Of a DNA stretch of 64,000 nt, positions 1 to 64,000 are shown in pieces. The notes beneath the pieces were generated by a model. That model was given only the letters and a program-made list of their open reading frames with translations, had not been told where the DNA came from and did no database searches. The DNA comes from Ignavibacteriales bacterium. GTDB lineage: Bacteria; Bacteroidota; Ignavibacteria; Ignavibacteriales; Ignavibacteriaceae. Position 1 is the stretch's first letter, and the number at the start of each line of letters is the position of its first letter. The position numbers and the translations under genes were made by a program. Where the stretch lies: contig JAAYVN010000041.1 in the NCBI GenBank assembly GCA_012517155.1, positions 10,556 through 74,555 of the forward strand, given 5' to 3'.

Positions 1-263
1 AAAACATTGATTTTCCCACGTTTAAAAAATTTGAAACCAATTTTATCCCGGATACATGTGATTTGAAGCACTAATAAATAAGTTAATTAAAAAATACCTG
101 AATATAATATCCTTAAATCGGTTAGGGTATAGCCTTACTTGCTATGAAAGAAAATATCAAATTATGCAAAAAAAAAACGGTTCTTTTAATAACATTTTCC
201 TTTACTCCAGATTTTTCAACTTTTTCCTAATTCCAGCCCCTTCATCCCCCTCTCCCTTCGATA

Positions 264-319
264 TGAATACGTAGTGAATACGTACTGAATACGTACTAAA
301 GCCGTGGTGAATACGTACT
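264..319. repeat. Four copies of the 11-12 nt motif TGAATACGTA(C/G)T with a palindromic TACGTA core. Three are tandem at 264-297 and one is at 308-319.
   Basis: Read directly: tgaatacgtag / tgaatacgtac / tgaatacgtact, then gtgaatacgtact. The reverse complement of the same 12-mer occurs at 59560-59571. Confidence 0.8.
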
Positions 320-367
320 AAATTCGATCAGAATATCTTTTTACTCCCCTCTCACCCCTTATACAAT

Positions 368-478
368 TAACGAAAAAAGCCCTGATCTCTCAAGGCTCTT
401 AATTTTACTAGCGGGGCCGACAAGACTTCCCGATCCTCGGGACGACCTCCTGCTCCCTATTCTAGCACTAAGCCTTAC
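368..478 (-). repeat. Repeat unit A: terminator-like hairpin plus a pseudo-copy of the tRNA-Asp 3' half
   Basis: About 110 nt, near-identical to 821-929. Positions 411-453 match the 3' part of the tRNA-Asp at 976-1050 (gcggggccgac.agact ... gacctcctgc), but the T-arm is replaced by the hairpin cccgatcctcggg. Confidence 0.85.
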
Positions 479-560
479 TAAACGAAAAAAGCCCTGATCT
501 CTCAAGGCTCTTAATTTTCTGCGGGGCAGACGAGACTTCCCGATCCTCGGGACGACCTCC
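479..560 (-). repeat. Repeat unit B, truncated at GACCTCC where the GIY-YIG gene begins
   Basis: Same sequence as units A and C from aacgaaaaaagccctgatctctcaaggctcttaatttt through gacgacctcc. It ends at 560, which overlaps the stop codon (cta, 560-562) of the ORF at 560..799. Confidence 0.85.
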
Positions 561-799
561 TATTTTTTCAGTGACTCTATGTAGGATCTACTTTTTTTCC
601 TCTTAATCTCATTTTCTCTTTTCATTGCATCACTTTTTGAAGAAAATTCTTCAAAGTACACTATTTCCCAATCATTGGCTTGCGACGTAAATCGTGTCGT
701 ACCACTGTTATGTCGAAAAATCCTCATTTCCAGGTTTTCTGTGTGCCCCACATAATACTTGTCCACAGATATTGAGTAAATGACATATGTATAGAACAT
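560..799 (-). CDS. Small stand-alone GIY-YIG (URI-domain) nuclease family protein
   Basis: 79-aa ORF. The N-terminus YTYVIYS...KYYVGHTENLEMRIFRHN fits the GIY-(X10)-YIG ... R ... H/N pattern. The gene is flanked by direct repeat units B and C. Confidence 0.8.
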   Translation of the reverse strand: MFYTYVIYSISVDKYYVGHTENLEMRIFRHNSGTTRFTSQANDWEIVYFEEFSSKSDAMKRENEIKRKKSRSYIESLKK

Positions 800-820
800 T
801 ATTCGAACTTTCTCATGTAA

Positions 821-929
821 TAACGAAAAAAGCCCTGATCTCTCAAGGCTCTTAATTTTCTGCGGGGCCGACGAGACTTCCCGATCCTCGGGACGACCTC
901 CTGCTCCCTATTCTAGCACTAAGCCTTAC
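821..929 (-). repeat. Repeat unit C: terminator-like hairpin plus a pseudo-copy of the tRNA-Asp 3' half
   Basis: Near-identical to 368-478. The tRNA-homologous segment is 862-904. Confidence 0.85.
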
Positions 930-935
930 TAAACG

Positions 936-961
936 AAAAAAGCCTCGAAAATCTTCAAGGC
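936..961 (-). terminator. Rho-independent terminator downstream of tRNA-Asp
   Basis: Hairpin gcctcgaa-aatc-ttcaaggc (942-961, one mismatch), followed on the minus strand by a T6 run (936-941). Confidence 0.65.
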
Positions 962-975
962 TTTCTTTTTACTAG

Positions 976-1050
976 CGGGGCCGACGAGACTCGAACTCGC
1001 GACCTCCTGCGTGACAGGCAGGCGTTCTAACCAAACTGAACTACGACCCC
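976..1050 (-). tRNA. tRNA-Asp (anticodon GTC)
   Basis: The reverse complement folds as a 75-nt cloverleaf: GGGGTCG TA GTTC AGTTTGGTTA GAAC G CCTGC CTGTCAC GCAGG AGGTC GCGAG TTCGAGT CTCGT CGGCCCC G. CCA is not encoded. Confidence 0.95.
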
Positions 1051-1292
1051 GTATAAAATACTAAATTAACTCTTGATTTTCTCGAAATTGTCGGGACTTT
1101 CAAACTAGAATTAAATACTACTCTAAAAAGTTAATTTCATAAATTTAGCCTACAAAGATAATACTTTTTCTCTTTTCTGTCAAATTCTTTTTCGAATTTT
1201 TTTATTTCTTTTTTAATTCCTTTTTTATATTTTAATTCCTGGATTTTGGTTCTTTGTTCGAAATTTATAGGTTTTTTCTAAAATAAATTAAA

Positions 1293-1853
1293 ATGCTCAA
1301 ATCAGAAAGACTGTCAAAGGATTTCTTTACAACTTTTATGGCTTCCGGCTCTCTGAATCAGGAACCTCCCCTCTCTATTACCCTTTGTAGTAATACCTCT
1401 CTTCTGAAACTCATTCATGACGATATGAAATCTGTCTATCCGGATAACAGAGTGGTTTTCGCAATAAAGGATGCAAGGAACTTTCTTTTTAAGATAGATG
1501 AGGATCTGCTGAGAATTTTTTTTGTAGGTTTTCTTAAGCTAATGGAAACTGTTGATTCGAATCATTTTTCTATTGCATTTTCTTCTTCAGTCATTAAGGA
1601 AAACCTGCTATTCTCATTCCATTTTCCGCTTAAACTGAACGAGCATATCATAAGTCTTTTAAATACCAAAAAGCTGATTATAATGGACAACTCGGATAAA
1701 TCCCTTTTTTCTTCTTTTTTTGTTTCCGGTTTGAACATCTTAGAAAAGCATTTCGGAATGAAATTTACTCTGGCTGAAGACCTGACTAGTATTGTTTTTT
1801 CCTTTCCTGTAAAAAATCACATGATTGATGACGGTCACATCACTCTGGATTAA
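1293..1853 (+). CDS. Hypothetical protein, possibly a degenerate stand-alone GHKL/HATPase-like domain
   Basis: 186-aa ORF, 41 nt upstream of the caspase operon. The C-terminal GLNILEKHFGMKFTL...IVFSFPV loosely resembles the end of a histidine-kinase ATPase domain. No H-box or signal peptide. Confidence 0.45.
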   Translation: MLKSERLSKDFFTTFMASGSLNQEPPLSITLCSNTSLLKLIHDDMKSVYPDNRVVFAIKDARNFLFKIDEDLLRIFFVGFLKLMETVDSNHFSIAFSSSVIKENLLFSFHFPLKLNEHIISLLNTKKLIIMDNSDKSLFSSFFVSGLNILEKHFGMKFTLAEDLTSIVFSFPVKNHMIDDGHITLD

Positions 1854-1893
1854 TTATGTGTATATTTAATAGTAAATAAATTGCGAGTGTGTT

Positions 1894-2238
1894 ATGAAAA
1901 AAAATAGTTTATTTTTTGTAATCTTCCTTCTCTTAAGCATATCTCTTTTGCCTCAAAATGATTTTGGATTGAGTGAGATTTTTTCAATGGACGTAAGCAC
2001 CGGGAAAATAACTTCCGCTCATGTCCTTCCTGGAAATACTGAATTTATATTAACCGGGGATGATGGTTATATTCGTCAATTTAGTTTAACAAATGGCAAA
2101 GAACTCTTTAGTATGAATATTTCTCCGGCAGGAATTGTTTCTGGCGTCTTGATGGACTCAACTCTTTATGCAATCACTAAAGATAATAAACTCCTTTTCA
2201 TTTCCATTGCCCCCGTTACCCTGCTTCGATCTATTTAA
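1894..2238 (+). CDS. N-terminal fragment (signal peptide plus first WD40-like blades) of the WD40-caspase protein, ending at an in-frame TAA
   Basis: Sec-type leader MKKNSLFFVIFLLLSISLLPQ. Same reading frame as 2293..3918. The 54 nt between the stop and the next ATG also read as WD40-like sequence. Confidence 0.7.
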   Translation: MKKNSLFFVIFLLLSISLLPQNDFGLSEIFSMDVSTGKITSAHVLPGNTEFILTGDDGYIRQFSLTNGKELFSMNISPAGIVSGVLMDSTLYAITKDNKLLFISIAPVTLLRSI

Positions 2239-2292
2239 TTATATAATTCCCCAGGCTGCATTGCTCCGGGAACTGATGAAATATTTATTGGT

Positions 2293-3918
2293 ATGAATGA
2301 TGGTTCTATTAAACGATATGACCTTACGACTGGAATCTCTGACTCCCTGTTTTTAACCCATATCTCTCCTGTCACAGCAATGGTCAAGGATGTCAACAGA
2401 AATTATTTGATCAGTGCCGGTACGGATAATAATATCAAACTTTATGACCTCACTCAGAGAAATGAGATAGGAAAGATGATGGGGACAAGTAATTCAAAAG
2501 CTAATTCCTTAATCCTTTCTTCAGATGGTTCAACTCTCATTTCGGCACATGACGATAATATGATTAAAATCTGGAGCATGAATGAAACCCGCCAAATAAA
2601 GAATATTAATGAACATAATTTACCGGTTTACAAAATCTTGTTTAGTCACGACAACAGCTTCTTTCTCTCCGGCGGCGAAGATAAAATAATGCACATATGG
2701 AGTGCATATAGTTATAATCTGCTCAAATCCACTGGCTTAAAGGAGGGACCTCTAACCAACGCTGTTCTTTCACAGGACGATAAATTCCTCGTAGCAACTA
2801 TTTCTCCAAATATTATCAAGGTATTTGAAGTTTCAAATGGCTCAACAATGTTAGCTGGCAATCTCAGCACGCTCAAACGTTCCAATCTTACGCTTAGCGA
2901 TAAAATAATAATTGAAATTACTGAACCTAAATCATCACGAGGATTAAAGATTAGCGGTGCGTCTAATACCATAACTGTCTCCGGAAGAATTATTAGTCCT
3001 GCTCCAATAAATTCTCTTAGCATCAATGAAACGGATTTCGACTTCAATACCGATAACACATTTAGTTGTCAGGTTAATTTATCACTTGGTCACGGGAAAT
3101 TACTTGTACGGGCAATAGATATTAACAACAACTATAATGAAAAGGAAATCGATATTGCTGGAGATATAACCCTCAATAATTCTAATACCGATCTCTCCCA
3201 GGTTGCAGCCGGAAGTAAGTTTTACGCAATTTTAATCGGTGTCGACCAGTATAAAGATAAAAAAATCCCGACTTTAAGTAATCCAAGCAAGGATGCTTCT
3301 AAACTCAAGGATATCCTTACTAAACGATATACTTTTGACAAGGATAACGTTGTTCTCTTAAAGAATCCCTCCAGGGCTGAATTGCTTGCCGCTTTAGGCG
3401 ATTTGCGGAAAAAGATTTCGGAAGAGGATAATTTCTTGATCTTTTATGCCGGACATGGTTTCTGGGACAAAGAGATAAGTCAGGGTTATTGGCTGCCAAG
3501 TGATGCTGAAAAAGACAACCGGGCAAATTGGATCTCAAATGGTGACCTCAGAGATAATATCCGTGGTATTAAATCAAAACATACTCTGCTTATCTCTGAC
3601 GCTTGTTTCAGCGGTGGAATATTTAAAACAAGAGCCATTCTCGATGATGCCCCCCCATCAGTAGCGGAAGTATATAAGATGACCAGCAGAAAAGGAATGA
3701 CCAGCGGTACTTTAACAGAAGTGCCGGATGAATCCCCTTTCTTAAAGTATCTTGTAAAAAGATTAAATGAGAATAATCAAAAATATCTGCCTGCGGAAAT
3801 CTTGTTCACTTCACTTAAAACCGCAGTAATTAATAATAGCAAACAGGTCCCCCAATATGGCGAAATACAGGACGCCGGCGACGAGGGAGGAGACTTTATT
3901 TTTATCCTGAAAAGATAA
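2293..3918 (+). CDS. WD40-repeat protein with a C-terminal peptidase C14 (caspase-like) domain
   Basis: WD40 blade endings DNNIKLYDL, DDNMIKIWSM, EDKIMHIWSA. Caspase p20-like core YAILIGVDQY...LIFYAGHG (His codon 3454-3456) and LLISDACFSGG (Cys codon 3604-3606). Confidence 0.85.
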   Translation: MNDGSIKRYDLTTGISDSLFLTHISPVTAMVKDVNRNYLISAGTDNNIKLYDLTQRNEIGKMMGTSNSKANSLILSSDGSTLISAHDDNMIKIWSMNETRQIKNINEHNLPVYKILFSHDNSFFLSGGEDKIMHIWSAYSYNLLKSTGLKEGPLTNAVLSQDDKFLVATISPNIIKVFEVSNGSTMLAGNLSTLKRSNLTLSDKIIIEITEPKSSRGLKISGASNTITVSGRIISPAPINSLSINETDFDFNTDNTFSCQVNLSLGHGKLLVRAIDINNNYNEKEIDIAGDITLNNSNTDLSQVAAGSKFYAILIGVDQYKDKKIPTLSNPSKDASKLKDILTKRYTFDKDNVVLLKNPSRAELLAALGDLRKKISEEDNFLIFYAGHGFWDKEISQGYWLPSDAEKDNRANWISNGDLRDNIRGIKSKHTLLISDACFSGGIFKTRAILDDAPPSVAEVYKMTSRKGMTSGTLTEVPDESPFLKYLVKRLNENNQKYLPAEILFTSLKTAVINNSKQVPQYGEIQDAGDEGGDFIFILKR

Positions 3919-3935
3919 TTTATAGGAGCAATAAA

Positions 3936-4532
3936 ATGAAATATATAATATTTTTGATCACCGTTTTTTTTCTCTCAAGCGGATTAACGAGTGGTCAGTC
4001 AACTAAAGCCAGATTTGGAATCTTGCTGAAAAATGGCGATCAGCACACTCGCATCAAATCTAATGATCGCGCAAAAGTTAACGACAAATTTAAGATTGTG
4101 ATTCAGGCACTGAACGATTCTTATAATTACGTCCTTTATTCTGACGGTACGGAAACATTACTCCTTAATTCTAAAAAACAGTCAAAGTTGAAAACAAATG
4201 ACAGATTAATACTTCCCGGTAAAAGTGATTACTATGAATTCGATGATCAGAATTCCAAGGCATTTCTGTATGTCATAAATTCAAAAAAACCGGTAAAAGA
4301 AATTGATAATCTTTTTGCTTCAGGTAACTCAGTAAGTAGCACAAAATGGAAAGCCGTTGAAGATAAAATTATTAAATCCATAAAGTCGGATTTAAATGAT
4401 AATTCGGATCAGCCTATTTCAATTGCTGGGAATGTTCGCAGTCTTGAAGATGATAAACTTGATAAACTCCTTCAGACTTTTTCTGATAAAAAAATGATTT
4501 TCAAAAAATATCAAATTGAAATTAAGAAGTAA
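3936..4532 (+). CDS. Exported DUF4384-like protein
   Basis: Signal peptide. KFKIVIQALNDSYNYVLYSDGTETLLLNS...RLILPG resembles DUF4384, a domain usually found with caspase/CHAT proteins. SD aggag lies upstream. Confidence 0.6.
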   Translation: MKYIIFLITVFFLSSGLTSGQSTKARFGILLKNGDQHTRIKSNDRAKVNDKFKIVIQALNDSYNYVLYSDGTETLLLNSKKQSKLKTNDRLILPGKSDYYEFDDQNSKAFLYVINSKKPVKEIDNLFASGNSVSSTKWKAVEDKIIKSIKSDLNDNSDQPISIAGNVRSLEDDKLDKLLQTFSDKKMIFKKYQIEIKK

Positions 4533-6702
4533 AAAACTCCTCTATCCACTTTTATCTATAAATTTGGCGGCAGGCGCAATCCTAGCGCTTGCCTTTTTTA
4601 TTTTCAATATAACCTGGAATACCACAGATTACAAAATCCTTGACTTGTATTACTCACTTGCGCTTGAAAAAGGCTATGGTCCCCAAATCAGTCCTCGCAT
4701 TGTCCACTTGAATATATCCAACAAGACATATGAGTATTTTGGGAAAAACTATCTTGATAGAGGCTTTTTAGCCAATGCTAACAATATTCTGACAGAACTA
4801 TCCCCCCAGGCATGCATGTTTGATCTGATTTTTGTCCATCCAAGTAATCCTCACGACGACAGCCTGTTTCAAAAATCACTTGAAAATGCTCCCCATTTCT
4901 ATCTTCCGGTTGGTATGAAACTTTCTGAAACCACACATTCTTTTAAGTGGGAAGAAGGACCTTATTTTGATAAGCTCAGAGATAACTTCTTGATGAAAAT
5001 CCAGGAAATAGGTGAAGGCAAACCGTATTACTCCCTCTATGGGCAAAGCCAAAATCCAATGTTCGCTGAAGTGATTGAAAACTCAGGCCATATTTCATCG
5101 GTCCCCGACAATGATGGGGTTTACCGGCATTACCCGCTGCTGATAAAAGTTGATTCCTTATTTCTTCCAACTGCCACATTATCAATTTTTCTTAATTATA
5201 ATAATATCCCTGCAGAAAGTCTCCGCATTTTCTGGGGGGATAAAATAATAATTCCTAAAACTGCGGACAGCTATCTGGACAAAGAAGTGATTATACCTAT
5301 TGACTATAAAGGACGCTGCTACATCCCCTATCCCGACAGATGGCAGGATAGTCTGAAACGGATTGAGATGCAGAACTTTGTAGAGCGATACGGAAATGAG
5401 GAAGAATTTGATGAAATGACTGAGATTTTTGAAGGCAATTTTGTTTTTGTCGGTGATATCTCCACGGGTATAGCGGACCTTGGACATACTCCCTTACAGC
5501 ATGATGTTCCCCTGGTTGCCGTTCACTCCGCTTTAATGAATGCTTTTTTAACAAACTCCTTCTATCGTGAAATACACTCTGAGATAATCTTTTACATTAT
5601 TGCAGTATTTTTATTATTGCTCTCGCTGGCTTTACTTCTGAAATCAAATAATTTTATCTATACTTTCGAAGTGGCCGCACTTCTTATACTTGTAATTACC
5701 ACATACTTATTTATTAAAGTTCACTTGCTTATTCCAATATTCTCCATATTCCTGGTAATTTCAATTTTAAGTTTTGTCAGTATTCTTTCCCTTCAGATAA
5801 TTAGTACAAAAGAAGAAAAATTTATTAAAAATGCTTTCTCAAAATACTTGCCGGCAAAAGTGGTGGATAAACTTGTTGATAATCCTCAATTACTCCAGCT
5901 TGGTGGTGAGGAAAGAACACTCTCTTTACTCTTTTCCGATATTGTAGGCTTCACGACTATTTCCGAATCTCTTCAACCAAAAATCCTTGTTCAACTACTA
6001 AACGAGTATCTGACGCGAATGACGGACATCGTTTTTGAAAATTCCGGAATTATTGACAAATATATCGGGGATGCCATACTAGCAGAATTTGGAGCACCTG
6101 TATTTAATGAGAAACATCCGGACCTGGCTGTTTCCACTGCTATATCTATGCAAAAGGAACTTCTAAGATTAAATAATGACTGGAAAAATCTTTATGGAAC
6201 TTCTATAAAAGCAAGAGTTGGGATTAATACGGGTAAGGTAATCATTGGTAATATGGGCAGTCGTCAAATGTTTGATTATACGGTTATAGGTGATTCTGTG
6301 AATCTGGCTGCCCGGCTTGAAAGCGTCAACAAAAAATATTCAACCTCCATTCTGATTTCCGAGTCTACTTATGATGCGCTAAAAATGAACACTTATCTCA
6401 TACGACCCGTGGATGTTATAGTAGTCAAGGGTAAAACAAAACCGGTGAAAATATTTGAAGTTGCAGGATTCTTAACAGATTTTTCGGGCAATTACAAACT
6501 TGAATTGTTTGAAAACTATTCTATAGCCTTTGAGAAATTCCTGAATCGTGATTTTGAGAATGCAACCAGGATACTTAATAACCTGGCATTAGCTCATCCC
6601 GATGATATTCCAACCAGTCTCTTGATTGATCGTATCGCAAAAATAGATACCTCCAAAATTGATGATTCCTGGGATGGTTCCCTCGAACTAACCGAAAAAT
6701 AG
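4516..6702 (+). CDS. CHASE2 sensor domain-containing class III adenylate/guanylate cyclase
   Basis: N-terminal TM, extracytoplasmic CHASE2-like region (...FVFVGDISTGIADLGHTPL...), a TM bundle, then cyclase motifs LFSDIVGFTTISE, GDAILAEFGAP, RVGINTGKVIIGNMGS, YTVIGDSVNLAARLES. Confidence 0.9.
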   Translation: MKLRSKKLLYPLLSINLAAGAILALAFFIFNITWNTTDYKILDLYYSLALEKGYGPQISPRIVHLNISNKTYEYFGKNYLDRGFLANANNILTELSPQACMFDLIFVHPSNPHDDSLFQKSLENAPHFYLPVGMKLSETTHSFKWEEGPYFDKLRDNFLMKIQEIGEGKPYYSLYGQSQNPMFAEVIENSGHISSVPDNDGVYRHYPLLIKVDSLFLPTATLSIFLNYNNIPAESLRIFWGDKIIIPKTADSYLDKEVIIPIDYKGRCYIPYPDRWQDSLKRIEMQNFVERYGNEEEFDEMTEIFEGNFVFVGDISTGIADLGHTPLQHDVPLVAVHSALMNAFLTNSFYREIHSEIIFYIIAVFLLLLSLALLLKSNNFIYTFEVAALLILVITTYLFIKVHLLIPIFSIFLVISILSFVSILSLQIISTKEEKFIKNAFSKYLPAKVVDKLVDNPQLLQLGGEERTLSLLFSDIVGFTTISESLQPKILVQLLNEYLTRMTDIVFENSGIIDKYIGDAILAEFGAPVFNEKHPDLAVSTAISMQKELLRLNNDWKNLYGTSIKARVGINTGKVIIGNMGSRQMFDYTVIGDSVNLAARLESVNKKYSTSILISESTYDALKMNTYLIRPVDVIVVKGKTKPVKIFEVAGFLTDFSGNYKLELFENYSIAFEKFLNRDFENATRILNNLALAHPDDIPTSLLIDRIAKIDTSKIDDSWDGSLELTEK

Positions 6703-6776
6703 TTACTGCGTATTAATTTATTTTGAAAAAACAATCATTTGTCATAAATTTCTAAAAACAATTCTAAGGTTTACTG

Positions 6777-7145
6777 ATGAAACTCAGATTTTTATTTTTT
6801 GCTTGGATTGCTATAGTTTATATAGGGACATCAACCTCATTTGCCCAGTCAACTATGGAGGTGGGCTATTTTTCATTTAATGAAGGAACTCCGGGTTACA
6901 CGCTTAATAATGGAGAGGGGGATAGATTTGTCCAACTGGAAATAAGGTTTACAAAAACCTTTAACTCAAAACCGGAAATAGTTTTTTCGATAGAGCAACT
7001 CGACTGTTCAATTGACGGCAATGTCAGGTATTCTGTTGAGAGTTCTTTGGTCACCCGGGAAAGTTTCCTGTTAAAGATAAAGACATGGCAGGATACACGA
7101 ATTTTTGCAATCCGTGGTAAATGGATCGCTATCTCTAATGATTAG
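6777..7145 (+). CDS. Small secreted protein, H-type-lectin-like domain
   Basis: Signal peptide. FTKTFNSKPEIVFSIEQLD...VTRESFLLKIKTWQDTRIFAIRGKWIAI resembles the H-type lectin fold signature. Its 3' end overlaps convergent glcF by 11 nt. Confidence 0.5.
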   Translation: MKLRFLFFAWIAIVYIGTSTSFAQSTMEVGYFSFNEGTPGYTLNNGEGDRFVQLEIRFTKTFNSKPEIVFSIEQLDCSIDGNVRYSVESSLVTRESFLLKIKTWQDTRIFAIRGKWIAISND

Positions 7146-8451
7146 ATTGATTTTCTTTCAGAGATTTACGCAATAAACTGACGGGGTGTATCACTTTTAC
7201 GGGGACATTAAATTTTTCAGCTCCATACTGGATTTGTCCCATACATCCCGGATTTCCGGTAACCACAGTATCTGCTCCTGTATTTTTAATATTTTCCATT
7301 TTTCGTTTCAGAAACTTCATCGAGTCTTCATACCTTACTACATTATAGATTCCTGCACTGCCACAGCACCACATTGACTCATCCAGCGGCTTGAGATCCA
7401 AACCCGGGATCTGATTTAACAGAGCCCGTGGCTCCTTTGTTATTTTTTGAGTATGGCACAAATGACATGCGTCATGATATGTAACCGTTTCTTTCACAGA
7501 ATTTAGCGGGGCTGTGATTCCTGCCATGTCAATGAACTCAGTTACTTCCTTAACTCTAGCAGACAGTACTTTCGCTCTTTCAGAGTAGTCAGGATCATCT
7601 TCAAAAATATGGGCATACTCTTTCATGTACGCAGCACAGCCGGCAGAGTTCGATACTATATAGTCAAACTTGTATTTTGAGAATTGGTCAATTGTCTTTT
7701 TCGCAAGATCCTTTGCGAGATCCAACTCACCATAATGTGCCATTAAAGAACCACAACATCCCTGATCAGGCGGACAGATTATTCTGCAGTTATTTCTTTT
7801 CAGCACTTCAACGGTATCCAGATTTATATCCGCGAAAGCCACATTCATTATGCAGCCGGTAGGAACAATAACATTATATCTGGCCTCGCCAACCGGTTCG
7901 GTAATTTCCTTTATCTGCGAGTCACTGAACACCTTTGAAATACGAGGAGTCATCTTATTCATTTCGACCATAATTTTAAGGGATTTGAACAGCCCGAAAA
8001 ACTTATTTGCCAGCCATTCAATACCAAAATTCTGATAGAAATACAAAAGTTTCCCGACTATTTTTATATTCAGCTTTGAACCGACCACATAATGCAGGGC
8101 AAATCTCTTAATATATCTGGCTCCAAAAGAGTCCTTGCCCGATTTAGTGATTATGTCTCTTGCGGCTTCTACCAGGGAACCATACTTAACACCGGCAGGG
8201 CACACGGTTTCACATGCCTGACAGTCAAGACAATAATTCATTTCATCAATGAATGTTTGGGTTATATCGAGTTTACCTTCTGCAAGTGATTTAATCAACC
8301 GGATTCTACCACGTGGTGAAGATCTTTCCAGAAAGTCAACGTTATAAGTTGGACAGGTGGATAAGCACATTCCGCAATGCATGCACTGAACGATTACATC
8401 ATCACCGGGCAATATACTTAAAAGTTTTTTTATGTTTATATCTTGAGACAT
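7135..8451 (-). CDS. glcF: (Fe-S)-binding oxidoreductase subunit, GlcF family (two 4Fe-4S motifs plus CCG domains)
   Basis: CMHCGMCLSTCP and CLDCQACETVCP ferredoxin motifs, followed by cysteine-rich CCG repeats (GCCGS, WCCGSAG). Confidence 0.9.
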   Translation of the reverse strand: MSQDINIKKLLSILPGDDVIVQCMHCGMCLSTCPTYNVDFLERSSPRGRIRLIKSLAEGKLDITQTFIDEMNYCLDCQACETVCPAGVKYGSLVEAARDIITKSGKDSFGARYIKRFALHYVVGSKLNIKIVGKLLYFYQNFGIEWLANKFFGLFKSLKIMVEMNKMTPRISKVFSDSQIKEITEPVGEARYNVIVPTGCIMNVAFADINLDTVEVLKRNNCRIICPPDQGCCGSLMAHYGELDLAKDLAKKTIDQFSKYKFDYIVSNSAGCAAYMKEYAHIFEDDPDYSERAKVLSARVKEVTEFIDMAGITAPLNSVKETVTYHDACHLCHTQKITKEPRALLNQIPGLDLKPLDESMWCCGSAGIYNVVRYEDSMKFLKRKMENIKNTGADTVVTGNPGCMGQIQYGAEKFNVPVKVIHPVSLLRKSLKENQSNH

Positions 8452-9056
8452 TAGAATTCTTTTCGGAATATTGTGGAATTATTATCTGATAAAATAATCA
8501 TTTCTTCTGAGAGCAGAGGCCATCCTTTATATTCGTATTTCCTGAGAAGCAGCTCCCCTTTATGCCTGAAACAATGATTATTAATATATAAAATCAATTT
8601 GCCATCCTTATAATAAGAAGTCGAAACAAGCTCCCCGAAATCCACATTAATATCAATACTTATGTGTTCTATCTTCACTACTTGTTTCACACGATCAGTG
8701 TGAACCCGGTATAACGCTGTAAAAATATCGTGATCAAATAAAAATCCATAGTAATCATCATATGTCTTCTCACTCCGCATCATCATCAGAGTGTATTCAA
8801 TTTCAGGAATCCGACTGAATATGTCGGGTGAAAAAATAAGATAGTCAGAGCATCCGGTTGAGTTCTCGAGAAGCTTGGGCACTTCCCTTCTTTCTTTGAT
8901 ATCCCCGCTCAGATATCTTCCGGTTATTTTACTTGTATCAATTTCGCAGCTCTTTAGAATGGAATCAACCTTTACGGACATATACGGATTCAGCGATTGA
9001 GAAAATAAATGGGCAACAGTCCAGACAAAGTACATAAGTACGAGAAAAGTTCTCAT
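8451..9056 (-). CDS. Hypothetical protein with an N-terminal hydrophobic leader, sitting where glcE normally lies
   Basis: 201-aa ORF, translationally coupled on both sides (4-nt overlap with glcD, 1-nt overlap with glcF). No FAD-binding motif recognised. Confidence 0.6.
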   Translation of the reverse strand: MRTFLVLMYFVWTVAHLFSQSLNPYMSVKVDSILKSCEIDTSKITGRYLSGDIKERREVPKLLENSTGCSDYLIFSPDIFSRIPEIEYTLMMMRSEKTYDDYYGFLFDHDIFTALYRVHTDRVKQVVKIEHISIDINVDFGELVSTSYYKDGKLILYINNHCFRHKGELLLRKYEYKGWPLLSEEMIILSDNNSTIFRKEF

Positions 9057-10492
9057 TTATGAAATTCCGGAATTTCTTCTCTTGAGGATGGTAATTTTCC
9101 CTCGCATTTTGGACCGATTGACAATATTTTAGTCGGGTTTAGAATATTATTCGGGTCCATTACACATTTAATCTTTTTCATGAACTCAATACCGGGACTA
9201 CCCACAAGCTGTTCAAGGAAATGCTTTTTCGCAAGACCTGTTCCATGCTCACCCGTAATTGTTCCACCAAGTTTAATTGCCTCGTTGAAAATATAGTCAA
9301 ACGCTCTGTGAGCATTGAGAATACCCTCCTTATCACGTTCATCGGCTAAACAGGTAGGATGCAGATTACCATCACCAAAGTGCCCGAAATTACCAATTTC
9401 AACGTTAAAATTGCCTGAAGCATACCTCACCTTCTCTATCATCACAGGCAGTTCACTTCTGGGAACTGTGGCATCTTCAAGAATTGTTGTTGGCTTTTTT
9501 CTTGCCAGGGCGCTAAAAGCACTTCTCCGGGCTGTTTTTAATTCCAATGCTTCTGCTTCGAGAGTTGCGGAGCGGACGTAAGTACAATTATTCATTTTAA
9601 GAATATTTGTCACTGTGGCAGCATCAATATCCACCTCATCCCCCCTGCCGTCTAATTCAATCAATAAAACCGCTTCGCTGTTTCTTGGAAGACCGATATG
9701 TGTATAATCCTCCACGCAATTTATTGTGGTATGATCCAGAAACTCCATCATACACGGTGTTAATCGGGCTTCAATAATGTGGGATATTGATTTACCGGCA
9801 TCAAGCATCTTGTCAAAAAAAGCAAGTAAAGTTATTGATTTCTGGGGTTTGGGGAGCAACTTTAAAAGAACCTTAGTGATAATTCCCAGGGTTCCCTCAC
9901 TGCCAACAATTATATCCCTCAGATTATAACCGGCAACATCTTTTACGTTCTTACCCCCGATTTTGAGAAATTCCCCTGTAGGGGTTATCATTTCAAATCC
10001 AAGGACATAATTTTTAGTAACTCCGTATTTCAGCCCCCTCAGACCCCCGGCATTCTCAGCAACATTCCCGCCTATCGTGCAAACATTCAAGCTTCCGGGA
10101 TCAGGCGGATAAAAAAGTCCGAGGGATTCAACATCCTTCTGAAACTTTCCGGTGATTACTCCCGGTTGTACTGTAGCGGTTAAATTTGCCTGGTCTATTT
10201 CCAGGATTTTATTCCATTTGGTTAGCACCATTACAATAGAATTTTCAACCGGAATCGACCCGCCGCTTAAGCCTGTACCCGCTCCCCTTGGTACAACAGC
10301 AAATTTTTCTTCATTGGACAGCTTTATAATTTCTGCAATCTGAGTTTCATTTTCGGGAAAAACAATTGCGTCAGGCTGTTGAGAGATTAATGGGGTACCG
10401 TCATATGAGTAACAAATCTTGTCCTCAATTTTATCGGAATAGTTTTTCTCTCCAACAATATGTTTGACTTTTTCAAGTAATGCGGAATTCAT
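9053..10492 (-). CDS. glcD: FAD-linked oxidase, GlcD / D-lactate dehydrogenase family
   Basis: FAD_binding_4 pattern (VVPRGAGTGLSGGSIP) and the C-terminal FAD-oxidase domain (GTITGEHGTGLAK). Confidence 0.9.
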   Translation of the reverse strand: MNSALLEKVKHIVGEKNYSDKIEDKICYSYDGTPLISQQPDAIVFPENETQIAEIIKLSNEEKFAVVPRGAGTGLSGGSIPVENSIVMVLTKWNKILEIDQANLTATVQPGVITGKFQKDVESLGLFYPPDPGSLNVCTIGGNVAENAGGLRGLKYGVTKNYVLGFEMITPTGEFLKIGGKNVKDVAGYNLRDIIVGSEGTLGIITKVLLKLLPKPQKSITLLAFFDKMLDAGKSISHIIEARLTPCMMEFLDHTTINCVEDYTHIGLPRNSEAVLLIELDGRGDEVDIDAATVTNILKMNNCTYVRSATLEAEALELKTARRSAFSALARKKPTTILEDATVPRSELPVMIEKVRYASGNFNVEIGNFGHFGDGNLHPTCLADERDKEGILNAHRAFDYIFNEAIKLGGTITGEHGTGLAKKHFLEQLVGSPGIEFMKKIKCVMDPNNILNPTKILSIGPKCEGKLPSSREEIPEFHK

Positions 10493-10496
10493 ATGA

Positions 10497-10778
10497 TTAA
10501 TTAAAATATCTTGATAAAAAATAACTGACTATATATGCCGTCACCACGACACCTAATGCCAAATAAAGTAGTTTCTTCAAAAAATTCTTTGTCGTACCGA
10601 ATGAAAACTTCACACCCCTCCAGCCGCATTCGCTGCATCTGTATATTCTGAAAATCCTTAAACTTTTAAGAATTTTTTCCCAGATTGTGCGTGCTCTTGA
10701 TCTGTTCAGTGCACCAATGCTTTTACAAGATGGACATCGTGCGAAGGCAGGATCAACTTTATGAAGCAGTTTACTCAT
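10497..10778 (-). CDS. Small zinc-ribbon protein with a C-terminal TM helix
   Basis: Two CxxC pairs (CPSCKS, CSECGW) plus the hydrophobic tail LLYLALGVVVTAYIVSYFL. Confidence 0.55.
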   Translation of the reverse strand: MSKLLHKVDPAFARCPSCKSIGALNRSRARTIWEKILKSLRIFRIYRCSECGWRGVKFSFGTTKNFLKKLLYLALGVVVTAYIVSYFLSRYFN

Positions 10779-10782
10779 ATTT

Positions 10783-12444
10783 CTAATTTGACTTTAGTAA
10801 TTTGTTGTAAGTCTCGGAATTTCTTAAAAATTCCAAAGCTTTGTTAATTAAAATATCATTTCCCAGTGCCATTTCGAAGGACTTATCCGGAGAAAAGTAT
10901 CTTTTTGCAAGTTCATTTTTAATTTCCCGCAGTAATCCGGATTTCTGTTTGCCAAGTTCCTCTGAATAGAGGCGAGTCAGCTCATCTCTGATAACAGAAA
11001 TTTCTTTTTTCAAGGCGTTTTTTCCATTCAGAGTAGCTATCTCGTCCTCAAGATTGCTTATGATCCTAAAGGCTTCTCCCTTCAACTCGAAATTTTGCTT
11101 GTGAAGGAATGCGGAGAACTCGTTATAAAGCACCTCATCAGTAATTTTTGAAAAGTCGGTTTTGTTATTTTTTTCGTAGAACTCATTCGCAAACTGAAAT
11201 ATAAGTCCCTTTGCATAAAGTTCAAGAAGGATCTCTGACTTTTCAGTAAAGTCCATTATCGAGTCGGGAGTTATTCCGCCGGAACTAAACACTATTCGCT
11301 TGTTGTCGGTCAGAAACTCTGCTTTCTTGTTTTCCTCGACTGATTTAAAAACCGGATTCTTTCCGGAGTAATCAATTTTCTGAATACATCTACCGCTCGG
11401 GGTATAGTACTTTGAAGTGGTTATTTTCAGGGATGTGTTATAAGAAAGGGGAGTAATAGTCTGGACAAGTCCTTTTCCAAAAGTTGCCGTGCCCAGAATA
11501 ATTCCCCGGTCATGATCTTGTACTGCACCGGCAACTATCTCAGATGCAGAGGCAGAACTCCCATCAACCAGCAGTGCAATTTTTATATCTTTAAGCAGGG
11601 GTTCCTGAGTATTGAAATATTGTTTTACGTTGGTCGTGTCCCTGCCTTTTGTGGATACAACCAGCAGATTCTTATCAAGGAATTTGCCTGCAATATCAAC
11701 GGCTGCATCGAGCAATCCCCCGGGATTTCCCCTAAGGTCAAGCACAAGTGTTTCGATTTCACTTTTTTTTCTAAGTTCTGTTATTGCCTTTTTTAATTCT
11801 TCCCCGCTGGTTCTGCCGAAACCCGAAAGACGGACGTATGCATTTTTACTTGATTCCGGATAAAACCCTGCATACTCAACATTTTTAACAATTATCTCTT
11901 CCCTCAGCAGATTGAAAATCAAAGTATCTCTGGAATTCCGGAGTATAGTGATGGAAACAAAAGTCCCGGGTTTGCCCTTGACGTGTGATGAGATTTCCTC
12001 AAACACCGCTTGGGAAATCAGAACCGAATCAACTTTGAGAATAACATCCCCGATAATTATCCCCTGCTTCTGAGCGGCATACCCGCTAAGCAATTCCACA
12101 ATAGTAACATGCTCATCCCGTATGCCAATACTTATCCCCACCCCCCCGTATTTGCCGGTAGTAAGCAGGTCGACATCATCCTTTCTTTTTTCGTCCACAA
12201 ACACAGTATAAGGGTCAAGTGTACTCAGCATTCCCCTGATCCCTGCCCTGAGAAATTCTTCAGGACTGATGTCATCCACATAATTAAAAGCAATTTCCTT
12301 AAAGACCCGTGTGAATATATCTATATTCTTTGCGACATCAAAATATATATCTTTCCTTACTAAATTAAATGCCAAAATCCCCATAAGCGCAGGGACTAAA
12401 ACAAATACCCAGATTAACCTCGTTTTATTGTTGCCTGTTTTCAA
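10783..12444 (-). CDS. S41 family C-terminal processing peptidase with a PDZ domain
   Basis: GGVGISIG (PDZ), LVLDLRGNPGGLL, LVDGSSASASEIVAGAVQD (S41 Ser/Lys core). Confidence 0.9.
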   Translation of the reverse strand: MKTGNNKTRLIWVFVLVPALMGILAFNLVRKDIYFDVAKNIDIFTRVFKEIAFNYVDDISPEEFLRAGIRGMLSTLDPYTVFVDEKRKDDVDLLTTGKYGGVGISIGIRDEHVTIVELLSGYAAQKQGIIIGDVILKVDSVLISQAVFEEISSHVKGKPGTFVSITILRNSRDTLIFNLLREEIIVKNVEYAGFYPESSKNAYVRLSGFGRTSGEELKKAITELRKKSEIETLVLDLRGNPGGLLDAAVDIAGKFLDKNLLVVSTKGRDTTNVKQYFNTQEPLLKDIKIALLVDGSSASASEIVAGAVQDHDRGIILGTATFGKGLVQTITPLSYNTSLKITTSKYYTPSGRCIQKIDYSGKNPVFKSVEENKKAEFLTDNKRIVFSSGGITPDSIMDFTEKSEILLELYAKGLIFQFANEFYEKNNKTDFSKITDEVLYNEFSAFLHKQNFELKGEAFRIISNLEDEIATLNGKNALKKEISVIRDELTRLYSEELGKQKSGLLREIKNELAKRYFSPDKSFEMALGNDILINKALEFLRNSETYNKLLKSN

Positions 12445-13048
12445 TCTTTTTTATTTCCTCAATAATAATTTCGTGAATTTCCTCAACCGGAAGAATGCCA
12501 TTTATTAATTTAATCCTGTTTTCTGTTTTGGAAAGTGATAAAAAGCCTTCCCTGACTTTATGAAAGAAATCTAAGGATGCCAGTTCCATTCGATCCAGCG
12601 CACGGGAATTTTTCCCGTATTTTCTTTTTTCCATTTCTTCAATCGGGATATCTATAAAGACGGTAATATCAGGAATGCACTCACCGACAGCAAATTTATT
12701 TATTTGCTGAACGGCATCCAAAGAGACTCCCCTTCCATATCCCTGATACGCAGTGGTCGAATCAAAAAAACGATCAGTTATTACCACAGTTCCATCCTGA
12801 ATGTAGGGGAGGATAACTTCACGAACAAGCTGAGACCTGGCAGCCGAGAAGAGAAGTATCTCGGTCTCGATGGACATTTGATGGTTCTCCTTATCAAGAA
12901 GAATTGATCTTACTTTTTCTGATATCAGAGTACCCCCCGGTTCTCTTATTAACTTTACTTTTTTACCCTTACCAATAAAGTAGTGTTCAAGTAATTTAAC
13001 CTGAGTCGTTTTGCCGCTAAAATCAATACCCTCAAAAGAAATGAACAT
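12425..13048 (-). CDS. tmk: dTMP (thymidylate) kinase
   Basis: P-loop FISFEGIDFSGKTTQ, REPGGT, DRFFDSTTAYQGYGRG. Confidence 0.92.
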   Translation of the reverse strand: MFISFEGIDFSGKTTQVKLLEHYFIGKGKKVKLIREPGGTLISEKVRSILLDKENHQMSIETEILLFSAARSQLVREVILPYIQDGTVVITDRFFDSTTAYQGYGRGVSLDAVQQINKFAVGECIPDITVFIDIPIEEMEKRKYGKNSRALDRMELASLDFFHKVREGFLSLSKTENRIKLINGILPVEEIHEIIIEEIKKIENRQQ

Positions 13049-13050
13049 AA

Positions 13051-13962
13051 TCAGAATTCTTTAATTATATATTTAACCCTGTCCGGTTCTTTATAAACCA
13101 GTTTGATGTTTGGTGGTGTTTTGACATACGTCCTGATGCTGCCCACCGTATCCGCAACAATATCGTGATAGTTAACCTCTGCGTAAATCTCCTGGGTATT
13201 TAATTTCCCCAGAATATTAATTCCGCCTCTCAGGAGAATGGAAATCCTGTCAGGCAAAATAACAATATTTCTTCCCGGCGGAAGATTCACAATTCTGATT
13301 GGAACTTCCCCCACTTCCCGCTCGACGATTTTCTGAACATCAAAATGCAAATTAACCTTACCTGGCTTAATGTTAAGCAGCGGGCTTTTTACAAGTTCAA
13401 CCTCAGTGGAGAAGGACTGATCCAGTTTCGAGTAATATAACAGTGCGGTTTTAACGTTTTTCATTGTATCCAGGAAACGATGAGTTCCGGAGACCATCAC
13501 ACTATCAGGAATACTTGATACAGGGACCGCCAAACCAAATTCCTCCTTAAAATCAATGGTTACATCAGGCGATACAGGAAGCATACGGGTTTCGAGCTTA
13601 TCAATCTTCATGTTAATAGCTGAAGGCCAGACATCAAGTACCTGAACATCTGAAGTTACCCAGTCATTATCAGTCAGCGAGTTCATCAGTTTAATATGAA
13701 TATTTCCGACCTCAAGACCTGCTGAAGCAACATACTCGATATTCCGGCCAAGATGCAATCCAAGGATTTTCCATCCCACCGCTTTGAGTTTCACAGTTAG
13801 TGTTTCGGGGTAAGTGGATGCCAGTCCATAACCATCGCGTACATTCGAAATTTTCAGAGGTAAACGAAGAGTAGTATAAAAACTACCCGAAATGTTCACA
13901 GAACTCCAGATAATTATCGCAAAAACAAATGAAAGAATGACTATGGGAATTTTCTTTTTCAT
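13051..13962 (-). CDS. YbbR-like domain-containing protein
   Basis: N-terminal TM, then repeated beta-rich YbbR-type modules (LPLKISN...GYGL, VPIRIVNLPPG). Confidence 0.6.
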   Translation of the reverse strand: MKKKIPIVILSFVFAIIIWSSVNISGSFYTTLRLPLKISNVRDGYGLASTYPETLTVKLKAVGWKILGLHLGRNIEYVASAGLEVGNIHIKLMNSLTDNDWVTSDVQVLDVWPSAINMKIDKLETRMLPVSPDVTIDFKEEFGLAVPVSSIPDSVMVSGTHRFLDTMKNVKTALLYYSKLDQSFSTEVELVKSPLLNIKPGKVNLHFDVQKIVEREVGEVPIRIVNLPPGRNIVILPDRISILLRGGINILGKLNTQEIYAEVNYHDIVADTVGSIRTYVKTPPNIKLVYKEPDRVKYIIKEF

Positions 13963-14019
13963 ATTTCAAATATATGAATAATGAAAGGAAAATCAAAGAG
14001 ATGGAAGGGGTTTGAATTT

Positions 14020-14895
14020 TTACTTAATTCCCTTAAGGAAGTCAAGTAAAACTGTCCTGTTGGCTTTTGAAATTTCCCTGCCTTTAATTGGGAAATCGGG
14101 AATGGAGCGTGCCAGTCTTCGCAACTGGTGCACGTTCATGGAAAGAATATCCTGGGTGAGGTCAGTCTCCGAAACGTCTTCTTCAAGATAATGGACTTCG
14201 GGCATAACAGTCTCTTCAATACCTTCGGAAGAATCAATCACCAGCGGTTCTTCGTAATAAACAATATCCTGTTCCTCTTCTTTCTGAGGAGCAGGTTCAG
14301 GGAATTTTCCCTCCGGTAGTTCTATCTTCTCAGGAACTTCCTCAATCTGCTCGAACAGGGTGTTATAAGTTTCGGTTTTGGGAATCTCCTTAACAACCTT
14401 TCGCTTTTTAGGTTTTTCAGGTATGGGCTTAGCAGGAACATCGGGAACATCAGGCTGAGTCACCTGATTTTCTTCCACAACACTTAAAACCGCAGAGGGA
14501 GGACCACTGTCTGCAAGCGGAGTAACTTTTTCAGCCTCATCAACTGATTTTACTGATTCAGGTTTTTTCTTTCGGGGAGATTTAGTTACCGGATCAGCAG
14601 GAGGAGGAGTTTCTTCGGGTTCAGATATTTCAGGTATTATGGAAGAAAGCTGGTCATCGGGCTGAGGGATCACGTGTAAAGCTACTAACTGACCGACAGC
14701 CTGAGCAGCATATGCTCCGGCTTCCACAGCGTGTTTAACTGCAGCGGTTTCACCCACTACTTTAATAGTCACCATTGCAGGTTTGGTAATTTCCTTACCC
14801 ACAATGGTTACATTGGCAGCCTTTGCCATAGCATCGGCTGCCTCAATAGCACCTATTAATCCTTTTGTCTCGACAAGACCAAGCGCTTTAGACAT
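14020..14895 (-). CDS. BMC-H (PF00936-type) shell protein with a long disordered C-terminal extension and a terminal Rho_N/HeH-like motif
   Basis: N-terminus [32 protein letters not shown]...VHVIPQP is a canonical BMC domain. About 160 aa of P/E/K-rich sequence follow, then MNVHQLRRLARSIPDFPIKGREISKANRTVLLDFLKGIK. Confidence 0.85.
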   Translation of the reverse strand: MSKALGLVETKGLIGAIEAADAMAKAANVTIVGKEITKPAMVTIKVVGETAAVKHAVEAGAYAAQAVGQLVALHVIPQPDDQLSSIIPEISEPEETPPPADPVTKSPRKKKPESVKSVDEAEKVTPLADSGPPSAVLSVVEENQVTQPDVPDVPAKPIPEKPKKRKVVKEIPKTETYNTLFEQIEEVPEKIELPEGKFPEPAPQKEEEQDIVYYEEPLVIDSSEGIEETVMPEVHYLEEDVSETDLTQDILSMNVHQLRRLARSIPDFPIKGREISKANRTVLLDFLKGIK

Positions 14896-14900
14896 TTGAA

Positions 14901-15194
14901 TTATTTTGCCCTTTTAGGGAGTATTAATTCCACTTCCGAATGTGGTCTTGGAATGACGTGAACGGAAACCAGTTCACCAACCCTCTGAGCTGCGGCTGCT
15001 CCGGCATCAGTAGCTGCCTTCACTGCTCCGACATCTCCACGGACAAGCACAGTAACATAACCACCGCCAATAGTTTCCTTGCCAATCAATTCAACCTTAG
15101 CTGCTTTAACCATTGCATCAGCGGCTTCAATAGCACCGACCAGCCCTTTAGTTTCAATCATTCCCAATGCGTCAAGTGTCATACCATTCTCCAT
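14901..15194 (-). CDS. BMC-H shell protein (PduA/EutM/CcmK-like)
   Basis: [32 protein letters not shown]...[13 protein letters not shown]...VHVIPRPH. Confidence 0.92.
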
Positions 15195-15302
15195 TATAAT
15201 GTTGTTTATTTTTAAAACTCTTAATTATATGCCAATTTGAAATTTTTACTTTGAAAATATAGCTATTATATTTGATTTATGAAACAATTTCGGACAAAAT
15301 TT

Positions 15303-15734
15303 TCATTTTTTTTGTGAGTCGAGAAATTCCTGGAGGATAACGGCAGCGGCATTCTTATCAATCAGTGCCTTGTTCTGCCTTGCTTTTTTCTTAATGCCCG
15401 AAGCCAGAATGCGCTGCGACGCAATTGAGGAGGAGTATCTTTCATCCCAGAAAAGAATCTCGGCACCGGTAATTTTTTTTAACGAGTCCGCGAAAGCCCT
15501 GATAGTTTTATCCAGTTCGCCGGTGCTCCCGTCTTCTTTATAAGGCAAACCGATAATAATTTTCACAATCCCCTTTTCCCGGATCAGGCGGGACAAATCA
15601 TCAAGGGTTTTATTATTGTTCAGGATTGTATCGTGCGGATAGGCGAAAATCTTAAAGGGGTCAGTCAATGCCAGCCCAATGCGCTTGCTCCCATAGTCAA
15701 TACCAAGGTACCGAGTTTCAGAATCCGTGCCCAA
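15303..15734 (-). CDS. ruvX: Holliday junction resolvase-like protein RuvX (YqgF)
   Basis: LGIDYGSKRIGLALTD ... IIIGLP ... DERYSS motifs. Confidence 0.9.
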   Translation of the reverse strand: MGTDSETRYLGIDYGSKRIGLALTDPFKIFAYPHDTILNNNKTLDDLSRLIREKGIVKIIIGLPYKEDGSTGELDKTIRAFADSLKKITGAEILFWDERYSSSIASQRILASGIKKKARQNKALIDKNAAAVILQEFLDSQKK

Positions 15735-15735
15735 T

Positions 15736-17916
15736 CTATTCTTCCATCCTAGCCACTGAATAGACGCCCTTTATTTTCTTCAACTTTTCAATAATGCCGG
15801 AGAGATGCTGAAGATTGTTGACATATAAAGTAACCGTACCTTCGAACATGTTGTCATGCGTATCAATATTAATCGATTTAATATTGGTATTTTTATAAGA
15901 AACCACAGAATGCGAAATGGTATTAAGAATACCGGGGGAATCCTCACCGCGAAGCACCAGACCAACGATAAACGAATTATTCTCAATTTCAGGCCACTGA
16001 ATGTCAACCACTTTTTCAGGATCACGTGTGATAGCCTGAAGGAGGTTTTTACAGTTTCGCCGGTGAATTTTAATCCCCTCCCCAACAGTAACGAAACCGA
16101 CCACGGGGTCTCCTGGGATAGGATTACAGCATTTAGAATAAGAGATCAGCATTTTTGTAGTCTCGCCGTCCACCACAATATGACCGCCGGTGGCGCGGGC
16201 GTAAGAAGTAAATTTATCAACCTCGGTCAGATAGGAGGTTTCCTTTTTTTCCTTTTCCTCCTCCATTGCGGAATGTGTAATCACCTCGTCAAGATTCACT
16301 TTACCCGAGGCGATAGTTAGATAAAACTGCCGTAGGTTCTCGAATTTGTTTGCGGTTATAATCTTCTTAATTTCCTGGGGGGTAAAGGTGAGTTTCATTT
16401 TCTTAAGTTTCTTATCCCAGATCTCTTTACCCGTATCAACAATTTTATCCTCTTCCTTATTCAGCCAGCGTCTTATTTCATTCTTTGCCTTGTGTGTAAC
16501 AACGAACTTGAGCCAGTTTTTATTGGGGTGCTGGTTTTTGGAAGTAATAATATCCACCTGGTCCCCGCTTTGCAGTATTGTATCGAGAGAAACAATTCGC
16601 TGATTTACTTTTGCACCAATGCAGTGATGCCCGACCTTCGAGTGAATATCGAAGGCAAAATCAACCGGAGTGGAATTCAGGGGGAGTCTGCGTAAATCGC
16701 CCTTGGGAGTAAAGACATAAATCTCATCGGCGAAGAGATTCATCTTGAAATTTTCGATGATGTTCTTTTTCTGATCATCGGGGGAAGGATTCTCAATAAT
16801 CTCGCGGATCCAGTTTACATAGTTATCAATTGTTTTATCGTTAAGGTTCCCCCCCTCCTTGTATTTCCAGTGTGCTGCAACGCCTTGCTCGGCAATATTG
16901 TGCATTTTCCTTGTCCGGATTTGCACCTCAACCAGCATACCGTTAGGACCAACGACGGTGGTATGGATGGACTGGTAATTGTTGTTTTTCGGAATTGCTA
17001 TGTAATCTTTGAACCGGTCGGGAACAGGAATATAAACCTCGTTGACCATTCCGAAAGTAGTATAGCAATCGTGAATCTTGTCGCTCTCCAGAATAATCCT
17101 GACCGCAAAGAGGTCATAAATTTCCTCAAAGGGTTTATTGCGCTTAATCATCTTTCCGTAAATACTATATAGGTGTTTTGGACGACCGTTAATTTCAAAC
17201 TTGAACCCATATTCATTAAGCCGCTCGATAATAGGGGCGCTGAATTTCTCAATATATTTTTCGCGCTCTCCCCTTTTACTGCTTATCTTCTTTTTAATAT
17301 CCTCGTAAGCCTGCTTGTTCAATTCCTTAAAAGCGAGGTCTTCAAGTTCCCATTTCAATTGTCCAAGACCGAAGCGGTGAGCAAGTGGGGCATAAATTTC
17401 GAGGGTTTCCTTAGCGATTCGTTTTTTCTTATCCGGATTGAGGAACTCAATAGTCCGCATATTGTGAAGTCGGTCGGCAAACTTAACTATAATTACCCTG
17501 ATATCACGGGAGATTGACATAAGGAGCTTACGGTAGTTTTCCGCCTGTGAAATATCGGATCCTTTAAAGATATACTTTATTTTTGTAAGTCCATCAATAA
17601 TTACGGCAATTTCATCACCGAAATTCTTTTTGATCACCTCGATAGAATAATCCTCATGATCCTCAACGATATCGTGCATAAGCCCGCAGGCAACGGAAAC
17701 GTCGTCGAAAGGAATCTCTTCGCAGAGAATTCTGGAAACAGCATAGGGATGAGAAAAATAGGGTTCATCCGAGGCACGGATATCATTTTCGTGAGCCATG
17801 GATGCGAACTCAAAGGCTTTGGTTATCAAATTAGCATCTGATCTTACCAGATATTTATTTGACAGTGCCAGAAGGTCTTCAAGCATTTTTTTATTTTGCT
17901 GTGGTGAAAGGCTCAT
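15736..17916 (-). CDS. relA: Bifunctional (p)ppGpp synthetase/hydrolase (RelA/SpoT family)
   Basis: HD domain (HDIVED), RelA_SpoT synthetase region (YQSIHTTV), TGS and ACT-like C-terminus. Confidence 0.93.
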   Translation of the reverse strand: MSLSPQQNKKMLEDLLALSNKYLVRSDANLITKAFEFASMAHENDIRASDEPYFSHPYAVSRILCEEIPFDDVSVACGLMHDIVEDHEDYSIEVIKKNFGDEIAVIIDGLTKIKYIFKGSDISQAENYRKLLMSISRDIRVIIVKFADRLHNMRTIEFLNPDKKKRIAKETLEIYAPLAHRFGLGQLKWELEDLAFKELNKQAYEDIKKKISSKRGEREKYIEKFSAPIIERLNEYGFKFEINGRPKHLYSIYGKMIKRNKPFEEIYDLFAVRIILESDKIHDCYTTFGMVNEVYIPVPDRFKDYIAIPKNNNYQSIHTTVVGPNGMLVEVQIRTRKMHNIAEQGVAAHWKYKEGGNLNDKTIDNYVNWIREIIENPSPDDQKKNIIENFKMNLFADEIYVFTPKGDLRRLPLNSTPVDFAFDIHSKVGHHCIGAKVNQRIVSLDTILQSGDQVDIITSKNQHPNKNWLKFVVTHKAKNEIRRWLNKEEDKIVDTGKEIWDKKLKKMKLTFTPQEIKKIITANKFENLRQFYLTIASGKVNLDEVITHSAMEEEKEKKETSYLTEVDKFTSYARATGGHIVVDGETTKMLISYSKCCNPIPGDPVVGFVTVGEGIKIHRRNCKNLLQAITRDPEKVVDIQWPEIENNSFIVGLVLRGEDSPGILNTISHSVVSYKNTNIKSINIDTHDNMFEGTVTLYVNNLQHLSGIIEKLKKIKGVYSVARMEE

Positions 17917-18917
17917 TTTAATTCATCTCTTAATTCGTTTACTCTCTTTAGACGACCCTGAAGCTTTTGCGATTCATAGGCGGAAAAATTTTTTATCGCC
18001 AGAATTTCATTACACAAAGCAAGTGCTTTTTTATTATCACCAAGCCGCTGATAGTTCTGGGCAATTTTATGCAGAAGGATAACACGCCTGTAATTAGTCA
18101 GTTTGTTTTCCTTCTCAAAAGATGCAAGGACTTCCCGGTACAACGAAATTGCTTTTGCGAAGTCCGAATTCTCGTGCACCCGCGCAAGACTCATCTTAAT
18201 CATTCTTGACGATGGGAAACGAATAATTGCATCGTTGGCAATTTTCAATGCCTCCCGGAAATTCTTCTGTCTTATATATATCCAGACCAGGGAATTAAAA
18301 CCGAGCAGAGCGTTTTTAGAATTACCATAAATCCCTTTTCTGAGATAGTCAATTCCTGTCTGCCGTTCGTCAGTAACAAACGGAAGCCAGTTCAGGAAAT
18401 CGGTTTTATCGCTTTTCCAATATTTATAAGTTCCCAGAGCAATATAAGCATCGGAGAAGTCAGGATCAATTGCAATACATTTCTCGAAGTAACTAACGGC
18501 TTTCAATCCCGAAGAAAGAGCAGAGAGCATACTACCGTTCAGTCCGTTATAGTAAGCCTCAAAACCTTTTACCAGAGCAACGTAGTAGTTGTTCCAGAGG
18601 CTCTCGCTGTCAGTGGATAAAAGCGCATTGGCTTTTTTCATGGCGGCATCGAGGAGGTCTTCAATTTTCTTTTCCTCCAGGGGAAGCCCGTAATCCGAGC
18701 TTTCCAGAATAGTTCCGGCAGCAAGATAAAGATTGCCAAGCGGATTATCCGGATAAGTGCTGCGTATTTTTTCAAAAACCAGTTCTGCCCTGAAATAGTC
18801 CTGGTTAGTCAGATGAACAATACCTGCTTTAACCAGAGAGTCGAGATATTTATCCGGCAGAGACTGAGAGAACAAAGCCGGAGCGAGAAGAAGACATACG
18901 AGGATGAAGAGTTTCAT
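17913..18917 (-). CDS. Exported TPR-repeat protein
   Basis: Signal peptide MKLFILVCLLLAPALFSQ. Multiple TPR-like helical repeats. Confidence 0.7.
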   Translation of the reverse strand: MKLFILVCLLLAPALFSQSLPDKYLDSLVKAGIVHLTNQDYFRAELVFEKIRSTYPDNPLGNLYLAAGTILESSDYGLPLEEKKIEDLLDAAMKKANALLSTDSESLWNNYYVALVKGFEAYYNGLNGSMLSALSSGLKAVSYFEKCIAIDPDFSDAYIALGTYKYWKSDKTDFLNWLPFVTDERQTGIDYLRKGIYGNSKNALLGFNSLVWIYIRQKNFREALKIANDAIIRFPSSRMIKMSLARVHENSDFAKAISLYREVLASFEKENKLTNYRRVILLHKIAQNYQRLGDNKKALALCNEILAIKNFSAYESQKLQGRLKRVNELRDELK

Positions 18918-19556
18918 TTACAGCGTCCCGAAAGTCCTGTCCCCAGCATCCCCAAGCCCCGGAAGAATATAACCTTTGTTATTCAACTGTCTGTCAAATG
19001 CAGCGCAAAAAATCTTCAGGTCAGGATGATTCGAGGTGAGGTTAGTAACCCCTTCCGGACAAGCGACAATACAGGCGAAAATAATTTTCTTTGCTCCCCG
19101 TTCCTTAAGGAACTTCACAGCCTCTGAAGCAGAGCCTCCGGTTGCAAGCATGGGATCAAGAATAATCACCACCGAGTCAATAATCTCCTTTGGGGTTTTG
19201 AAATAGTATTCCACCGGTTTAAGCGTAACCTCGTCGCGCTGAAGACCAATGTGCCCCACTTTGGATTCTGGAATGATTTCGAGAAAACCTGCAACCATTC
19301 CCAAACCCGCACGCAGTACAGGGACGAGAACAACCGACTGGCTTAAAACGTGCCCCACCGTCAGTTCAAGCGGAGTGCGGACATCAATTCGGGTAACCTG
19401 AAACTCCCTGGAGATTTCGTTGGCAAGAATGATAGATATTCTTTTAACCACCGCCCTGAATAACTCCTGAGGAGTATTTTCATCCCTGAGTATCGAGATA
19501 TCCCGCTTAATAAGGGGATGATCAATCAAAAAGAAATTATCCGTATTATTGGACAT
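18918..19556 (-). CDS. upp: Uracil phosphoribosyltransferase
   Basis: VPVLRAGLGM, PRPP loop VIILDPMLATGGS, and the C-terminal YILPGLGDAGDR. Confidence 0.93.
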   Translation of the reverse strand: MSNNTDNFFLIDHPLIKRDISILRDENTPQELFRAVVKRISIILANEISREFQVTRIDVRTPLELTVGHVLSQSVVLVPVLRAGLGMVAGFLEIIPESKVGHIGLQRDEVTLKPVEYYFKTPKEIIDSVVIILDPMLATGGSASEAVKFLKERGAKKIIFACIVACPEGVTNLTSNHPDLKIFCAAFDRQLNNKGYILPGLGDAGDRTFGTL

Positions 19557-19694
19557 GCAAAATCCTGAAATTATTATAATTTGTAACTCAAAATAGCGAT
19601 TTAAAGTTTAACCTCAAATGTAGCAAGTAAACGGTTTGTGAACTTTTTACGTCTATTTTTGTTCAAACTTAAAATAGAATTACAAAAAATAAAA

Positions 19695-21986
19695 ATGATA
19701 AAAAATAATATGTTAAAAAGATATTTAATACCTGTTTTCGTTTTTTTACTGACCATGCAGATCCTTCCCCAAACCGGGAGTATCATGGGAAAAGTGACGG
19801 ACATAATAACCAAACAACCGTTGATAGGGGTGAACGTAGTGATTATCGGAACTACGTTCGGGGGCGCCACGAATATCAGCGGGGAATATACAATATCCAA
19901 TATTCCGGTGGGGACGTACCAGCTTCGTGCCAGTGCGATAGGTTTTGAAAGCCAGACAAAATCGGACGTTACGGTAATTTCAGCCAAGCCGGCGATGATA
20001 GATTTCTCCCTTCAGGAGACCATTCTGGAAATTGACAACGTGGTGGTGACATCGGACTTTTTCCGGAAGCCCCCTACGGAGATCTCAAGTGTGCGCAGTT
20101 TCAGCTATGAAGAGATAAGACGAGCACCGGGTGGATTCGAGGATGTAATAAGGGCTCTTTCCGTACTTCCAGGAGTAGCGCAGGCAGATGCGGGGAGGAA
20201 TGATCTGGTAGTGCGCGGAGGGGCTCCTTCGGAAAACCTCTACCTGGTGGACGGATTTGTGGTCCAGAACATCAATCACTTCGGAACCCAGGGGGCTACT
20301 GGTGGACCGTTAAGTTATATAAACCTTGATTTTGTGAGGGAAACTTCCTTTGCAACCGGTGGTTTTTCAGCAATCTACGGGGATAAATTATCATCCGTAC
20401 TTTCTGTTAATCTGCGGGACGGCAGAAAGGACAAACTCGGGGGAAAATTAACCATTTCCGCATCACAGTTCGGATTGAATCTGGAAGGTCCGGTAGATTC
20501 AAAATCGACTTTCCTCTTCTCGGCAAGACGCAGTTACCTTGACCTGATATTTAAAGCCGCCGGGTTCGGATTCGTGCCGGAGTATTATGATGTTTTAGGG
20601 AAGTACAGTTATGATTTCGATCCGAAAAATTCCCTTTCATTCCTGCTGATAGGAGCGTTTGACAATGTAAGATATTTCAACGATACCGAGGAAAAAAGAA
20701 AGGACAACGCAAGGATACTCGGCAGCAATCAGATGCAGTACATAACCGGATTCTCTTTCCGGCATCTGTTTGACAACGGATTTTACACACTGGCGCTTAG
20801 CAGGAATCTGGTGGATTACGATACCGCCCAGAGGGACACCCTGCAAAACCCTATCTTCCTGAATAAAAGCAAGGAAGAAGAAAATACTTTACGTGCCGAT
20901 ATTATTTTTAAGCTTTCCCCAAAATCGGAAGTCAATTTCGGAGGAAATATACGCCTCATACAATTTGATACGGACATACTACTCCCCTCTTTCAGAACCT
21001 CCTTCGGGGAGATCCTGAATATCACCTCGCTTAAAGACCGCTCGGATTTCTGGAAGTCTGACCTCTTCGCCCTTTACTCCGGGTTTTACTACAACCGCTG
21101 GCGGGTTAATGTGGGGATCCGCGGAGATTATTTTAATGCAATAAGCAATAAGTTCACGGTAAGTCCGCGCTTTTCAACTTCATATCTGTTATCCGATGTA
21201 ACGGAAGTGAGTTTTTCCACAGGTATATACTATCAGAATCCCTCTTATATATGGTTAATTGCGGATAATTCAAACAGAGACCTTAAGCAAATAAAAGTAA
21301 ACCAGTACATACTGGGACTTGATCAGAGAATCCGGAATGATATTAATCTGAAAGTGGAAGGATTTTACAAGGACTACTCCAACTATCCGGCAAGTGTATT
21401 AAGACCATATCTGGTACTTGCCAACACCGGAGCGGGTTTTGCCGGTTCGGACGACAATTTCAGCGCATTTGGACTGGAAACCCTTGTGAGTGAAGGGAGC
21501 GGATATGCAAGAGGAGTCGAACTCTCCATGCAGAAAAAGTCAGCCGGAACGAACCACTACGGAATACTTTCCCTAACCTACAGCGAGTCCCGGTTCAAGG
21601 CGCTGGACGGTGTAGAAAGAAAAGGAAGTTACGAGCAGAACTGGATAGTGAATCTGAGTGCGGGATATATATTCAACGAAAAGTGGGAAGCAAGTCTGAA
21701 ATTCAGATTTGCGACCGGGCGACCTTACACCCCTTACAATCCTGACGGAACACAATCAGTTGCGAACTTCAACACGAAGAAATTCCCCGAGACCCACTCG
21801 CTGGACATACGCATTGACAGGAGATGGAACTTTAACAACTGGACACTGATAACGTACATAGACATACAGAACATATACAACCGGAACAACTCCTCCACCA
21901 TCAGGTGGGACTATGAGAAGATGCAGGTGGCAGAAAGCTCAAGTATCGGAATCCTCCCGTCAATCGGGATAAGTCTGGAAATATAG
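19695..21986 (+). CDS. TonB-dependent receptor with an N-terminal CarboxypepD_reg domain
   Basis: GSIMGKVTD...PLIGVNVVI...YTISNIPVGTYQLRASAIGF, then plug and beta-barrel. The ORF opens at 19638, but the ATG at 19695 gives a plausible signal peptide. Confidence 0.85.
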   Translation: MIKNNMLKRYLIPVFVFLLTMQILPQTGSIMGKVTDIITKQPLIGVNVVIIGTTFGGATNISGEYTISNIPVGTYQLRASAIGFESQTKSDVTVISAKPAMIDFSLQETILEIDNVVVTSDFFRKPPTEISSVRSFSYEEIRRAPGGFEDVIRALSVLPGVAQADAGRNDLVVRGGAPSENLYLVDGFVVQNINHFGTQGATGGPLSYINLDFVRETSFATGGFSAIYGDKLSSVLSVNLRDGRKDKLGGKLTISASQFGLNLEGPVDSKSTFLFSARRSYLDLIFKAAGFGFVPEYYDVLGKYSYDFDPKNSLSFLLIGAFDNVRYFNDTEEKRKDNARILGSNQMQYITGFSFRHLFDNGFYTLALSRNLVDYDTAQRDTLQNPIFLNKSKEEENTLRADIIFKLSPKSEVNFGGNIRLIQFDTDILLPSFRTSFGEILNITSLKDRSDFWKSDLFALYSGFYYNRWRVNVGIRGDYFNAISNKFTVSPRFSTSYLLSDVTEVSFSTGIYYQNPSYIWLIADNSNRDLKQIKVNQYILGLDQRIRNDINLKVEGFYKDYSNYPASVLRPYLVLANTGAGFAGSDDNFSAFGLETLVSEGSGYARGVELSMQKKSAGTNHYGILSLTYSESRFKALDGVERKGSYEQNWIVNLSAGYIFNEKWEASLKFRFATGRPYTPYNPDGTQSVANFNTKKFPETHSLDIRIDRRWNFNNWTLITYIDIQNIYNRNNSSTIRWDYEKMQVAESSSIGILPSIGISLEI

Positions 21987-22021
21987 GAAAGAATGTGCTA
22001 CAAGCTGCGCCGGCATTAAGT

Positions 22022-22048
22022 CGTTTATAACGTTTGTAACGTTTGTAA
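22022..22048. repeat. Three tandem 9-mers CGTTT(A/G)TAA
   Basis: Read directly: cgtttataa cgtttgtaa cgtttgtaa. Confidence 0.8.
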
Positions 22049-22076
22049 CGGAAGAAGACAGGAAAAGGGTTGATTT

Positions 22077-22094
22077 GTTCCCGCAAGCGGGAAC
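22077..22094. repeat. GC-rich palindrome GTTCCCGC-AA-GCGGGAAC, a member of the dispersed repeat family
   Basis: Perfect 8-nt arms. With its left flank gggttgatttgtt it is near-identical to 30589-30616. Confidence 0.75.
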
Positions 22095-22205
22095 AGAAAT
22101 CCCTTCACTATTTACTGTTCACTCCTTTTATTTTACCGCGGGGCAGTTGGAAAATAGCTTTGTATGTAGTAATTTTTGGTATATGTTTATTCAGTTAATT
22201 TCGTA

Positions 22206-24278
22206 ATGAAGCTATTTCAAAATCCGTTTGTAAAAATTAACAAAATCGCCCGAATAATCAATCTCCCGGATTACACCAAATTCCTGATTATTTCAGTGTT
22301 TATAGGGGGGGCGGTAGGATTTGCGGCGGTTATTTTTCACCGGTCAATAGAATTTTTCAACCGTTTATTCTTTGAGCAGACAGCCGGGGGACTATATTTC
22401 CTCGGAGCTGCGGCAGTGATCACCATTCCGGCAATCGGTATGCTGATACAGGCGCTAATGATACGGCTATTCCCGGAGATTTCGAAGCACCGTGGAGTGC
22501 CGGAGATCATAAAGACCGTCTCAGTCCAGGGGGGAAGAATTCCGCTTAGGACCACCATATTCCATTTCCTTGCACCGGTTATATGTATCGGATCGGGGGG
22601 AACGGTTGGACCTGAGGGACCCGCTGCGCAGCTGGGGGGGGGAGTAGCAAATAAACTAAGCAGTGTAATCGGCATGGGGGATCAGCGGCGCAGGATATTC
22701 ACTGCGGCGGGGGCAGGGGCGGCAATAGCAGCTATTTTCAACTCCCCGCTCGGAGGAATTTTCTTCGCGCTCGAAATTATAATGCTGAACAATTTTCAAT
22801 CCACCACCTTTTCCGCACTCATACTATCCTCCGTAACCGCAAGTTCAATATCGCGCATCTTCATACGGAACACCTCCGTCTTTGAATTTGGCATACCGGA
22901 CGTTGGTGGGTACCGTTATCTCCATTTATTCGCAATCATGGGGGTAGCAATCGGACTTATTTCCCTGATGTTCATTAGATACTCCCTCTTTTCGGATAAG
23001 ATCATAAAAAAGAAATTATTAGGGCGCGTGCCACAGTGGGCGCTTATGGTGATAGTGGGACTGATAGTCGGAACCACGGGATTCTTCTACAAGGATATAC
23101 TCGGAATTGGTTACGAAGGAATAAACAACATACTAGCCGGCAGGAACAGTCTGCAGATAGTTGCGGTGCTGCTGGTAATGAAATTCATACTTGTCCCGCT
23201 GATACTCAACTCCGGGGGATTCGGAGGTATGTTCGCCCCGGCATTATTCATGGGGGCTTGTTCGGGCTTTTTATTTTCCCAGTTTCTCATACATGTATGG
23301 GGTATACAGGTGGATCCGACCACATTCATCCTTGTGGGTATGGGGGCAATGCTGGGAGGAATCAATTCAATCCCGATCTCAGCGATACTGATAATATTCG
23401 AAATGACGCGGGACTACTCCTTCATCCTGCCGCTTATGCTGGCGGTGGTAATCAGCACTATGATAATCCAGATATCCTACAAAGGCTCTATTCACACGCA
23501 TCATTTGAGGCAGCAGGGGTACAGGCTGAACAACTCGGAAGATCATGCAATACTTAACCGGATTAAAATATCCGAGGTCATGAAACCGCGTATCATGCTG
23601 ATTGACTGCAGCACTCCCCTGCCTATGTTGCTCACAGAAATGGTAAACAGCCAGGCGGATACTTTTTACCTGAAAAACAATCAGGGAAGGATCAACGGAG
23701 TTATCACCTCACAGATGCTGAGACCTATACTAACCGAGTTCAACCAGTTGAAGGATGTGCTTATTGCGGAAGATCTCGCTTCGAAGGATATTGTGTTAGT
23801 TACCGGGGATGACACGCTCGATTCGGTGATGAAATTGTTTGAGAAGAAAGATTACGATGAATTCCCTGTGATTGCAGGGGTAGAGGAGCCCGGCTCTGCT
23901 CAACGCGTTTTGGGAGTTATCAGGCGTAAGGATGTAATAGCCGCATACAACAAGGAGCGGATAAAGCTAAATCTGGCGGACAGCTTTGCAACCGAATTGA
24001 AAACCATCGAAAAGGAAGAGAGATCCAAAGTTGCAGACGGATACTCGATAATGGTGATCAATCCGCCGGCAGAATTTTTAGGGAGTACACTGGCGGAGTT
24101 GAACATACGCAACCGGTTCGGGCTGGAGGTACTGATGATAAAGAAGCCGGTTGATCCTTATTCAGATGAGTTGGAAAAGATCATACAGCCTGCGGGGGAT
24201 TACGTAGTTAGCGAGGGGGACAACCTGTATATATTCGGGAAAGACGAGAACCTGAAAGCGGTAACAAGGGAACAGTAA
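22206..24278 (+). CDS. ClC-family chloride channel/antiporter with cytoplasmic CBS pair and TrkA-C (RCK_C) domain
   Basis: GSGGTVGPEGPAAQLG and GGFGGMFAPALFMG selectivity motifs. C-terminal CBS-like and RCK_C-like segments. The ORF opens at 22176; the ATG at 22206 is preferred. Confidence 0.88.
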   Translation: MKLFQNPFVKINKIARIINLPDYTKFLIISVFIGGAVGFAAVIFHRSIEFFNRLFFEQTAGGLYFLGAAAVITIPAIGMLIQALMIRLFPEISKHRGVPEIIKTVSVQGGRIPLRTTIFHFLAPVICIGSGGTVGPEGPAAQLGGGVANKLSSVIGMGDQRRRIFTAAGAGAAIAAIFNSPLGGIFFALEIIMLNNFQSTTFSALILSSVTASSISRIFIRNTSVFEFGIPDVGGYRYLHLFAIMGVAIGLISLMFIRYSLFSDKIIKKKLLGRVPQWALMVIVGLIVGTTGFFYKDILGIGYEGINNILAGRNSLQIVAVLLVMKFILVPLILNSGGFGGMFAPALFMGACSGFLFSQFLIHVWGIQVDPTTFILVGMGAMLGGINSIPISAILIIFEMTRDYSFILPLMLAVVISTMIIQISYKGSIHTHHLRQQGYRLNNSEDHAILNRIKISEVMKPRIMLIDCSTPLPMLLTEMVNSQADTFYLKNNQGRINGVITSQMLRPILTEFNQLKDVLIAEDLASKDIVLVTGDDTLDSVMKLFEKKDYDEFPVIAGVEEPGSAQRVLGVIRRKDVIAAYNKERIKLNLADSFATELKTIEKEERSKVADGYSIMVINPPAEFLGSTLAELNIRNRFGLEVLMIKKPVDPYSDELEKIIQPAGDYVVSEGDNLYIFGKDENLKAVTREQ

Positions 24279-24385
24279 AGGGTTATTTGTCGATTTGTTG
24301 ATTTGTTAAAGTGACAAAAAAGTCGAAGGTCGGAAAAAAGATCAAAAGATTAAAAGATAATCCGCCTGCGGCGGAGGATGAATTT

Positions 24386-24409
24386 CCCTCCCGAAAACTT
24401 TCGGGAGGG
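24386..24409. terminator. Perfect 11-bp-arm hairpin between convergent genes (probable bidirectional terminator)
   Basis: ccctcccgaaa-ac-tttcgggaggg. A second hairpin tccgcc-tgc-ggcgga lies at 24361-24375. Confidence 0.6.
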
Positions 24410-24445
24410 ATTGAAAAGGGGGTTTTAAATTTTTTGGGTTATGAT

Positions 24446-25558
24446 TTATTTAACCAGCAACAACTTCTTTATGCTTCTGAAATCTCCTGCCCGTAATTCG
24501 CAGAAATATACCCCGCTCGGCAATGCGGTCGCTTTGAATTCCAGACTGTGATAACCTGCCGCATTCATCTCCCCATTGATAAGCGTGGATACTTTTTCTC
24601 CCGTAATGTTGAATACTTCAAGCGTCACTCTCGCTTCAACCGGCAACTGATAGCTGATAACCGTTGAAGGATTGAAGGGATTCGAGTAGTTCTGCTTCAG
24701 TCCAAATGCAAGCGGCTGCAGTTCCTCGTCTTCTACTGAACTTATTGGAAGTACTATCTCCCTGATTCTCCCGGGAATGGCAAATGATCCGTATCCAAGC
24801 AGCGTGAGGTCAATTCTGTTAGCCGGAGTTTCTCTTCTTATTTCCCACTCGTTCAGGGCGAACCATACATAGGTCACTTCCGTGAAAATGGGTATTACCA
24901 GCGGCGGGAATGGCGGCGGAAATATCTGGGTTGTATAGGATATTGTTATGTTTTCCTGGAATTTTTTGCAGTCGAAGGCGCCATAATCGGTGAATATTAT
25001 TTCGTCGTTCAGCCGCTTCTCTTTAAGATCAAATCTGAGCGGAATTGTGTTGTTGTTGATTGTTACGGTGGTATCGAACTGGAATATCAGGTATTCCTGG
25101 TTGACGGTTCTTTGAAAGTCGTACATGCCGTACCAGTTTTCAAACCGCTTCAGCAGGGAGTAGAATTCAAGTAATGTAGCAATGTACTGCCCATATCCGG
25201 TGGTATCAAATTGTCCGATCAGCGCTTCAATCGAGGGGACTCTGAAAAAGACGCTACCTACAGAACCGTTCAGATTTACGTAGTTTGTGTCCGTGTAGGG
25301 TTGCATCTGAATGGTCTGAAGCAAGCCGGTTTTTGAAAGTATGTGTTTTGCGTTAAGACCATGGTACACTCCTTCGGCAGCAAGGGAGTCCATTGAGTAA
25401 GTGATCAGGCTGTCCACGGGGTTATCCAGGGTATCCAGGGGTATCTGCTTAAAGGTCCATACTTTCCCGAGCGCCGGGGGAAAATAATTTGATGCCTGGG
25501 CAAATAATCCCGACACAAGAAACAGGGAGATTACTATAATGGAAACAGACTTTTGCAT
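24446..25558 (-). CDS. Secreted protein with a T9SS type-A C-terminal sorting domain
   Basis: Signal peptide. The C-terminal ~80 aa NYSNPFNPSTVISYQLP...VTLEVFNITGEKV...SGVYFCELRAGDF...KKLLLVK matches the Por_Secre_tail pattern. Confidence 0.85.
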   Translation of the reverse strand: MQKSVSIIVISLFLVSGLFAQASNYFPPALGKVWTFKQIPLDTLDNPVDSLITYSMDSLAAEGVYHGLNAKHILSKTGLLQTIQMQPYTDTNYVNLNGSVGSVFFRVPSIEALIGQFDTTGYGQYIATLLEFYSLLKRFENWYGMYDFQRTVNQEYLIFQFDTTVTINNNTIPLRFDLKEKRLNDEIIFTDYGAFDCKKFQENITISYTTQIFPPPFPPLVIPIFTEVTYVWFALNEWEIRRETPANRIDLTLLGYGSFAIPGRIREIVLPISSVEDEELQPLAFGLKQNYSNPFNPSTVISYQLPVEARVTLEVFNITGEKVSTLINGEMNAAGYHSLEFKATALPSGVYFCELRAGDFRSIKKLLLVK

Positions 25559-25576
25559 TTGACTTTTCCTTTCCGG

Positions 25577-25996
25577 TTAATTAGTTCGTCTTATACTAAC
25601 AATTAAATTAGCGGAAAATTGGTTCATTCTACACGATACAAATTTTATCCTGCTAATCCCTTCATAAAAAAATTGTATGCGGAAGTTATCACTCCCCTTC
25701 TTTTCGACAATAGCAGTCCCATCCTCGGAGATCATCACAATATCCACTTCCCCGCCCCGGTAATTCTCCACTCCGATATCTATCAGGCTTGCAGTGGAGA
25801 GTAATCTGAGGCTGTCCAGATAAGTTACGGTAAATTCCTCCGCTTCGATTTTGAAGTTGTAATAATTCCTGTAATTATCCCGCACCGCAAGGTTTTTAAC
25901 GCCTATCAGTGTCCCCGGAGAGATGACTTCCTCCCTGCAGGATATAAAGCAAAAAGTAATAACGGGTATCAGAAGTGCTTTGAGTATTTTATCCAT
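25577..25996 (-). CDS. Hypothetical lipoprotein
   Basis: The ATG at 25996 gives MDKILKALLIPVITFCFISC (lipobox-like). It lies 18 nt upstream of the T9SS cargo gene. Confidence 0.55.
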   Translation of the reverse strand: MDKILKALLIPVITFCFISCREEVISPGTLIGVKNLAVRDNYRNYYNFKIEAEEFTVTYLDSLRLLSTASLIDIGVENYRGGEVDIVMISEDGTAIVEKKGSDNFRIQFFYEGISRIKFVSCRMNQFSANLIVSIRRTN

Positions 25997-26177
25997 GCCG
26001 AATTTCTCAGGTCTGCCAAGTTTGATTTTTATAAACACATTTTTACAACGACTGCTTTACAAAAATATAAATTTACCGGAGAATATAATAACCAAAAATT
26101 ATTAGCGAAAATTGAAAAAGGGGGAAGAGATATAAATTTTTTGTATATTACCGTATAAGAAAAATATTAATAATAAT

Positions 26178-26684
26178 ATGAAAATAGCAACTTATCCGGG
26201 AACATTTGATCCCGTAACAAACGGACATATAGACATCATTCGCCGGGGGATGGAGATATTCGACAGGATAATCGTAACCGTAGCCAGGAACACAACCAAA
26301 ACCACTCTTTTTTCACCCGCTGAACGGCTTGATCTGCTGAGGAAAAGTCTTTCGGGAATGACCAACGTTGAGGTGGTTTCTTTTGCAGGGCTGGTTGTGG
26401 AGCATGCGAAATCGGTAGGTGCGGTGGCTGTTTTAAGGGGGCTTAGAGCGGTGAGTGATTTTGAATACGAGTTTCAGATGGCTTTGATGAACCGCAAACT
26501 TGCACCCGAAATCAATACCGTTTTCCTTATGCCCAACGAGAAATATACTTACCTGAATTCTTCCATTATCAGAAGTCTTAGTGAGTTTGATGCCGATATA
26601 AATGACTTTGTACCAAAGGTGGTTGCTGATGCACTCAAGAAAAAAATAATGAAAAAACAAGCTACAATGAAAGGGAAGAAATGA
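26178..26684 (+). CDS. coaD: Phosphopantetheine adenylyltransferase
   Basis: YPGTFDPVTNGHIDII, RGLRAVSDFEYE. Confidence 0.93.
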   Translation: MKIATYPGTFDPVTNGHIDIIRRGMEIFDRIIVTVARNTTKTTLFSPAERLDLLRKSLSGMTNVEVVSFAGLVVEHAKSVGAVAVLRGLRAVSDFEYEFQMALMNRKLAPEINTVFLMPNEKYTYLNSSIIRSLSEFDADINDFVPKVVADALKKKIMKKQATMKGKK

Positions 26685-27871
26685 AAGAACTTTCGCACCT
26701 GGTTTCAACTGTTGAGGAAAGCAGAACACTTGCTATTACGGCTTTGATTAAAAAACTTAAAAGCGAGGGGAAAAAAGTACTCAGTTTCAGTGCGGGGGAG
26801 CCGGATTTCAATACTCCCGCTTTTATTAAAGAGGCAGGGATTGAGGCAATAAACAATAACTACACCCGCTATACAGCCAGCGAGGGATCGCCGGAACTGA
26901 TCAGGGCGGTAATAAGCAAATTCAAAAATGACAACGGGCTTGACTTTGCTCCGGAAAATATTCTGATATCGAACGGGGCAAAACATTCAATTTATAACGT
27001 GATTCTCTCCGTGTGCAACCCGGGGGATGAGGTTATTATCCAGTCCCCTTACTGGGTTAGTTATCCGGAAATAATTAAACTTGCCGGGGCTAAATGCGTA
27101 CTGATTGACGCCGGTCCGAAGGCGCATTATAAAATTACCCCTTTGCAGCTTGAGCGGGCTATTACCCCGAAGACCAAGGCGTTCATTTTCAACTCCCCCT
27201 CCAATCCAACCGGAGCGGTATATTCAAAGGAGGAGATTTATGCATTAGCCGAAGTTCTGAAGGACAAGGGAATTTATGTAATAAGCGATGAGATTTATGA
27301 AAAGATACTCTTCGACGGAAGAACTCACTTCCCGATGGCAACCATTCCGTGGATGCACAACTATGTAATTACAGTTAACGGAGTGAGCAAAGCATTTGCA
27401 ATGACCGGCTGGCGTATCGGTTTTGCGGCAGGTCCGAAGGAAATTATACGTCTGGCAAGGAATCTGCAGAGCCATTCAACTTCCAATCCTAATTCCATAG
27501 CCCAGGCTGCCTCGGTTGCAGCGCTTACTAAGGAAGTTGCCGAACTGCCGGAGATGGTCGCGGAATTCCGGAAGCGAAGGGATTTTATAGTCGGTGAACT
27601 TAACAAAATAAACGGAATATTCTGCCCGCCGATAGACGGCGCATTTTATGCTTTCTTTGATGTTAGCTGCTTCTATGGAAAACAATGGAAGAATACGCTG
27701 ATAAACGACTCGGGAACATTTTGCGGATTCCTGCTGGAAGAGGCACAAATAGGGCTGGTACCCGGTATTGCATTTGGGAATGACAATTGCGTAAGGATGT
27801 CCTTCGCCTGCTCCATGGAGGATTTGCGGAAAGGTGTTACGATTCTGAGGGAATCCTTAGATTCGCTTTAA
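26681..27871 (+). CDS. PLP-dependent aminotransferase, class I (aspartate aminotransferase-like)
   Basis: GEPDFNTP, SNPTGAVY, NGVSKAFAMTGWRIGF (PLP lysine). Confidence 0.88.
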   Translation: MKELSHLVSTVEESRTLAITALIKKLKSEGKKVLSFSAGEPDFNTPAFIKEAGIEAINNNYTRYTASEGSPELIRAVISKFKNDNGLDFAPENILISNGAKHSIYNVILSVCNPGDEVIIQSPYWVSYPEIIKLAGAKCVLIDAGPKAHYKITPLQLERAITPKTKAFIFNSPSNPTGAVYSKEEIYALAEVLKDKGIYVISDEIYEKILFDGRTHFPMATIPWMHNYVITVNGVSKAFAMTGWRIGFAAGPKEIIRLARNLQSHSTSNPNSIAQAASVAALTKEVAELPEMVAEFRKRRDFIVGELNKINGIFCPPIDGAFYAFFDVSCFYGKQWKNTLINDSGTFCGFLLEEAQIGLVPGIAFGNDNCVRMSFACSMEDLRKGVTILRESLDSL

Positions 27872-28738
27872 CTCGATTTCCCTCGCAAGGAACTTTGTTA
27901 TCTCGTCAACCGGCATTTCATGGTTCGTCCAGAGCTGGAATGACTTTGCCGCCTGATAAACGAGCATTTTCAATCCGTTGATGCAGATTGCCCCTTCTTG
28001 CTGCGCCTGCTTCAGCAGCAGGGTTTTCGAAGGATTGTATATAAGGTCAAACACAATCTGGTTTTTGGTGAAGGAAGCTGGTATCGGGATAACCGTATCG
28101 TCAATCTCCGGATACATCCCCACCGGTGTGGCATTAACAATCAAGGCTGACTCGTTTATAACCGTGGCTATATCGGGGGGGAACAACTCGTAAGTCAGAA
28201 AGTGGTCGAATTTCATCTTCTGTTTGAAATATCTTTTGAGTGTGTGTGCCCGCTGCTCTGTACGGTTGACAATAACTATCTTAGATGGTCTGAAATGCCT
28301 TATCAGGCAGTAAATGGCAGCACGTGCGGCTCCGCCTGCGCCGATTATTGTTACCATTTCCCCCGAGATTTTGTCGCTGTAAGGAAGTAATGTTTCGTGA
28401 AAGCCGTGAACGTCCGTGTTATAGCCAATCAGTTTACCCATATCGTTTACGACCGTATTAACCGAGCCTATCATGGCTGCCTCATCTGAGAAATCGGCAA
28501 GATGATTAAGTATGGTTTCCTTGTGCGGGATAGTCACGTTCAATCCCTTTATTCCAAGCGCCAGCACCCCTTTGATTGCATCGGGGAGAGCGGTTGTCCC
28601 CACATTAAAGGGGAGATAGACGTAATCCAGGTCCAGCAGTTCTATTGCCTTGTTATGGACCATCGGAGAAAAAGTCTGTTTTAGCGGATGACCGAATATC
28701 CCGAGCAACTTCGTTTCAGAATAATTTATTTTAATCAT
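27857..28738 (-). CDS. aroE: Shikimate dehydrogenase
   Basis: GHPLKQTFSPMVHN, GLNVTIPHK, GYNTD, IIGAGGAARA. Confidence 0.9.
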   Translation of the reverse strand: MIKINYSETKLLGIFGHPLKQTFSPMVHNKAIELLDLDYVYLPFNVGTTALPDAIKGVLALGIKGLNVTIPHKETILNHLADFSDEAAMIGSVNTVVNDMGKLIGYNTDVHGFHETLLPYSDKISGEMVTIIGAGGAARAAIYCLIRHFRPSKIVIVNRTEQRAHTLKRYFKQKMKFDHFLTYELFPPDIATVINESALIVNATPVGMYPEIDDTVIPIPASFTKNQIVFDLIYNPSKTLLLKQAQQEGAICINGLKMLVYQAAKSFQLWTNHEMPVDEITKFLAREIELKRI

Positions 28739-30203
28739 TTTTTCTCCATTTATTACGATTAAAAATTGAGGTATCCGTGCTAAGACTTAAAAACAAATCC
28801 GAAATTGCCACCGAGGGGAGGAGGTTCGAAAATCTTTCATATACTTTATTGTCCAGTTCCATAGCTTTCAGGAGGAACAGCAGGGCAGATTTGGGACACC
28901 CCATCAGATAGTAAATTTGTGATATCTGCTGCAGGATTCCGGGATCTTTTTTTCTTATGCGGTACAAGCGTTTCAGGATGTCCAGCGCCTTCCGGTACTG
29001 AAATGTCCTCCGGTAAACCGCAACCATTCCGGTTAGTTCCTTCCTGCCCAGCACTACCCGCTTTTCAAATTCTCTGATTTTAAGCAGGTCGGTTTCGTCG
29101 AGTACCGGCGATGGTTCCTCGAGCCAGACTTCATCGTTGTAGTTATTCTTTTTTATTGCTTCTCCGAGATCCTTTATAGCCCGGTTGAATAGTCCGAGCT
29201 TGTAATAGCACATGCCCCGGTCAAGATAAGGCTCATCGGCGGATGGATTCAGTGCAAGTGATTTGTCGAGATATTTCAGCGCATGGCGGTACTTTCCCAA
29301 AGCCAGGTTTGCAGCACCAAGCATGAACCAGGTGACGTCATCATCCTTATCCAGCCTGATTGCCTTCTTGAAGTAAACCATACTTTTGTCGTACCTCTGG
29401 AGATTGAAGAGGAGTCTGCCCAGATTATAGAGGGCGTCGTCGAACCGGCTATCGAGGGAGATCGCCATTTCATAACTGTCAATTGCTTTTTCGTACTGTT
29501 TCATCTTCTCCAGCACAATAGCCCGGTTATACCAGGCATTCTCGTCATCCGGCTCCAGGCAGAGATAGGAATCGTACATATCCAGTGCAAGGTTCAGATT
29601 GCCGAGGTTTTCATGACAAGCTGCCAGATGGAACTGTGCATCCTCGTGTTCCGGATTGTATTCAAGCGCCTTTTCAAAATAGTAAACAGATTCCTCATCC
29701 AGTCCCTTTTTCTGGAGTATTAGTCCGAACCGGAAATATGCGGCATCCTTCATCCCATCGAGCTTTAAGGATTTCTGGAAAGTCACTTTCGCCTCCTCCA
29801 GTTTTCCCAGGAATACTTCCGAGGCAGCTTTTTCCATTAGCACCTCCGCATCGGCAGGACTGATTGAAAGGGATTTATTGAAGCACTTAAGTGCCTTCTC
29901 CTGTTCGCCAAAACTGGCATGACAAATTCCTTTCATTGCCCAAAGTTCTGAGTCAAAAGGGGTTATCTTAAGAAGTGCGGTTATTATCGAGTATGCATCA
30001 CGAAAGCGAAAAAGTTCGAAACAATCCTCAAGGACATCCTCCAGAAGATTTTGATTTAGAAGTACCTGTCCCTGACTGATAATTTCTTTACATTCTTTTA
30101 TTTTCTCTTTTATATTCCCGCTTCTGCCGGTTGTTTCCTCGTCATAATAACTGTCGGAATCGAATAATGACATTTTGCTCCATTTTTTAGAATCATCATT
30201 CAA
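28731..30203 (-). CDS. TPR-repeat protein
   Basis: More than 8 consecutive 34-aa TPR-like repeats (A...Y.KAL.L.P....A). Confidence 0.75.
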   Translation of the reverse strand: MNDDSKKWSKMSLFDSDSYYDEETTGRSGNIKEKIKECKEIISQGQVLLNQNLLEDVLEDCFELFRFRDAYSIITALLKITPFDSELWAMKGICHASFGEQEKALKCFNKSLSISPADAEVLMEKAASEVFLGKLEEAKVTFQKSLKLDGMKDAAYFRFGLILQKKGLDEESVYYFEKALEYNPEHEDAQFHLAACHENLGNLNLALDMYDSYLCLEPDDENAWYNRAIVLEKMKQYEKAIDSYEMAISLDSRFDDALYNLGRLLFNLQRYDKSMVYFKKAIRLDKDDDVTWFMLGAANLALGKYRHALKYLDKSLALNPSADEPYLDRGMCYYKLGLFNRAIKDLGEAIKKNNYNDEVWLEEPSPVLDETDLLKIREFEKRVVLGRKELTGMVAVYRRTFQYRKALDILKRLYRIRKKDPGILQQISQIYYLMGCPKSALLFLLKAMELDNKVYERFSNLLPSVAISDLFLSLSTDTSIFNRNKWRKND

Positions 30204-30261
30204 AATTTATCTAAAAAAGGTAACAAAATCAAGATAATAAATACTCCGGATGGAACTGGAC

Positions 30262-30720
30262 AAAAGGTTAAAAGATAAAGAGATAAAGAGATAAAAAGGT
30301 AAAAAGATTTAAAGTTAAATGGGGATTTTTGTTGATTTGTTGATATGTTGAGGTAGCTGCGCTGTCAGTAATGGTCATTAGGTGGTCATTTGGCTTCGCC
30401 GTCATTAGGTTGTAAGAGGAATAGAACTCGGATGAAGCGGATTATCCGGCTCCGCAGGGTGTTGCACAGAAAAATATCACTAAAAACAATTGTTCTTCTA
30501 TGCGTGATATTGCGGAAAACTTTACGTTACTTTGCGTTTAAGGGATATCAATCGCCGAAGAGTTAAAGTTTAGGGGTAAGAGGGAAAGAGGGATTTTTGT
30601 TCCCGCAGGCGGGACAGGTGATGTGTCGATATGTTAAGGTGATTAACCCCCCTTCAGTTAATCCGCAGCAGCGGAGGGGAATATATATCCCCCTCCGTTG
30701 GCTAACGGCTTACGCTAACA
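30262..30720. repeat. Mosaic of short repeats and GC-rich hairpins in a 523-nt non-coding gap
   Basis: A/G-rich (a)aagataaagag iterations at 30262-30319. ggggatttttgttgatttgttgatatgtt at 30321-30350. Three copies of gtcatt(a/t)gg at 30373-30409. gggatttttgttcccgcaggcgggaca at 30589-30616. Hairpins at 30662-30675 and 30673-30696. Palindrome ccgttggctaacgg at 30695-30708. Confidence 0.75.
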
Positions 30721-30726
30721 CTAAAA

Positions 30727-31890
30727 TTACTTTTTCAGAACCCGGGTAACCAGTTTAGCGGCATCCTCAAAGGTTCGCGCAACTTCAAAGTGCAGCGACG
30801 ACTGCTCCAGAAGTACTCCCGCTTCCCTGGCATTCGTTCCCTCCAGCCTTACAACAATAGGTACTTTTATCTCCATCTCCGAGGCGGCATCGATCACCCC
30901 CTGGGCAACCCGGTCGCACCGGACAATCCCACCAAATATGTTGATAAGTATTGCCTTTACATTCGGGTCCGAAAGAATTATCTTAAATCCGTTGGAAACC
31001 GTCTCCTTGTTGGCTCCGCCTCCTACATCAAGAAAATTGGCAGGTTCCCCGCCGGCGAGCTTGATAATATCCATCGTTGCCATGGCAAGTCCGGCACCAT
31101 TGACCATGCACCCAACATTTCCATCCAGTTTGATATAATTCAGATTGAATTTGGATGCCTCGATTTCGAGCGGATCTTCCTCATCGAGATCGCGGTAGGA
31201 AAGTATCTCCGGGTGTCTGAATAAAGCATTATCATCGAAATTCATTTTTGCATCAAGCGCAAGAACTTCCCCCTCTCTGGTTACAACCAGTGGATTGATT
31301 TCAGCAAGTGAAGCATCGGAAGCCTCGTAAGCCTTGTAAAGCGCAAGGAGGAATTTCACCGCATTCTTGTGCTGCTCGCCGTTTAGTCCGAGTGCGAAGG
31401 CAAGTTTGCGTGCCTGGAACTGCTGCATTCCGACAGCCGGATCAATGGCTTCCTTAATTATCTTTTCAGGGGTTTCAGCCGCAACCTTTTCTATTTCCAT
31501 TCCCCCCTCGGTGGATACCATAACCACATTCTGTGAGCTTGCCCTGTCCAGAGTAATTCCGACGTAAAGTTCTTTCCCGATATTAATTCCCTGCTCAATC
31601 AGCAAACGCTTAACAACTCTCCCCTCCGGGCCGGTTTGATGTGTAACCAGGTTCATTCCGAGGATCTGTTTTGACAGGGACTCCACTTCCGCCATGCTTT
31701 TTGCCACTTTGACACCTCCCCCTTTTCCCCTCCCCCCCGCATGGATTTGCGCCTTGACAACCCATACTGAACCCTGAAGCGTCTTGGCGGCATCCAGCGC
31801 CTCTTTAACAGTGAATGCCACGTAACCTTTAGGTGTGGGAACGTTGTATTTTCTCAGTATTTCTTTTGCCTGATACTCATGGATTTTCAT
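30727..31890 (-). CDS. sucC: Succinate--CoA ligase (ADP-forming) beta subunit
   Basis: [15 protein letters not shown]..., [30 protein letters not shown]. Confidence 0.95.
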
Positions 31891-31923
31891 AGATTTTCCT
31901 TAAAATATTTATCTGATTAGCAA

Positions 31924-33477
31924 TTATACTTTTTCACTCATCAATTTTGCCTGCATGAAGAGACCCAGATAATCCCTTCCGCCGGCTTTGGAATCCGTGC
32001 CCGACATATTAAACCCGCCAAAGGGATGAACACCCACCAGCGCTCCGGTGCATTTCCTGTTAAAATAGAGATTCCCGATAAGCAGTTCCTTCCTTGCCTT
32101 GTTTAATTTCTCCCGGTTGTTGGTATAAACTGCTCCGGTAAGTCCGAACTTCGTATTGTTGGCGATTTTCAGTGCGTCATTAAAGTCCTTTGCCTTGATC
32201 ACTGCCAGCACAGGACCGAAAATCTCTTCCTGGGAAATCCTTGCCATCGGATCAATATCGGCGAAAACAGTCGGTTGAATATAAAAACCGTTTCCTTCAG
32301 CCTTGGAACCGCCGTTAAGGAGTTTCCCTTCCTTTTTGCCAATCGAAATATATGCAAGTATTGATTTCTCGGCAGAAGCACTGGAAACCGGACCTACGGG
32401 GAAGTTCTCATCTGCCGGACCGATTTTCAATGTATCCACTCTGGCTTTTAATTTCTTAACAAATTCATTGTAAATTTTTCTGTCCACAATTACTCTGGAA
32501 CAGGCGGAGCATTTCTGTCCCTGATAACCGAACGCTGCGGCAACCACTCCCGCAACTGCAGTATCGATATCCGTTTCGGAATCCACAACAATACTGTCCT
32601 TGCCCCCCATTTCGGCGATAACTCGCTTAAGCCAGATCTGTCCTGGTTGTACTTTTGCAGCCAGTTCATTGATATGAATGCCCACTTCCATTGAACCGGT
32701 GAAGGAGATATATCGGGTTTTGGGATGAGCCACCAGGGTATCCCCAACCTCGCCGCCGGAACCCGGGAGGAAGTTAAGCACACCGTTTGGCAGTCCGGCT
32801 TCCTTCATGATATCCACAAAGAGTTTTCCCATCATGGGGGTTTCGCTCGATGGTTTCAAAACTACCGTGTTTCCTGAGACTATGGATGCGGAGCTCATGC
32901 CGGCAAGTATTGCGAACGGGAAATTCCATGGTGGAATAACCACGCCAACACCAAGGGGAATATATACCAGTTCATTTTTCTCCCCTTTTGTTTTAATCAG
33001 CGGCTGCTTTGCGGAGTATCTTAAAATTTCGCGCGCATAAAACTCAAGGAAGTCTATTGCCTCTGCGGTATCGGCATCCGCCTCGGTATAATTCTTTCCT
33101 GCTTCCAAGATCATATATGCGTTTATTTCAAATCTTCTTTTCTTCATTATCGCAGCCCCCTTAAGGAGATAACCGGCTCTCTCTTCGGGTGAAGTATATC
33201 GCCACGTCTGGAAGGTCTTGTATGCTGACTCAACTGCTAAATAGGCAAGTTCCTTTGTCCCTTTGCAGAAGTTTGCTATTACCTGGCTGACATCAGATGG
33301 ATTTATCGACGAAAAAGTTTTTTCGGTTTTTATTTTCTTTCCGTTTATTATTATTTCGTAGGTTGCGCCAAGTTTCTTCTTAACTGCATCAAGGGCGGCT
33401 TTCTGTATTTTAACATTACTCTCTTTGGAAAAGTCTGTTATCGGTTCATTTCTGAAAGGTCTGATTTTCATATCCAT
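31924..33477 (-). CDS. pruA: L-glutamate gamma-semialdehyde (1-pyrroline-5-carboxylate) dehydrogenase
   Basis: Aldehyde dehydrogenase core (AEMGGKD, GYQGQKCSACSR) with the PruA-type N-terminus FRNEPITDFS. Confidence 0.88.
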   Translation of the reverse strand: MDMKIRPFRNEPITDFSKESNVKIQKAALDAVKKKLGATYEIIINGKKIKTEKTFSSINPSDVSQVIANFCKGTKELAYLAVESAYKTFQTWRYTSPEERAGYLLKGAAIMKKRRFEINAYMILEAGKNYTEADADTAEAIDFLEFYAREILRYSAKQPLIKTKGEKNELVYIPLGVGVVIPPWNFPFAILAGMSSASIVSGNTVVLKPSSETPMMGKLFVDIMKEAGLPNGVLNFLPGSGGEVGDTLVAHPKTRYISFTGSMEVGIHINELAAKVQPGQIWLKRVIAEMGGKDSIVVDSETDIDTAVAGVVAAAFGYQGQKCSACSRVIVDRKIYNEFVKKLKARVDTLKIGPADENFPVGPVSSASAEKSILAYISIGKKEGKLLNGGSKAEGNGFYIQPTVFADIDPMARISQEEIFGPVLAVIKAKDFNDALKIANNTKFGLTGAVYTNNREKLNKARKELLIGNLYFNRKCTGALVGVHPFGGFNMSGTDSKAGGRDYLGLFMQAKLMSEKV

Positions 33478-33606
33478 ACTCCTATTATTTGATAAAAACT
33501 AATATGCAAAATAAGAAACAAATCAGATTAAAGAAAATAAGAAATATGGATAAAGTGCCGGGGAGGTTGTGAACTTTTTACCCCGTTTACGCATTGATAT
33601 TTTAAC

Positions 33607-34425
33607 ATGAAAAATAAATTAATAATAATAGCGTTGATAATTATGGTATTTACGAACTTTCTGCACCCGCAAAAGCAGGAGAAAGTAGAAATAACCGCAC
33701 GGCTTTTTCCACTAGGAAATTTTATAGCCCTGAAACTGGAAATAGCACCGGAGTGGCATATCTACTGGGAAAATCCGGGAGACACGGGGATAAAAACCTC
33801 ATTTAGCTGGGAACTGCCGGATGGGTGGGAATTGAGTGAACCCGAATTTCAATATCCCTCGAAATTCGAAAGTGATGGTTTGGTCAGTTACGGCTACGAG
33901 AAAGAAGTGCTTTATCTTTTCCGCCTTAAAATTCCTGACGGAAAAGTATTAAAGGAAACCCTGGAAATTAAAGTAACTACGGACTGGCTTGCCTGCAAGG
34001 AGATCTGTGTTCCTGGGGAAAGTAAAGCAGTTTTGGAAGTAACTCCGGAAATCCGCCAACTTCTGAAAAAAGAAAATTCTTTTGACCCGGTGAATGAGAA
34101 ATTTCCGCAAAACGGAGACAACATCGGAATGACCGGGCTTGTTTTGGAGAACAGCATTATAATCGGGATTGAACGCAAACAGCTTCCTGATACGGACTAC
34201 TCTAAAATAGAATTCTTCCCTATGGAACAGGGTGTTTTCAGCACCATTGTCCCTCCCCGGATTTCAGTGGACGATAATAAAATAATAATGGAATTAGCCC
34301 TCGACCCGATGCATACAAAGATACCGGACACTATTAATGCACTCTTTTACAATGAGACCGGCTGGGGCACCTCCGGCAATCACAAAGCAATTAAAAAATC
34401 AATTAAATTAACCAATCAGGAGTAA
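33607..34425 (+). CDS. DsbD-N-terminal-like (thiol:disulfide interchange, DsbC/DsbD alpha-domain family) exported protein
   Basis: Signal peptide. HIYWENPGDTGIKTSFSWELPDGW and DWLACKEICVPG are typical of this domain. Confidence 0.75.
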   Translation: MKNKLIIIALIIMVFTNFLHPQKQEKVEITARLFPLGNFIALKLEIAPEWHIYWENPGDTGIKTSFSWELPDGWELSEPEFQYPSKFESDGLVSYGYEKEVLYLFRLKIPDGKVLKETLEIKVTTDWLACKEICVPGESKAVLEVTPEIRQLLKKENSFDPVNEKFPQNGDNIGMTGLVLENSIIIGIERKQLPDTDYSKIEFFPMEQGVFSTIVPPRISVDDNKIIMELALDPMHTKIPDTINALFYNETGWGTSGNHKAIKKSIKLTNQE

Positions 34426-34431
34426 AACATA

Positions 34432-35028
34432 ATGAGACCAAAACTCGCATTCATTTTAGCGGCAGCTTTTATTTTCACAACTTACGCACAGATCGGAATA
34501 GACAAAACCGCTCCCGGCTTTACGCTTACTGACAGCAACGGGAAAGAGCATTCCTTAAGCGATTTCAGCGGCAAATACGTCGTGCTAGAATGGATAAACT
34601 TCGAATGCCCTTTCGTTAAAAAACATTATAACTCAGACAATATGCAGGCACTCCAGAAAGAGTTCACAGAAAAAGGAGTTGTGTGGCTTTCAATCTGCTC
34701 CTCCGCCGAAGGAAAGCAGGGAAACTTTAACAGCGGGGAAATCAATTCAAGAATGGAAAGTCTGAAAAGCAATGCAACTGCATATCTGATTGATCAGGAT
34801 GGAAAAGTGGGAAAAGAGTACGGCGCAAAAACCACCCCCCATATGTATGTGATAAATCCCGAAGGTACACTGATATACGCCGGTGCGATTGACGATAAGC
34901 CGACTTCCAAAACGGAAGATATAGAAGGCTCAAGGAACTACGTGCGGGAAGCTCTTAATGCTGCAATGGACGGACGTGAACCTGAAACGAAACTGACCAA
35001 ACCTTATGGTTGCTCGGTAAAATACTAA
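34432..35028 (+). CDS. Exported thioredoxin-fold redoxin (AhpC/TSA-like)
   Basis: Signal peptide. APGFTLTDSNGKEHSLSDFSGKYVVLEWINFECPFV. Only one Cys sits at the usual CxxC position. Confidence 0.75.
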   Translation: MRPKLAFILAAAFIFTTYAQIGIDKTAPGFTLTDSNGKEHSLSDFSGKYVVLEWINFECPFVKKHYNSDNMQALQKEFTEKGVVWLSICSSAEGKQGNFNSGEINSRMESLKSNATAYLIDQDGKVGKEYGAKTTPHMYVINPEGTLIYAGAIDDKPTSKTEDIEGSRNYVREALNAAMDGREPETKLTKPYGCSVKY

Positions 35029-35088
35029 ACGGTTAAGGGTAAACCGTGAACAGTTGATGGGGATCAGGTTTGTTTTTTGATCTTGAGT

Positions 35089-35122
35089 TGCGGGGACATC
35101 ATTCAGCTAACGGATGTCCCTG
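35089..35122. terminator. Hairpin between convergent genes
   Basis: gcggggacatc-(12 nt loop)-gatgtccctgc, 11-bp stem with one G:U. Confidence 0.5.
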
Positions 35123-35180
35123 CAATATAAATAATGTTTATCGCTGTAAATTAGTCCGTTAGCTAACTCTGATAACCTTT

Positions 35181-36005
35181 CTAATATTCGCCCACTTTGT
35201 ATATTGTGTTTGCTTTCAGCCACTTGTTCAACGGTTCCCAGCTGAACTTACATCCGGGATAATTAGCCTTAATTACCTGACCAATTACCCAGCCTATATC
35301 CTCTTCATCTTTTTTATTCTTTTGTAAAACCGATACGGTTGTGTTGATTTCTTTTACCAATGCTTCCTTCTCGGGAATGATCAATATAAATTTGTGGATA
35401 ACCAGGGTTGTATCTGTATTCTTCCTGATTAGCTTAACGGGTAACTCGCCGCATGGGATATCCTCTGCAGAAATCAAACTGTCAATTTGCGCGAAAAGAA
35501 GCAGAATCTCATTGTCCGCTTTGATTGGCAGTGTTTGGATTTTGTCTTTTATGTTAATCTCCATGAAAATATCGTCCTCTTCCCTAAGCGGAGGATATAA
35601 AAATAGCTGCTGTGTACCAAAGAAAACTGTGCAGTCCCCCAACTCGTCTCCGGTAAATGAGAGATCAAAATCAACACTCTTTTTATAAATTACCGCAGTT
35701 GTAGAACCTAAAATGGGGGACATTATGGCTTTCACCAGGTACTGCAGTTCGTTTGATTTTCCTTCTTTAGAATAATTCGGCGACAGGTTGTAAATCCCTT
35801 CGCTGGGATTCAACACTCTTACCACGGCAGTGGAATCTTTGAATTTTAACTTGTCTGTGGGTTTGAGTTTATCTCCCGGTTTGATGGTTTTATTGTTTTG
35901 CGAATTTACCACCTTTCCTTTAATCTTGATTACGTAAAGCCATGCATCCTGTGCATTTATTGAGATTCCAATGAGTAATACGAAAATCAATGTCCATATT
36001 TTCAT
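35181..36005 (-). CDS. Exported hypothetical protein with a FecR-like N-terminal segment
   Basis: Signal peptide. KGKVVNSQNNKTIKPGDKLKPTDKLKFKDSTAVVRVLNPSEGIYNL resembles the FecR beta-rich module. 4-nt overlap with the upstream CHASE2 gene. Confidence 0.45.
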   Translation of the reverse strand: MKIWTLIFVLLIGISINAQDAWLYVIKIKGKVVNSQNNKTIKPGDKLKPTDKLKFKDSTAVVRVLNPSEGIYNLSPNYSKEGKSNELQYLVKAIMSPILGSTTAVIYKKSVDFDLSFTGDELGDCTVFFGTQQLFLYPPLREEDDIFMEINIKDKIQTLPIKADNEILLLFAQIDSLISAEDIPCGELPVKLIRKNTDTTLVIHKFILIIPEKEALVKEINTTVSVLQKNKKDEEDIGWVIGQVIKANYPGCKFSWEPLNKWLKANTIYKVGEY

Positions 36006-37213
36006 TGAGCTGCCTCGCTTTCCTCAGTTGATTTTTTTAGGTTGAAACGGATTATTATAGTGTCAAGTATATTCAAATAGAGTCCCAGTATCAATACATT
36101 TAAATGGATATTGAACATCATGTATAAAAATACCGAAAATATTAACAAAATAAAGACAAATCCAAGGTACTTCCTTAAAAACCGGAGTACCCGGTATTTG
36201 ACGATTTTCTCTTTCAGTTTTTCTTTTTTTGTCACGTCGAAAATAAAATAAGAGATGACCGCAAAGAATATAAAAAGAAGCAGAACAAGATTAAAATTAA
36301 CAATATTCTTTCCTGCCTGCATAGTAAGAAGTACGTTAAGGAGTATTAGTGTCCCCGGCATATCCCCGAAGGTGGTAGGATAAAAATCCCTTTCGGTAAA
36401 GTCCCCGATCAGTATCATCCTGTTTTCTATCATCTCGATGAAAATATCGTCCGGGAGTTCGAGTATCTCCCCAAGGTTGACTATGGGATATGGGGCATCG
36501 GAGAGTTTATAATCCAGATCGTGTTTCCGTATAATGAAATCAATAATAATGTTGTTAAGTGAAAAGCGGTCATTGATCAGATTTACCGGGAAACCCATTT
36601 TCATTTCCCGCCCATTTGATAATTCATAAAGGATCAGCGGAATGCTTTTTAGTGTGTCGTTTTTCATAAGCCGGTACTTTACGTATTCCCCTCCGTAAAG
36701 TGGGTAATATGCGTAACCCGAATACCCCTTGTCCGGGAGTTCAACTTTGCCCGGCTGCGGATCATACTCGCAGGTTATCACAGTATTACTGGATTTTTCC
36801 AGCTGCGGACGCAACAGTGTATCCCCGGCAGAATGAATTCCGGGGTCAATATTAAGGAGAATAAACTTATATCCTCCCTCAACTGCATTCACCCGGTTTA
36901 AAAACAAAGCAACTGAATTCCTGTCCGTAATGCTGACATTTCCAATCTCAAAACCCTCATCATCATATCTTGGAATTAGTTCGTTCTGATATGCGGTGTT
37001 TACGAAGAGGAAGGAATTCCGGTCAGGTTTCTGTTCGGTTTTCAGAATGAATTTTTCGAACAGCGAGGTGAAACTTATCACGAGCTTGTCATCCCCGTAC
37101 GGAAAATCAAAGTAGAGGATTGCAAAAGTAATGAATACAAGAAAAATGGAATGAAGCGAGGCGTACAAAAGCTTCAGAAGCGGAAGTTTATTTAGTGGAT
37201 TTTTCGTTTTCAT
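36002..37213 (-). CDS. CHASE2-domain membrane protein without a recognisable output domain
   Basis: N-terminal TM, an extracytoplasmic ~270 aa ending in ILIGDFTERDFYPTTFGDMPGTLILLNVLLTM (CHASE2 C-terminal signature, compare the cyclase at 4516), then three TM helices and only about 15 cytoplasmic residues. Confidence 0.65.
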   Translation of the reverse strand: MKTKNPLNKLPLLKLLYASLHSIFLVFITFAILYFDFPYGDDKLVISFTSLFEKFILKTEQKPDRNSFLFVNTAYQNELIPRYDDEGFEIGNVSITDRNSVALFLNRVNAVEGGYKFILLNIDPGIHSAGDTLLRPQLEKSSNTVITCEYDPQPGKVELPDKGYSGYAYYPLYGGEYVKYRLMKNDTLKSIPLILYELSNGREMKMGFPVNLINDRFSLNNIIIDFIIRKHDLDYKLSDAPYPIVNLGEILELPDDIFIEMIENRMILIGDFTERDFYPTTFGDMPGTLILLNVLLTMQAGKNIVNFNLVLLLFIFFAVISYFIFDVTKKEKLKEKIVKYRVLRFLRKYLGFVFILLIFSVFLYMMFNIHLNVLILGLYLNILDTIIIRFNLKKSTEESEAAQ

Positions 37214-37426
37214 AAAAATACTTTATAAGTAATAATAGCAAAAAATCATTTTAATTACAACAAATTTATCCGGCTCCCTTTCCTTATAAAGCTTTCCGGC
37301 TGATGGGCATCACACCCCCTATTGGGTCACACGTTCAGAATCTTCTACGGTATTATGAATAATTCCCTTGTATCGTTATTTGTTTTAATGTTATTTTTAT
37401 TAATTAGATTATATTTTTTAGGGTTT

Positions 37427-38995
37427 ATGAAGCAAAAAACAATTCTATGGGTGGATGATGAGATTGATCTTCTTCGCTCCCACGTTATATTTCTTTCCGA
37501 AAAAGGTTTTAATGTGCTTACCGAGACTAATGGGGAAGATGCCCTTGATGTTGTAAGGAAGAAGGAAATTGATCTGATTTTCCTTGATGAGATGATGCCC
37601 GGAATAGGGGGTCTGGAAGTTTTATCGAGGATAAAGGAAATCAACCCCCAGGTCCCTGTGGTAATGGTTACAAAGAATGAGGAAGAGTTCCTTATGGAGG
37701 AGGCTATCGGCAGTAAAATAACTGACTACCTGACTAAGCCGGTGAATCCAAGTCAGATTTTCCTCGTGTGTAAAAAGATTCTTGAAAAAAAGAAGATTTC
37801 CGATCAGTTTACCACCAAGGATTATCTGCAGGACCTTAACCAGATTTCCACATTGCTTCAGCATAACCTCGACCACTCCGAATGGATTGATATTCAGCTA
37901 AAACTGACCAACTGGGATATTGAACTGGGAAATCTTTCGGATCTTAGCCTATTGCAGACTCTGACTGAACAGAGAAAAGATTGTAACAAGGAATTCTCGA
38001 AGTTCGTAGAAAAGAATTACCGAACCTGGATAAACAGCCAGCCTTCAGATGATGTTCCAACACTTACAACGCAAATCGTGGAAAAGTATCTCTTCCCGAT
38101 TTTAAGGAACAGCGACTCCCCCGTTTTCTTTTTTGTGATTGACTGTCTGCGCATGGATCAATGGCTGATAATGGAGTCCCTGCTAAGTGAATATTTCAGA
38201 ATCTCGAAAGAGTATTATTATTCAATACTCCCGACTGCCACCTCATACGCAAGGAATGCTCTTTTTGCCGGGCTTTTCCCTTCCGAAATTGAAAAGCATT
38301 ATCCCGAACTCTGGAAAGGAAATGATGACGACGAAAGAAGCATGAACAAATATGAAAAGGACTTGCTGGCACACCTTCTGGAAAGAAACAGAATAAAACT
38401 CAGAAACGAATTAAAGTATATTAAAATAATTGATCCGGAAGTGGGCAGAAACTTTGAAAACAATATAATGTCCTACCGGAATAATCATCTCACTGCAGTT
38501 GTGGTGAATTTCCTTGATATGATTGCCCACGGTCGCTCGGATTCCGACCTGTTAAAAGAAATTGCGCCGGATGAACGCGCGTACAGATCCCTTACCAACA
38601 GCTGGTTTACTCATTCCTCCCTTTTATCTACTTTCAAGGCAATCAGCAGTATGAAAAATGCTAAAATCTTTATTACCACGGACCATGGTGCGATTAGATG
38701 CCTCCGAGGCGCTAAAGTTCTTGGGGATAAGGAAACTTCGACAAATCTCCGTTTCAAATATGGAAGAAACCTAAAGGTCGATGATAAGAATGCTGTGTTC
38801 GTGAGAGATCCCCTGGATTACAAACTGCCAAGACGGGGTGTGACCACGAGTTATATAATAGCAAAGGAAGATTATTATTTTGTATATCCAACCGAATACC
38901 ATAAGTATCTGAGTTATTATAAAGACACATTTCAGCATGGGGGAATATCCCTGGAAGAAATGATATTGCCAATAATCACTATGGAACCCAAATGA
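37427..38995 (+). CDS. porX: PorX-type response regulator (CheY-like receiver fused to a PglZ/alkaline-phosphatase-superfamily domain)
   Basis: Receiver ILWVDDEIDLL...IFLDEMMPGIGG...TKP. PglZ part FFFVIDCLRMDQW, FLDMIAHG, ITTDHGAI. The ORF opens at 37322; the ATG at 37427 gives a 522-aa product. Confidence 0.85.
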   Translation: MKQKTILWVDDEIDLLRSHVIFLSEKGFNVLTETNGEDALDVVRKKEIDLIFLDEMMPGIGGLEVLSRIKEINPQVPVVMVTKNEEEFLMEEAIGSKITDYLTKPVNPSQIFLVCKKILEKKKISDQFTTKDYLQDLNQISTLLQHNLDHSEWIDIQLKLTNWDIELGNLSDLSLLQTLTEQRKDCNKEFSKFVEKNYRTWINSQPSDDVPTLTTQIVEKYLFPILRNSDSPVFFFVIDCLRMDQWLIMESLLSEYFRISKEYYYSILPTATSYARNALFAGLFPSEIEKHYPELWKGNDDDERSMNKYEKDLLAHLLERNRIKLRNELKYIKIIDPEVGRNFENNIMSYRNNHLTAVVVNFLDMIAHGRSDSDLLKEIAPDERAYRSLTNSWFTHSSLLSTFKAISSMKNAKIFITTDHGAIRCLRGAKVLGDKETSTNLRFKYGRNLKVDDKNAVFVRDPLDYKLPRRGVTTSYIIAKEDYYFVYPTEYHKYLSYYKDTFQHGGISLEEMILPIITMEPK

Positions 38996-39426
38996 CAAAA
39001 GAGATTAGCAAAACCGTATTGACAGAATTTGATACACTCAACTTTGCGAAAGAGCTGATTCCGGAAATTGAAGCGGGCGATGTTATAGCACTGATAGGAG
39101 ATCTCGGCTCGGGTAAAACTTATTTCATTAAAGCCTTTTGCCAATGCCTTGGGATTAGCTATGTAACTTCCCCTACTTTTACTATTGTCAATACATACAC
39201 GAAGGGAAATAACAAAATCTATCATTTCGATTTTTACCGTATAAATTCGCTATCCGAATTGATTAATACCGGTTATAATGACTATATAAATGACCCCGAG
39301 GCAATAGTTTTTATCGAGTGGGCGGATTTGTTCAAGAAAGCTCTCCCGGGTAAAAGAGTGGAAATTATTATCACGATGAACAAAGATCATACAAGGGAAA
39401 TAAAATTCATCAGGCGCGATGAATAA
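38992..39426 (+). CDS. tsaE: tRNA t6A37 biosynthesis ATPase TsaE
   Basis: GDLGSGKTYFIKAF, SPTFTIVN, HFDFYR. Confidence 0.9.
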   Translation: MTKEISKTVLTEFDTLNFAKELIPEIEAGDVIALIGDLGSGKTYFIKAFCQCLGISYVTSPTFTIVNTYTKGNNKIYHFDFYRINSLSELINTGYNDYINDPEAIVFIEWADLFKKALPGKRVEIIITMNKDHTREIKFIRRDE

Positions 39427-40066
39427 GCCGATTTTAGCTATTGAAACATCTGGAGCGCTCTGTTCTGTTTGCCTCTTTTTTTCGGAAGTGAAGCACCATC
39501 AGATTAATTCTTTTGATAAAATGTCTCACTCCAAAACATTAGTAAAAAGCATAAATACCCTGCTTGATTTTTCCGGCATTGCTCCGGGAGATCTTGATTC
39601 CACAGCTGTTTCAATTGGTCCGGGTTCTTTTACCGGATTGCGAATCGGACTGGCTGTGGCAAAGGGAATTGCTTACGGGGCAAATCTGCCGGTAATTCCG
39701 GTCCCCTCTTTTGATGCTTTGGCTTTGCAGTGCTGTGATTTTCTGCCTGATAATAAACCGATTGGAATTGCAATCAAGGCAAACCATGATGAGGTTTATT
39801 TTAATTCCTTTACTATTAATCAAAATAGTTTTAATTTTACGGGGGAAATCAGGATTATTAAGCAAAATGAACTAAATAATTACAGAAATGATTATCATCT
39901 TGTTTCTGATATAAGTACTCAGAATAAAACTGGCAACAAACTGAGTCAGTTGCCGGCATATTATGTAGCCAAATGGGCAAATATTTTTGGAACAGATTGT
40001 AAAAGCATGGATTATGATTATCTCGAGCCAATGTATATTAAAGATTTTGAAGTCAAAAGGAGTTAG
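39419..40066 (+). CDS. tsaB: tRNA t6A37 biosynthesis protein TsaB (YeaZ)
   Basis: ILAIETSG..CSV, GPGSFTGLRIGLAVAKG. Confidence 0.88.
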   Translation: MNKPILAIETSGALCSVCLFFSEVKHHQINSFDKMSHSKTLVKSINTLLDFSGIAPGDLDSTAVSIGPGSFTGLRIGLAVAKGIAYGANLPVIPVPSFDALALQCCDFLPDNKPIGIAIKANHDEVYFNSFTINQNSFNFTGEIRIIKQNELNNYRNDYHLVSDISTQNKTGNKLSQLPAYYVAKWANIFGTDCKSMDYDYLEPMYIKDFEVKRS

Positions 40067-40070
40067 AAAA

Positions 40071-40796
40071 ATGAAAAGACTATTATTACTTGTTGTGATT
40101 TTCGCGTTTTATGCCTGTGCGCAAATCGGACAACCAAAGATTTCTGTCCCTCAGTCTGTTTTCGATTTTGGTAATGTCCAAACCGGCGAAATCGTAAAAC
40201 ATAAATTCACAGTAACGAATAACGGCACGGATCTGCTGAAAATAACTCAGGTAGCTTCCTCATGCGGCTGCACCGCAGTGCAACCGGAAAAGAATGAACT
40301 TAAACCTTCTGAGAGCACAACTATAACCGCAGAATTTAACACCGCAGGACGACTGGGTCCCCAGATAAAATATGTGACTGTAATTTCTAATGATCCTGTT
40401 ACTCCGCAAGTACAAATGATAATCAAAGGAAATGTTGTTGATGCTAAGAAGGATACTGTTACTCCTCCAAGAATAAAATTCGAATCTTCGCAACATGACT
40501 TTGGAAAGATTAAGGAAGGAACCGTAAGTGAGTTCACTTTCAAGTTCAAGAATCTTGGTAAGGAAAGTCTGATAATTAACGATGTCAGGACTTCCTGCGG
40601 ATGTACTGCGGCAGTAGTTGAGGGGAGTGTGTTGAAGCCCTCTGAATCCGGAAGCATTAAGGTCGGGTTCGACAGCACGGGACGTGAAGGGAGAACCAGC
40701 AAGACAATTGTTGTAATGAGTAATGATCCTGAAAATCCTGCCGTTACGCTCACAATTTATGCAGAGATCGAACGTAAAACTGAACAGAGTAAATAA
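40071..40796 (+). CDS. DUF1573 domain-containing lipoprotein (two repeats)
   Basis: Leader MKRLLLLVVIFAFYAC. Two copies of FDFG.....F.F.N.G...L.I..V..SCGCT. Confidence 0.85.
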   Translation: MKRLLLLVVIFAFYACAQIGQPKISVPQSVFDFGNVQTGEIVKHKFTVTNNGTDLLKITQVASSCGCTAVQPEKNELKPSESTTITAEFNTAGRLGPQIKYVTVISNDPVTPQVQMIIKGNVVDAKKDTVTPPRIKFESSQHDFGKIKEGTVSEFTFKFKNLGKESLIINDVRTSCGCTAAVVEGSVLKPSESGSIKVGFDSTGREGRTSKTIVVMSNDPENPAVTLTIYAEIERKTEQSK

Positions 40797-40842
40797 CGGT
40801 CAGCCTGTAAAAGAATTAATTAATTTAATAATATAAAAAAGA

Positions 40843-41682
40843 ATGGCGTGGTTCAAAAGAGCTAAGAAAAATATAATGGATGATACTCCCCGAAAAGACC
40901 TTCCCGAGGGATTGTGGGAAAAGTGTCCGGAGTGCGAGGAGATTATCCATAAGCGGCAGCTGGAAGCAAACTGCTGGACATGTATAAAATGTTCCCACCA
41001 TTTCCGTATTGGCAGCGAAGAGTACATAAGTGTCCTGCTCGATAAGGATTCTTTCAGGGAAATGGATAAAAAAATGCGCTCGGCTGATCCACTCGACTTT
41101 ACGGACTCGAAACCATATCCCGCAAGAATCAAAGACTCGATAAAAAAATCGGGCTTATTTGATGCGGTCAGAACCGGCACCGGAAAAATTAACGGTCATC
41201 CCGTTGCGTTGGCTTGTATGGATTTTAAGTTCATCGGCGGCAGTATGGGAAGCGTTGTAGGGGAAAAAATTTCCAGGTTGGTTGACAAAGGTATCAAGGA
41301 TAAGATCCCTGTGATTATTATTTCTCAAAGCGGCGGTGCGAGAATGATGGAAGGAGTCCTTTCTTTAATGCAAATGGCTAAAACTTCCACCCGTCTGGCT
41401 AAACTTTCTTCTTTGAATATTCCTTACATATCCATTATGACTGATCCCACAACCGGCGGGATTACTGCCAGCTACGCAATGCTTGGTGACATAAATCTTG
41501 CCGAACCGGGTGCTTTGATTGGTTTCGCCGGTCCGCGGGTTATTAAGCAGACTATCGGGCGAGACTTGCCCCCTGGATTTCAGACAGCAGAGTTTATTCT
41601 CGAACATGGTTTCCTGGATAAAGTAGTACACAGAAAAGAGTTGAGGGATACTCTTTCAAAATTGCTTGACTTCATGAGCTGA
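40843..41682 (+). CDS. accD: Acetyl-CoA carboxylase carboxyltransferase beta subunit
   Basis: Zn-ribbon CPECEEI...CIKCSHH, FKFIGGSMGSVVGEK, SGGARMMEG. Confidence 0.93.
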   Translation: MAWFKRAKKNIMDDTPRKDLPEGLWEKCPECEEIIHKRQLEANCWTCIKCSHHFRIGSEEYISVLLDKDSFREMDKKMRSADPLDFTDSKPYPARIKDSIKKSGLFDAVRTGTGKINGHPVALACMDFKFIGGSMGSVVGEKISRLVDKGIKDKIPVIIISQSGGARMMEGVLSLMQMAKTSTRLAKLSSLNIPYISIMTDPTTGGITASYAMLGDINLAEPGALIGFAGPRVIKQTIGRDLPPGFQTAEFILEHGFLDKVVHRKELRDTLSKLLDFMS

Positions 41683-41716
41683 GGCATTTATCAGGATCAT
41701 TAAAAAAGTAAAGGAA

Positions 41717-42541
41717 ATGCAGGAGTTCGCAGGAGAACTCCGACTTTCAAAGAAAACTATCGGATTTGTCCCGACGATGGGATATCTGCATCAGGGACAT
41801 ATGAGTCTGGTACAGGAATCCAAAGCCCGTTCCTCTTGTACGGTTGTTTCGATTTTTGTTAATCCCACCCAGTTCGCTCCGAACGAGGACCTTGCTAAGT
41901 ACCCAAGAGATCTGAAAAAGGATTGTTTACTCCTCGAAAATGCCGGGGTGGATGTGCTTTTCTTTCCTGATGCGCAGGAGATTTACCCGGAAGGTTTTGA
42001 TACGTATATCTATCCCGATTCCCTCTCAAGGATTCACGAAGGAGAGTTCAGACCCATTCATTTCAGGGGCGTATGCACAATAGTCGGAATGTTGTTCAAT
42101 ATTGTGAAACCTCACTTTGCCTTTTTCGGTCAGAAGGATGCACAGCAGGCAGCGGTGATAAAAAGAATGTGCACCGATCTGAAGTTCGATTTGGAAGTAG
42201 TTGTTTGTCCGATTATCAGGGAAAATGACGGGCTGGCAATGAGTTCCCGTAATGTTTACCTGGCTCCCAAAGAAAGGCAGCAAGCTGTTAAGCTTTATGA
42301 GTCTTTGCTGCATGCCCAAAAACTTATCTCGGAGGGAGTGAGAAACACAAACCGGATTGTTGAGGAAATGATCCAAATCATAAAAGGGATTGAGAATCAT
42401 AAACTTGATTACATCAGGATCGTGAACGCGGTAAATTTTTCCGAAGTGGAAATGTTGAAAACCGGTGCTGACTATTATATTCTGATTGCCTGCAGAGTGG
42501 GAGTGACTCGCTTGATTGACAACGAGCTGATACGATTTTAG
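41717..42541 (+). CDS. panC: Pantoate--beta-alanine ligase. The true start may lie upstream of the first ATG (see findings).
   Basis: GFVPTMGYLHQGH, FVNPTQF, FGQKDAQQ. Confidence 0.9.
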   Translation: MQEFAGELRLSKKTIGFVPTMGYLHQGHMSLVQESKARSSCTVVSIFVNPTQFAPNEDLAKYPRDLKKDCLLLENAGVDVLFFPDAQEIYPEGFDTYIYPDSLSRIHEGEFRPIHFRGVCTIVGMLFNIVKPHFAFFGQKDAQQAAVIKRMCTDLKFDLEVVVCPIIRENDGLAMSSRNVYLAPKERQQAVKLYESLLHAQKLISEGVRNTNRIVEEMIQIIKGIENHKLDYIRIVNAVNFSEVEMLKTGADYYILIACRVGVTRLIDNELIRF

Positions 42542-43902
42542 CTTTTTGCTTTTCTACCTAAGATCGAAAGGATATTTATAAACGGCGAGAGCGCAGGGGT
42601 GTAATTATAGTCTGTCTCGTCCAGCTTCGTGACCGGGATGCTGAATCTTATCGCAGTGGACACTATGTCCGCTAATCCTGAAACTTCTTTTCCCCCTATA
42701 AAACTTGCCCCGAGGATATTACCGTTTTCCGCGTAAATAATTTTTCCCCACTGTCCTCTGCTGCCGGGCATTACCGGAACAAGATTTCTATGTGTGGTCT
42801 GAACGGATTTAATATTCCTGAAATGTTTTTTTGCGGTTTCTGTGTTCAATCCGACAGTTCCAAGGTAATGATCGAAGCATTTTAATGTAATCGCCGGAAT
42901 TACCGGTCTCATAAAATTATTCCCTCCCGTAGCGTTCTCCCCAGCTATATGTCCCTCCTTTTGTGCTATTGTGGCAAGCGGAAAATAAAAAGGTCTTCTG
43001 GTTATTAAATTTATATTTTCCGTATTATCCCCTGCTGCATAGATGTTGGGGTCGGATGTCTGCAATTTCGAATTGACTCTAAGTGCGCCGCTTTCCCCTG
43101 TCTCCAGTCCTGCCTCCAGGGCAATTCTGTTCTGGGGAATAAAACCTGTGGCGTTCACCACAAAATCCACTTCAAAATCGTAACCGTCAATAATGAGATT
43201 CGTGATCCTCGAATCCTTAATCCTGAATTTATATTTCGAAGCGTTAGTAAAGATCCGGATATTCATTTCCCTAAGAAGTTCGTTGAATATCTTGCCTGCT
43301 TCGGTTTCCCCCGATGGAAAAATCTGATCCATTTTTTCAATCAGCATAATCTCGAAGTTTAGTTTCTTAAACGCTTCACAAAGTTCAAGCCCGATAAACC
43401 CTGAGCCTATTATGCATACCCGTTTATGTTTTGCGGAATAAACTTCTTCCTGCACCCTGAGCAAATTGGAAACAGTCTTGAAAGGAAGGAAGTTCTGCAA
43501 TTCTCTCCCCTCATCGGTTTCGGCAATTATTTCGGGAATATCAGGAATCCTGCTTTTTGCACCTGTGGATAATATCAACTTGTCGTATCCGAGTATTTCT
43601 TCCTTTTGCTCCCTGACAAAAGTTATTTCTTTTTTTCTTCGGTTCAAGGAGATAACAGGTGAATTGGTGAGGACTTTAACCCCCTTCTGTATTCTGAACG
43701 ACTCCTCATCGAAGAAAACGATCTTCTTATAATCGCTGATCTCACCTGATAGAACGTAGGGAAGTTCACACGTCCCCGTGGAAATAAAATTCCCCGCTTC
43801 AAGCAGTGTAACAGTTGCAGAGGGATCAGTTCGTGCCGCCTTAGCCGCTGCCGCAGCACCTGCCGCATTCCCTCCCACCACAACTATTTTACGGGGATTC
43901 AT
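42538..43902 (-). CDS. FAD-dependent pyridine nucleotide-disulfide oxidoreductase (NADH oxidase / CoA-disulfide reductase-like)
   Basis: VVVGGNAAGAAAA dinucleotide fold, a single redox Cys in STGTCELPY, second Rossmann IIGSGFIGLE, AAGD. Confidence 0.8.
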   Translation of the reverse strand: MNPRKIVVVGGNAAGAAAAAKAARTDPSATVTLLEAGNFISTGTCELPYVLSGEISDYKKIVFFDEESFRIQKGVKVLTNSPVISLNRRKKEITFVREQKEEILGYDKLILSTGAKSRIPDIPEIIAETDEGRELQNFLPFKTVSNLLRVQEEVYSAKHKRVCIIGSGFIGLELCEAFKKLNFEIMLIEKMDQIFPSGETEAGKIFNELLREMNIRIFTNASKYKFRIKDSRITNLIIDGYDFEVDFVVNATGFIPQNRIALEAGLETGESGALRVNSKLQTSDPNIYAAGDNTENINLITRRPFYFPLATIAQKEGHIAGENATGGNNFMRPVIPAITLKCFDHYLGTVGLNTETAKKHFRNIKSVQTTHRNLVPVMPGSRGQWGKIIYAENGNILGASFIGGKEVSGLADIVSTAIRFSIPVTKLDETDYNYTPALSPFINILSILGRKAKS

Positions 43903-43906
43903 CTTT

Positions 43907-45214
43907 TTATTTTTCCTTAAAACTTATCGTAAACGGAACTCCGTAGAATCCGAAGTTCTCGCGAATTAACCTCTCGAGAAACTTTATATAATTATCCGTA
44001 ACGGATTTTGGGTAATTAACGAAAAACAGGAATACGGGATACTTGCTTCCGACCTGGTTTATGAATTTTATCTTTACTTCCCGGCCTGTGGGAGTAGTGG
44101 GGGGAGGTGTTTTTTCAATAAGCGGAAGCAGAATGTCATTAAGCTCGCTTGTGGGGATTCTTTTTTTCCTCTCGGCTTCTATTTTCAGCGCCAGTTCTAC
44201 AAGTTTGTATATCCTTTGCTTGGTAAGCGCAGAGATAAAAATTACCGGCACATAGTTTATGCCTGCCATTTTTGCTCTCAGTCCGTTTTCGTAATCTCGG
44301 GCAGTGTTTGTCTCCTTCTCCAAAAGATCCCATTTGTTAACAGCGAGAATCAGTCCTTTTCTTCGCTGGATCGCCTCATCTATGATTTTCTGATCCTGCT
44401 TTTCAAGTCCCAGGGTCGCATCAATCATTACTATGGTAACATCCGATTCGGCTATTGATTTCAGAGAACGGATAGAAGAAAAGTACTCAATCCCTTCCTC
44501 GATCTTTGTGCGTTTTCGGAGACCAGCGGTATCAATCAGAACAATCTCCTGTCCATAATATTTCAGGATCGAATCAACACTATCGCGAGTTGTGCCGGGG
44601 ATATCCGTTACTATACTCCTGTCAAATCCCAGCAGGGCGTTTGTGAGCGAGGATTTCCCGACATTCGGGCGACCAACAATGGCAATTTTCAATCGTTCAT
44701 CGGGCTCTTCGGTCACAGTCTGGAAATCGCTTGTCAGCAAGTCAAGGAAATCCCCTATTCTTCGCCCCATAATTGCGGAAACGGGAATTGGTTCGGAAAG
44801 TCCGAGCGCATGAAATTCCGAAGTGAACGCTTCATACTTCTCAGAGTCCACCTTGTTTACTACAAGAAAATATTTTTTATTCGAATTGCGGAGCATTTGA
44901 GCGATCTCATTATCAACCGGCGTAAGACCGTCCCGTGCATCCACAAGAAATATTATCACGTCCGATTCTGCAATGGCAAGTTTTACTTGTTCCCGGATAG
45001 CCTTCTCAAACAAATCGGGAGAATCGGGGACAAAACCGCCTGTATCAATAAGCCGGAATTCCTTCCCGTTCCATTCAACCTCTCCGTAATTCCTGTCCCG
45101 GGTTACTCCGCTTACATCATCCACAATCGCATCCCGTTTACCTACTAAACGATTAAAAAAAGTTGATTTACCTACATTCGGACGTCCGACAATTACTACT
45201 AATGGGGTTTTCAT
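43907..45214 (-). CDS. der: Ribosome-associated GTPase Der (EngA), two G domains plus KH-like domain
   Basis: GRPNVGKST twice, DTGG / DTAG, NKVD / NKWD. Confidence 0.94.
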   Translation of the reverse strand: MKTPLVVIVGRPNVGKSTFFNRLVGKRDAIVDDVSGVTRDRNYGEVEWNGKEFRLIDTGGFVPDSPDLFEKAIREQVKLAIAESDVIIFLVDARDGLTPVDNEIAQMLRNSNKKYFLVVNKVDSEKYEAFTSEFHALGLSEPIPVSAIMGRRIGDFLDLLTSDFQTVTEEPDERLKIAIVGRPNVGKSSLTNALLGFDRSIVTDIPGTTRDSVDSILKYYGQEIVLIDTAGLRKRTKIEEGIEYFSSIRSLKSIAESDVTIVMIDATLGLEKQDQKIIDEAIQRRKGLILAVNKWDLLEKETNTARDYENGLRAKMAGINYVPVIFISALTKQRIYKLVELALKIEAERKKRIPTSELNDILLPLIEKTPPPTTPTGREVKIKFINQVGSKYPVFLFFVNYPKSVTDNYIKFLERLIRENFGFYGVPFTISFKEK

Positions 45215-45242
45215 TCTGCAAAATTAATTTATTTAAAAAGTT

Positions 45243-46238
45243 CTATTTAATCCATCCTTGTTCTTTGTACCATCTCACAGTTCTTTCGATACCAGCGGCA
45301 ACCGGGATCTTCTGGGAGTATCCCAAGTCCTTCATCGCCTTTTGAGTTGAACAGGTCCAATATTGTTGAGTAAGGTCCTTCGCTTTTTCAATATTGAGTG
45401 TTGCCGCTTTACTTGAAAACATCGCAAAGAACTGGGCAATTGCGGCTATAGTGAACACAATAAAATGAGGGACTTTGACCTGTAAAGGTTTCTTATTCAT
45501 CACTTTGGAAGTGACCTCTCCGATTTCCTCCCACGTGTAAAGCTTCTCGGAGGATATGAAATATGTCTGGTTTTGAGCAACAGGACTCAAAGCAGCCAGA
45601 AGAAATCCGTTCACAAGATCAACCACGTGAATAAGACTTATGAGTTTCCTGTTGAAGCCGATTGTTGTCATTAATCCCGACGCAAACGTTTTAAAGAAAA
45701 TGAAAATCTCCGTATCCCTCTCTCCATATACAGCAGGAGCACGGCATATTGTTACCGGTAATCTGTCCATAAATGACTGAGCGACTTTTTCTTCCTCCAC
45801 TTTACTTCTTGCATAAGTAGTGATGGGATTACAAGGAATAGTTTCGTCGAGAGGGATTTCCGTTGGCGAGGGACCTGCAGCTGTTTGACTGCTGACAATC
45901 AGGATCCTCTTAATAGTTTCAGGAAACTCAAGCGCAACTTCAAGAATTGTCCGGGTTGTTTCCACATTCCCTTTAAAGTAGTCAGCAGGATCTTTAGCCT
46001 TTACCACTCCGGCGACGTGATATATATAACGAGCATCAGTAAACGCCTTACGAAGCCCCTCCTTGTCAAACAGACCGGTATTAAAAATTTCTACGGGTTT
46101 ATCTTTTAACCACTTAAGATTACTTGATTTACGCACCAGGCAACGAACTGTGTAACCCTTTTCTAAAAGCAGATCCACGAGGTGACTGCCTACGAATCCA
46201 TTCCCCCCGGTTACTACTGCAATTTCTTTTTTTTCCAT
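45243..46238 (-). CDS. Extended SDR, NAD-dependent epimerase/dehydratase-family reductase
   Basis: VTGGNGFVGSHL Rossmann motif, YARSK catalytic YxxxK. Confidence 0.85.
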   Translation of the reverse strand: MEKKEIAVVTGGNGFVGSHLVDLLLEKGYTVRCLVRKSSNLKWLKDKPVEIFNTGLFDKEGLRKAFTDARYIYHVAGVVKAKDPADYFKGNVETTRTILEVALEFPETIKRILIVSSQTAAGPSPTEIPLDETIPCNPITTYARSKVEEEKVAQSFMDRLPVTICRAPAVYGERDTEIFIFFKTFASGLMTTIGFNRKLISLIHVVDLVNGFLLAALSPVAQNQTYFISSEKLYTWEEIGEVTSKVMNKKPLQVKVPHFIVFTIAAIAQFFAMFSSKAATLNIEKAKDLTQQYWTCSTQKAMKDLGYSQKIPVAAGIERTVRWYKEQGWIK

Positions 46239-46407
46239 AATTTATTTGTTTTTAACTGCATTTATTATAATTTTAAATAATAGATTTTTTTCTTTTTAAC
46301 TTGTAAATTTAGTGTAAAATAAAGCCAAAAACAAGGAAGTTAGGGGCTTTGTTGAAGAGATTTAATCATTGTACAGTGTTTTTATAAAATTTTCCGGAGG
46401 AAGTTAA

Positions 46408-47598
46408 TTGGATATATTTGCAAAGTGTTTTGAATTTACCCGTGCAGACGATATTAAAGCATCAGGACTCTACCCTTATTTCAGGGCTATAGAGGAAAAT
46501 GAAGGTCCCGTAGTCCAGATTGAGGGACGAAAGATAGTAATGGCGGGATCAAATAACTATTTAGGACTTACTGCCCACCCAAAAGTTAAAGAAGCGGCAA
46601 TAAAAGCAGTTGAAAAATATGGTACAGGTTGCTCCGGTTCGAGATATTTAACAGGAACGCTTGACCTGCATATCGAATTGGAAGCACGTCTTGCTAAGTT
46701 TTTCGGAACAGAATCAGTGCTTTTATTCAGTACAGGCTACCAGACTGCGCAGGGAATCATCCCTACTTTGGTCAACCGTGGAGATTACCTGATTTCCGAC
46801 AAAGATAACCACGCCTGCATAGTTGCCGGTTATTTAATGGCTAAAGGAGCCACTGCAGAGATCGTTCGCTATAAACACAATGATATGAACGACTTAGAGA
46901 GAGTTATCTCCAAACTTCCTGAATCCGCTGGCAAACTGATTGTTAGCGATGGAGTGTTTTCCACAGGTGGTGAAATAGTGAATCTTCCCAAAATGAACGA
47001 GATTGCCAAGAAATATGGAGCAAGATTATTGATAGACGACGCTCACTCAGTAGGGGTAATTGGTAAGGGAGGAAGAGGCACAGCTAGCGAGTTTAATCTC
47101 GAGAGTGAGATAGATATGACTATGGGTACCTTCAGCAAAACATTTGCAAGTTTAGGCGGATTCGTTGCGGGTTCTGAAAGGGTATTAAATTATCTGAAAC
47201 ACCATTCCCCTGCTTTGATATTCAGCGCATCCCCTACTCCGGCATCTGCTGCATCTGCCTTGGCTGCACTGGAGATTCTTGAGCAGGAACCGGAAAGAGT
47301 TACAAGATTGATTCAAAATGCGGATAGGGTTAGACAAGGTTTGAAGAGTCTGGGATTCAATGTAGTAGAGAGCAGAACAGCAATTGTTCCTGTGATCGTT
47401 GGAAGCGATGAACTGGCTTTTATGATGTGGCGCAAATTGTACGATAATGGTGTCTTCGTCAACGCCTTTATTTCTCCCGGTGTACCTCCCGGACGACAGA
47501 TGATGAGAACAAGCTATATGTCCGCCCATGAGAATGAACATCTTGACTTTATTGTAGAAACTTTTAAGAAAGTTGGAAAAGAACTGGGATTAATATAA
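46408..47598 (+). CDS. Alpha-oxoamine synthase family PLP enzyme, serine palmitoyltransferase-like (KBL/BioF family not excluded)
   Basis: TTG start with GGAGG 6 nt upstream. YPYFRAIE..., [35 protein letters not shown] (PLP lysine). Confidence 0.8.
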
Positions 47599-47600
47599 TT

Positions 47601-48725
47601 ATGAGCAAAATAGAAATCCGTAGAGTTGAATCAGGTAAGGACCTTGATGCTTTTATAAAATACCCATGGGAAATTTATAAAGATAACAATTATTGGGTGC
47701 CCCCGTTAATTTCGGAAAAGAAAAAAATACTCAATAAAAAGAAAAATCCCTTTTTTGAACATGCTGAAGCTGAGTATTTCCTGGCATATAAAGACGGAAA
47801 ACTTTCCGGAACTATTGCCGCTGTAAAGAACGACCTGCATAATGAGTATCATAAAGATAAAACGGGTTTCTTCGGATTTTTCGAGTGTATTAATGACCAA
47901 AAAGTTGCAAACAGTCTTTTCGATGCCGCGAAGAAGTGGTTAAAGGAGAAGGGCCTGGATGAGATGAGAGGACCTGCTAATCCTTCGAGCAACGATGAGT
48001 ATGGTATGCTAATAGAAGGATTTGACGATTCACCAAGAATACTAATGCCTTATAATCCCCCTTATTATCTCTCGTTATGCGAAAATTACGGTCTCGAAAA
48101 AGCCAAAGACCTTTATGCCTATAAGCTAGAGAACCACAAGTTGATGAGTTCCGAGAAACTACGGAGAGGCCAACAGTTGGTGAGAGACAGATACAAACTG
48201 AAAATCAGTTCACTTAACATAAAGGACTTTAAGAATGAACTGGATAAAGTAAAATTTGTCTATAATAAAGCATGGGCACCAAACTGGGGTTTTGTTCCGA
48301 TGACTGAGGCTGAAATAGACGCGATGGCAAAAGATCTTAAGCCGATTGTTGAACCTAATTTAGTCCTATTTGGAGAGATTGACAACAAGTTGGTGGGCTT
48401 CGCTTTAGTTATGCCAGATTATAATGAGATCTTCAAAACCATGAATGGAAAGCTTTTCCCATTCGGATTTTTAAAATTGATTTTCCACAAGAAAAAATTT
48501 ACCTGGGGCCGGATTATAACCCTTGGAATTATTCCGGAATTTCAAAAGAGAGGTCTTGATTCGGTATTTTACTGGGAAATATTAAACCGAGCTGATCAAT
48601 ATTGCGGAATCAGGATTGGCGAAGCAAGCTGGATTCTGGAAGATAACGAGATGATGAACAGAGGCGCAGAACTTATGAATGGTGAGTTATATAAAAAGTA
48701 CAGAATCTACTCGAAACCAATATAA
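47601..48725 (+). CDS. GNAT-fold-like acyltransferase family protein of unknown specificity
   Basis: 374-aa ORF starting 3 nt after the previous stop. IKYPWEIYKDNNYWVPPL..., GFFGFFEC, MRGPANPSSNDEYGMLIEGF, IIPEFQKRGLD (GNAT motif-A-like). Confidence 0.6.
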   Translation: MSKIEIRRVESGKDLDAFIKYPWEIYKDNNYWVPPLISEKKKILNKKKNPFFEHAEAEYFLAYKDGKLSGTIAAVKNDLHNEYHKDKTGFFGFFECINDQKVANSLFDAAKKWLKEKGLDEMRGPANPSSNDEYGMLIEGFDDSPRILMPYNPPYYLSLCENYGLEKAKDLYAYKLENHKLMSSEKLRRGQQLVRDRYKLKISSLNIKDFKNELDKVKFVYNKAWAPNWGFVPMTEAEIDAMAKDLKPIVEPNLVLFGEIDNKLVGFALVMPDYNEIFKTMNGKLFPFGFLKLIFHKKKFTWGRIITLGIIPEFQKRGLDSVFYWEILNRADQYCGIRIGEASWILEDNEMMNRGAELMNGELYKKYRIYSKPI

Positions 48726-48746
48726 AAGTCAGAATAAACAATTAAC

Positions 48747-48776
48747 AAGGTTGTCCATAAGGACAACCTTTTTTAT
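48747..48776 (+). terminator. Rho-independent terminator
   Basis: aaggttgtcc-ataa-ggacaacctt followed by a T-run. Confidence 0.75.
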
Positions 48777-48802
48777 TTTCAAATTAATATAAATTTAAAA
48801 TA

Positions 48803-49546
48803 ATGGAATACTGTAAGGATTATTTTATTCATTATTATCAGGTTGACCGGAACAGGGATCTGACAATAGTCAGCCTGATAAGGATATTAGAGGATATAGC
48901 TATCCTGCAAAGCGAGGAAGTGGGCTATGGACTTGACTATTATGAACGGGAAAAAGTAGGATGGATGCTTAGCAGATGGGAAATAAAAATAAATCAGCTG
49001 CCAAAATTCAAGGAGAAGATAAAATTAACCACCCGTCCCCAAGCAATGAACAGGTTTTACGCCAATAGGTATTATTGGTTATATAACGAGGAAGGGGATT
49101 TATTAGTGGAAGCTGCAAGTCTTTGGATCTTTTTCAATATCGAAAAAAGAAGGCCTCAGGCAGTTAGCCGGGAAATAATTGATGCTTATGCTGGGACGGA
49201 CAGAAATGAGTATCCCTTTACTCGACTTGATGAGGTGGAAGAAGTACCAAGTTATGATTATTCCAAAAAGTTCGAAGTAAGTACGGATGCGATTGATGTA
49301 AATAATCATGTGAATAATTCGCGCTACTTTAGCTGGGCTCTGAGCGTAGTAAAAAAGGAAATAATCACGAATTATAAGATTTCCGAGATTCGCGTAAATT
49401 ACCTCAAGGAAACAAATATCAATGACAAAGTTATGAGTTTTTACCACTCAAAAGCCGAGGGAGATGGAATAAGTACACTGCATAGTATGAAGAATGAAAT
49501 GCATGAGGTTTGCAGGATGAAAATTCACTGGACCAGAAAACAATAA
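48803..49546 (+). CDS. Acyl-ACP thioesterase (FatA/FatB-like double hotdog)
   Basis: YYQVDRNRDLTIVSLIRILEDIAILQSEEVG...VGWMLSRWEIKI, plus a second hotdog half with DVNNHVNN. Confidence 0.8.
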   Translation: MEYCKDYFIHYYQVDRNRDLTIVSLIRILEDIAILQSEEVGYGLDYYEREKVGWMLSRWEIKINQLPKFKEKIKLTTRPQAMNRFYANRYYWLYNEEGDLLVEAASLWIFFNIEKRRPQAVSREIIDAYAGTDRNEYPFTRLDEVEEVPSYDYSKKFEVSTDAIDVNNHVNNSRYFSWALSVVKKEIITNYKISEIRVNYLKETNINDKVMSFYHSKAEGDGISTLHSMKNEMHEVCRMKIHWTRKQ

Positions 49547-49550
49547 AAAA

Positions 49551-49577
49551 AGGGAGACGATTATGTCTCCCTTTTTT
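49551..49577. terminator. Bidirectional terminator between convergent genes
   Basis: A-run, agggagac-gattat-gtctccct, T-run. Confidence 0.8.
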
Positions 49578-49597
49578 ATTAGTTTGAGTCCTTTTAT

Positions 49598-51640
49598 TTA
49601 CTTCATTAGAACAAATTTCTTTGTAGCCGAGTATTTTTCCGATTGCAGGCTATAAATATAAACTCCTGAAGTCAGACCAGTTGCATCGAACGTAACTGAG
49701 TATCTTCCGGGTTGTTTATATTCTTTAACCAGAGTTTTCACTTCCTTGCCCAGGATATCATATACCACCAAAGTAATTTCCATTGCTTCCGGAATAGCAT
49801 AGCTGATCGTAGTGGAAGGATTGAATGGATTAGGATAATTCTGGTTAAGAGCAAAGACCATAGGTACGTCAGTAATGCCAGTTTCAACATTCAGAATGCC
49901 ACCAAGGGCGAAGATTGTAGATCTGAGGGCTTCCATCGTATATTTGGTATTGTGCATTCCGCGGCTCTTATCATAAGCAAATACTCTATAGTTGAAATAA
50001 GCCTTATTTATTGTAGGATTATTCAAATCTCTGACCGCCTGCCAGGAAACCGAGTCAACACCAACCGGAGGCAAATACCATTTTAATTTATGGTACAAGT
50101 TATCATACTCAGTTTGGATTGCTTCAAGAAGTCCGTTTCCATCCCAATCAACAGTAGCTACGAAATCGGTGAAATGTGTTTTATTTCCGTGACAAGGCTG
50201 GCATTTAGCGGTAAGGTCTTGTCCATTATTTGAGAGTGAGAATGTATGCCCACCAACTTTATTATAGTTAGGACTGGTTGAATCTGGTGAAGCCTGCATA
50301 TGACAGTCAACACAACTGTTGGTTAAGAAGAGGCTGTGTGCAGTGCTGTTGTATGGTGTTCCGAATTCAGCTGCATTTTGTCCGAGATAAATATCAGTTT
50401 GGTTTGAATAGTGAGGACCCCAGTTCGCATTAGTAACCTGAGTCGTTGCAAAGTTTTTACCGTCTCTGCGAAGTTTGTGACAGTTCATACAAACCTGCCC
50501 ATGACCGCCAACTGAATATTGATAACCATTAGCAAGAGTATCCGAGCCTGCAGGGGTAGTTCTAATTTCATTACTATGAGGATCGTGACAAGTTGGGCAA
50601 CCTATATGAGTCTGATTACCCTGAACCCATCCAGTGGTGTTAGTCGTTTTACCTTTAGTGAAGTTAATGAAGCCTTGTCCGTCATGGCAGCGGATGCAAT
50701 TCTGAAGGTTATTGTTCTGGCTTGCAGTTCCCTGTGCAAAAGAACCTGACCATACCGGTGCACTATGGAGTGAGTTTTCCCACTGAGCACCAATATTATA
50801 GTAGCCAACCTGATCATGACACTGTGCGCAAGTACCGGAGTTTCCGGAGATTCCAATTGCCTCAAATGAACCGGAGGTGTGTTCACCGCCGGGACCGTGG
50901 CAGCTTTCGCAACCTATATTTGCCAGCTGGGAGAGCTTTGGAAATCCAGTCTTGAGTGAATCCCATTTGCCGGGATTAAGCGGAAGAACGAAAGTCCAGC
51001 CAAGCTCGGAAGCTACATCATCAAAACCACCGTTTGCAGCAACGTTATCGTGATCAGAACCGGTAGTATGACATTTGAAACATGACTGGTTGTAATAGCC
51101 AGTTCCAGTAATGCTTCTTTTGAATTTCAGGGCATGACCGGTATTTTTCCATTCATTAAAAATGTCCACGAATTTCTGGGTGAATCCATGACAACTCATA
51201 CAGTTAGGATATTCAGCAGGAACGCCATCAAAATTTCCAACGCCGACATATTTTCCTGCGAAAACCGTGATTGTAGTATCGTCTGTCCCACCAGAAGTAG
51301 TAATGGAAAGATTAATCTCATACTTTCCTTTCACATCGCTCTTGAAATAAACTGAATTATCCGTACCGAAATTTGTAAAGCTGGCATTTGAGCCGGCGGG
51401 TTTTGTCGTAAAAGTAAAGACTGCAGCGGTGACAGGCTGAGTATTTGCGATATTACGGGGTGTTAAATACATGTAGGTCTCAAGCGGGAACACTTTAAGA
51501 CCGGAAGAGACCGAACCGGTAGTTAAACCGAGGTCTTTTAGTTTTTGCGGGCTAATCGCTTTTACTTCAATGCTAGCCCTCTGCGGCATGATAATCATCG
51601 ATGCCAGAATAAAAATCAAGAAAAAGTACTTACGTTTCAT
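49598..51640 (-). CDS. Nine-heme c-type cytochrome with a T9SS C-terminal sorting domain
   Basis: Signal peptide. Nine CxxCH motifs (CMSCH, CFKCH, CESCH, CAQCH, CIRCH, CPTCH, CMNCH, CVDCH, CQPCH). C-terminus NYPNPFNPSTTISYAIP...ITLVVYDILGKEV...SGVYIYSL...KKFVLMK. Confidence 0.9.
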   Translation of the reverse strand: MKRKYFFLIFILASMIIMPQRASIEVKAISPQKLKDLGLTTGSVSSGLKVFPLETYMYLTPRNIANTQPVTAAVFTFTTKPAGSNASFTNFGTDNSVYFKSDVKGKYEINLSITTSGGTDDTTITVFAGKYVGVGNFDGVPAEYPNCMSCHGFTQKFVDIFNEWKNTGHALKFKRSITGTGYYNQSCFKCHTTGSDHDNVAANGGFDDVASELGWTFVLPLNPGKWDSLKTGFPKLSQLANIGCESCHGPGGEHTSGSFEAIGISGNSGTCAQCHDQVGYYNIGAQWENSLHSAPVWSGSFAQGTASQNNNLQNCIRCHDGQGFINFTKGKTTNTTGWVQGNQTHIGCPTCHDPHSNEIRTTPAGSDTLANGYQYSVGGHGQVCMNCHKLRRDGKNFATTQVTNANWGPHYSNQTDIYLGQNAAEFGTPYNSTAHSLFLTNSCVDCHMQASPDSTSPNYNKVGGHTFSLSNNGQDLTAKCQPCHGNKTHFTDFVATVDWDGNGLLEAIQTEYDNLYHKLKWYLPPVGVDSVSWQAVRDLNNPTINKAYFNYRVFAYDKSRGMHNTKYTMEALRSTIFALGGILNVETGITDVPMVFALNQNYPNPFNPSTTISYAIPEAMEITLVVYDILGKEVKTLVKEYKQPGRYSVTFDATGLTSGVYIYSLQSEKYSATKKFVLMK

Positions 51641-52211
51641 AGAACTCCTTTAGAATAAATACCTGGCTATTGCACAATAATCATTCCATTTTTCTGATCG
51701 TTATTCTTAAATTATGTAAGGGAATTAATCAGATTTTTCTTAATTAGTAGAATAAATTATCACAAATGAAAATATATTGTTGATTTTCTCAACTAATTAT
51801 GGTAGAATTGTCATAATAAATGGCAGAATTTAGTGCAATATTAGTGTATTAGCAGAGTTAAAAAAAACTGATGTTGAATTTTTACACAATATACAGAGGA
51901 CTCTTTTTTACGGGAACGATGATATATTATCATTTCCCTTATTTGGGAAACAGATTTTGGTTTGGCTGCCTGATCGAAGGAGAATCGAAGGAGGACGCAA
52001 CCTGACACGTCTTTTTCTGCAATTAAGAGATGATTCATTAGGGTGTAAAATAATTCTACAATATTCAAGTTTATTCAACTGTAGATGGTTTCAGGACTTT
52101 TTGAGTAATTTGGGAAAATATTAGGTAATGATTCGGGAATGATGAAAATATTTACGGTAGAGAATACCGGGGATTCAGGATTTAGATTCCCCGGAATTCT
52201 CAAAAGTGCTA

Positions 52212-53180
52212 TTATTCTATTCCAATTAGTTTGCCGTTTTTCATTAGGAGTTTGCCATCCATGTAAACGGTGGGTTTTTTAACTACTCCATCCAAATGGA
52301 TTGGAACATTTACAGATCCTCCCATTGATTTGTTATTACCCAAAGCTATATGGATAGTTCCCATCACTTTCTCGTCCTCGAGTAGTATTCCACTAAGTCG
52401 GGCAGTATCGTTTGTGCCAACCCCGAATTCAGCGATATTACGTGCATCCCGCCCAACACTGTCGAGCATTTTAACCAGTTTCTGAGCAATAACTCCGCCG
52501 GTTATTTTTTCAGCATATCCGTCTTTCACTTCAATGCGGATATTCGTGTTTTTTATTAAACCCAATCCGGCCATTGAACCGTCCACAATGAATACTCCGT
52601 TTGCTGTTCCCTCAACCGGTGCAAGATATGTCTCTCCGGTAGGCAGGTTACCACTCTCCCCTTTTTTAAGGAATAGTCCGGAGGAAGGAATAACTTTTCT
52701 GCCGGCAATTCTGAAGGAAATATCCGTACCAAGCGCAGTAATTACTCTTATTTCCTTCCCTTTCTCCAGTATCTTTTTAAGTTTCATGGTTCTGGCAGCG
52801 ATCTTTTTATAGTCGGCACCAAGTCCACGGATCATAACGTCCTCGGTTATTCCCGGGAAAGTCGCTATCCTGACTCCGGATGCTGAGGCATTTCTGCGTG
52901 CATCAGTATGCGTAAGCGATTTGGTAGTGGGGCAAAGTACTATATCAAATTGCTTCATGAGTCCGGCAATGTGTTCCGGTGGCTCTTCTCCGTTGATATT
53001 GCCCGGTTTCATCTCTACATATAGAGCGTATAATCCAAGTGCTACTGCATTATTAAAGAGTGACAAACCGATTTTTCTTTTATTCACGTCGGAAACTACC
53101 AGAATTGATTCCCTGGATTTTGCTCCCATGCAATCGAGTATGGCAATACGTGAAGCTTTATCGAGTTTTGTTATTTTCAT
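52212..53180 (-). CDS. Aminopeptidase, M29 (AmpS/PepS)-like, short form
   Basis: GETYLAPVEGTANGVFIVDGS and GTIHIALGNN resemble M29 metal-site motifs. Confidence 0.6.
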   Translation of the reverse strand: MKITKLDKASRIAILDCMGAKSRESILVVSDVNKRKIGLSLFNNAVALGLYALYVEMKPGNINGEEPPEHIAGLMKQFDIVLCPTTKSLTHTDARRNASASGVRIATFPGITEDVMIRGLGADYKKIAARTMKLKKILEKGKEIRVITALGTDISFRIAGRKVIPSSGLFLKKGESGNLPTGETYLAPVEGTANGVFIVDGSMAGLGLIKNTNIRIEVKDGYAEKITGGVIAQKLVKMLDSVGRDARNIAEFGVGTNDTARLSGILLEDEKVMGTIHIALGNNKSMGGSVNVPIHLDGVVKKPTVYMDGKLLMKNGKLIGIE

Positions 53181-53192
53181 ATTTTTATCCTT

Positions 53193-53954
53193 TCATAATG
53201 GAAATCCAATATTAATCTGAATAATCCCCATTAGTCCCCCATTTTCTATAAAATTAGTGACAGGAGAAGTAGAGGAACCGGTCGTAAGGAATGTATCAGA
53301 GTCATTTAATTTCATTTTGTCCACAGCAAAGAAAGCATACCCGAGCGTGCCCTCGATGCTGATGTAGTTTTTTATCAAGTGAAAAATAAAACCGCTTCCA
53401 AATGAATAACCGATTGAATTACCATCGCTGGAGTATTCCTTTTTTATTGTCTGCTTACCCGGATAATTCTCAGTATGCACTAATTTGGCGGTGGTCAGTA
53501 AAACGGAGGCGTCAATCACTTTCCAGTCGAGAGTTGAGAAAATGGTAGTGCCCAAATCAAATCCTACCGAGAACTGGTTTATTGTGAGATCCAGAGTGTT
53601 GGCATTATCCCCCATTCCGGCGTGCCAAACAGCTTCCTGTTTTTCCAGCATAGTCTGGTAAGAACCTTTAAAGGTAATTACGAAACCGGAATAATTCTGA
53701 CGGAAGAAGTTAATTCCGAAGCGGTACCCAGCCGCCTGTCCGAATTCACTCATCGGATTAATCAAGGAATCCTTGTGAATCTTGTTCAAGTTCTGAATAT
53801 ATCCGTTGAAACCGGTTGGAACATACTTCTGCCATTGGTATGCAGCGGAGCCGCCAACCAAACCAAGACACCCAAAACCAATCTTCTGGTCCTGGGAGTA
53901 TGTCAGTCCGGAAATTACCAATATAAGCAGAATAACTTTTTTCATATTTATCAA
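53193..53954 (-). CDS. Outer-membrane beta-barrel protein (hypothetical)
   Basis: Signal peptide, alternating hydrophobic beta pattern, and an aromatic residue near the C-terminus (INIGFPL). Confidence 0.55.
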   Translation of the reverse strand: MINMKKVILLILVISGLTYSQDQKIGFGCLGLVGGSAAYQWQKYVPTGFNGYIQNLNKIHKDSLINPMSEFGQAAGYRFGINFFRQNYSGFVITFKGSYQTMLEKQEAVWHAGMGDNANTLDLTINQFSVGFDLGTTIFSTLDWKVIDASVLLTTAKLVHTENYPGKQTIKKEYSSDGNSIGYSFGSGFIFHLIKNYISIEGTLGYAFFAVDKMKLNDSDTFLTTGSSTSPVTNFIENGGLMGIIQINIGFPL

Positions 53955-55271
53955 TTATAAAACTTTGCTGCTTCTTTTAAGCATAATGGCAAAGAAAAGT
54001 CCAAGAAAACCGAGTATAGAGAAAATCCACATACCCGCATTGTATCCTTGCGGATTCGTTGCACTTGCGGAAGAAAAATCATTTGCAAGACCAATAATAA
54101 TATTAAACGAGAAAAGTCCAATATTCTGAATCATGGTCATCAGACCATAAGCGGTTCCTAATTTTTCGGCATTTACCACAAGGGCAACAGAGGGCCACAT
54201 AACCGCAGGGACAAGGGAAAAAGCCAAACCCATAATTGACATAGGAATCACTAAATAGAGGGGTATCACAGAGTGAATGTCGAAAAATTCAATATTTATT
54301 ATAATATTACCGCTGAGACCAAGCGGGGTTGCAAGGTCAATTTTATATGCCATAATCAGGTAGACAGGAATAATCAGCAGTGAGCCTATCATCATTAGGT
54401 AAGCGCGTTTTCCTATTTTATCCGCAAGCAGACCAAATAATGGTGTAAAGAACATAGCAGCAAGAGTTAAAAGACTTGAGAGATTACCTCCTACTTCACG
54501 GGTAGTGCCGTGTGCCTCCTGAAAATACTTAATTGCAAAAGTTTGAAAAGGAAACATTGCCGAATAAAATGTAACGCATAATGCGCTGATAAACCAGAAT
54601 GCAGCGTTAAATCTGAACACTTCGGAAATAACAACTTTATCCTGATTCCCCTCTTTGGGCAGTTCATAAATACGGGAGTACTTGGTATCCAGTAAAAAAT
54701 ATAGAACAATAAACAGTACCGCCATTAAAGAGGCAAAAACAGAAAGAAACATTGGAGTTTGCCAGTTCTCATAGAATGCTCTCCCCCAACTTGGTGAATT
54801 CAGTGCAAAGAAAGAACCAAGTCTTGCAACGGTAAGGTTAAGCCCAAAAGCAAAGGACAATTCCTTTCCCTTGAACCATCGGGCTACAATGGTGGTAATT
54901 GCCACAATCATTGATTCTGCACCAAGTCCGAAAATCAGTCTGCCGGAAGCCATCGTCCAGATATTTCCCCAAAGGGAAGAAAATAAAGCTCCTGCAAAAA
55001 CGAAAAATGTAAAGAGTAAAACCGATTTCCTGGTACCTATTTTATCTATTATTATTCCACCAATAAGTACCATGATAATATTCGGAAAACTGTATATTGC
55101 ATTAAGTAATCCAAGGTTCGAATCCGAAAAACCGAGCTGGGTTTTCAGTACATCAGCAAGCGGGGATATGCTGTCGTACACATAATAATTCCCGAACATT
55201 GCCAGACTTATCAGCAGAAGGATTATCCAGCGTGCAAGTGCGGTGGGCTGAGGTTTTGTTATTTCAGTCAT
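53955..55271 (-). CDS. MFS transporter
   Basis: About 12 predicted TM helices. The loop 2-3 motif IIDKIGTRKS is MFS-like. Confidence 0.8.
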   Translation of the reverse strand: MTEITKPQPTALARWIILLLISLAMFGNYYVYDSISPLADVLKTQLGFSDSNLGLLNAIYSFPNIIMVLIGGIIIDKIGTRKSVLLFTFFVFAGALFSSLWGNIWTMASGRLIFGLGAESMIVAITTIVARWFKGKELSFAFGLNLTVARLGSFFALNSPSWGRAFYENWQTPMFLSVFASLMAVLFIVLYFLLDTKYSRIYELPKEGNQDKVVISEVFRFNAAFWFISALCVTFYSAMFPFQTFAIKYFQEAHGTTREVGGNLSSLLTLAAMFFTPLFGLLADKIGKRAYLMMIGSLLIIPVYLIMAYKIDLATPLGLSGNIIINIEFFDIHSVIPLYLVIPMSIMGLAFSLVPAVMWPSVALVVNAEKLGTAYGLMTMIQNIGLFSFNIIIGLANDFSSASATNPQGYNAGMWIFSILGFLGLFFAIMLKRSSKVL

Positions 55272-55344
55272 CAGAGTAAGATTTCAAAATTAATTAAAAA
55301 GAAAACCGGGGAAAGTAAAGACTCCTTCCCCGGAGATTTAATTA

Positions 55345-56814
55345 TTAAACTGCCTTTTTTGCAGGTACATTTTCAAGTACGGCAATAAGCAGATCCCAGA
55401 ATTTGGCAACTGCGCTGATCTGTACTTTTTCGTCTGGTGAATGTGCGCCCATAATCGTGGGACCAAATGAAATCATATCCATTTCGGGATATCTTTCGTT
55501 TATTATTCCACATTCAAGTCCTGCGTGTATTGCCTTGATTTCCGGATCATTTCCGTACTTAGATTTATATACTTCTTTCATTACCTTTAGAATTGGTGAA
55601 TGAACATTTGGTTTCCAACCGGGATACGAGTCACCGTGAGAAACCTCAGCACCTGAAAGGGAGAAAAGAGAATACGCCATATTTGCAACGTCCTCTTTTT
55701 CTGACTCAACTGAACTTCGCTGACTAGTAACCACATTAACTGAGAGTGAATCGGTGGTAATTACGGCAAGGTTTGTTGATGTTTCAACAAGATCCTTTAT
55801 ATCCGGTGACATTGTGACAACACCGTTCGGAAGTGCATACAGAGCATTTAACAGATTCATTTGAGTAATTACATCCATAACCTTATCAGCAGTTTCAGCC
55901 TCTTCAGTTTTTACCAATAAGCCCGGTTCAACCGTTGCGTGTTCGGCTTTAATTGTGGTGTTAAAATTCTCAATATATGCCTTAACGCCTGCCGCTTTAT
56001 TCTTTTCCACTGTAATAACGGCATTTGCTTCTCTCGGAATTGCATTATGTTTACTGCCCCCCTCAATGTGAGCAAGGCGAACGCCAAATTCCTTAGAGAG
56101 TCCCCACAGAACCCTGTTGAGGATTTTAATAGCATTCCCTCTGTTAGCAGCAATATCAAGTCCCGAATGACCACCCCTTAGTCCGGTAACCACAATTTTC
56201 ATTGTCTGACTGCCGGAAGGAATATTTTCGGCTGAATATTTGAATTTTGCATAAGTGTTCTTGCCACCTGCACAGCCTATGTATAAAGCTCCATCTTCTT
56301 CAGAATCGAGATTGATAAGGATGTGGGCATCCAGGAAACCGGGTTTAAGAGCAACGGCACCGAACATTCCGGTCTCTTCATCTAGGGTGAAGAGGAATTC
56401 GAGGGGACCATGTTTTAGATTTGTTGATTCCGCAACAGCAAGAGCAGCCGCGACACCGATTCCGTTATCGGCACCAAGTGTGGTACCTGTTGCGCGAACC
56501 CAGTCGCCATCGACAAAAATTTTAAGAGGATCAGTTTCAAAATTGTGTTCGGTATCATTATTTTTTTCGGGTACCATGTCAAGATGCCCCTGCAGAACGA
56601 CTGGAGTAAGGTGTTCCAGTCCTTTTGTTGCAGGTTTTTTTATTACAACGTTTCCAAAGTCGTCAACATTGGTTTCCAGATTATGTTTTTTACCGAAATC
56701 CTTTACGTATTGTGCAATTTTCTCCTCATGTTTTGAGGGATGGGGGATTCCGCAGATAGCTTCAAAATGTTTCCAGATTAGTTCGGGTTTTAAGCCTTGC
56801 AAGACAGCGCTCAT
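55345..56814 (-). CDS. pepD: Aminoacyl-histidine dipeptidase (M20 family, PepD)
   Basis: PHPSKHEE, LQGHLDMV, GTTLGADNGIG, FTLDEETGM, HAGLECG. Confidence 0.9.
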   Translation of the reverse strand: MSAVLQGLKPELIWKHFEAICGIPHPSKHEEKIAQYVKDFGKKHNLETNVDDFGNVVIKKPATKGLEHLTPVVLQGHLDMVPEKNNDTEHNFETDPLKIFVDGDWVRATGTTLGADNGIGVAAALAVAESTNLKHGPLEFLFTLDEETGMFGAVALKPGFLDAHILINLDSEEDGALYIGCAGGKNTYAKFKYSAENIPSGSQTMKIVVTGLRGGHSGLDIAANRGNAIKILNRVLWGLSKEFGVRLAHIEGGSKHNAIPREANAVITVEKNKAAGVKAYIENFNTTIKAEHATVEPGLLVKTEEAETADKVMDVITQMNLLNALYALPNGVVTMSPDIKDLVETSTNLAVITTDSLSVNVVTSQRSSVESEKEDVANMAYSLFSLSGAEVSHGDSYPGWKPNVHSPILKVMKEVYKSKYGNDPEIKAIHAGLECGIINERYPEMDMISFGPTIMGAHSPDEKVQISAVAKFWDLLIAVLENVPAKKAV

Positions 56815-56824
56815 ATAAACTCCT

Positions 56825-57214
56825 TTAAGATTTAAGTAATTCTTTGAATTTGATCACATCGTGCTGATGTAGATCGGTTAAAAATTTTGTAACTCTCTCC
56901 TCAACCTGCTTCATATCATCACCAAATTTCATTCTGAGGGAAGAGCATATTTCACTAACATTGTTGTTTCCGTTAATCAGCAACCAGGTTTCTGATCCGA
57001 TCTCATCAAGAGAGATGCGAAGATTTTTTGATTTAAGACGAGGGACAAGGAACCTGACCAGAATTTTATTAGTAAACTTTGGTTCGAGTAACGTGACCCT
57101 GTTATTTGAGCTAACCTCAAATTCACGATTGTGAAAAGGGGTAAGCCCGAGTAAATTAATTTCCGATTTATTTTTTTTCTTAAACAAAGCAGATGATTTA
57201 TTATTTAAAGACAT
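56825..57214 (-). CDS. PqqD-family (RiPP-recognition-element-like) small protein
   Basis: ISLDEIGSETWLLINGNNNVSEICSSLRMKFGDDMKQVEERVTKFLTDLHQHDVI fits the PqqD winged-helix pattern. Confidence 0.6.
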   Translation of the reverse strand: MSLNNKSSALFKKKNKSEINLLGLTPFHNREFEVSSNNRVTLLEPKFTNKILVRFLVPRLKSKNLRISLDEIGSETWLLINGNNNVSEICSSLRMKFGDDMKQVEERVTKFLTDLHQHDVIKFKELLKS

Positions 57215-57242
57215 CTCCCCTCCCCGGCGGGGGGAAGGGAGA
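57215..57242 (-). promoter_or_regulatory. GC-rich imperfect hairpin abutting the start codon and covering the SD of the PqqD-like gene
   Basis: The minus strand reads TCTCCCTTCCCCCCGCCGGGGAGGGGAGATG. The 3' arm contains GGAGG directly before the ATG. Confidence 0.4.
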
Positions 57243-57253
57243 ATGATTAATTA

Positions 57254-59278
57254 TTATCCGTTAACAGCCGGAGGTGCAGGGTCATTAGGATTACCGGCAT
57301 TCTTCAAAGGGACATAAACAAGAATATAGCCAACAACAACAAAGACAATTAGACTAACGAAGAATGAAGGCTGTGCAAAAATTATGGGAACGCTCCACTC
57401 CATAACAGCAAAAGCTGCGAAGAGGAGACCAATAAGAGCTTCACCGGCAATCAAACCGGAAGCCAGCAAGACACCGTTATTATCACTTCTTGCTTTCTGA
57501 GCGTCGTTGTGTTTTTTGCTTGCCTGATATTTCTCAAGAATTCCTTTTATCAAGCCGCCAATAAAGATGGCAAAGGTGGTTTCGAGCGGCAGATACATAC
57601 CAACACAAACAAGCATAGGACTTTTAACTTTAACGAGAATAAAGCTTATAGCCATTAAAACGCCCACGATAATGAGCGGCCAGGCCATATCTCCACCAAC
57701 AATACCATTAGCCATAATTGCCATTAAGCTTGCCTGAGGAGCAGGGTAATTTTTTCCACCAAGACCGGTACCGCCGGTTTGGATGTCGCCCTGATGTAAG
57801 ATAACCAAGGGGAAGAACATAACTGCTGATGCCAACAGGATTCCGATCATGTCGCCAGCCTGCATTTTCCATGGAGTACCACCGAGGATATGCCCGACTT
57901 TCAAATCCTGAAGCATTTCACCGGCAACGGCAGCGGCAACGCAGATTACAGCCGCAACTCCCAGAACTGCAGCAACTCCGGACATACCGCTAACCCCGAG
58001 GGCAACCATAAGCAAGGCTGCAATAATTAAGGTTGAGATGGTCAGACCACTTATTGGATTGTTGCTTGAGCCGATTAAGCCAACCAGATAACCTGAAACA
58101 GCGGCAAAGAAGAAACCGGCTACAATCATTACGACAGTTGCAACCAGGGCTGCTGAAAAATCACCTGCAAAGTGGAGATAGATAAAGAATGTGAGAACGG
58201 CAGCGACAAGAATTCCGACAAAGACGTACTTAAAATTCATATCGTGATCGGTTCGAACTTCTTTAACAGAACTTCCACCGGCAGCCTTTTTAACATCTCC
58301 AATGGCTCTGCTGAGACCGGTACCAAGACTCTTACGCATTTTGAATAGTGTGAAGCCTGCGCTCATAAGCATTCCACCGATAGCAATAGGACGAACAATA
58401 GATCGCCATACCTGGTTTGCAAGTCCAACCCAGGTTTCGTCATTTACAGTAACAGGTCCGTTAGCCTGAAGTGAATTAAGTAATTCGGGACCTAAGAAAT
58501 AAAGGAGCAGAGGGACGAAAAGACCCCATGCAAGTAATCCACCGGCAAAGTTTAAAGAAGCGAGACTGGGACCGATAATATAACCAACGCCCATATAGGC
58601 AGGGCTGACTCCGGGAGTGCTTAACAGGGCACCACCGCTTGCGTTAACTGCGGCAGTTTTACCGACTGCAATTTTTTGTGATGCAAAACTAATAAACTTT
58701 TCCCAGGAAGCAGCAAAGAACTGAACCTGTTTTAATATCTGAATTAAAGCACCGAGTCCCATTGCCCAGAAGAGGTATTTGGCACCACTTGTTCCGGTTC
58801 TGCCGGCTTTGTGAATTTCAGCAGCAGCTACTGATTCAGGGAAAGGAAGGTCTCTGTCTTCAACCATTACACGTCTTAGAATTGTGACAAAGAAAATTCC
58901 AACCACACCACCAACAAACATTATTGCGGTTGCTTCGAGGTAGTGCTGAACAGTGAAGAATTCAGTCCAAACGCCGGCAATAAGAAACGCCGGAATAGTA
59001 AAGATAGCTCCCGCAGCGACGGATTCGCCAATGGAACCAACTGTTCTTGCAAAATTTTCTTCAAGGATGGAGCCCTTAAATGCTTTAAGAAGTGCCATAC
59101 CAATAACGGCTGCGGGATAAGTAGCCGCAATCGTCATTCCTGCTTTTAATCCGAGATATGCATTTGCGGCACCGAGCACAACGCACATTACTAATCCGAT
59201 AACCAATGCGCGGATTGTGAACTCCGCCATATTGGTTTCGGCCGAGACGTAGGGAATAAATTTTTTGGGTTCAGCCAT
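57254..59278 (-). CDS. OPT-family oligopeptide transporter
   Basis: About 16 TM helices. N-terminus EFTIRALVIGLVM..., with the glycine-rich helices typical of OPT. The ATG at 59278 is preferred over the ORF opening at 59299. Confidence 0.85.
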   Translation of the reverse strand: MAEPKKFIPYVSAETNMAEFTIRALVIGLVMCVVLGAANAYLGLKAGMTIAATYPAAVIGMALLKAFKGSILEENFARTVGSIGESVAAGAIFTIPAFLIAGVWTEFFTVQHYLEATAIMFVGGVVGIFFVTILRRVMVEDRDLPFPESVAAAEIHKAGRTGTSGAKYLFWAMGLGALIQILKQVQFFAASWEKFISFASQKIAVGKTAAVNASGGALLSTPGVSPAYMGVGYIIGPSLASLNFAGGLLAWGLFVPLLLYFLGPELLNSLQANGPVTVNDETWVGLANQVWRSIVRPIAIGGMLMSAGFTLFKMRKSLGTGLSRAIGDVKKAAGGSSVKEVRTDHDMNFKYVFVGILVAAVLTFFIYLHFAGDFSAALVATVVMIVAGFFFAAVSGYLVGLIGSSNNPISGLTISTLIIAALLMVALGVSGMSGVAAVLGVAAVICVAAAVAGEMLQDLKVGHILGGTPWKMQAGDMIGILLASAVMFFPLVILHQGDIQTGGTGLGGKNYPAPQASLMAIMANGIVGGDMAWPLIIVGVLMAISFILVKVKSPMLVCVGMYLPLETTFAIFIGGLIKGILEKYQASKKHNDAQKARSDNNGVLLASGLIAGEALIGLLFAAFAVMEWSVPIIFAQPSFFVSLIVFVVVGYILVYVPLKNAGNPNDPAPPAVNG

Positions 59279-60014
59279 AATAACTCCTAAAATTATCAAA
59301 AAATATGGAAAATAAATACAAATTTTACATTATAAAGAAAATAATAACGATGACTAAGATAACTTTTTTCAGGAAAACTTTAAAATAAAAACTGAGTGGG
59401 AAGACCTGAAAAATTTATTATATATTATTAGCCGAAGGTTAAAAACTAAATAGTGAATAAGTAATTACGCTTCGCTTTCATTAATTGGTAATTTGGTTGT
59501 CGAGACCTTTTTTCGAGGGGGGATTACCAAACCGTGGCGGAGGATTCGCACGAATAAGAAGTACGTATTCACTGGCATGGATGAGGCAACTTAGGGGCAA
59601 GGTATAGGGTAATAAGATTGGAAGGTCAATTCGCTTCGTTTAAAACAAAAAAGTAATCCCGACATCCGGTGTGTCCTCAAAATTCGACAAATGGCAGGAT
59701 ACTGCCATCCTTGATCTGTGATTCACTCCCCCATCGGGATAGATTAAACTCTCATGAAAATTTTCATTCATCCCAAAAAACATCTCAGCCTCTTTTTACC
59801 CTTCCCTCCTGCCTCTTCACCCAAATATGAAAAACGCTGTTATTAGCTCATTTTCGCAGTTTGACAAAATATACTTAATTTTGACATTTTGTACATAAAG
59901 CCGGTCTTAAGCCCCTTTAACTATCTCAACAAGATAAAATAAAACAACCCTGTTCAGAGTTATCCATTTTGATATTTTGTGGCTAAATACTTTTTTAATT
60001 TAGCTAATAAAAAT

Positions 60015-60044
60015 AAAAAACCCTGCCATATTGACAGGGTTTTG
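60015..60044 (-). terminator. Terminator downstream of tRNA-Arg
   Basis: Minus strand: CCCTG-(9 nt)-CAGGG followed by T6. Confidence 0.55.
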
Positions 60045-60047
60045 TAG

Positions 60048-60121
60048 TACACCCGTAGGGATTCGAACCCCAAACCTTCTGATCCGTAGTCAGATGCTCT
60101 ATCCAATTGAGCTACGGGTGC
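60048..60121 (-). tRNA. tRNA-Arg (anticodon ACG)
   Basis: The reverse complement folds as a 74-nt cloverleaf: GCACCCG TA GCTC AATTGGATA GAGC A TCTGA CTACGGA TCAGA AGGTT TGGGG TTCGAAT CCCTA CGGGTGT A. Confidence 0.95.
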
Positions 60122-60171
60122 TTGAAATTCAGGTTGCAAAGATAGTTAATTTTTGCCGTTTTTCAAAGGGA

Positions 60172-61470
60172 TTATGCTTCCACCGTCCGCTTGAAAATAA
60201 TATCTATGTTTTGCAGAGTCCGGTTGTAATCAAATAGTTTTTCCAGTTCTTCCGAAGTGAGATACTCAAGTACCTCTTCTTTTTTGATGAGTTCATCTTT
60301 AAGATTTTTTCCAGCATCCCGCCATACTTCCATTGCACTATCCTGCACAATTTTATAGGCTGTTTCCCGCGTTGCCCCTTTTTCGGTAATGCTTAACAAT
60401 ACTTTCTGCGAGAATACCAGCCCCCTCGTCAGTTCGAGATTTTTCTTCATGTTTTCGGGATATATGAGAAGATTTTTTACAAGTCCAACCGTCTTTGCCA
60501 GCATATAGTCCAGCAGAATTGTACTATCGGGAATTATCACCCGCTCTACTGAACTGTGACTGATGTCTCTTTCATGCCAGAGTGTTATGTTCTCCAGACC
60601 CGCCATTGCATTGCCCCGAAGTATCCGAGCCATTCCGGCTATTCTTTCCGAGATTATGGGGTTGCGCTTGTGCGGCATTGCAGAACTTCCTTTTTGTCCT
60701 TTGGAAAAGTACTCCTCTGCTTCGAGGACCTCAGTCTTTTGCAGATGCCTTACTTCCGTGGCTATTTTCTCAAGCGTACCGCCTATTACGGCAAGTGTGG
60801 TGAGATATTCTGCGTGCCTGTCCCGCTGGATTACCTGCGTTGATACCGGGGCGGGCTTTAATCCCATATGAGCACAAACATACTCTTCGATTTTGGGACT
60901 TAAATGATCAAAGGTTCCTACTGCCCCGGAAATCTGTCCAACTGAAATAACATCAATTGCTCTTTTAAGTCTTTCGATATTCCTGTTGGTCTCTTCAAAC
61001 CACAGAGCAAATTTAAGTCCCATAGTAGTTGGCTCAGCGTGGATGCCGTGCGTTCTGCCGATGCAGAGAGTCAGACGATGCTCCAGTGCACGCTCCTTTA
61101 GTGCGGTGCGAAGTTCCATCAGGTTTTTTAATATCAGTTCCCCGGCGGTCTTCATCTGAAAGGAAAGAGTCGTATCCAAGATATCGGAGGATGTCATGCC
61201 GTAATGGATATGCCTCGATTCGGGACCCACATATTCAGCAACGTTAGTCAGAAAAGCAATAACATCATGCTGAGTGGTCTCTTCTATTTCGAGTATTTTT
61301 TTTACGTCAAATTTAGCTTTTTCTTTTATTACATTGACGTCCGCTTCTGGTATTTCCCCAAGTGCCGCCCTGGCTTCGCATGCTAATATCTCAATCCTGA
61401 GCCAGGTTGAGTATTTGAACTCATCCTCCCAGATTCTGCCGATCTCTTTTCTTATATAACGTTCTATCAC
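60172..61470 (-). CDS. purB: Adenylosuccinate lyase
   Basis: MIERYIRKEIGRIW..., GMTSSDILDT, SSAMPHKRNP signature. Confidence 0.95.
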   Translation of the reverse strand: MIERYIRKEIGRIWEDEFKYSTWLRIEILACEARAALGEIPEADVNVIKEKAKFDVKKILEIEETTQHDVIAFLTNVAEYVGPESRHIHYGMTSSDILDTTLSFQMKTAGELILKNLMELRTALKERALEHRLTLCIGRTHGIHAEPTTMGLKFALWFEETNRNIERLKRAIDVISVGQISGAVGTFDHLSPKIEEYVCAHMGLKPAPVSTQVIQRDRHAEYLTTLAVIGGTLEKIATEVRHLQKTEVLEAEEYFSKGQKGSSAMPHKRNPIISERIAGMARILRGNAMAGLENITLWHERDISHSSVERVIIPDSTILLDYMLAKTVGLVKNLLIYPENMKKNLELTRGLVFSQKVLLSITEKGATRETAYKIVQDSAMEVWRDAGKNLKDELIKKEEVLEYLTSEELEKLFDYNRTLQNIDIIFKRTVEA

Positions 61471-62639
61471 TTTATTTTCTCCAGTTTCATTTTCAGATTT
61501 TTTGTATCAGATCCGCGAACTACTTTAAGTGTAACAGTCTGATTTGTTCTGAACTCCTGCAATAGCCCCGACAGGGTAGTCTGGTTGTTTATCTTGAATT
61601 CGTCGAGCTGGATGATTACATCCCCGACTTCAATACCGGCATCCGCTGCAGGAGAATTTTTCTGAACTCCGGTGACTATTACTCCCCTGGTGTTTTCGAG
61701 ATTAAAATATTTTGCGATTGCATCATCAATGTTCTGTACTTTTAGTCCGGTATAGAAATCCCGTTTAATGCTTCCCAGGTCTTTTAGTTCATCCACTATT
61801 TTTTTAACTTTATTAATGGGAATGGCAAATCCCAGTCCGATATTCCCCTGCGATCCACCGGCGGTAAATATAAGTGTATTCATACCAATAACCTCACCTA
61901 GCGCATTTACCAGGGGTCCTCCGCTGTTCCCTCCATTTATAGCGGCATCGGTTTGGATCATATTCATATAATAGCGGTTCTGCACAGGTTCGAGATTCAT
62001 TCCGAGCGCACTCACAACTCCTACAGTCACCGTGGGCTTGTCATTTAATTCAAACAATCCGAAAGGATTGCCCAGTGCAATAACCCATTCGGCAATGAGT
62101 ATATCGCTCGAGTTCCCGAGTTTGAGGTAGGGGAAGTTCTCTCCTTCTATTTTAAGCAGACAAATATCCGAAGTACCATCCGTTCCTACTATTTTAGCAT
62201 CGTAGTGTTTGCCATCCGTCATTGTAACCACAATCTGGGTTGCATTCCCCGCAACGTGATCATTGGTAAGGATGTAACCATCCTCGGATATGAGAAATCC
62301 GGAGCCAAGTCCGCTTACCTTTTGCCGGGTTGAGCGGTCCCCGAAGAACTGACGGAAGAAGGGATCATCAAAAAAGGGACTGAAAAACGGATTCTGGATT
62401 TCCCTTATTTCTGTTACGTTTATTCCGACCACCGCATTGTTGATCTTTGCAACTGTTTCGGTAATTATTGTTTGCCGTGATGTGGAGATACCCGAGTTCA
62501 GTTGCTGCCTGACCTGCTGAAAGTCATTTTCTGCTTCGTGATATATCTTTTTGTCACCCGACAAGTAAGAGATTAGCAGTGGAGTTGCAATTAATAATAT
62601 TACAACCAGAATAACGAAAAACAATTTATTCTTTTTCAT
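61467..62639 (-). CDS. HtrA/DegP-family serine protease with a PDZ domain
   Basis: TNDHV, DICLLK, GNSGGPLVN catalytic triad context, and a C-terminal PDZ (GVIVTGVQKNSPAADAGIEVGDVI). Confidence 0.9.
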   Translation of the reverse strand: MKKNKLFFVILVVILLIATPLLISYLSGDKKIYHEAENDFQQVRQQLNSGISTSRQTIITETVAKINNAVVGINVTEIREIQNPFFSPFFDDPFFRQFFGDRSTRQKVSGLGSGFLISEDGYILTNDHVAGNATQIVVTMTDGKHYDAKIVGTDGTSDICLLKIEGENFPYLKLGNSSDILIAEWVIALGNPFGLFELNDKPTVTVGVVSALGMNLEPVQNRYYMNMIQTDAAINGGNSGGPLVNALGEVIGMNTLIFTAGGSQGNIGLGFAIPINKVKKIVDELKDLGSIKRDFYTGLKVQNIDDAIAKYFNLENTRGVIVTGVQKNSPAADAGIEVGDVIIQLDEFKINNQTTLSGLLQEFRTNQTVTLKVVRGSDTKNLKMKLEKIK

Positions 62640-62674
62640 AACAAGCCTTCCCTATATGAACTTCAAGCTTTCAA

Positions 62675-62887
62675 TTAATAAGAAATGGTTTCAATTTTTA
62701 TTATTTCCGCGTCAGGATCATATTTTTTGAGATAGGTAATAAACTCTGTGTTTATATATCTTTCCTGTTTTTTCTCAAAGTCCTTAATTAGTTTTTCCAC
62801 CCGTTTCCTTGTAAGAACGGTTTTGAAATAATTTTTTTCCTCGTTATCATCGTAAATCCTGAAATAATTTCTTTTAATTGTTTTCAT
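62675..62887 (-). CDS. Small hypothetical protein
   Basis: 70-aa lysine-rich ORF in the same orientation as its neighbours. No recognisable motif. Confidence 0.4.
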   Translation of the reverse strand: MKTIKRNYFRIYDDNEEKNYFKTVLTRKRVEKLIKDFEKKQERYINTEFITYLKKYDPDAEIIKIETISY

Positions 62888-62903
62888 TTTTACCTTTCGT
62901 AGT

Positions 62904-64000
62904 TTAGTTTAAAATTTCTTCCTGATGCATTATATCGCTGAAAAGCTCGCTTTTGATTGACTCGGCATTTTTGCGGGCGTTGGCAAGCGATGTGATTATG
63001 TAGCGGTTCGCAATAAACACTTTGCGCGGTTCAATTCCGGCTTCTTCCAGCAGAAGAAAACCTACGTAGATATAACCATATAACTCCACAAGATCCTTGC
63101 TTGCAATATCCTGGAAAGTGGGATCTTTTTTCTCGATAACATACTTGAGGCAATCCTTGAATATCGTCCTGATTTCCTTTACGAAATTGAGAAGTCTGAC
63201 CAGCCCCCCCTTATATTCCCGGTTTTCTTTTTCGTCGAAATAATCAGAGAGGATGTCGTTAATTACTCCACCGGAGGAAGCTACAATCTGAAGTTGGGAG
63301 GTTCCTTCGTAAATGTTGGTAATGCGGGCATCCCTTGCAAGTCTTTCCACCTTGAATTCCCGCATATATCCAGTACCACCATGAATCTGAAGTGAATCAT
63401 AGGTCATTTTATTTGCGCATTCGGAGGTTATATACTTCGTAAGCGGGGTTAGGAAATTAGCAATTTTAGTGGCTTGCTTTAATCTCGCATTCAGTTCACT
63501 AACCGGCTGACCTGCGTTTTTGAGTCTCTCAATCTCCTCCTCCAGTTTTTCTTTTATGTCAACGCTTTTGGCGGTTGCATAAAATAAAGACCGGTTGCTT
63601 TCCAGCATTACCCGCATATCCAAAAGCATATTGGTCACGACGGGGATATTAAAGATTGGTTTTCCAAATTGTTCTCTTTCGCGGGCATATTTATAAGCTT
63701 CCTCATAAGCTGCTTGTGAAATTCCAAGCGCCTGGGCACTCACACCCATTCTTGCTCTGAACATCAGGTCCAGCACGTATTTGATTAATCCAAACTTCCT
63801 GCTGCCCACTAGTTCGGCTGGAGTATCGGAAAACTGGAGCTCGCAGGTAGGTGAACCATGGATACCGAGTTTGTGTTCAATTCTTCTTACCTTGACTGTT
63901 TTATCGTTCCGGCATACGAACATACTGAGTCCGCGTCCGTCTTTAGTCCCCGGTTCCGAACGGGCAAGCACGAGAAGCACCTCGCCGTTACCGTTAGTAA
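62904..64000 (-). CDS. Acyl-CoA dehydrogenase, 5'-truncated by the window edge
   Basis: The frame stays open to position 64000 (...TNGNGEVLLVLARSEPG...). ACAD middle and C-terminal domain motifs are present (GSPTCELQF, YEGTSQLQ) plus an extra C-terminal extension. Confidence 0.85.
   Translation of the reverse strand, partial: TNGNGEVLLVLARSEPGTKDGRGLSMFVCRNDKTVKVRRIEHKLGIHGSPTCELQFSDTPAELVGSRKFGLIKYVLDLMFRARMGVSAQALGISQAAYEEAYKYAREREQFGKPIFNIPVVTNMLLDMRVMLESNRSLFYATAKSVDIKEKLEEEIERLKNAGQPVSELNARLKQATKIANFLTPLTKYITSECANKMTYDSLQIHGGTGYMREFKVERLARDARITNIYEGTSQLQIVASSGGVINDILSDYFDEKENREYKGGLVRLLNFVKEIRTIFKDCLKYVIEKKDPTFQDIASKDLVELYGYIYVGFLLLEEAGIEPRKVFIANRYIITSLANARKNAESIKSELFSDIMHQEEILN

What the first reader, a model, noticed from the sequence alone, without database searches (positions are those of the whole stretch)
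368..1050. tRNA-Asp followed by three pseudo-copies of its own 3' half, with a GIY-YIG nuclease gene inserted exactly at the homology boundary
Seen in sequence:
- Downstream of the intact tRNA-Asp (976-1050, minus strand) there are three ~110-nt direct repeat units (368-478, 479-560, 821-929).
- Each unit carries a terminator-like hairpin (gccctga-tctc-tcaaggc plus a T-run on the minus strand).
- Each unit also carries a segment matching the tRNA from the acceptor 3' strand to the variable-loop/anticodon-stem junction (gcggggccgacgagact...gacctcctgc).
- In all three copies the T-arm (cgaactcgc) is replaced by the same hairpin ttcccgatcctcgggac.
- Unit B is cut off precisely after GACCTCC. The 79-aa GIY-YIG ORF (560-799) starts there, and its stop codon overlaps the last repeat base.

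Inference: this looks like a small nuclease-associated cassette that targets or duplicates the 3' half of a tRNA gene. It does not look like a classical integrase att duplication, because no integrase is present and the spacing is only about 100-260 nt. The shared T-arm substitution shows the copies derive from one another rather than independently from the tRNA.
Basis: partly seen in the sequence, partly recalled or inferred. Interest (0 to 1): 0.6.

Follow-up and report, generated by a model that had tools for sequence, protein, structure and literature searches.

The report
Hairpin-marked GIY-YIG cassette at tRNA-Asp
Behind the tRNA-Asp gene sits one copy, plus two gene-less copies, of a tiny nuclease cassette that recurs next to tRNA genes in several bacterial phyla, always leaving a broken spare piece of the tRNA in which one arm is replaced by the same small DNA hairpin; it looks like an undescribed kind of selfish DNA.

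Summary
tRNA-Asp(GTC) lies at 976-1050 on the minus strand. It is followed by three units, each holding a partial tRNA-Asp 3' copy (psi) and a terminator. In each psi the T arm is replaced by TCCCGA-GGA-TCGGGA. A 79-aa GIY-YIG ORF (560-799) abuts the truncated middle unit.

It is not a local oddity.
- In this genome, GIY-YIG paralogues also follow tRNA-Asn, initiator tRNA-Met and tRNA-Gly(UCC).
- ORF-less hairpin units follow tRNA-Lys(UUU) (six units) and tRNA-Pro(UGG).
- In 24 of 29 related genomes the best homologue lies 5-114 nt from a same-strand tRNA, often in perfect tandem arrays.
- The same TCCCGA-loop-TCGGGA hairpin marks the psi pieces in Ignavibacteriota, Bacteroidota, Balneolota, Nitrospirota and Patescibacteria.
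- tRNA-Asp loci in 30 inspected related genera range from empty, through intact and decayed cassettes, to hairpin relics.

Best reading: a selfish, tRNA-resident cassette. It keeps the tRNA intact by duplicating part of it and expands by unequal recombination. Its minimal UPF0213-type nuclease more likely acts on the folded hairpin than on intact tRNA genes. That last step is inferred, not shown.

I found no description in the searchable literature. Earlier notes from this scan report the same design in other genomes.

The parts
976..1050 (-). Intact tRNA-Asp(GTC) gene
   Evidence: ARAGORN places it at 975-1050. Rfam RF00005 scores 68.9 bits over the full model.
936..966 (-). Terminator T0, directly after the tRNA (GCCTTGAAGATTTTCGAGGC plus a T run)
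   Evidence: Read from the sequence. It is related to, but distinct from, the unit terminators.
821..929 (-). Unit C, ORF-less. It holds a 29-nt leader, psi-tRNA-Asp (862-904) with hairpin 879-893, and a terminator at 828-853.
   Evidence: The RNA fold shows the hairpin and the terminator, z = -1.95.
560..799 (-). 79-aa stand-alone GIY-YIG (UPF0213-type) nuclease gene. A 21-nt leader at 800-820 follows unit C's terminator.
   Evidence: Pfam PF01541, E 5.4e-17. The best solved relatives are the UPF0213 proteins 1YWL and 1ZG2. Y5, Y16, G18, R26, H30, N31, E62 and K66 are conserved in 93-100% of 77 homologues.
479..561 (-). Unit B. It holds a truncated psi-tRNA-Asp (521-561; homology starts at AGGAGGTC and overlaps the ORF stop codon), hairpin 538-552 and terminator 487-512.
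365..478 (-). Unit A, ORF-less and the most distal. It holds psi-tRNA-Asp (411-453), hairpin 428-442 and a terminator at about 375-400. Its 3' junction CCCCGC-TAGTAAAA matches the junction after the real tRNA.

Best explanation
This locus carries a tRNA-gene-resident GIY-YIG mini-cassette, a selfish-looking element.

**Basic unit.** The unit runs: tRNA 3' part, terminator, small nuclease ORF, then a partial tRNA copy (psi) in which one arm is replaced by a TCC...GGA hairpin. Because part of the tRNA is duplicated, an intact tRNA-Asp stays in place and a broken, hairpin-marked leftover lies beyond the ORF.

**State in this window.** There is one ORF-bearing unit (B) and two ORF-less derivative units (A and C).

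**Array behaviour (inferred).** Arrays grow and shrink by unequal homologous recombination between the repeated tRNA 3' end and terminator segments. This inference rests on array anatomy.

**Spread and decay (supported by distribution and phylogeny).** Cassettes are gained, decay and are lost at a given tRNA over evolutionary time. They also move between phyla, using the near-universal tRNA sequence as a portable homology arm.

**How the nuclease acts (inferred, about 35-40% on its own).** The 79-aa UPF0213/Slx1-like nuclease has no DNA-binding domain. It most likely recognises the folded hairpin in the psi piece and nicks or cuts there. That would create recombinogenic ends that drive amplification and conversion. 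It probably does not cleave intact tRNA genes as a classical homing endonuclease would. ORF-less hairpin units would then be non-autonomous copies served in trans.
For: **Association with tRNAs**
- In this genome the paralogues lie directly downstream of tRNA-Asp, tRNA-Asn and initiator tRNA-Met, and beside tRNA-Gly(UCC).
- In 24 of 29 related genomes the best homologue lies 5-114 nt from a same-strand tRNA. The other five are at or near contig ends.

**Common anatomy**
- Every unit has the ORF followed by a psi piece. The anticodon arm, T loop or D loop of the psi is replaced or interrupted by a perfect GC-rich palindrome.

**Hairpin conservation**
- The stem TCCCGA/TCGGGA is constant while the loop varies from 3 to 7 nt. 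It appears in the Asp, Asn, Gly, Ala, Pro, Val, Arg and Met contexts.
- It is present in Ignavibacteriota, Bacteroidota, Balneolota, Nitrospirota and Patescibacteria.
- A fixed stem with a variable loop points to recognition of a folded form.
- The pattern occurs 547 times in 41 genomes, against 43 for the reversed control. Its count correlates with GIY-YIG copy number (Spearman 0.43, p = 0.005).

**Life-cycle spectrum at tRNA-Asp, 30 related genera inspected**
- About 15 loci are empty.
- 5 hold ORF plus psi, including a 5 x 315-nt array in G002.
- 3 hold decayed ORFs.
- 4 hold ORF-less hairpin relics.

**Arrays**
- Perfect tandem arrays occur in G002, G009, G023 and G029.
- The last psi of an array is followed by different flank sequence from the internal ones, and is the most tRNA-like.

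**ORF-less arrays**
- Six 72-nt psi-Lys units lie at C13:1-470, and a two-hairpin psi-Pro relic lies at C96.

**Phylogeny**
- Supported clades follow tRNA identity across genera and families.
- Cross-phylum homologues are as close (55-60% identity) as within-family ones.

**Psi tracks the local tRNA**
- The psi T stem matches the local tRNA-Asn variant in three genomes.

**The nuclease looks active**
- Catalytic residues are conserved.
- Roughly a tenth of the listed copies carry stop codons, as expected for a selfish gene.
Against: - No biochemical or population-level evidence was available.
- The hairpin is not exclusive to cassettes. It also forms ordinary terminators, for example after tRNA-Cys on C33. 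It also belongs to a wider genome-wide family of TCC...GGA palindromes: 82 of 564 GC-rich perfect hairpins.
- One relative, G012, has 30 hairpins and no detectable GIY-YIG gene.
- The correlation with GIY-YIG copy number is only moderate.
- The distance from the start of psi to the hairpin varies from 8 to 23 nt, so there is no fixed cutting ruler.
- No synteny around tRNA-Asp is kept between genera. 'Empty' and 'filled' loci are therefore orthologous only through the tRNA itself.
Confidence: 0.55

Rival explanations
1. Classical homing. The GIY-YIG protein is a site-specific homing endonuclease that cuts cassette-free tRNA genes. Repair from a filled allele then copies in the ORF together with a replacement tRNA end. 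This is how T4 SegB and the mitochondrial mobile ORFs work.
For: - GIY-YIG is a known homing-endonuclease fold, and SegB sits in a tRNA cluster (PMC2330249).
- The layout of a replacement gene end plus a leftover copy matches the mORFs (PMC3630166).
- tRNA-Asp shows presence/absence polymorphism.
- Nuclease clades follow tRNA identity.
Against: - The protein is only the 79-aa catalytic domain, with no DNA-binding module. Its closest solved relatives are UPF0213 proteins, not homing enzymes.
- The intact tRNA-Asp next to the cassette is 100% identical to the tRNA-Asp of a cassette-free relative, G052. The host copy would therefore be cut too, and there is no target-site immunity.
- This model does not explain a hairpin conserved across unrelated tRNA targets.
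- A later check in this scan priced this claim at 14/100.
Confidence: 0.15
2. Passive repeats. The units are ordinary tandem duplications of the tRNA 3' end and terminator. An independent family of miniature palindromes later invaded them. The GIY-YIG gene is a hitchhiker with some unrelated role and plays no part in spreading the units.
For: - TCC...GGA palindromes are dispersed genome-wide in non-tRNA contexts.
- ORF-less arrays exist.
- G012 has many hairpins but no GIY-YIG gene.
- Unequal crossover alone can build arrays.
Against: - The three-part design (ORF, psi, hairpin) recurs next to more than ten different tRNA species in five phyla.
- The hairpins replace tRNA arms in register and sit in psi pieces far more often than the small total length of psi DNA would predict.
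- Nuclease clade, junction position and hairpin type are inherited together.
Confidence: 0.15
3. Host-beneficial module. The nuclease and the decoy tRNA ends protect tRNA genes, which are favoured integration sites, against integrating elements. Alternatively they act in processing or quality control of the tRNA transcript.
For: - The module always sits in the tRNA transcription unit and on the same strand.
- The psi pieces duplicate exactly the 3' segment that integrases use.
- The module persists across a whole order.
Against: - No match to any PADLOC defence model.
- The distribution is patchy, with many empty tRNA-Asp loci.
- Pseudogenes and relics are frequent.
- Copy number varies, with arrays of identical genes.
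- Some family members interrupt a protein-coding gene.
Confidence: 0.08
4. Relics of integrase-mediated att-site duplications, left by successive integrations and excisions at the tRNA-Asp 3' end.
For: tRNA 3' ends are classical att sites. Iterated short boxes lie just downstream, at 264-335.
Against: - No integrase in the 10.5 kb downstream or nearby upstream.
- The repeats are spaced 110-340 nt apart.
- The copies carry an arm replacement that no att duplication produces.
- The same design occurs with a GIY-YIG gene at many tRNAs.
Confidence: 0.02

Closest known systems
Phage T4 SegB, a free-standing GIY-YIG homing endonuclease in the T4 tRNA gene cluster (PMC2330249)
   Same: It has a GIY-YIG catalytic fold. 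The gene is free-standing, not inside an intron, and lies among tRNA genes. It is inherited in a selfish, non-reciprocal way together with the flanking tRNA region.
   Different: - SegB is a multi-domain, site-specific enzyme of a phage; this protein is a 79-aa catalytic domain alone, on bacterial chromosomes.
- SegB loci have no duplicated tRNA fragment, hairpin or tandem arrays.
- The local tRNA here has no sequence difference from cassette-free alleles that could give immunity.
Mitochondrial mobile ORF elements (mORFs) that carry a replacement gene end: Allomyces macrogynus atp6, and Glomus atp6, atp9, cox2 and nad3 (PMC3630166)
   Same: An endonuclease ORF, GIY-YIG in atp9, sits between a functional gene copy and a displaced leftover of the gene's 3' end. 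The essential gene therefore survives the insertion.
   Different: - The host genes of mORFs code for proteins, and the inserted end diverges at synonymous sites. Here the duplicated part is a tRNA and stays identical.
- Here the leftover copy is broken by a conserved hairpin.
- mORFs do not form tandem arrays of ORF-bearing or ORF-less units.
UPF0213 / YhbQ (COG2827) stand-alone GIY-YIG proteins, related to the Slx1 URI nuclease domain. Solved examples are EF2693 (1YWL) and BH0048 (1ZG2).
   Same: These are the best sequence matches among solved structures (E about 6e-5). They share the single-domain size and the motifs Y..Y.G, R, HN and E.
   Different: I recall no mobility or tRNA linkage being reported for those proteins (from memory, not tested). 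The structure-specific activity is inferred from Slx1, not shown for this family.
REP sequences and their RAYT transposases, and the folded attC sites of integron cassettes
   Same: Short palindromes with a conserved stem are dispersed and clustered in the genome. They are plausibly recognised in folded single-stranded form by a small dedicated enzyme. Cassette-like arrays also occur.
   Different: The enzyme here is a GIY-YIG nuclease, not an HUH transposase or a tyrosine recombinase. The hairpins are embedded in tRNA-derived sequence. The enzyme-hairpin link is only correlative (rho 0.43).

Membership tests
GIY-YIG nuclease superfamily (Pfam PF01541) | Significant match to the catalytic-domain profile | tested here: met
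   E 5.4e-17, 62.3 bits against a cut-off of 22.6; residues 1-71 match profile positions 1-74 of 78.
GIY-YIG nuclease superfamily (Pfam PF01541) | Hallmark residues: the GIY Tyr, the YIG Tyr-x-Gly, Arg, and the catalytic Glu | tested here: met
   Y5, Y16, G18, R26, H30, N31 and E62 are present, and each is conserved in 96-100% of 77 homologues.
UPF0213 / YhbQ-type stand-alone GIY-YIG (COG2827) | A single-domain protein of about 80-110 aa, closest to known UPF0213 members | tested here: met
   79 aa. The only PDB sequence matches are the UPF0213 proteins 1YWL and 1ZG2 (E about 6e-5). No NCBIfam equivalog was found.
UPF0213 / YhbQ-type stand-alone GIY-YIG (COG2827) | Structure-specific (Slx1-like) nuclease activity | not testable with these tools
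   Requires biochemistry.
Free-standing GIY-YIG homing endonucleases (Seg proteins, I-TevI-like) | Catalytic domain joined to a sequence-specific DNA-binding domain | tested here: not met
   The protein is 79 aa and is fully covered by the catalytic domain. The match to the group I intron endonuclease model TIGR01453 is far below cut-off (13.5 against 56 bits).
Free-standing GIY-YIG homing endonucleases (Seg proteins, I-TevI-like) | The carrier allele is protected from cleavage because its target site is disrupted or polymorphic | tested here: not met
   The intact tRNA-Asp beside the cassette is 100% identical to the tRNA-Asp of the cassette-free relative G052.
Free-standing GIY-YIG homing endonucleases (Seg proteins, I-TevI-like) | Presence/absence polymorphism of the endonuclease gene at a conserved site | tested here: met
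   tRNA-Asp loci of related genera are empty, filled, decayed or relic. This was shown only at genus level or above.
Free-standing GIY-YIG homing endonucleases (Seg proteins, I-TevI-like) | The enzyme cleaves the ORF-less allele | not testable with these tools
   Requires a cleavage assay.
Mobile ORF elements with a replacement gene end (mORFs) | Endonuclease ORF lying between a functional gene and a displaced duplicate of the gene's end | tested here: met
   The layout here is tRNA, terminator, ORF, then psi 3' piece. The mirror form (psi 5' piece, ORF, tRNA) occurs at the tRNA-Ser loci.
Mobile ORF elements with a replacement gene end (mORFs) | The inserted gene end is foreign, that is, diverged from the native leftover | tested here: inconclusive
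   The shared tRNA segments are identical, so the donor or recipient origin cannot be read. The most distal psi is the most native-like at its 3' junction.
Integrase-mediated tRNA att duplication | A tyrosine or serine integrase gene inside the element bounded by the repeats | tested here: not met
   No integrase-like ORF among those of 90 aa or more in the 10.5 kb downstream (inspected by eye, not profile-searched) or in the first 4 kb of the window.
Dispersed palindrome plus cognate enzyme systems (REP/RAYT-like) | Genome-wide excess of one palindrome family that co-varies with the enzyme gene | tested here: inconclusive
   547 hairpins against 43 controls in 41 genomes; Spearman 0.43 (p = 0.005) with GIY-YIG count. 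However, G012 has 30 hairpins and no GIY-YIG gene.

The most novel reading that the evidence does not exclude
The minimal GIY-YIG protein and the TCC...GGA hairpin would together form a new kind of prokaryotic mobile system. A structure-directed, Slx1-like nuclease of about 80 aa would recognise a folded DNA hairpin rather than a long sequence. It would use it to amplify and transplant cassettes that live inside tRNA genes, and occasionally other genes. ORF-less hairpin units, and perhaps the genome-wide TCC...GGA palindromes, would be its non-autonomous passengers, much as REP sequences are for RAYT transposases.
Probability: 0.25. Interest if true: 0.85.

Novelty: new variant of a known kind. 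Interest (0 to 1): 0.7.

Why it matters
- **A new selfish element.** If the reading holds, one of the smallest known nuclease genes maintains itself inside essential, ultra-conserved tRNA genes across at least five bacterial phyla. Its trick is to duplicate part of the tRNA and mark the leftover with a hairpin. I could not find this combination described.
- **A function for UPF0213.** It would give a concrete biological role and a testable substrate, the TCCCGA hairpin, to the large uncharacterised UPF0213/COG2827 family.
- **Assembly and annotation.**
  - The cassettes cause assembly breaks at tRNA loci; several copies here lie at contig ends.
  - They make tRNA finders call false tRNAs with wrong anticodons, for example five 'tRNA-Val' and one 'tRNA-Thr' in related loci.
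- **A possible tool.** A hairpin-directed mini-nuclease would also be of interest as a molecular tool.

Tried and rejected
- **Integrase att relics.** Rejected: no integrase in 10.5 kb downstream or nearby upstream.
- **Known RNA families.** An Rfam E-value scan of 1-1400 found only the tRNA. The other hits had E above 1.
- **Defence or phage origin.** No PADLOC or PHROG match.
- **Synteny of tRNA-Asp flanks between genera.** None detected within 1.5 kb. 'Empty site' comparisons therefore rest on the tRNA alone.
- **A fixed distance between the psi start and the hairpin, as a cutting ruler.** Rejected: it ranges from 8 to 23 nt by manual reading. The automated alignment over-extended psi starts, so I used it only for the hairpin list.
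- **Units A and C as simple internal deletions of the local ORF-bearing unit.** Not supported. Their 29-nt leader does not match this ORF's ends. It weakly resembles both the tRNA D-arm region and the 3' coding ends of other Asp-lineage ORFs. This remains unresolved.
- **Literature.** Six full-text searches returned results; a seventh was rejected for term syntax. None found a description of tRNA-linked mini GIY-YIG cassettes on bacterial chromosomes.
- **A correction.** My first tRNA count of 30 was a parsing error. The genome has 40 tRNA calls.
Full report
**1. The observation**

tRNA-Asp(GTC) lies at 976-1050 on the minus strand (ARAGORN; Rfam 68.9 bits). Reading the minus strand downstream of it, the order is:
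- terminator T0;
- unit C (929-821);
- a 21-nt leader and a 79-aa ORF (799-560);
- the truncated unit B (561-479);
- unit A (478-365).

Units B and C are 99% identical over 81 nt. Units A and C are 99% identical over 83 nt (alignment).

Each unit contains GCAGGAGGTC (only AGGAGGTC in unit B), then GTCCCGAGGATCGGGAAGT, then CTCGTCGGCCCCGC, then a terminator hairpin. The first and third blocks match the tRNA's variable-loop region and its 3' T-stem plus acceptor strand. The middle 19 nt replace the 12-nt GCGAGTTCGAGT of the real T arm and contain the perfect hairpin TCCCGA-GGA-TCGGGA.

The 14-mer CTCGTCGGCCCCGC occurs twice in the 3.29-Mb genome, both times here. AGGAGGTCGTCCCGA occurs only at the three units. 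Chance is excluded.

The ORF is a GIY-YIG domain (PF01541, E 5.4e-17).

**2. This is one instance of a recurrent design**

The genome is 160 contigs at 99.65% completeness. It belongs to a family that includes an Ignavibacteriaceae MAG. It holds about eight GIY-YIG paralogues.

Every paralogue not cut by a contig end lies directly downstream of a tRNA on the same strand:
- tRNA-Asp in this window;
- tRNA-Asn on C115;
- initiator tRNA-Met on C92, continuing on C68.

Further copies flank tRNA-Gly(UCC) at the ends of C41 and C38.

In each case the ORF is followed by a short stretch of tRNA homology, then a palindrome that replaces part of the tRNA, then the rest of the tRNA 3' end. In the Asp, Asn and Met cassettes a copy of the terminator follows. 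The palindromes are:
- TCCCGA-AAGAGT-TCGGGA, replacing half of the anticodon arm of tRNA-Asn;
- TCCCGA-CCAG-TCGGGA, replacing the whole anticodon arm of tRNA-Gly;
- TACGACGCGTCGTA, inside the T loop of tRNA-Met.

ORF-less units also occur elsewhere in this genome:
- C13 begins with the 3' end of tRNA-Lys(UUU), followed by six 72-nt units. Each runs AGGTCGGCGGTT, TCCCGA-TAC-TCGGGA, CGCTCAC, terminator.
- C96 has a two-hairpin psi-tRNA-Pro relic after tRNA-Pro(UGG).

At least six of the roughly 41 tRNA loci are therefore occupied, or were.

**3. Relatives**

In 41 genomes of the same family and order, 36 have homologues, many in perfect tandem arrays:
- five 315-nt units after tRNA-Asp in G002;
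- five 382-nt units after tRNA-Asn in G029;
- three to four 421-nt units in G009;
- five 384-nt units after tRNA-Val and two 338-nt units after tRNA-Ser in G023.

Of the 29 best-per-genome loci, 24 have a same-strand tRNA within 5-114 nt. In 21 the tRNA is upstream of the ORF. In 3, all tRNA-Ser, it is downstream, and psi 5' pieces with hairpins precede the ORF. The other five loci are at or near contig ends.

A scan of named genomes found homologues of 35-60% identity in these groups:
- Bacteroidota: Flavobacterium, Mariniflexile, Algoriphagus, Barnesiella, Saprospiraceae and Chitinophagales;
- Ignavibacteriota, Balneolota, Nitrospirota and Patescibacteria.

These too lie beside tRNAs (Val, Ala, Met, Arg, Pro, Lys, Asn, Asp, Cys, Leu). 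Where the cassette is not decayed, a TCCCGA-type hairpin sits in register with the replaced arm.

The tRNA-Asp lineage of other genera (G002, G007, G015, and G031 in another family) carries exactly the same psi design as this window, differing only in the hairpin loop. The T-arm substitution is therefore inherited with the cassette.

**4. Evidence for turnover**

I inspected the tRNA-Asp loci of 30 related genera:
- about 15 are empty (tRNA, terminator, unrelated DNA);
- 5 carry ORF plus psi;
- 3 carry decayed ORFs;
- 4 carry ORF-less psi-hairpin relics: G020, G012, G011 (hairpin at a different position), and a nearly full-length decayed psi in G049.

Roughly a tenth of the copies listed contain stop codons.

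In the protein tree, supported clades follow tRNA identity across genera and families: Asp, two Asn clades, Met, Cys, Pro. Cross-phylum sequences are as close to the window protein as within-family ones. The tree has few columns and low resolution.

The psi T stems follow the local tRNA-Asn variant: GCAAG/CTTGC, GCAGG/CCTGC and GTAAG/CTTAC. This fits either local origin of the leftover or ongoing gene conversion.

This pattern of invasion, decay, loss and relics, plus horizontal spread, is what a selfish element produces. I could not observe a mobility event directly. No same-genus genome is available, and flanking synteny is not kept between genera.

**5. How arrays form (inferred from anatomy)**

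Internal psi pieces are followed by the cassette's own terminator or leader. The last psi is followed by different sequence, which is the native terminator in G023.

The most distal psi is also the most tRNA-like:
- CACGCAGGAGGT in G002, against CACTCAGGAGGTC in the internal units;
- the CCCCGC-TAGTAAAA junction of unit A here, which matches the real tRNA's junction, whereas units B and C have CCCCGC-AGAAAA.

Unequal crossover between the tRNA 3' segment in the intact gene and the same segment in psi would give exactly such arrays. The reciprocal product would be a precise loss. The C13 array shows a two-unit higher-order periodicity, which points to the same process.

**6. What the hairpin tells us**

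The stem is constant while the loop varies from 3 to 7 nt, across unrelated tRNA contexts and phyla. Related stems (TCCGGC, TCCGAC, TCCCGC, TCCGCC) keep perfect complementarity. A constant stem with variable spacing does not suit a dimer on duplex DNA. It fits recognition of a folded stem-loop in single-stranded or cruciform DNA, or in RNA.

The only conserved protein of the cassette is a 79-aa catalytic domain whose nearest solved relatives are UPF0213 proteins (1YWL, 1ZG2). From general knowledge, this family is related to the structure-specific nuclease Slx1. All hallmark residues are conserved.

The hairpin pattern is 13-fold over-represented against its reversed control in 41 genomes. Its count correlates with GIY-YIG copy number (rho 0.43, p = 0.005).

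Caveats:
- The same hairpin also serves as a plain terminator, for example after tRNA-Cys on C33.
- TCC...GGA palindromes are a genome-wide family: 82 of 564 GC-rich perfect hairpins, with clusters at contig ends.
- G012 has 30 hairpins but no detectable GIY-YIG gene.

**7. Classical homing is unlikely as stated**

- The protein lacks any DNA-binding module.
- The tRNA-Asp beside the cassette is 100% identical to that of the cassette-free G052. A nuclease specific for naive tRNA-Asp genes would therefore also cut its own host's essential copy.
- Homing does not explain the hairpin.

I treat that as a caution, not as evidence.

**8. Best explanation and odds**

| Claim | Probability |
|---|---|
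| The locus is a copy of a selfish, tRNA-resident GIY-YIG cassette family, with ORF-less derivatives, that expands and contracts by homologous recombination | about 0.75 |
| The nuclease acts on the folded hairpin or psi DNA to stimulate that recombination | about 0.35-0.4 |
| Classical homing by cutting intact tRNA genes | about 0.15 |
| Passive repeats with independent palindromes | about 0.15 |
| Host-beneficial module | about 0.08 |
| Integrase relics | about 0.02 |

Expression is probably by read-through from the tRNA promoter. No promoter-like site lies upstream of the ORF, and two terminators intervene. This is an inference.

**9. Comparison with known systems**

- **T4 SegB (PMC2330249).** It shares the fold and the tRNA neighbourhood, but not the domain architecture, the duplication or the hairpin.
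- **Mitochondrial mORFs (PMC3630166).** They share the logic of a replacement gene end plus a leftover copy. Their host genes code for proteins, so the inserted end can diverge.
- **REP/RAYT and integron attC.** They share the logic of a folded palindrome and a dedicated enzyme, but use different enzymes.

I found no paper describing this bacterial design. Subscription journals are largely outside the library.

Earlier notes of this scan report the same cassette in at least 55 other genomes. I re-derived the design independently here before reading them. This window adds four things:
- ORF-less amplified units;
- the native-like state of the distal unit;
- the identical-tRNA argument against homing;
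- the hairpin-to-gene count correlation.

**10. Verdict**

It is a new variant of known selfish-nuclease designs. The mechanism is unresolved, and the more novel hairpin-directed mechanism remains possible.

Noticed in passing
own genome C13:1-470 (outside the window): The contig starts inside tRNA-Lys(UUU). It then carries six ORF-less 72-nt units, each running AGGTCGGCGGTT, TCCCGA-TAC/TGC-TCGGGA, CGCTCAC, terminator. The units show a two-unit higher-order periodicity. No Lys-linked GIY-YIG gene was found in the assembly.
   Followed up: partly
own genome C145:1-560; also G002 locus L050:1300-1620: A GIY-YIG ORF is bracketed by a 12-bp inverted repeat: CCCCGTGAAATA ... TATTTCACGGGG here, CCCCGTCAAATA ... 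TATTTGACGGGG in G002. It interrupts a gene that looks, by eye only, like a four-helix-bundle (23S rRNA intervening-sequence type) gene at the NIA|EGY motif. This is a non-tRNA target of the same nuclease family, with the ORF sitting in the 'loop' of a long hairpin.
   Followed up: partly
window 59656-59740: An outer stem ATCCCGA ... TCGGGAT encloses about 71 nt that contain a second hairpin. It lies about 300 nt downstream of tRNA-Arg(ACG). It has the same stem as the cassette hairpin, but I saw no psi-tRNA-Arg flanks and no ORF.
   Followed up: partly
window 264-335: Iterated 11-nt TGAATACGTA(C/G)T boxes lie just beyond unit A. Different iterated boxes (GTATGGAG...) occupy the equivalent position after tRNA-Asp in two relatives (L061 from G052, L080 from G001). 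Their function is unknown.
   Followed up: no
loci L090:756-1453 and L099:1731-1804: ARAGORN calls hairpin-substituted psi-tRNAs as real tRNAs. It reports five 'tRNA-Val(tac)' in a Bacteroidetes MAG and one 'tRNA-Thr(tgt)' in a Bacteroidales MAG, because the hairpin loop mimics an anticodon loop. This is an annotation hazard.
   Followed up: partly
own genome, many contig ends (e.g. C57:22752-22802, C77:1081-1129, C91:1850-1931, C132:3784-3906): Clusters of other TCC...GGA palindromes (TCCGACTCAGTCGGA, TCCGCCTGCGGCGGA, TCCGTTAGCTAACGGA) are embedded in short repetitive intergenic DNA. TCC is by far the commonest outer triplet of GC-rich perfect hairpins: 82 of 564.
   Followed up: partly
own genome C92:9679-9735 and C41 (minus strand), about 228-290: Psi pieces with the TCCCGA hairpin also lie upstream of intact tRNAs. 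One is a psi 5' fragment of a CAU-anticodon tRNA, before initiator tRNA-Met. The other is a psi-tRNA-Gly, with its anticodon arm replaced, before tRNA-Gly(UCC).
   Followed up: no
own genome C96:20120-20260: An ORF-less relic lies after tRNA-Pro(UGG). It reads TCATCGCG, TCCCGATGGAATCGGGA, AGGTCGCAGGTT, TCCGACTCAGTCGG. This is the same two-hairpin psi-Pro architecture as the ORF-bearing cassette at tRNA-Pro(CGG) in another family (L022).
   Followed up: partly

Follow-up and report, generated by a model that had tools for sequence, protein, structure and literature searches.

A conserved pair of an exported beta-sandwich protein and a CHASE2 adenylate cyclase, often accompanied by caspase-like proteases

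The locus at positions 1293-7145 of the window (the whole stretch of 64,000 nucleotides of Ignavibacteriales DNA analysed here) raises the question of whether an exported caspase-like protease, a small exported protein and a membrane-anchored cyclase encoded side by side work together, and which of the five neighbouring genes belong to such a system. A preliminary description had regarded all five genes as one operon, where the protease or its product could be the input sensed by the CHASE2 domain of the cyclase. As a whole, this interpretation is partly supported. The five-gene unit itself does not hold across genomes, and the conserved core is made up of the small exported protein, here called fam198, and the CHASE2 cyclase. 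We give about even chances to the view that the locus is an envelope signalling module with this two-gene core and a facultative protease. The occurrence of a cyclase with an exported partner, and often with an exported caspase as well, suggests that protein cutting or binding outside the cell controls cAMP. The combination of fam198, CHASE2 cyclase and protease is apparently undescribed. The features of the locus are as follows:

1293-1853, + strand: ORF1, 186 aa, no recognisable family (no meaningful Pfam, NCBIfam, PADLOC or PDB match)
1894-3918, + strand: gene for an exported WD40 / Ig-like / Peptidase_C14 caspase, 674 codons, interrupted here (translation, Pfam, intact relatives)
1894-1953, + strand: signal-peptide-like N-terminus of the caspase precursor, MKKNSLFFVIFLLLSISLLP (hydrophobic segment, residues 1-24)
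2236-2238, + strand: in-frame TAA, E115* (translation, comparison with the related contig L002)
2917-3159, + strand: Ig-like (Glucodextran_B-like) domain between propeller and caspase domain (PF09136, E = 2e-4, below threshold)
3223-3858, + strand: Peptidase_C14 (caspase) domain (Pfam), His codon 3454-3456, Cys codon 3604-3606
3936-4532, + strand: fam198, exported 198-aa beta-sandwich, distant DUF4384 relative (profile search, AF2 model, gene order)
4410-4442, + strand: loop motif QPISIAGNVRS, candidate protease site or receptor-contact peptide (conservation, AF2 model)
4516-6702, + strand: CHASE2 / three TM / class IIIb adenylate cyclase, 728 aa, TTG start (Pfam)
4582-5628, + strand: CHASE2 ectodomain, residues 23-371, between TM1 and a three-helix membrane bundle (Pfam, topology, AF2)
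5917-6444, + strand: class III cyclase catalytic domain (D475, K515, D519, T589, N596, R600)
6777-7145, + strand: exported H-type lectin domain protein, 122 aa (Pfam H_lectin)

The five genes are indeed tightly packed on one strand, with successive gaps of 40, 17, -17 (an overlap) and 74 nt, and in the profile searches proposed earlier the WD40, Peptidase_C14, CHASE2, Guanylate_cyc and H_lectin domains all scored above the Pfam gathering score. Housekeeping genes and a tRNA flank the locus. Since both flanks are common to the window and its closest relatives, the five-gene order alone is uninformative.

Both ends of the locus are restricted to a close Ignavibacteriales lineage, ORF1 to the closest relatives only. 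The ORF1 product, a cytoplasmic protein without signal peptide or transmembrane segment, had been taken for a degenerate HATPase-like protein, a candidate that we rejected: the only Pfam match was DUF5507 (E = 0.025, far under threshold), nothing matched in NCBIfam or PADLOC, and the top match among PDB sequences had E = 0.33. It is 30% identical to its positional orthologue in locus L001, and its neighbouring genes show about 71-81% identity to their closest non-identical relatives; loci L003 and L006 keep the core and lack ORF1. The secreted H-type lectin at the other end was confirmed (65.1 bits, with a hydrophobic, signal-peptide-like N-terminus). In L001, L002, L003 and L089 its gene comes after that for the cyclase; L006 and the more distantly related loci do not have it in this place. 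The protein is a lineage-specific accessory.

The cyclase has the architecture first described, with CHASE2 (96.6 bits) and Guanylate_cyc (98.1 bits) domains, one plus three transmembrane segments around the CHASE2 domain, and a start that overlaps the stop of fam198 by 17 nt (AF2 model, pLDDT 84). A check of the catalytic metal and substrate residues found all six canonical class III positions occupied, and K515 and T589 fit a class IIIb adenylate cyclase. The best PDB match of the catalytic domain is the Pseudomonas aeruginosa adenylyl cyclase CyaB (3r5g, E = 4e-36), on whose structure it superposes with a TM-score of 0.90 and an rmsd of 2.3 Å; a sequence search with the CHASE2 ectodomain found no solved relative. 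The earlier statement that no ligand is known for CHASE2 needs qualifying, because CHASE2 cyclases of Sinorhizobium meliloti (CyaD1, CyaD2 and CyaK) reportedly react to a protein, plant uL2, by way of NsrA in the outer membrane (PMC13001267). Those enzymes are likewise membrane-anchored class III cyclases with a CHASE2 ectodomain, and their activation needs both an extracytoplasmic protein signal and an accessory envelope protein (PMC13001267). However, NsrA is a beta-barrel of the outer membrane, unlike the soluble, DUF4384-like beta-sandwich found here, no protease has been linked to that system, and it is the fam198 partner that sets the window cyclase apart as a member of another subfamily.

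That partner carries a hydrophobic, signal-peptide-like N-terminus (AF2 model, pLDDT 80) and represents a family of 488 representative clusters in an exhaustive profile search, nearly all of about 200 aa. Its earlier label, DUF4384-like, holds at the family level, where 16 of 44 members match DUF4384 at E <= 0.01 (best 1e-5), but is weak for the window protein, which reaches 16.7 bits against a cut-off of 27; one NCBI annotation also names the protein DUF4384. CHASE2 is directly downstream of fam198 in 65 of the 73 metagenomic loci with enough sequence to be informative, a sample fetched through the AGNVR motif described below and thus biased to motif-bearing members, and the same order occurs in three more independently picked cyclase orthologues. 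Loci L001, L002, L003, L006, L169 and L170 share both the start of the cyclase protein and the overlap, which is 17 nt long except in L170 (23 nt). From 46% to 100% protein identity the 17-nt overlap is kept among differing flanking genes, suggesting translational coupling. A sample of 80 CHASE2-cyclase loci at 25-40% identity, drawn from genomes, contained fam198 once, in one of the two closest, and one close cyclase relative, L010, is without it. In the eight cases where no CHASE2 follows fam198, a pyruvate phosphate dikinase-type gene takes that place at least three times (two Pfam-confirmed). fam198 and a distinct CHASE2 class IIIb cyclase subfamily are encoded as an overlapping pair in many lineages, with fam198 as the dedicated partner of the cyclase that follows it.

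Conservation in fam198 is highest at the sequence AGNVR, within a loop of family consensus KP[FI]x[IM]AGNVR[GS]. The unbiased evidence for this motif is the exhaustive profile search and its 142 diverse members, 136 of which conserve G165 and 136 R168 (codon 4437-4439 in the window). Residues 157-170 have a pLDDT below 50 in the AF2 model and are flanked by well-folded parts. AGNVR is conserved whether or not a protease adjoins, and because the motif is near-universal and a protease occurs in about half of the well-sampled loci, it cannot serve the neighbouring protease alone.

The window protease had been described as a signal-peptide WD40-caspase with an intact His/Cys dyad. Its domains (WD40, 63 bits; Peptidase_C14, 67.6 bits), dyad and signal-peptide-like N-terminus are all there, and the active-site Cys codon is exactly where it had been placed (TGT), but the reading frame is broken by the TAA at 2236-2238. 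This stop splits the gene into a 114-aa signal-peptide fragment and a 541-aa WD40-caspase ORF restarting at ATG 2293. It is due to a single G-to-T change (G2236T) that no close relative shares: the 99.7%-identical contig L002 reads GAA at this position (27 substitutions, including G2236T, and zero indels), and in the 90% cluster the split form is found on one contig, the other 13 members being intact at 674 aa. Two such intact relatives, P0001 and P0002, are listed as 100 and 99% identical over the 541-aa ORF, which shows no sign of decay, since it matches P0001 throughout. In this metagenome-assembled genome, the stop either inactivates the protease arm or comes from an assembly error; fam198 and the cyclase, the core, are both intact. 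The Ig-like domain passes the PF09136 threshold in two related caspases, those of L139 and L100, and precomputed annotations place it in many homologues. Two Asp of the caspase, in SKDAS and SDAC, align with two metacaspase Asp that we take to line the S1 pocket. From these presumed S1 residues and a weak alignment to Arabidopsis metacaspase-4 (E = 0.002), a basic P1 specificity may be proposed, which CHAT proteases need not share.

The co-occurrence of protease, DUF4384-like protein and CHASE2 proved real and non-random, recurring in unrelated contexts and lineages. Of 25 dereplicated pair loci flanked by 3 kb or more of sequence, 13 carry a clan-CD protease (C14 or CHAT); none of 73 controls, namely CHASE2-cyclase loci without fam198, does (Fisher p about 1e-9). 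These enzymes show at least six different architectures, some being C14 caspases with WD40, TPR or Ig-like modules attached and others TPR-CHAT proteins, and a rough neighbour-joining tree of fam198 spreads their loci over several separate branches. The His/Cys dyad is kept in all ten C14 proteins linked to the pair, and both aligned Asp in nine, the tenth being N-terminally incomplete and missing the first Asp position. As most linked proteases carry signal peptides or lipoboxes, their predicted action outside the cytoplasm is plausible. The protease is a frequent, non-universal accessory, and a CHAT protein can take the place of the caspase. In L154, a Peptidase_C1-DUF4384 fusion lies between caspase and fam198.

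A relay from protease through an adaptor to CHASE2 and cAMP is plausible from sequences and models, because the AGNVR loop is conserved and the linked caspases keep their dyad and two aligned Asp. fam198 would be the extracytoplasmic partner of the CHASE2 domain, as co-sensor or tethered ligand, with the nearly invariant, low-confidence loop as a functional contact. In loci with a protease, the repeat domain of that enzyme may capture the primary signal; the enzyme would then cleave fam198 at or near the invariant Arg, or be docked by its DUF4384-like domain, and either event could change the state of CHASE2 and hence cAMP synthesis. DUF4384 is often fused to protease domains, and it is the C-terminal domain of some Csx30 proteins, substrates of the caspase-like protease Csx29 (bioRxiv 10.1101/2022.08.17.504292). 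In this Craspase (type III-E CRISPR), the TPR-CHAT protease Csx29, likewise of clan CD with repeat modules, passes a signal by cleaving the adaptor Csx30 in a flexible linker. Craspase is, however, cytoplasmic, RNA-triggered and tied to a sigma-factor pathway, without CHASE2 or cyclase, and fam198 is likened to Csx30 by the DUF4384 relation only, not as a homologue.

There is some chance, well short of even, that fam198 is simply a periplasmic ligand-binding or accessory subunit, comparable to what CpxP, LuxP or TorT are to their kinases, and that signalling proceeds without proteolysis. The pair is far more constant than the protease, a large soil clade has it with housekeeping-type neighbours only and no nearby protease, and AGNVR is kept in either case. 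Partners that are not proteases, FecR-domain proteins for example (18 of 79 loci), accompany other subfamilies of CHASE2 cyclases, a pattern that also bears out the proposed general logic of CHASE2 plus exported partner. Under such a scheme, the proteases would do other envelope work (protein turnover, surface-protein processing), and be co-located through a shared regulon or as cAMP-controlled targets. Against it, the proteases are strongly enriched, and specifically so at loci that bear fam198; the recurrence of two clan-CD families in many architectures would be difficult to account for if no direct functional tie existed; DUF4384 domains elsewhere are fused to proteases; and another CHASE2 subfamily adjoins a Peptidase_M48 protease. 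The FecR and Peptidase_M48 + SH3_3 neighbourhoods likewise contain a small exported neighbour, once with a protease, though their families are not homologous to fam198 or clan-CD proteases; we know of no characterisation of either. In the Cpx envelope stress system, the membrane sensor, the kinase CpxA, is modulated by the small accessory protein CpxP, which resides in the periplasm and is removed there by the protease DegP; the families are unrelated, the output is phosphorylation instead of cAMP, and the gene arrangement differs.

It is unlikely that fam198 acts as a pseudo-substrate inhibitor or chaperone restraining the exported protease, the cyclase reporting whether it is free or occupied. 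An invariant Arg on an exposed loop and the two aligned Asp of the caspases fit an inhibitor as well as a substrate, and the three tandem fam198 paralogues of L171 suggest variation in dosage or specificity. Yet many pair loci have no protease nearby, and fam198 has neither sequence nor fold similarity to known protease inhibitors, its best fold matches being generic beta-sandwiches (E >= 0.02). With such a guard, the state of the protease would reach cAMP and leave fam198 unconsumed, or cAMP would act back on the protease.

The cell-fate or conflict role suggested at first, with the caspase as death or defence effector and the cyclase making a nucleotide alarm signal, did not hold up and is very improbable. 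The caspase domain weakly resembles an EACC1-associated caspase model and a PADLOC caspase model, and the cyclase domain matches Pycsar cyclase models (E down to 8e-24), but the EACC1-type score of 79 bits is far under the cut-off of 140, and the Pycsar matches reflect no more than the usual homology among class III domains, with residues and closest structure pointing to an adenylate cyclase. None of the loci examined has a cNMP-activated effector gene next to it, the housekeeping flanks are no defence island, and the proteases are exported, not cytoplasmic. Caspase-CHASE2 fusions discussed in the conflict-system literature (Trichodesmium metacaspase-CHASE2, EACC2-caspase-CHASE2) also join a C14 caspase and a CHASE2 sensor in one system. 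There, the caspase is the predicted cytoplasmic output of the sensor, whereas in the window it is separate and exported, the output is a cyclase, and fam198 stands between them. No less improbable is that nothing functional links these genes, with inherited synteny behind their adjacency and a pseudogene as protease arm: the stop and the shared flanks would agree, but the trio survives at 46-50% identity among entirely different flanks, the stop is on a single contig against 13 intact members, the 541-aa ORF is undecayed, and the cross-lineage statistics argue against chance.

A second CHASE2 locus had been noted in the window at 36002-37213; its ORF scores 22.7 bits, short of the 26.3 bits that Pfam requires, and its membrane topology is CHASE2-like.

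The core of the region at 1293-7145 is a pair of overlapping genes, one for an exported 198-aa beta-sandwich protein, whose family is called here fam198, and the other for a CHASE2 cyclase. This fam198-CHASE2-cyclase pairing is near-obligate in one CHASE2-cyclase subfamily. In the window, the pair lies within a series of five frames of the + strand, separated by 40, 17, -17 and 74 nt, the first of which carry the locus tags GX452_03935 to 03945 in the MAG named Ignavibacteriales bacterium. The features of the region are as follows.

975-1050, opposite strand to the five genes, tRNA-Asp gene
1293-1853, + strand, ORF1, 186 aa
1894-3918, + strand, WD40-caspase gene, 674 codons
3936-4532, + strand, fam198 gene, 198 aa
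4516-6702, + strand, CHASE2 cyclase gene, 728 aa, TTG start
6777-7145, + strand, H-lectin gene, 122 aa
reverse frame beginning at 7145, convergent Fe-S/CCG oxidoreductase gene

Scanning 900-7400 for promoters and terminators was uninformative, the counts being the same as in shuffled controls. The first 12 kb of the window (1-64000) have a G+C content of about 0.36-0.39, which climbs to 0.44-0.47 around 20-32 kb.

The preliminary description of this DNA, made from the sequence alone, had read the second gene of the pair as a CHASE2-TM-class III cyclase, and both domain profiles are clearly passed: CHASE2 (PF05226) covers residues 23-371 with 96.6 bits against a cut-off of 26.3, and Guanylate_cyc scores 98.1 bits. 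Hydropathy segments (7-35, 351-382 and 379-432) and the helices of an AF2 model (6-30, 355-373, 378-401 and 408-441) place one transmembrane helix before CHASE2 and three after it, flanking the ectodomain. The best alignment is with the adenylyl cyclase CyaB of P. aeruginosa (E=4e-36), on which the modelled catalytic domain superposes with a TM-score of 0.90. The catalytic metal and substrate residues had been named beforehand as a point on which the proposal could fail; on alignment to CyaB all six catalytic residues are present (metal-binding D475 and D519, substrate Lys K515, T589, and the transition-state residues N596 and R600), and they are invariant in 13 orthologues. T589 stands in place of the substrate Asp, which we take to be the mark of subclass IIIb in the Linder-Schultz classification. 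The protein is a predicted class IIIb adenylate cyclase, and cAMP synthesis is predicted from its residues. A fold search with the full-length model was dominated by the catalytic domain and uninformative on the fold of CHASE2, for which a search by sequence found no solved relative.

The first gene of the pair belongs to a family that is easily overlooked. A word-based search with the 198-aa protein recovered 10 relatives only; an exhaustive profile search recovered 488 representative clusters, 216 of them at E<=1e-10 and nearly all of about 200 aa. The label DUF4384-like, initially given to this protein, holds for the family better than for the window member, which scores 16.7 bits against DUF4384 (PF14326), below the gathering threshold of 27. 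Sequence-to-profile matches at E<=0.01 occur in 16 of 44 diverse members (the best at 9.8e-6), one relative has a weak precomputed DUF4384 match, and one NCBI record names a member “DUF4384 domain-containing protein”. These scores make fam198 a putative distant branch of DUF4384, missed by every curated model in the libraries searched. In its AF2 model (pLDDT 80), an Ig-like beta-sandwich comes after a signal helix; two helices follow, and a C-terminal hairpin then joins the sandwich again. A loop at residues 157-170, modelled with low confidence, bears the strongest motif of the family, KP[FI]x[IM]AGNVR[GS], with G165 and R168 each kept in 136 of 142 members. A fold search of the PDB with this model returned generic beta-sandwiches only (E>=0.02), and the family profile matched none of the PDB sequences.

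Close relatives of the region, at 80-100% identity, keep all five genes and share their flanks too, so that gene order in them says little. More telling are the loci at 46-50% caspase identity, where the flanks are unrelated and the order of caspase, a gene of about 198 aa and CHASE2 cyclase is kept together with the 17-nt overlap; the lectin is retained in one of two such loci. A Bacteroidales WD40-caspase at 34% identity has neither fam198 nor a CHASE2 cyclase. To follow the pair beyond the caspase, 80 metagenomic loci were fetched through the fam198 motif and scanned with profiles built in this analysis; the retrieval used a 16-member alignment and favours motif-bearing members, the diverse 44-member alignment having no stretch conserved enough for the purpose. 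Of the 73 loci with at least 300 nt downstream, 65 have a CHASE2 gene that begins at the fam198 stop or just ahead of it, and wherever this gene is complete it carries a cyclase domain. Among the eight exceptions, at least three have a pyruvate phosphate dikinase-type gene instead, two of them confirmed with Pfam. In a minority clade (L122, L135, L144 and L153, and also L143), fam198 has no CHASE2 gene after it and such a gene lies about 0.5 kb downstream; in L153, a protein of about 1000 aa with no Pfam match is encoded upstream. In the opposite direction, three cyclase orthologues, picked independently through a cyclase search, are each preceded directly by fam198. In one of these loci, L171 (6072-7974), fam198 is present as three tandem paralogues, followed by one CHASE2 cyclase and then by a LytTR-type two-component pair.

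As controls we took 80 CHASE2-cyclase loci among the matches listed in a species-level genome collection; with mostly 25-40% identity, they represent distant CHASE2 cyclases and not orthologues of the window cyclase. Among these matches fam198 occurs in one of the 80 loci, which is one of the two closest, and therefore it marks one cyclase subfamily. The other closest control, L010, is devoid of fam198 and has upstream a putative acyl-CoA dehydrogenase-like gene, recognized by eye from the sequence.

The second association of the pair is with proteases. We counted clan-CD proteases, either Peptidase_C14 caspases or TPR-CHAT proteins, CHAT and C14 being the two large families of the caspase fold. 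With fam198 collapsed at 80% identity and only those pair loci kept that have 3 kb of flank or more, such a protease is found in 13 of 25 dereplicated pair loci against 0 of 73 control CHASE2-cyclase loci (Fisher p ~1e-9), which bears out the co-occurrence of protease, DUF4384-like protein and CHASE2 originally proposed. The proteases beside the pair differ in architecture:

WD40 + Ig-like + C14: window lineage and L107
TPR + Ig-like + C14: L100
Ig-like + C14: L139
N-terminal C14 with a C-terminal half without assigned domain: L101 and L114
plain C14, followed by a Peptidase_C1-DUF4384 fusion: L154
partial C14: L102
TPR-CHAT protein in the adjacent position, C14 gene absent: L009, L108, L112, L157 and L170

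The His/Cys dyad is kept in all ten linked C14 proteins, and most of the linked proteases have signal-peptide or lipobox-like N-termini. In a rough neighbour-joining tree, protease-positive fam198 loci turn up on several branches, and mere inherited synteny is excluded by the distant loci and the enrichment statistics. A large fam198 clade, apparently from soil samples, has a linked clan-CD protease in none of its loci; next to the pair there lie housekeeping genes and a gene for an Rce1-like protease. In this clade (L095-L151; for example, L145 5103-5819), the Rce1-like (CPBP) intramembrane protease gene is found just upstream of fam198, which may reflect lineage synteny or another protease link.

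Several of these loci have further components. The cluster in L154 (2875-6528) runs from the plain C14 gene through the fusion of Peptidase_C1 (papain-like) and DUF4384 to fam198 and the CHASE2 gene, and so contains two each of cysteine proteases and DUF4384-type domains. In L009 (4185-15903), from a Desulfobacterales MAG, the pair has a TPS-domain exoprotein on one side and the TPR-CHAT protein with a ShlB/POTRA transporter on the other, an arrangement that suggests export through two-partner secretion. A second receptor, with a SpoIIE/PP2C phosphatase output, adjoins the module upstream and on the opposite strand in L096, L108 and L114, and also in L112 (8799-10625). The L114 example, which was scanned, is a CHASE2-SpoIIE protein, and its relatives in L096, L108 and L112 cluster with it; L112 has a HAMP-SpoIIE protein downstream as well.

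In the window, the protease gene encodes a protein with Peptidase_C14 (PF00656; 67.6 bits vs a cut-off of 21.4), WD40 (PF00400; 63.3 bits vs 27, with three repeats above threshold plus many propeller models) and a weak match to an Ig-like Glucodextran_B-type domain. The dyad reported for it was confirmed where it had been placed: the catalytic His lies in YAGHG (codon 3454) and the Cys in SDACFSG (codon 3604-3606), both aligning to the dyad of metacaspase-4. By alignment, two Asp also coincide with metacaspase-4 at what are presumably the S1-pocket positions of Arg/Lys-specific metacaspases; both are kept in nine of the ten linked C14 proteins, the tenth being incomplete at that position. The original reading of a signal-peptide WD40-caspase stands for domains and dyad and fails for the continuity of the frame, since an in-frame TAA at 2236-2238 parts the export signal from the protease. 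This codon results from a G-to-T change, one of 27 differences, none of them an indel, from a contig 99.7% identical. The split products, of 114 and 541 aa, were seen only on the contig of this MAG, and the remaining 13 proteins of the 90% cluster are all intact, with 674 aa, and found on more than 50 contigs altogether. Either the assembly has an error at this codon or the TAA marks a private nonsense allele. Stop-codon reassignment was rejected: TAA accounts for four of the six stops in the stretch, including the internal one, and relatives have GAA at the site. In GenBank, the pieces are annotated as two hypothetical proteins, NLH60535.1 and NLH60536.1.

What is directly supported is the coupling of the genes, their intact catalytic equipment and the enrichment in proteases, and we regard a three-gene association of protease, fam198 and CHASE2 cyclase as highly probable. 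How the parts could work together can be outlined as follows. The gene overlap suggests translational coupling, and fam198 would be made together with the cyclase and bind the CHASE2 ectodomain outside the cytoplasm, with the loop containing the invariant Arg as its working surface. Where an exported clan-CD protease is present, its WD40 or TPR module would capture the primary cue, and the protease would cleave or dock fam198 and thereby switch cAMP synthesis. An exposed, invariant Arg would suit proteases with a predicted preference for a basic P1, a fit that is suggestive and falls short of evidence for cleavage. The AGNVR motif stays conserved in loci with no protease close by, and its first role is therefore probably contact with CHASE2. 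We hold the specific proteolytic relay tentatively, at somewhat less than an even chance.

Two published systems make a protein-based input credible. The CHASE2 cyclases of S. meliloti answer a plant protein via an accessory envelope protein (PMC13001267). DUF4384 is reportedly a frequent fusion partner of protease domains and is present in certain Csx30 proteins; the caspase-like protease Csx29 has Csx30 as its substrate (bioRxiv 10.1101/2022.08.17.504292).

The main alternative is that fam198 acts as a pure co-receptor and proteolysis is not involved. The soil-type clade would agree with it, and the protease enrichment in the other pair loci would not; we consider it rather doubtful. Unlikely too, in our opinion, is a bolder reading, in which CHASE2 would be a receptor for dedicated protein partners and not for small molecules. 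In this subfamily, the AGNVR loop would be a tethered ligand exposed or destroyed by the exported caspase or CHAT protein, and an external protein cue would in fact be sensed by the WD40 or TPR arm; if true, the module would correspond, in bacteria, to protease-activated receptors and would have cAMP as its output. That fam198 serves as an inhibitor or guard seems improbable. A cell-death or defence system, close to the conflict or cell-fate role first suggested, seems very unlikely: PADLOC PycC matches were obtained, but they span the shared cyclase domain only, the window caspase scores 79.2 bits with the model of EACC1-associated caspases (NF047832), far under its cut-off of 140, the proteases are exported and the flanks contain housekeeping genes, and no adjacent effector with a cNMP-binding domain appears among the annotated neighbours in nine loci.

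The preferred reading, a relay from an exported protease through fam198 to the cyclase, would be of a known general kind, that of membrane sensors served by an accessory protein in the periplasm and linked to a protease. The CHASE2 domain is widespread and was reportedly described in 2003; to our knowledge, it has no defined ligand or binding partner, apart from indirect protein-signal findings in S. meliloti. The fam198 pairing names a concrete candidate partner for a domain whose input has been unclear since then, and the recurrent exported caspase or CHAT neighbours suggest an input mechanism. We also know of few prokaryotic caspase homologues with a defined natural substrate; if the relay is true, extracytoplasmic bacterial caspase homologues would gain a signalling rather than a cell-death role, plus a candidate substrate. 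Caspase-CHASE2 fusions have already been described, and so have CHASE2 cyclases (PMC13001267 for the latter). The literature searched, with most subscription journals outside it, yielded no description of the fam198-CHASE2 pairing or of its link to exported caspase or CHAT proteins.

The two outer genes of the series appear less tied to this core. The last one does encode the secreted H-type-lectin-like protein that had been recognized, with 65.1 bits for H_lectin (PF09458) against a cut-off of 24. The first, ORF1, had been described as a degenerate HATPase-like protein, a label that we abandon after four negative searches: neither similarity to HATPase (GHKL ATPases) nor any other was found in Pfam, NCBIfam, PADLOC or PDB sequences. 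ORF1 shares only 30% identity with its positional orthologue, when the adjoining genes reach about 71-81% with the closest of their relatives that are not identical, and it is absent from the more distant loci that retain the core. From these identities, it would be either very fast-evolving or only weakly constrained. Its length and position are kept in close relatives despite the 30% identity.

There are other partners of CHASE2 cyclases. A FecR-domain protein of about 250 aa is encoded upstream in 18 of 79 control loci (L010-L088), a Peptidase_M48 gene is found in 12 of the 79, in 8 of those 12 with a small SH3_3 protein alongside, and a GAF-HD protein in 11. With SH3_3 and the CHASE2 cyclase, Peptidase_M48 makes up another, non-homologous trio of a protease, a small protein and a cyclase. 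Different CHASE2-cyclase subfamilies seem to have different dedicated partners, and the recurrent FecR-domain and M48 with SH3_3 neighbours favour the general logic of CHASE2 plus exported partner put forward at the outset. The second CHASE2 locus of the window (36002-37213), cited then as an example, matches this pattern only loosely. Its 403-aa ORF has a CHASE2-like topology, no output domain and a profile score below threshold (22.7 vs 26.3 bits); the exported partner is indeed there, a 274-aa protein of no known family, distinct from fam198, and the two genes overlap. In the same region (35181-38995), a response-regulator-PglZ protein is encoded divergently at 37322-38995, near this ORF.

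Follow-up and report, generated by a model that had tools for sequence, protein, structure and literature searches.

Two adjacent BMC-H shell-protein genes in the DNA analysed here (a single stretch of 64 kb, hereafter the window) very probably constitute the BMC-H satellite of a FRAG1 system, one of the microcompartment types in the catalogue of Sutter et al. 2021 (PMC8217296). This assignment is made from the 64-kb window, with the BMC-P triplet that would complete the system taken from the literature. Across Ignavibacteria the pair is inherited vertically and keeps a single chromosomal position, and the longer of its two proteins carries a disordered tail that closes with a small basic domain. 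The pair, tailed copy included, has been known since 2021, and ours is a re-discovery and not the description of a new kind of system. What is new here is the apparent restriction of the end domain to BMC-H proteins, the class-wide synteny of the pair, the lack of homology between its tail and that of EutK, and a weak Rho_N-like signal in the fold of the end domain.

A conserved shell-gene pair among housekeeping genes

Both genes of the pair (Table 1) match PF00936, with E values of 2.6e-30 for the 97-aa ORF and 2.3e-22 for the 291-aa ORF (Pfam), and each protein holds a single PF00936 domain (104.6 and 79.1 bits, respectively, where the gathering threshold is 24.5). This bears out the preliminary description of two adjacent BMC genes 5 nt apart; its placing of the pair between ruvX/relA and ybbR/tmk is likewise borne out by the Pfam and NCBIfam identification of the neighbours. 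The 97-aa protein also scores 134.4 bits with the NCBIfam EutM model, for which the cut-off is 133, and is canonical in its edge motifs (KAAK and PRPH) and its GGG pore loop. The AT-rich region that separates the pair from ruvX may hold a promoter for the pair itself, as a prediction. It contains 11 promoter-like hexamers, no excess over the shuffled expectation of 7.8 ± 2.7, and a scan for promoters and terminators around the pair returned nothing beyond shuffled expectation.

Table 1. The BMC-H pair, the parts of its tailed member and the flanking genes, with positions in the window
Feature	Positions	Strand	Basis
S41 C-terminal processing peptidase, downstream of pair	10783-12444		
Thymidylate kinase, downstream of pair	12425-13048		
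YbbR-like protein, downstream of pair	13051-13962		
Tailed BMC-H gene, 291 aa	14020-14895	minus	PF00936 match
Stop codon of tailed BMC-H	14020-14022	minus	
Conserved C-terminal mini-domain (end domain), aa 253-291, net charge +6	14023-14139	minus	conservation, AlphaFold2
Disordered acidic proline-rich linker, aa 89-252, 164 aa, net charge -23	14140-14631	minus	composition, pLDDT
BMC domain of tailed BMC-H, aa 1-88	14632-14895	minus	PF00936 over aa 4-79
Intergenic spacer of pair, 5 nt	14896-14900		
Basal BMC-H shell protein, 97 aa	14901-15194	minus	PF00936, NCBIfam EutM, motifs
AT-rich intergenic region, 108 nt, ruvX to pair	15195-15302	minus	
RuvX, upstream of pair	15303-15734		
RelA/SpoT, upstream of pair	15736-17916		

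The surroundings of the pair recur in its relatives. Homologs of the 291-aa protein number 1376. Those close to it range from 164 to 467 aa, come from Ignavibacteriaceae and Melioribacteraceae where the organism is named, and share the BMC domain and a C-terminal block around a variable, non-conserved middle segment. For the analysis of loci we took 82, namely the best 80 of the 344 species-genome loci that encode the end domain (in a scan of one genome per species) and two others. Most of the best 80 are labelled as Ignavibacteria-type, and the remaining labels are broader (e.g. Bacteroidetes, Bacteroidales, Chlorobiota). Across the 82 loci the gene order upp-TPR-relA-ruvX-[BMC-H]-[tailed BMC-H]-ybbR-tmk-ctp is essentially invariant: RuvX and Tmk were each found in 75, YbbR in 79, Ctp in 74 and RelA in 72, a shortfall due largely to contig ends. 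In 72 of the 82, an ortholog of the 97-aa protein directly precedes the tailed gene, and eight loci have a single BMC region. The tailed ORF starts with a BMC domain in 74, the other eight being truncated at a contig end or outside the start pattern used. The same pair is carried by two Melioribacter genomes (L012 and L033). Most BMC loci are accessory and typically horizontally transferred, and the fixed place of the pair among core genes is unlike them.

No further shell gene accompanies the pair. Searching the 64-kb window by tblastn with both BMC-H proteins revealed no BMC domain beyond their own two, and BMC-P (PF03319) was found in the window neither by tblastn nor with a seed HMM; in the 82 related loci, there is none within 10 kb of the pair. 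The HMM was run over the window and the 82 related loci, 5,848 stop-to-stop ORFs in all, with a best E of 0.15. Its seeds were EutN, CcmL and a presumed PduN sequence. The EutN and CcmL seeds are genuine, scoring about 205-210 bits with PDB 2HD3 and 4JVZ, and sensitive enough to pick up the distant BMC-P proteins 5V74 and 5L37.

We also scanned 54 of the 55 large non-overlapping ORFs of the window with Pfam or NCBIfam (RelA/SpoT with NCBIfam only, the 168-aa ORF at 26178-26684 with Pfam). These ORFs include no acylating aldehyde dehydrogenase, PduL, class II aldolase, PduS or PduV/EutP and, apart from the pair, comprise housekeeping and unrelated genes only. One protein (31924-33477), the only PF00171 member of the window and 17 kb from the pair, was considered as a BMC aldehyde dehydrogenase and rejected, being an L-glutamate gamma-semialdehyde (P5C) dehydrogenase above the NCBIfam curated cut-offs. 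Thus, the earlier observation that no BMC-P, signature enzyme or aldehyde dehydrogenase lies nearby holds over the window by tblastn, HMM and Pfam/NCBIfam. Within the window, the locus has the make-up of a satellite in the sense of Axen et al. 2014, that is, two contiguous PF00936 genes and no PF03319.

A satellite of this kind is what the literature describes for FRAG1. FRAG BMCs are types without locus organisation, whose shell genes are spread over as many as six sites and include a BMC-P triplet, with Ignavibacteriae among their hosts (Sutter et al. 2021, PMC8217296). FRAG1 (57 loci) is a shell-protein-only, scattered type that occurs mostly in Ignavibacteria (Supplementary Data 2 of Sutter et al. 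2021, PMC8217296). It has two kinds of BMC-H: one is standard, and the other is prolonged at its C-terminus by a long stretch that closes with an ordered domain (Sutter et al. 2021, Nat Commun 12:3809, PMC8217296). Its BMC-P triplet (green, grey and orange clades) is encoded apart from the BMC-H genes, a PduS/PduT pair occurs in 24 of the 57 loci, about 40%, and no enzyme or encapsulation peptide has been identified for it (PMC8217296). The trees of that catalogue include a 229-aa BMC-H and a 98-aa BMC-P, both from Ignavibacteria FRAG1 (PMC8217296), and Melioribacter roseus has seven BMC-P genes distributed over five loci (Axen et al. 2014).

The pair in the window has the same two-BMC-H architecture, in a shell-only locus free of signature enzyme, AldDh and PTAC, and the same Ignavibacteria-centred range; BMC-P is not adjacent, and in the features that could be tested the pair does not differ from FRAG1. 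The FRAG1 paper mentions neither the fixed ruvX/ybbR synteny nor the apparent confinement of the end domain to BMC-H proteins (PMC8217296). Our literature search found FRAG1 mentioned only by the catalogue and its preprint. The code HO in the catalogue, which we considered reading as 'hexamer only', refers to Haliangium ochraceum (PMC8217296). As FRAG1 has neither a known cargo nor a known enzyme, its compartment is deduced from the shell genes.

This identification changes how the pair should be regarded. The preliminary description had called it an orphan, correctly in that no other BMC gene lies nearby; this status is accounted for by the scattering of shell genes, which is a defining property of FRAG1 (PMC8217296). 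A shell protein with such a tail is not novel either, having been catalogued in 2021 as part of FRAG1 (PMC8217296). The preliminary description had further named, as grounds against its own reading, a shell set that routinely includes the tailed paralogue in a known role: FRAG1 provides the routine inclusion but not the known role (PMC8217296). Taken as a whole, that first interpretation is partly supported.

The tailed BMC-H protein and its end domain

The tailed protein consists of a BMC domain, a long linker and the end domain. Its BMC domain had been described as canonical, and this is true of the fold (AlphaFold2 pLDDT 85-96) but not of the motifs. KAAN is kept, the edge motif is PQPD in place of PRPH (many relatives have PRPD at this point), and the pore loop is TKPA where the usual one is of the G-G-G/G-S-G type; the canonical tiling motifs are thus present in part. 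As the protein lacks the PRPH arginine of canonical tiling, its incorporation into facets is not assured.

The linker (residues ~89-252) is composed of 18.9% E, 14.6% P and 9.8% K, and the full-length AlphaFold2 model gives it pLDDT 43-60 and no secondary structure. Composition and pLDDT thus agree with the tail of about 160 P/E/K-rich, low-complexity residues noted earlier. Among relatives, the linker ranges from 37 to about 370 aa and is not conserved in sequence; its charge is mostly acidic, with a median of -6 and values down to -76. It contains no repeats.

The end domain, that is, the last 39 residues MNVHQLRRLARSIPDFPIKGREISKANRTVLLDFLKGIK with their net charge of +6, is modelled at pLDDT 92-96 within the full-length AlphaFold2 model, and the structure prediction that had been proposed as a check on the C-terminal residues therefore returned a confident fold. 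When the last 52 residues were folded alone with 22 relatives, the mean pLDDT was 87, with helices at positions 16-25, 34-38 and 41-51 of the segment and an extended FPIxG loop between the first two. Twelve of the 39 residues are invariant (V255, H256, L258, R259, A262, R263, F268, P269, G272, R273, S276 and A278), and the conserved C-terminal block of the close homologs reads xLNVHQLRxLARxxxxFPIxGREISKANRxxLLxYF. The domain is basic throughout the family, with a median charge of +5 and a range of +2 to +9.

Against 1.84 billion cluster representatives, the end-domain profile matched 631 clusters at E ≤ 1e-3, of which 291 also pass E ≤ 1e-10. Together with the 344 species genomes, these are the result of the survey for similarly tailed BMC-H proteins that had been suggested. 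The match stops no more than about 8 residues short of the C-terminus in 149 of the 150 listed clusters, the exception (P0136) being a partial gene. All ten full-length end-domain proteins that we inspected (279-467 aa) have a BMC domain at their start, and the short end-domain sequences are gene fragments. Given this C-terminal position and the BMC start of the proteins inspected, the end domain appears, at the level of sequence, to be restricted to the C-termini of BMC-H proteins. A second motif, TIxRLRxEALG, is present in 56 of the 82 relatives, typically about 25-45 residues ahead of the end domain; it is short, conserved and amphipathic. The clade of the window protein lacks it and has DIVYYEE at the corresponding place.

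The preliminary description had likened the C-terminus to the helix-extended-helix of Rho_N and related modules. The topology agrees with this idea. So does the top structural match in BFVD, a library of predicted viral structures: it is a phage protein annotated with the N-terminal domain of Rho termination factor, and it superposes at TM 0.69 with an rmsd of 2.3 A over 49 columns (probability 0.80; E 0.95, which is not significant). The 49 listed BFVD matches include five Rho_N proteins, the top one among them, and one SAP protein, none statistically significant. On the other side, no significant match came from Pfam, the PDB or hhalign. The tail of the window protein matches no Pfam family at E ≤ 1 or at E ≤ 10, one of the 22 relatives gives a sub-threshold Rho_N match (E 0.051), and the end domain does not reach threshold with PF07498, PF02037 or related models. 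Searched against PDB sequences, the family profile found no Rho, SAP, LEM or EutK chain; its fumarase and dehalogenase matches (E ~0.5) were put down to chance. Foldseek against the PDB gave six irrelevant matches and no HeH (Rho, SAP, LEM) or EutK chain, and hhalign produced no alignment of the end-domain family with residues 1-51 of E. coli Rho, a sequence confirmed against PDB 1A62. In addition, a tblastn search with the end domain found nothing in 50,697 phage genomes, and no rho gene was found in the window or in the loci of relatives.

Like the Rho_N, SAP and LEM modules (PF07498, PF02037, HeH clan), the end domain has about 40 residues, a helix-extended loop-helix arrangement and a basic character; unlike them, it has a loop about 4 residues longer and an invariant FPIxGR motif. 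Judging from the models, we regard the resemblance to the Rho_N/HeH fold as probably real, if weakly supported and unproven. Membership of the HeH clan is not established by the sequence comparisons.

Possible roles of the tail

The orientation of BMC-H proteins bears directly on what the tail might do. The N- and C-termini of non-permuted BMC-H proteins lie on the concave face (PMC5534457), and this face points outward in solved shells (PMC6787980). With the C-termini on the concave, outward side, the tail would reach the cytosol. The explanation that we favour, with some confidence, joins this geometry to the FRAG1 assignment: a BMC-H satellite locus of FRAG1 would supply an outward tail that docks the compartment onto a polyanionic partner. 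The facets would be tiled by the 97-aa protein, and the 291-aa paralogue would join the shell as a minor or specialised tile, possibly in mixed hexamers with its neighbour, as CcmK3 and CcmK4 do. Each tailed subunit would extend a flexible acidic spacer of about 160 residues into the cytosol, giving up to six leashes, and at the tip of the spacer would sit the HeH/Rho_N-like helical module with its charge of +6. This module would most likely dock the compartment on a polyanion, with nucleoid DNA or RNA as the first choice, or on a dedicated protein partner. Such docking could serve positioning, inheritance/partition or substrate capture.

The idea of a tether fits both the outward geometry and the +6 charge, and a cytosol-facing nucleic-acid tether would be plausible. 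The case for nucleic-acid binding itself consists of the charge, the weak resemblance in fold and the analogy with EutK, and we put forward nucleic-acid tethering by the end domain tentatively, at somewhat less than even chances.

The strongest competing idea, which we still consider rather unlikely, is that the end domain is a protein-protein docking module. It would then bring a specific partner to the outer surface of the shell, for instance an enzyme, a positioning factor or a protein of the cytoskeleton or membrane. A domain apparently confined to BMC-H tails and invariant at 12 of 39 residues, the hydrophobic F268-P269-I270 stretch contributing, would suit an interface with a dedicated partner; the end domain has no significant match to nucleic-acid-binding families, and TIxRLRxEALG looks like a peptide-type interaction element. 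However, only housekeeping genes are conserved beside the pair, with no candidate partner among its neighbours otherwise, the median charge of +5 and the invariant arginines fit a polyanion, and the best fold matches are of Rho_N/SAP type.

A bolder version of the tether, and an unlikely one in our estimate, makes the pair a core, vertically inherited cell-structure module of Ignavibacteria, in which a private HeH-like domain on an acidic leash would couple a shell, or an open BMC-H lattice, to the nucleoid or RNA. Still less probable, we think, is that the hexamers build no closed metabolosome at all but an open structure, as sheets, tubes or a scaffold, whose role in the biology of the cell would be constitutive. 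FRAG1, being without an identified enzyme or encapsulation peptide (PMC8217296), would be compatible with it. So would the fixed place of the pair among core housekeeping genes in nearly all of the 82 loci and the lack of BMC-P within 10 kb on either side at any locus or in the window. Nevertheless, we know of no role for vertex proteins outside shells, which counts against an open assembly. Moreover, the BMC-P triplet in FRAG1 genomes implies closed polyhedra (PMC8217296).

It is highly improbable that the tail instead points into the lumen as an internal scaffold that condenses cargo, in the manner of CsoS2 or CcmM. Its linker is long, disordered, highly charged and variable in length, as in scaffold proteins, and the FRAG1 cargo has no recognisable encapsulation peptides (PMC8217296); but the linker lacks repeats, and BMC-H C-termini are on the concave, outward face (PMC5534457, PMC6787980). 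Finally, that the pair is a functionless, decaying remnant of a lost BMC locus, as the want of further BMC genes in 64 kb might suggest, is effectively refuted by conservation: the family is present in 344 species genomes, and each of its two domains has residues that do not vary. Both ORFs are also intact and their domains modelled with high confidence.

The pair matters because FRAG-type BMCs are among the largest BMC groups without a known function, cargo or substrate, and of the FRAG1 components the tailed hexamer alone has a part directed away from the shell. The catalogued observation becomes more testable, both for nucleic-acid binding and as a bait, with the recognition of a folded, basic end domain of about 40 residues that is apparently confined to BMC-H proteins, together with the class-wide synteny of the pair and the lack of homology to EutK in the domain. 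If the tether were true, it would be a built-in link between a shell and nucleic acid, which has not been shown for any microcompartment.

Comparison with EutK, CcmK3/CcmK4 and McdB

EutK of the eut operon, a BMC-H protein of the study by Tanaka et al. 2010, reportedly has a C-terminal domain of the helix-turn-helix type. The tailed protein resembles it in joining a BMC-H domain through a linker to a small basic helical domain that may bind nucleic acid, and the analogy with EutK has been drawn for the tailed BMC-H of FRAG1 (Sutter et al. 2021, PMC8217296). However, the NCBIfam EutK model aligns with our protein over positions 1-94 of its 166, which is the BMC domain only, and homology between the two tails is excluded at the level of sequence comparison tested. 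In contrast to EutK, moreover, the tailed BMC-H has a much longer, acidic linker, and its gene lies in a housekeeping context and not in an enzyme operon.

Beta-carboxysomes have a satellite locus for CcmK3 and CcmK4, to which a part in tuning the shell has been ascribed as a proposal (Sutter 2021, PMC8217296). It is similar in its genetic layout: two BMC-H paralogues stand side by side at a distance from the main shell genes, and the edge residues of one are non-canonical. CcmK3 and CcmK4 differ from the pair in having no long tail or terminal domain, and their compartment and cargo are known.

For the putative function, the closest parallel is offered by carboxysome positioning. There, McdB and the ParA-type McdA link the shell surface to the nucleoid and distribute the compartments, using a separate adaptor and an ATPase. 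No ParA-like gene is adjacent to the pair, and the likeness is a functional analogy only: in the tailed BMC-H, shell protein and putative tether form a single polypeptide.

Gene order around the shell pair

The order upp-TPR-relA-ruvX-BMC-H-tailed BMC-H-ybbR-tmk-ctp is near-invariant in Ignavibacteria genomes, both in the window (10783-19556) and across 82 related loci from other genomes that carry the tailed shell protein (L001-L082, the best 80 and two others). Thus, the two shell genes behave like a syntenic core pair, and for BMC genes this is unusual. In eight of the 82 relatives, including L004, L030, L072, L077 and L080, there is a single BMC region at the ruvX-ybbR position; in these five named loci the basal (short) BMC-H is absent and ruvX is followed directly by the tailed gene.

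In the relative L002, the CHASE2 cyclase and H-type lectin genes also lie near the shell pair and the block of FAD-linked oxidase, 201-aa, Fe-S/CCG and zinc-ribbon genes (window 7135-10778) also comes after ctp. The 198-aa protein encoded between the WD40 protein and the cyclase is without a Pfam match.

Other genes of the window

The sole aldehyde dehydrogenase of the window was considered as a BMC enzyme and rejected, its identity being L-glutamate gamma-semialdehyde (P5C) dehydrogenase. The multihaem cytochrome carries a C-terminal Por_Secre_tail (type IX secretion sorting) domain and is a candidate for electron transfer as a secreted or outer-surface protein. Peptide recognition is a frequent role of PqqD folds, and the PqqD-like gene is flanked by transporter and peptidase genes. 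The open frame beside tRNA-Asp contains a YYVGHTENLxxRxxxHN-type stretch, which we take to be putatively GIY-YIG-like. Three intergenic gaps of 520-750 nt lack a convincing ORF, and none of them matches an Rfam family at the gathering threshold.

Features of the window, by position
Feature	Position	Strand	Remarks
Open frame	563-907 (region 563-1050)	-	~115 aa
tRNA-Asp	975-1050	-	adjoins open frame
WD40 beta-propeller, 198-aa protein, CHASE2 adenylate/guanylate cyclase	2293-6702	+	consecutive; 541, 198, 728 aa
H-type lectin	6777-7145		
Fe-S/CCG subunit	7135-8451	-	
Unknown protein	8451-9056	-	201 aa
FAD-linked oxidase	9053-10492	-	glycolate-oxidase-like
Zinc-ribbon protein	10497-10778	-	93 aa; hydrophobic C-terminus
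Tailed BMC-H	14020-14895	-	291 aa
Gap	30204-30726		
Succinyl-CoA ligase beta	30727-31890		adjoins P5C dehydrogenase gene
P5C dehydrogenase	31924-33477	-	
Receiver-PglZ fusion	37322-38995	+	557 aa; response-regulator receiver domain; directly upstream of tsaE
tsaE	38992-39426		
tsaB-like	39419-40066		after tsaE
Multihaem cytochrome	49598-51640	-	680 aa; MtrC/MtrF-like, c7, c554, c3 domains
Gap	51641-52211		
M20 peptidase	55345-56814	-	
PqqD-like protein	56825-57214	-	129 aa
OPT oligopeptide transporter	57254-59299	-	
Gap	59300-60046		
tRNA-Arg	60047-60121		directly after gap

A second motif in the tails

Besides the C-terminal domain, the tails of the tailed BMC-H proteins carry a second short motif, (D/S)TIxRL(R/K)xEALG, conserved in 56 of the 82 relatives (within L004-L082; for example L026, L061 and L075) and typically placed ~25-45 aa before that domain. 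It is not found in the window's own protein, whose clade, including the proteins P0002, P0004, P0006 and P0007, has DIVYYEE in its place. The segment is short and amphipathic with disorder on both sides, and bears some resemblance to an encapsulation-peptide-like element.

Follow-up and report, generated by a model that had tools for sequence, protein, structure and literature searches.

A probable three-gene core of ceramide synthesis in the genome of an Ignavibacteriales bacterium

Ceramide-type lipids in bacteria depend on a small set of enzymes, and three adjacent genes in the window, by which we mean the whole stretch of 64,000 nucleotides analysed here, probably constitute the three-gene core of this synthesis in an Ignavibacteria genome, a reading to which we assign a probability of about 80%. 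The genes encode an Spt-like alpha-oxoamine synthase (AOS), a tandem-GNAT protein of the bCerS/YghO family and an extended-SDR reductase of the CerR type. Since these three adjacent genes are clearly related to the ceramide enzymes of Caulobacter, E. coli B and Bacteroides, sphingolipid synthesis by the organism, a Melioribacteraceae-like member of the Ignavibacteria, is very probable. An earlier note on this DNA had proposed that the cluster contains one member each of the Spt, GNAT bCerS and CerR families, and all three memberships are supported by our analysis. The family membership of the trio, its conserved linkage and the fusion of AOS and GNAT in relatives are directly supported. The gene set is of an already known kind and reveals no new pathway, and the genomic potential for ceramide synthesis in Ignavibacteria has already been noted in the literature, in which our search met no study of the lipids of an Ignavibacteria isolate. 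The findings support the idea that membranes throughout the class and its sister classes contain ceramide-type lipids as a standard component, and this would help to assign environmental ceramides to their sources.

Layout of the locus and the neighbouring thioesterase

All four open reading frames claimed by the earlier note were found where it had placed them. The reductase gene (45243-46238, minus strand, 331 aa; Pfam Epimerase, 1.5e-33) is oriented divergently from the AOS gene (46408-47598, plus strand, 396 aa; Pfam Aminotran_1_2, 2.3e-54), and the two share an AT-rich intergenic region of 169 nt (46239-46407), as had been described. This region presumably carries the promoters of both transcription units; sigma-70-like promoter matches within it are weak only and show no excess over the shuffle expectation. 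The AOS gene starts with a TTG codon that is preceded by GGAGG 7 nt upstream. It is followed on the plus strand by the gene for a protein of 374 aa (47601-48725), which the earlier note had start 3 nt past the AOS stop, in agreement with a spacer of 2 nt between the stop codon and the ATG. An intrinsic-terminator-like hairpin with a T run (48747-48775, plus strand) marks the end of this unit, again as proposed. The hairpin proper (48747-48770) has 10 pairs, including 5 G-C pairs, and a loop of 4, followed by TTTTATTTTC. The order of the divergent SDR gene and the AOS-GNAT pair is kept in 11 of 11 order-level relatives checked, and due to this conservation the arrangement is beyond chance.

The fourth reading frame (48803-49546, plus strand, 247 aa) encodes a FatA/FatB-type acyl-ACP thioesterase with both the N-terminal and the C-terminal Pfam Acyl-ACP_TE domain and with PDB matches to 2own and 4gak. 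Its inclusion in the cluster could not be upheld, as the gene lies behind the terminator-like hairpin and none of the relatives checked has it at that place. It is probably a separate, non-conserved gene, real but outside the module. As a working fourth member it would release fatty acids of defined chain length, to be used by the Spt or the bCerS step, and its position 78 nt past the 374-aa gene in the same orientation as well as its genuine FatA/FatB-type character speak for such a role. We nevertheless regard it as very unlikely, because the hairpin separates the thioesterase from the 374-aa gene, no homologue follows the trio in the 11 relatives, and the cluster holds no acyl-activating enzyme to re-activate the free acid. 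Thioesterase homologues occur in 20 of 41 relatives, with at most 38% identity and never beside the trio, whereas a bCerS homologue is present in 41 of 41.

The synthase and its amino-acid substrate

The AOS is the single alpha-oxoamine synthase of a genome that is 99.65% complete. Its best NCBIfam match is SerpalmtaseCFB with 491 bits, compared to 370 bits for the Kbl model (cut-off 460) and 368 bits for the BioF model (cut-off 426), both of them below threshold. The best PDB match is the SPT of Sphingobacterium multivorum (SmSPT; 390 bits, 45.5% identity), while Kbl reaches 247 bits and cysteate acyltransferases 232 and 201 bits; identity to the E. coli Spt is 37%. Eleven of the twelve SmSPT active-site residues named in the literature (Asn52, Gly80, Ser81, His138, Ser185, Asp210, Ala212, His213, Thr241, Ser243, Lys244 and Met271; PMC10196870) are identical in the AOS. 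The only change is Ile271 for Met271, a residue that in SmSPT contacts the substrate via its main chain (PMC10196870). The AOS carries its PLP lysine as K244, together with H135, D210 and H213. In a phylogenetic tree from which cysteate fatty acyltransferase (CFAT) sequences were left out, the AOS joins the above-threshold Spt sequences and the biochemically validated Spt of E. coli B (PMC9386255) with 99/99 support, and Kbl stands apart (100/99). The Spt-type identity suggested by the earlier note, tested here against Kbl and BioF, is borne out by this grouping.

That the AOS is instead a housekeeping Kbl or BioF with unrelated neighbours seems extremely improbable. Its status as the only such enzyme of the genome and an identity of about 80% across an order resemble housekeeping conservation. 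However, a genome-wide search found no BioB, Kbl or Tdh, the Kbl clade is separate, 45 of the 61 genomes examined in the class carry both a true Kbl and the window-type AOS, and in relatives the AOS is fused to a bCerS-type protein. A pair of Kbl and an SDR-type threonine dehydrogenase was rejected for the same separation of the Kbl clade and because the SDR lacks similarity to such dehydrogenases in the PDB.

The Gly-Ser pair and Asn49 of the AOS are kept, and their equivalents contact serine in SmSPT; the Gly-Ser stands where cysteate enzymes carry Gly-Ala (PMC13692747). First-shell residues do not fix amino-acid specificity in the AOS superfamily (PMC13692747), and serine is therefore a predicted substrate only. 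A point against the ceramide reading is that the AOS scores too low for each of the three curated Spt models (CFB, 491 bits with a cut-off of 640; beta, 374 with 500; alpha, 305 with 670) and forms a clade of its own (90/83 support) that lies beside the validated enzymes and outside their clades. The sister clade to which the window AOS belongs scores 480-520 bits, below the cut-off of 640. The same low scores and separation speak for a product that is not derived from serine, in which the three enzymes would use glycine, alanine or cysteate and yield a 1-deoxy or nor-ceramide-like or a sulfonolipid-like lipid. Such a product would also be in line with the abundance of 1-deoxyceramides and sulfono-ceramides in anoxic waters, which have partly been attributed to Bacteroidota (PMC11334938), and with the limited predictive value of first-shell residues. 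We consider it rather unlikely, given that the known cysteate enzymes score so much lower than SPT, that the serine-contacting residues of SmSPT are kept and that alanine and glycine are used inefficiently by SPTs (PMC10196870). The sulfonolipid-like lipid that the earlier note had offered as an option is disfavoured by these PDB scores.

Acyltransferase, reductase and the order of steps

The 374-aa protein is homologous to E. coli YghO over the full length (36% identity, 376 aa, E 2e-77), which confirms the relationship to bCerS proposed before. YghO and its orthologue CC_1154 are listed together as dihydroceramide N-acyltransferase (PMC9386255); the E. coli orthologues stand in for the Caulobacter and B. 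fragilis sequences in our comparisons of both bCerS and CerR. A Pfam search yields one weak GNAT match (residues 251-337), the NCBIfam search was empty and a PDB sequence search returned chance matches only, while the AF2 model (pLDDT 97) gives tandem-GNAT fold matches. The motifs NWGF (228-231), FQKRG (314-318) and SWILEDN (343-349) are present, and the acyl-CoA motif of the second GNAT domain is intact. Judged by its sequence, the protein is a member of the bCerS/YghO family and the predicted N-acyltransferase of a long-chain base. A putative function is thereby given to a gene that is annotated just as "hypothetical" or "GNAT" in named Ignavibacteria matches.

The reductase shows the motifs of an extended SDR, with GGNGFVG at residues 11-17 (GxxGxxG) and YARSK at 142-146 (YxxxK). 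Searches in both genomes pair it with the E. coli CerR orthologue as reciprocal best hits (2e-25, next 4e-12; 9.8e-21, next 1.5e-6), so that the earlier view of a CerR relative stands. Sequence identity to this orthologue is just 24% over 311 aa (E 5e-30), which counts against the ceramide reading. The absence of a signal peptide does so too: the Rossmann motif begins at residue 11 without a preceding signal-like hydrophobic stretch, and the E. coli orthologue is alike, whereas the Caulobacter CerR is reported to be periplasmic (PMC11087976). An assignment of the SDR to HpnA of hopanoid synthesis was rejected, as it scores 145 bits against a cut-off of 368 and the genome has no squalene-hopene cyclase.

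Taken together, a pathway can be proposed in which the Spt-like PLP enzyme would form a 3-keto long-chain base by condensation of a long-chain acyl thioester and an amino acid, which is most likely L-serine. The presumably co-transcribed bCerS/YghO-type tandem-GNAT protein would N-acylate this base to an oxidised ceramide, and the divergently encoded CerR-type SDR would reduce the 3-keto group to give dihydroceramide. We infer both the amino-acid and acyl substrates and the order of acylation before reduction. In a eukaryote-like order the SDR would first reduce the 3-keto base to sphinganine, which the GNAT protein then acylates. One group has put forward reduction first for Caulobacter (PMC11324152), this order is also reported in B. 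thetaiotaomicron-type species (bioRxiv 10.1101/2023.05.23.541633), and an SDR without a signal peptide means that all three enzymes could be cytoplasmic. However, Caulobacter and B. fragilis strains lacking cerR accumulate oxidised ceramide (PMC11087976; 10.1101/2023.05.23.541633), and in translational terms AOS and GNAT lie close together and many relatives have them fused in one polypeptide, while the SDR forms a separate divergent unit. This difference fits a direct hand-over of the keto base, and we judge reduction first to be unlikely, though with a real share of the probability. Natural AOS-GNAT fusions measure 780-869 aa; P0151 carries one, as do 13 genomes of the class, and the fusions bear on the disputed step order of bacterial ceramide synthesis. 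A role of the sphingolipid as a substitute for lipid A was rejected, as LpxC is present in the genome.

Members of the below-threshold Spt-like clade are widespread among the Ignavibacteria sampled and in several further lineages of the phylum outside the Bacteroidia. Only tentatively do we suggest that this clade might represent a distinct long-chain-base synthase that feeds bCerS directly and for which the favoured amino acid might not be serine. If this were true, the fusions in related families would provide independent genomic support for acylation before reduction, the order that we prefer.

Comparison with known systems

The CFAT/SulA/CapB pathway of sulfonolipid synthesis resembles the module described here in that an SPT-like PLP enzyme starts the formation of an N-acylated long-chain-base lipid in the same phylum. 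Unlike CFAT, the window AOS has Ser78 where COCFAT has Ala82 (PMC13692747), and CFAT structures in the PDB match it with 232 and 201 bits, far below the 390 bits of SPT.

With the set of Caulobacter crescentus and E. coli B (spt CC_1162/ECD_02854, cerS (bCerS) CC_1154/yghO ECD_02850, cerR CC_1164/ECD_02852) the trio shares all three enzyme families and the clustering of the genes, with identities to E. coli of 37% for Spt, 36% for YghO and 24% for CerR. In E. coli R10, yghO adjoins aasR-cerR-acpR-spt; MG1655 does not have these flanking spt genes, and its yghO borders on IS5. In contrast to R10, the cluster in the window has no dedicated ACP (AcpR) or acyl-ACP synthetase (AasR) as in the Rhodobacteria-type pathway, a further point against the ceramide reading, and no LptF2/G2 paralogues; by tblastn, AcpR/AasR were absent from the window, and other contigs gave only weak ACP matches and generic acyl-AMP ligases. 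The window Spt is also of a Bacteroidota-type lineage, and the SDR is divergent and outside the spt operon.

The Spt-bCerS-CerR sets of Bacteroidota, represented by B. fragilis (BF9343_4218/4240) and by the Sphingobacterium multivorum SPT (PDB 3A2B/8GUH), come from the same phylum as the window. The active site of the S. multivorum enzyme is conserved in the AOS, and the two proteins share 45.5% identity. For Bacteroides, a lack of linkage among the three genes has been reported (PMC11334938), and in four Bacteroidia-like genomes (G299, G291, G259 and G099) Spt, bCerS and CerR genes are contiguous where the Spt is above threshold. The trio in the window differs from these sets in that its AOS belongs to a sister clade and that its SDR gene diverges from the AOS-GNAT pair, whereas the four contiguous sets follow the order Spt-GNAT-SDR.

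Gene layout and the downstream thioesterase

Open reading frame listing and translation recover four genes at exactly the coordinates of the earlier note. An extended SDR of 331 aa (45243-46238, minus strand; Pfam Epimerase) diverges across a 169-nt spacer from a 396-aa alpha-oxoamine synthase (AOS; 46408-47598, plus strand; Pfam Aminotran_1_2) that starts with TTG behind a GGAGG ribosome-binding site. The start codon of a 374-aa protein (47601-48725, plus strand; weak Pfam GNAT match, residues 251-337 only) lies 3 nt beyond the final base of the AOS stop. A hairpin at 48747-48770 (10 bp, five G-C pairs, then a T run) precedes a 247-aa acyl-ACP thioesterase (48803-49546, plus strand; both Pfam acyl-ACP thioesterase domains), which had been proposed as a cluster member. 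No thioesterase homologue stands downstream of the trio of SDR, AOS and GNAT genes in any of 11 order-level loci. Homologues occur anywhere in only 20 of 41 relatives, at no more than 38% identity, and on a different contig from the trio in all but one, where they are 35 kb apart. Because of this absence after the trio, the occurrence in 20 of 41 relatives and the intervening terminator, we treat the thioesterase as an unrelated neighbour.

Further along, a 680-aa multihaem c-type cytochrome (49598-51640, minus strand) combines an MtrC/MtrF-like domain with a type IX secretion C-terminal sorting domain and is a candidate surface-exposed electron-transfer protein. The G+C content of the window is 0.36-0.40 over 1-14000 and 0.42-0.47 over 14000-34000, and the step near 14000 may be a compositional island boundary.

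Affiliation of the synthase

The top curated model for the AOS is the Bacteroidota-type serine palmitoyltransferase (Spt), at 491 bits and under its 640-bit cut-off; Kbl and BioF reach 370 and 368 bits. Among solved structures, the Sphingobacterium multivorum enzyme (SmSPT) leads with 390 bits, followed by Thermus Kbl/BioF (288), Sphingomonas SPT (266), Kbl (247) and cysteate fatty acyltransferases (232 and 201), the last being compared by bit scores only. In the maximum-likelihood tree the window clade groups with six above-threshold Spt and E. coli Spt (99/99 support), and Kbl forms a separate clade (100/99). Of 61 genomes from the organism's class, 45 encode a true Kbl (510-676 bits) in addition to a window-type AOS, and the latter reaches no more than 340-394 bits with the Kbl model. 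The Spt-like assignment of the earlier note is therefore borne out by the tree, and these sequence comparisons place the AOS with the serine palmitoyltransferases. It aligns with SmSPT at 45.5% identity and retains 11 of 12 active-site residues (set named in PMC10196870); the sole mismatch is Met271, an Ile in the AOS, which contacts the substrate via its main chain. Serine is thus the likely substrate, judged from the active site; specificity is not fixed by first-shell residues in the AOS superfamily (PMC13692747). E. coli B Spt produces 3-oxosphinganine (PMC9386255).

The window's assembly (3.29 Mb, 99.65% complete) contains no other AOS, and neither biotin synthase nor threonine dehydrogenase (MDR type) was found in it. 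Kbl is likewise missing, and the organism is, going by gene content, probably a biotin auxotroph.

Relatives of the 374-aa protein and the SDR

Searches of NCBIfam and of PDB sequences with the 374-aa protein returned nothing. Its AlphaFold model (108 homologues, pLDDT 97) resembles tandem-GNAT enzymes such as 2WPW, 5KF1, 7Q3A and MshD, and its nearest homologues are named Rosettibacter, Melioribacter and Ignavibacteriaceae. The suggested kinship with bacterial ceramide synthase (bCerS) is upheld by whole-length homology to E. coli YghO (35-36% identity, E 3e-76 to 2e-77), since yghO/ECD_02850 is paired with Caulobacter CC_1154, an N-acyltransferase needed for dihydroceramide (PMC9386255). In E. 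coli strain R10, yghO adjoins aasR, an epimerase-family gene, acpR, an annotated spt and lptF/G paralogues. At the K-12 locus (L016), yghO is directly bordered by IS5, and K-12 lacks the aasR-cerR-acpR-spt-lptG-lptF block of R10 (L017), which makes it naturally suited as a null host for expression tests.

The window's genome has a single bCerS-type copy. Many Ignavibacteria carry a second paralogue, about 32% identical (e.g. G037:C6:64082-65191 and G031:C33:92388-93494), and a copy of similar divergence adjoins an above-threshold Spt in a Bacteroidia-like genome (G099). A 6-Mb genome of the phylum has a ceramide-synthase homologue but no obvious Spt: its bCerS-type gene (G199:C1:5181018-5182106, locus L028) shares 53-54% identity with that of the window, and no AOS in it rises above Kbl level (best 8.9e-109 with the Spt model).

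Motifs GGNGFVG and YARSK are present in the SDR, whose N-terminus shows nothing resembling a signal sequence. Its likeness to ceramide reductase (CerR) is confirmed by reciprocal best matches with the E. coli orthologue (24% identity across 311 residues, E 5e-30): E. coli CerR finds the SDR first in the window's genome (2e-25; runner-up 4e-12), and the SDR finds the CerR orthologue first on the E. coli chromosome (9.8e-21; runner-up 1.5e-6). ECD_02852 is paired with CC_1164 (CerR) (PMC9386255). HpnA, the top NCBIfam match, was rejected, as it is far under cut-off and hopene cyclase is absent from the genome.

Conservation, fusions and the proposed pathway

The divergent arrangement is kept in all 11 order-level loci (about 80% identity for AOS, about 71% for GNAT), and another family of the class shows it too. 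Of five loci from a further lineage of the phylum, four have the SDR no more than 3-4 kb away; four Bacteroidia-like genomes have an above-threshold Spt followed directly by GNAT and SDR homologues, and certain lineages do not keep the genes together. All 41 relatives and 289 of 301 sampled genomes of the phylum contain a member of the 374-aa family. Fused AOS and bCerS-type open frames of 780-869 aa occur in several families of the class. A representative-library search gave a 780-aa fusion protein, P0151 (AOS domain 57-396, 374-aa-type domain 417-778), and in 13 genomes the class scan placed the Spt-like AOS inside a reading frame of 784-869 aa; one of these frames (G086:C12:18171-20549) was checked by tblastn. 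The fusions suggest that the keto base is handed straight to the acyltransferase.

The ceramide-type core proposed earlier stands, with an Spt-like AOS, a YghO homologue and a reciprocal CerR match, and the known bacterial ceramide route is the most likely reading of the trio. The AOS would form a 3-keto long-chain base, bCerS would N-acylate it and CerR would reduce the product. We favour acylation before reduction because AOS and bCerS are tightly coupled, and in relatives fused. LpxC is found in the window's genome, and therefore the lipid would supplement lipid A rather than replace it. A correlation between monoglycosyl ceramides and Ignavibacteria sequence variants has been reported (PMC10667739). 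The trio is a correct but ordinary finding of a kind already known, since the genetic potential in 'Ignavibacter' is stated in a passage of PMC10667739 citing Stankeviciute 2022, and Spt-like proteins have been extended to 38 phyla (PMC11334938).
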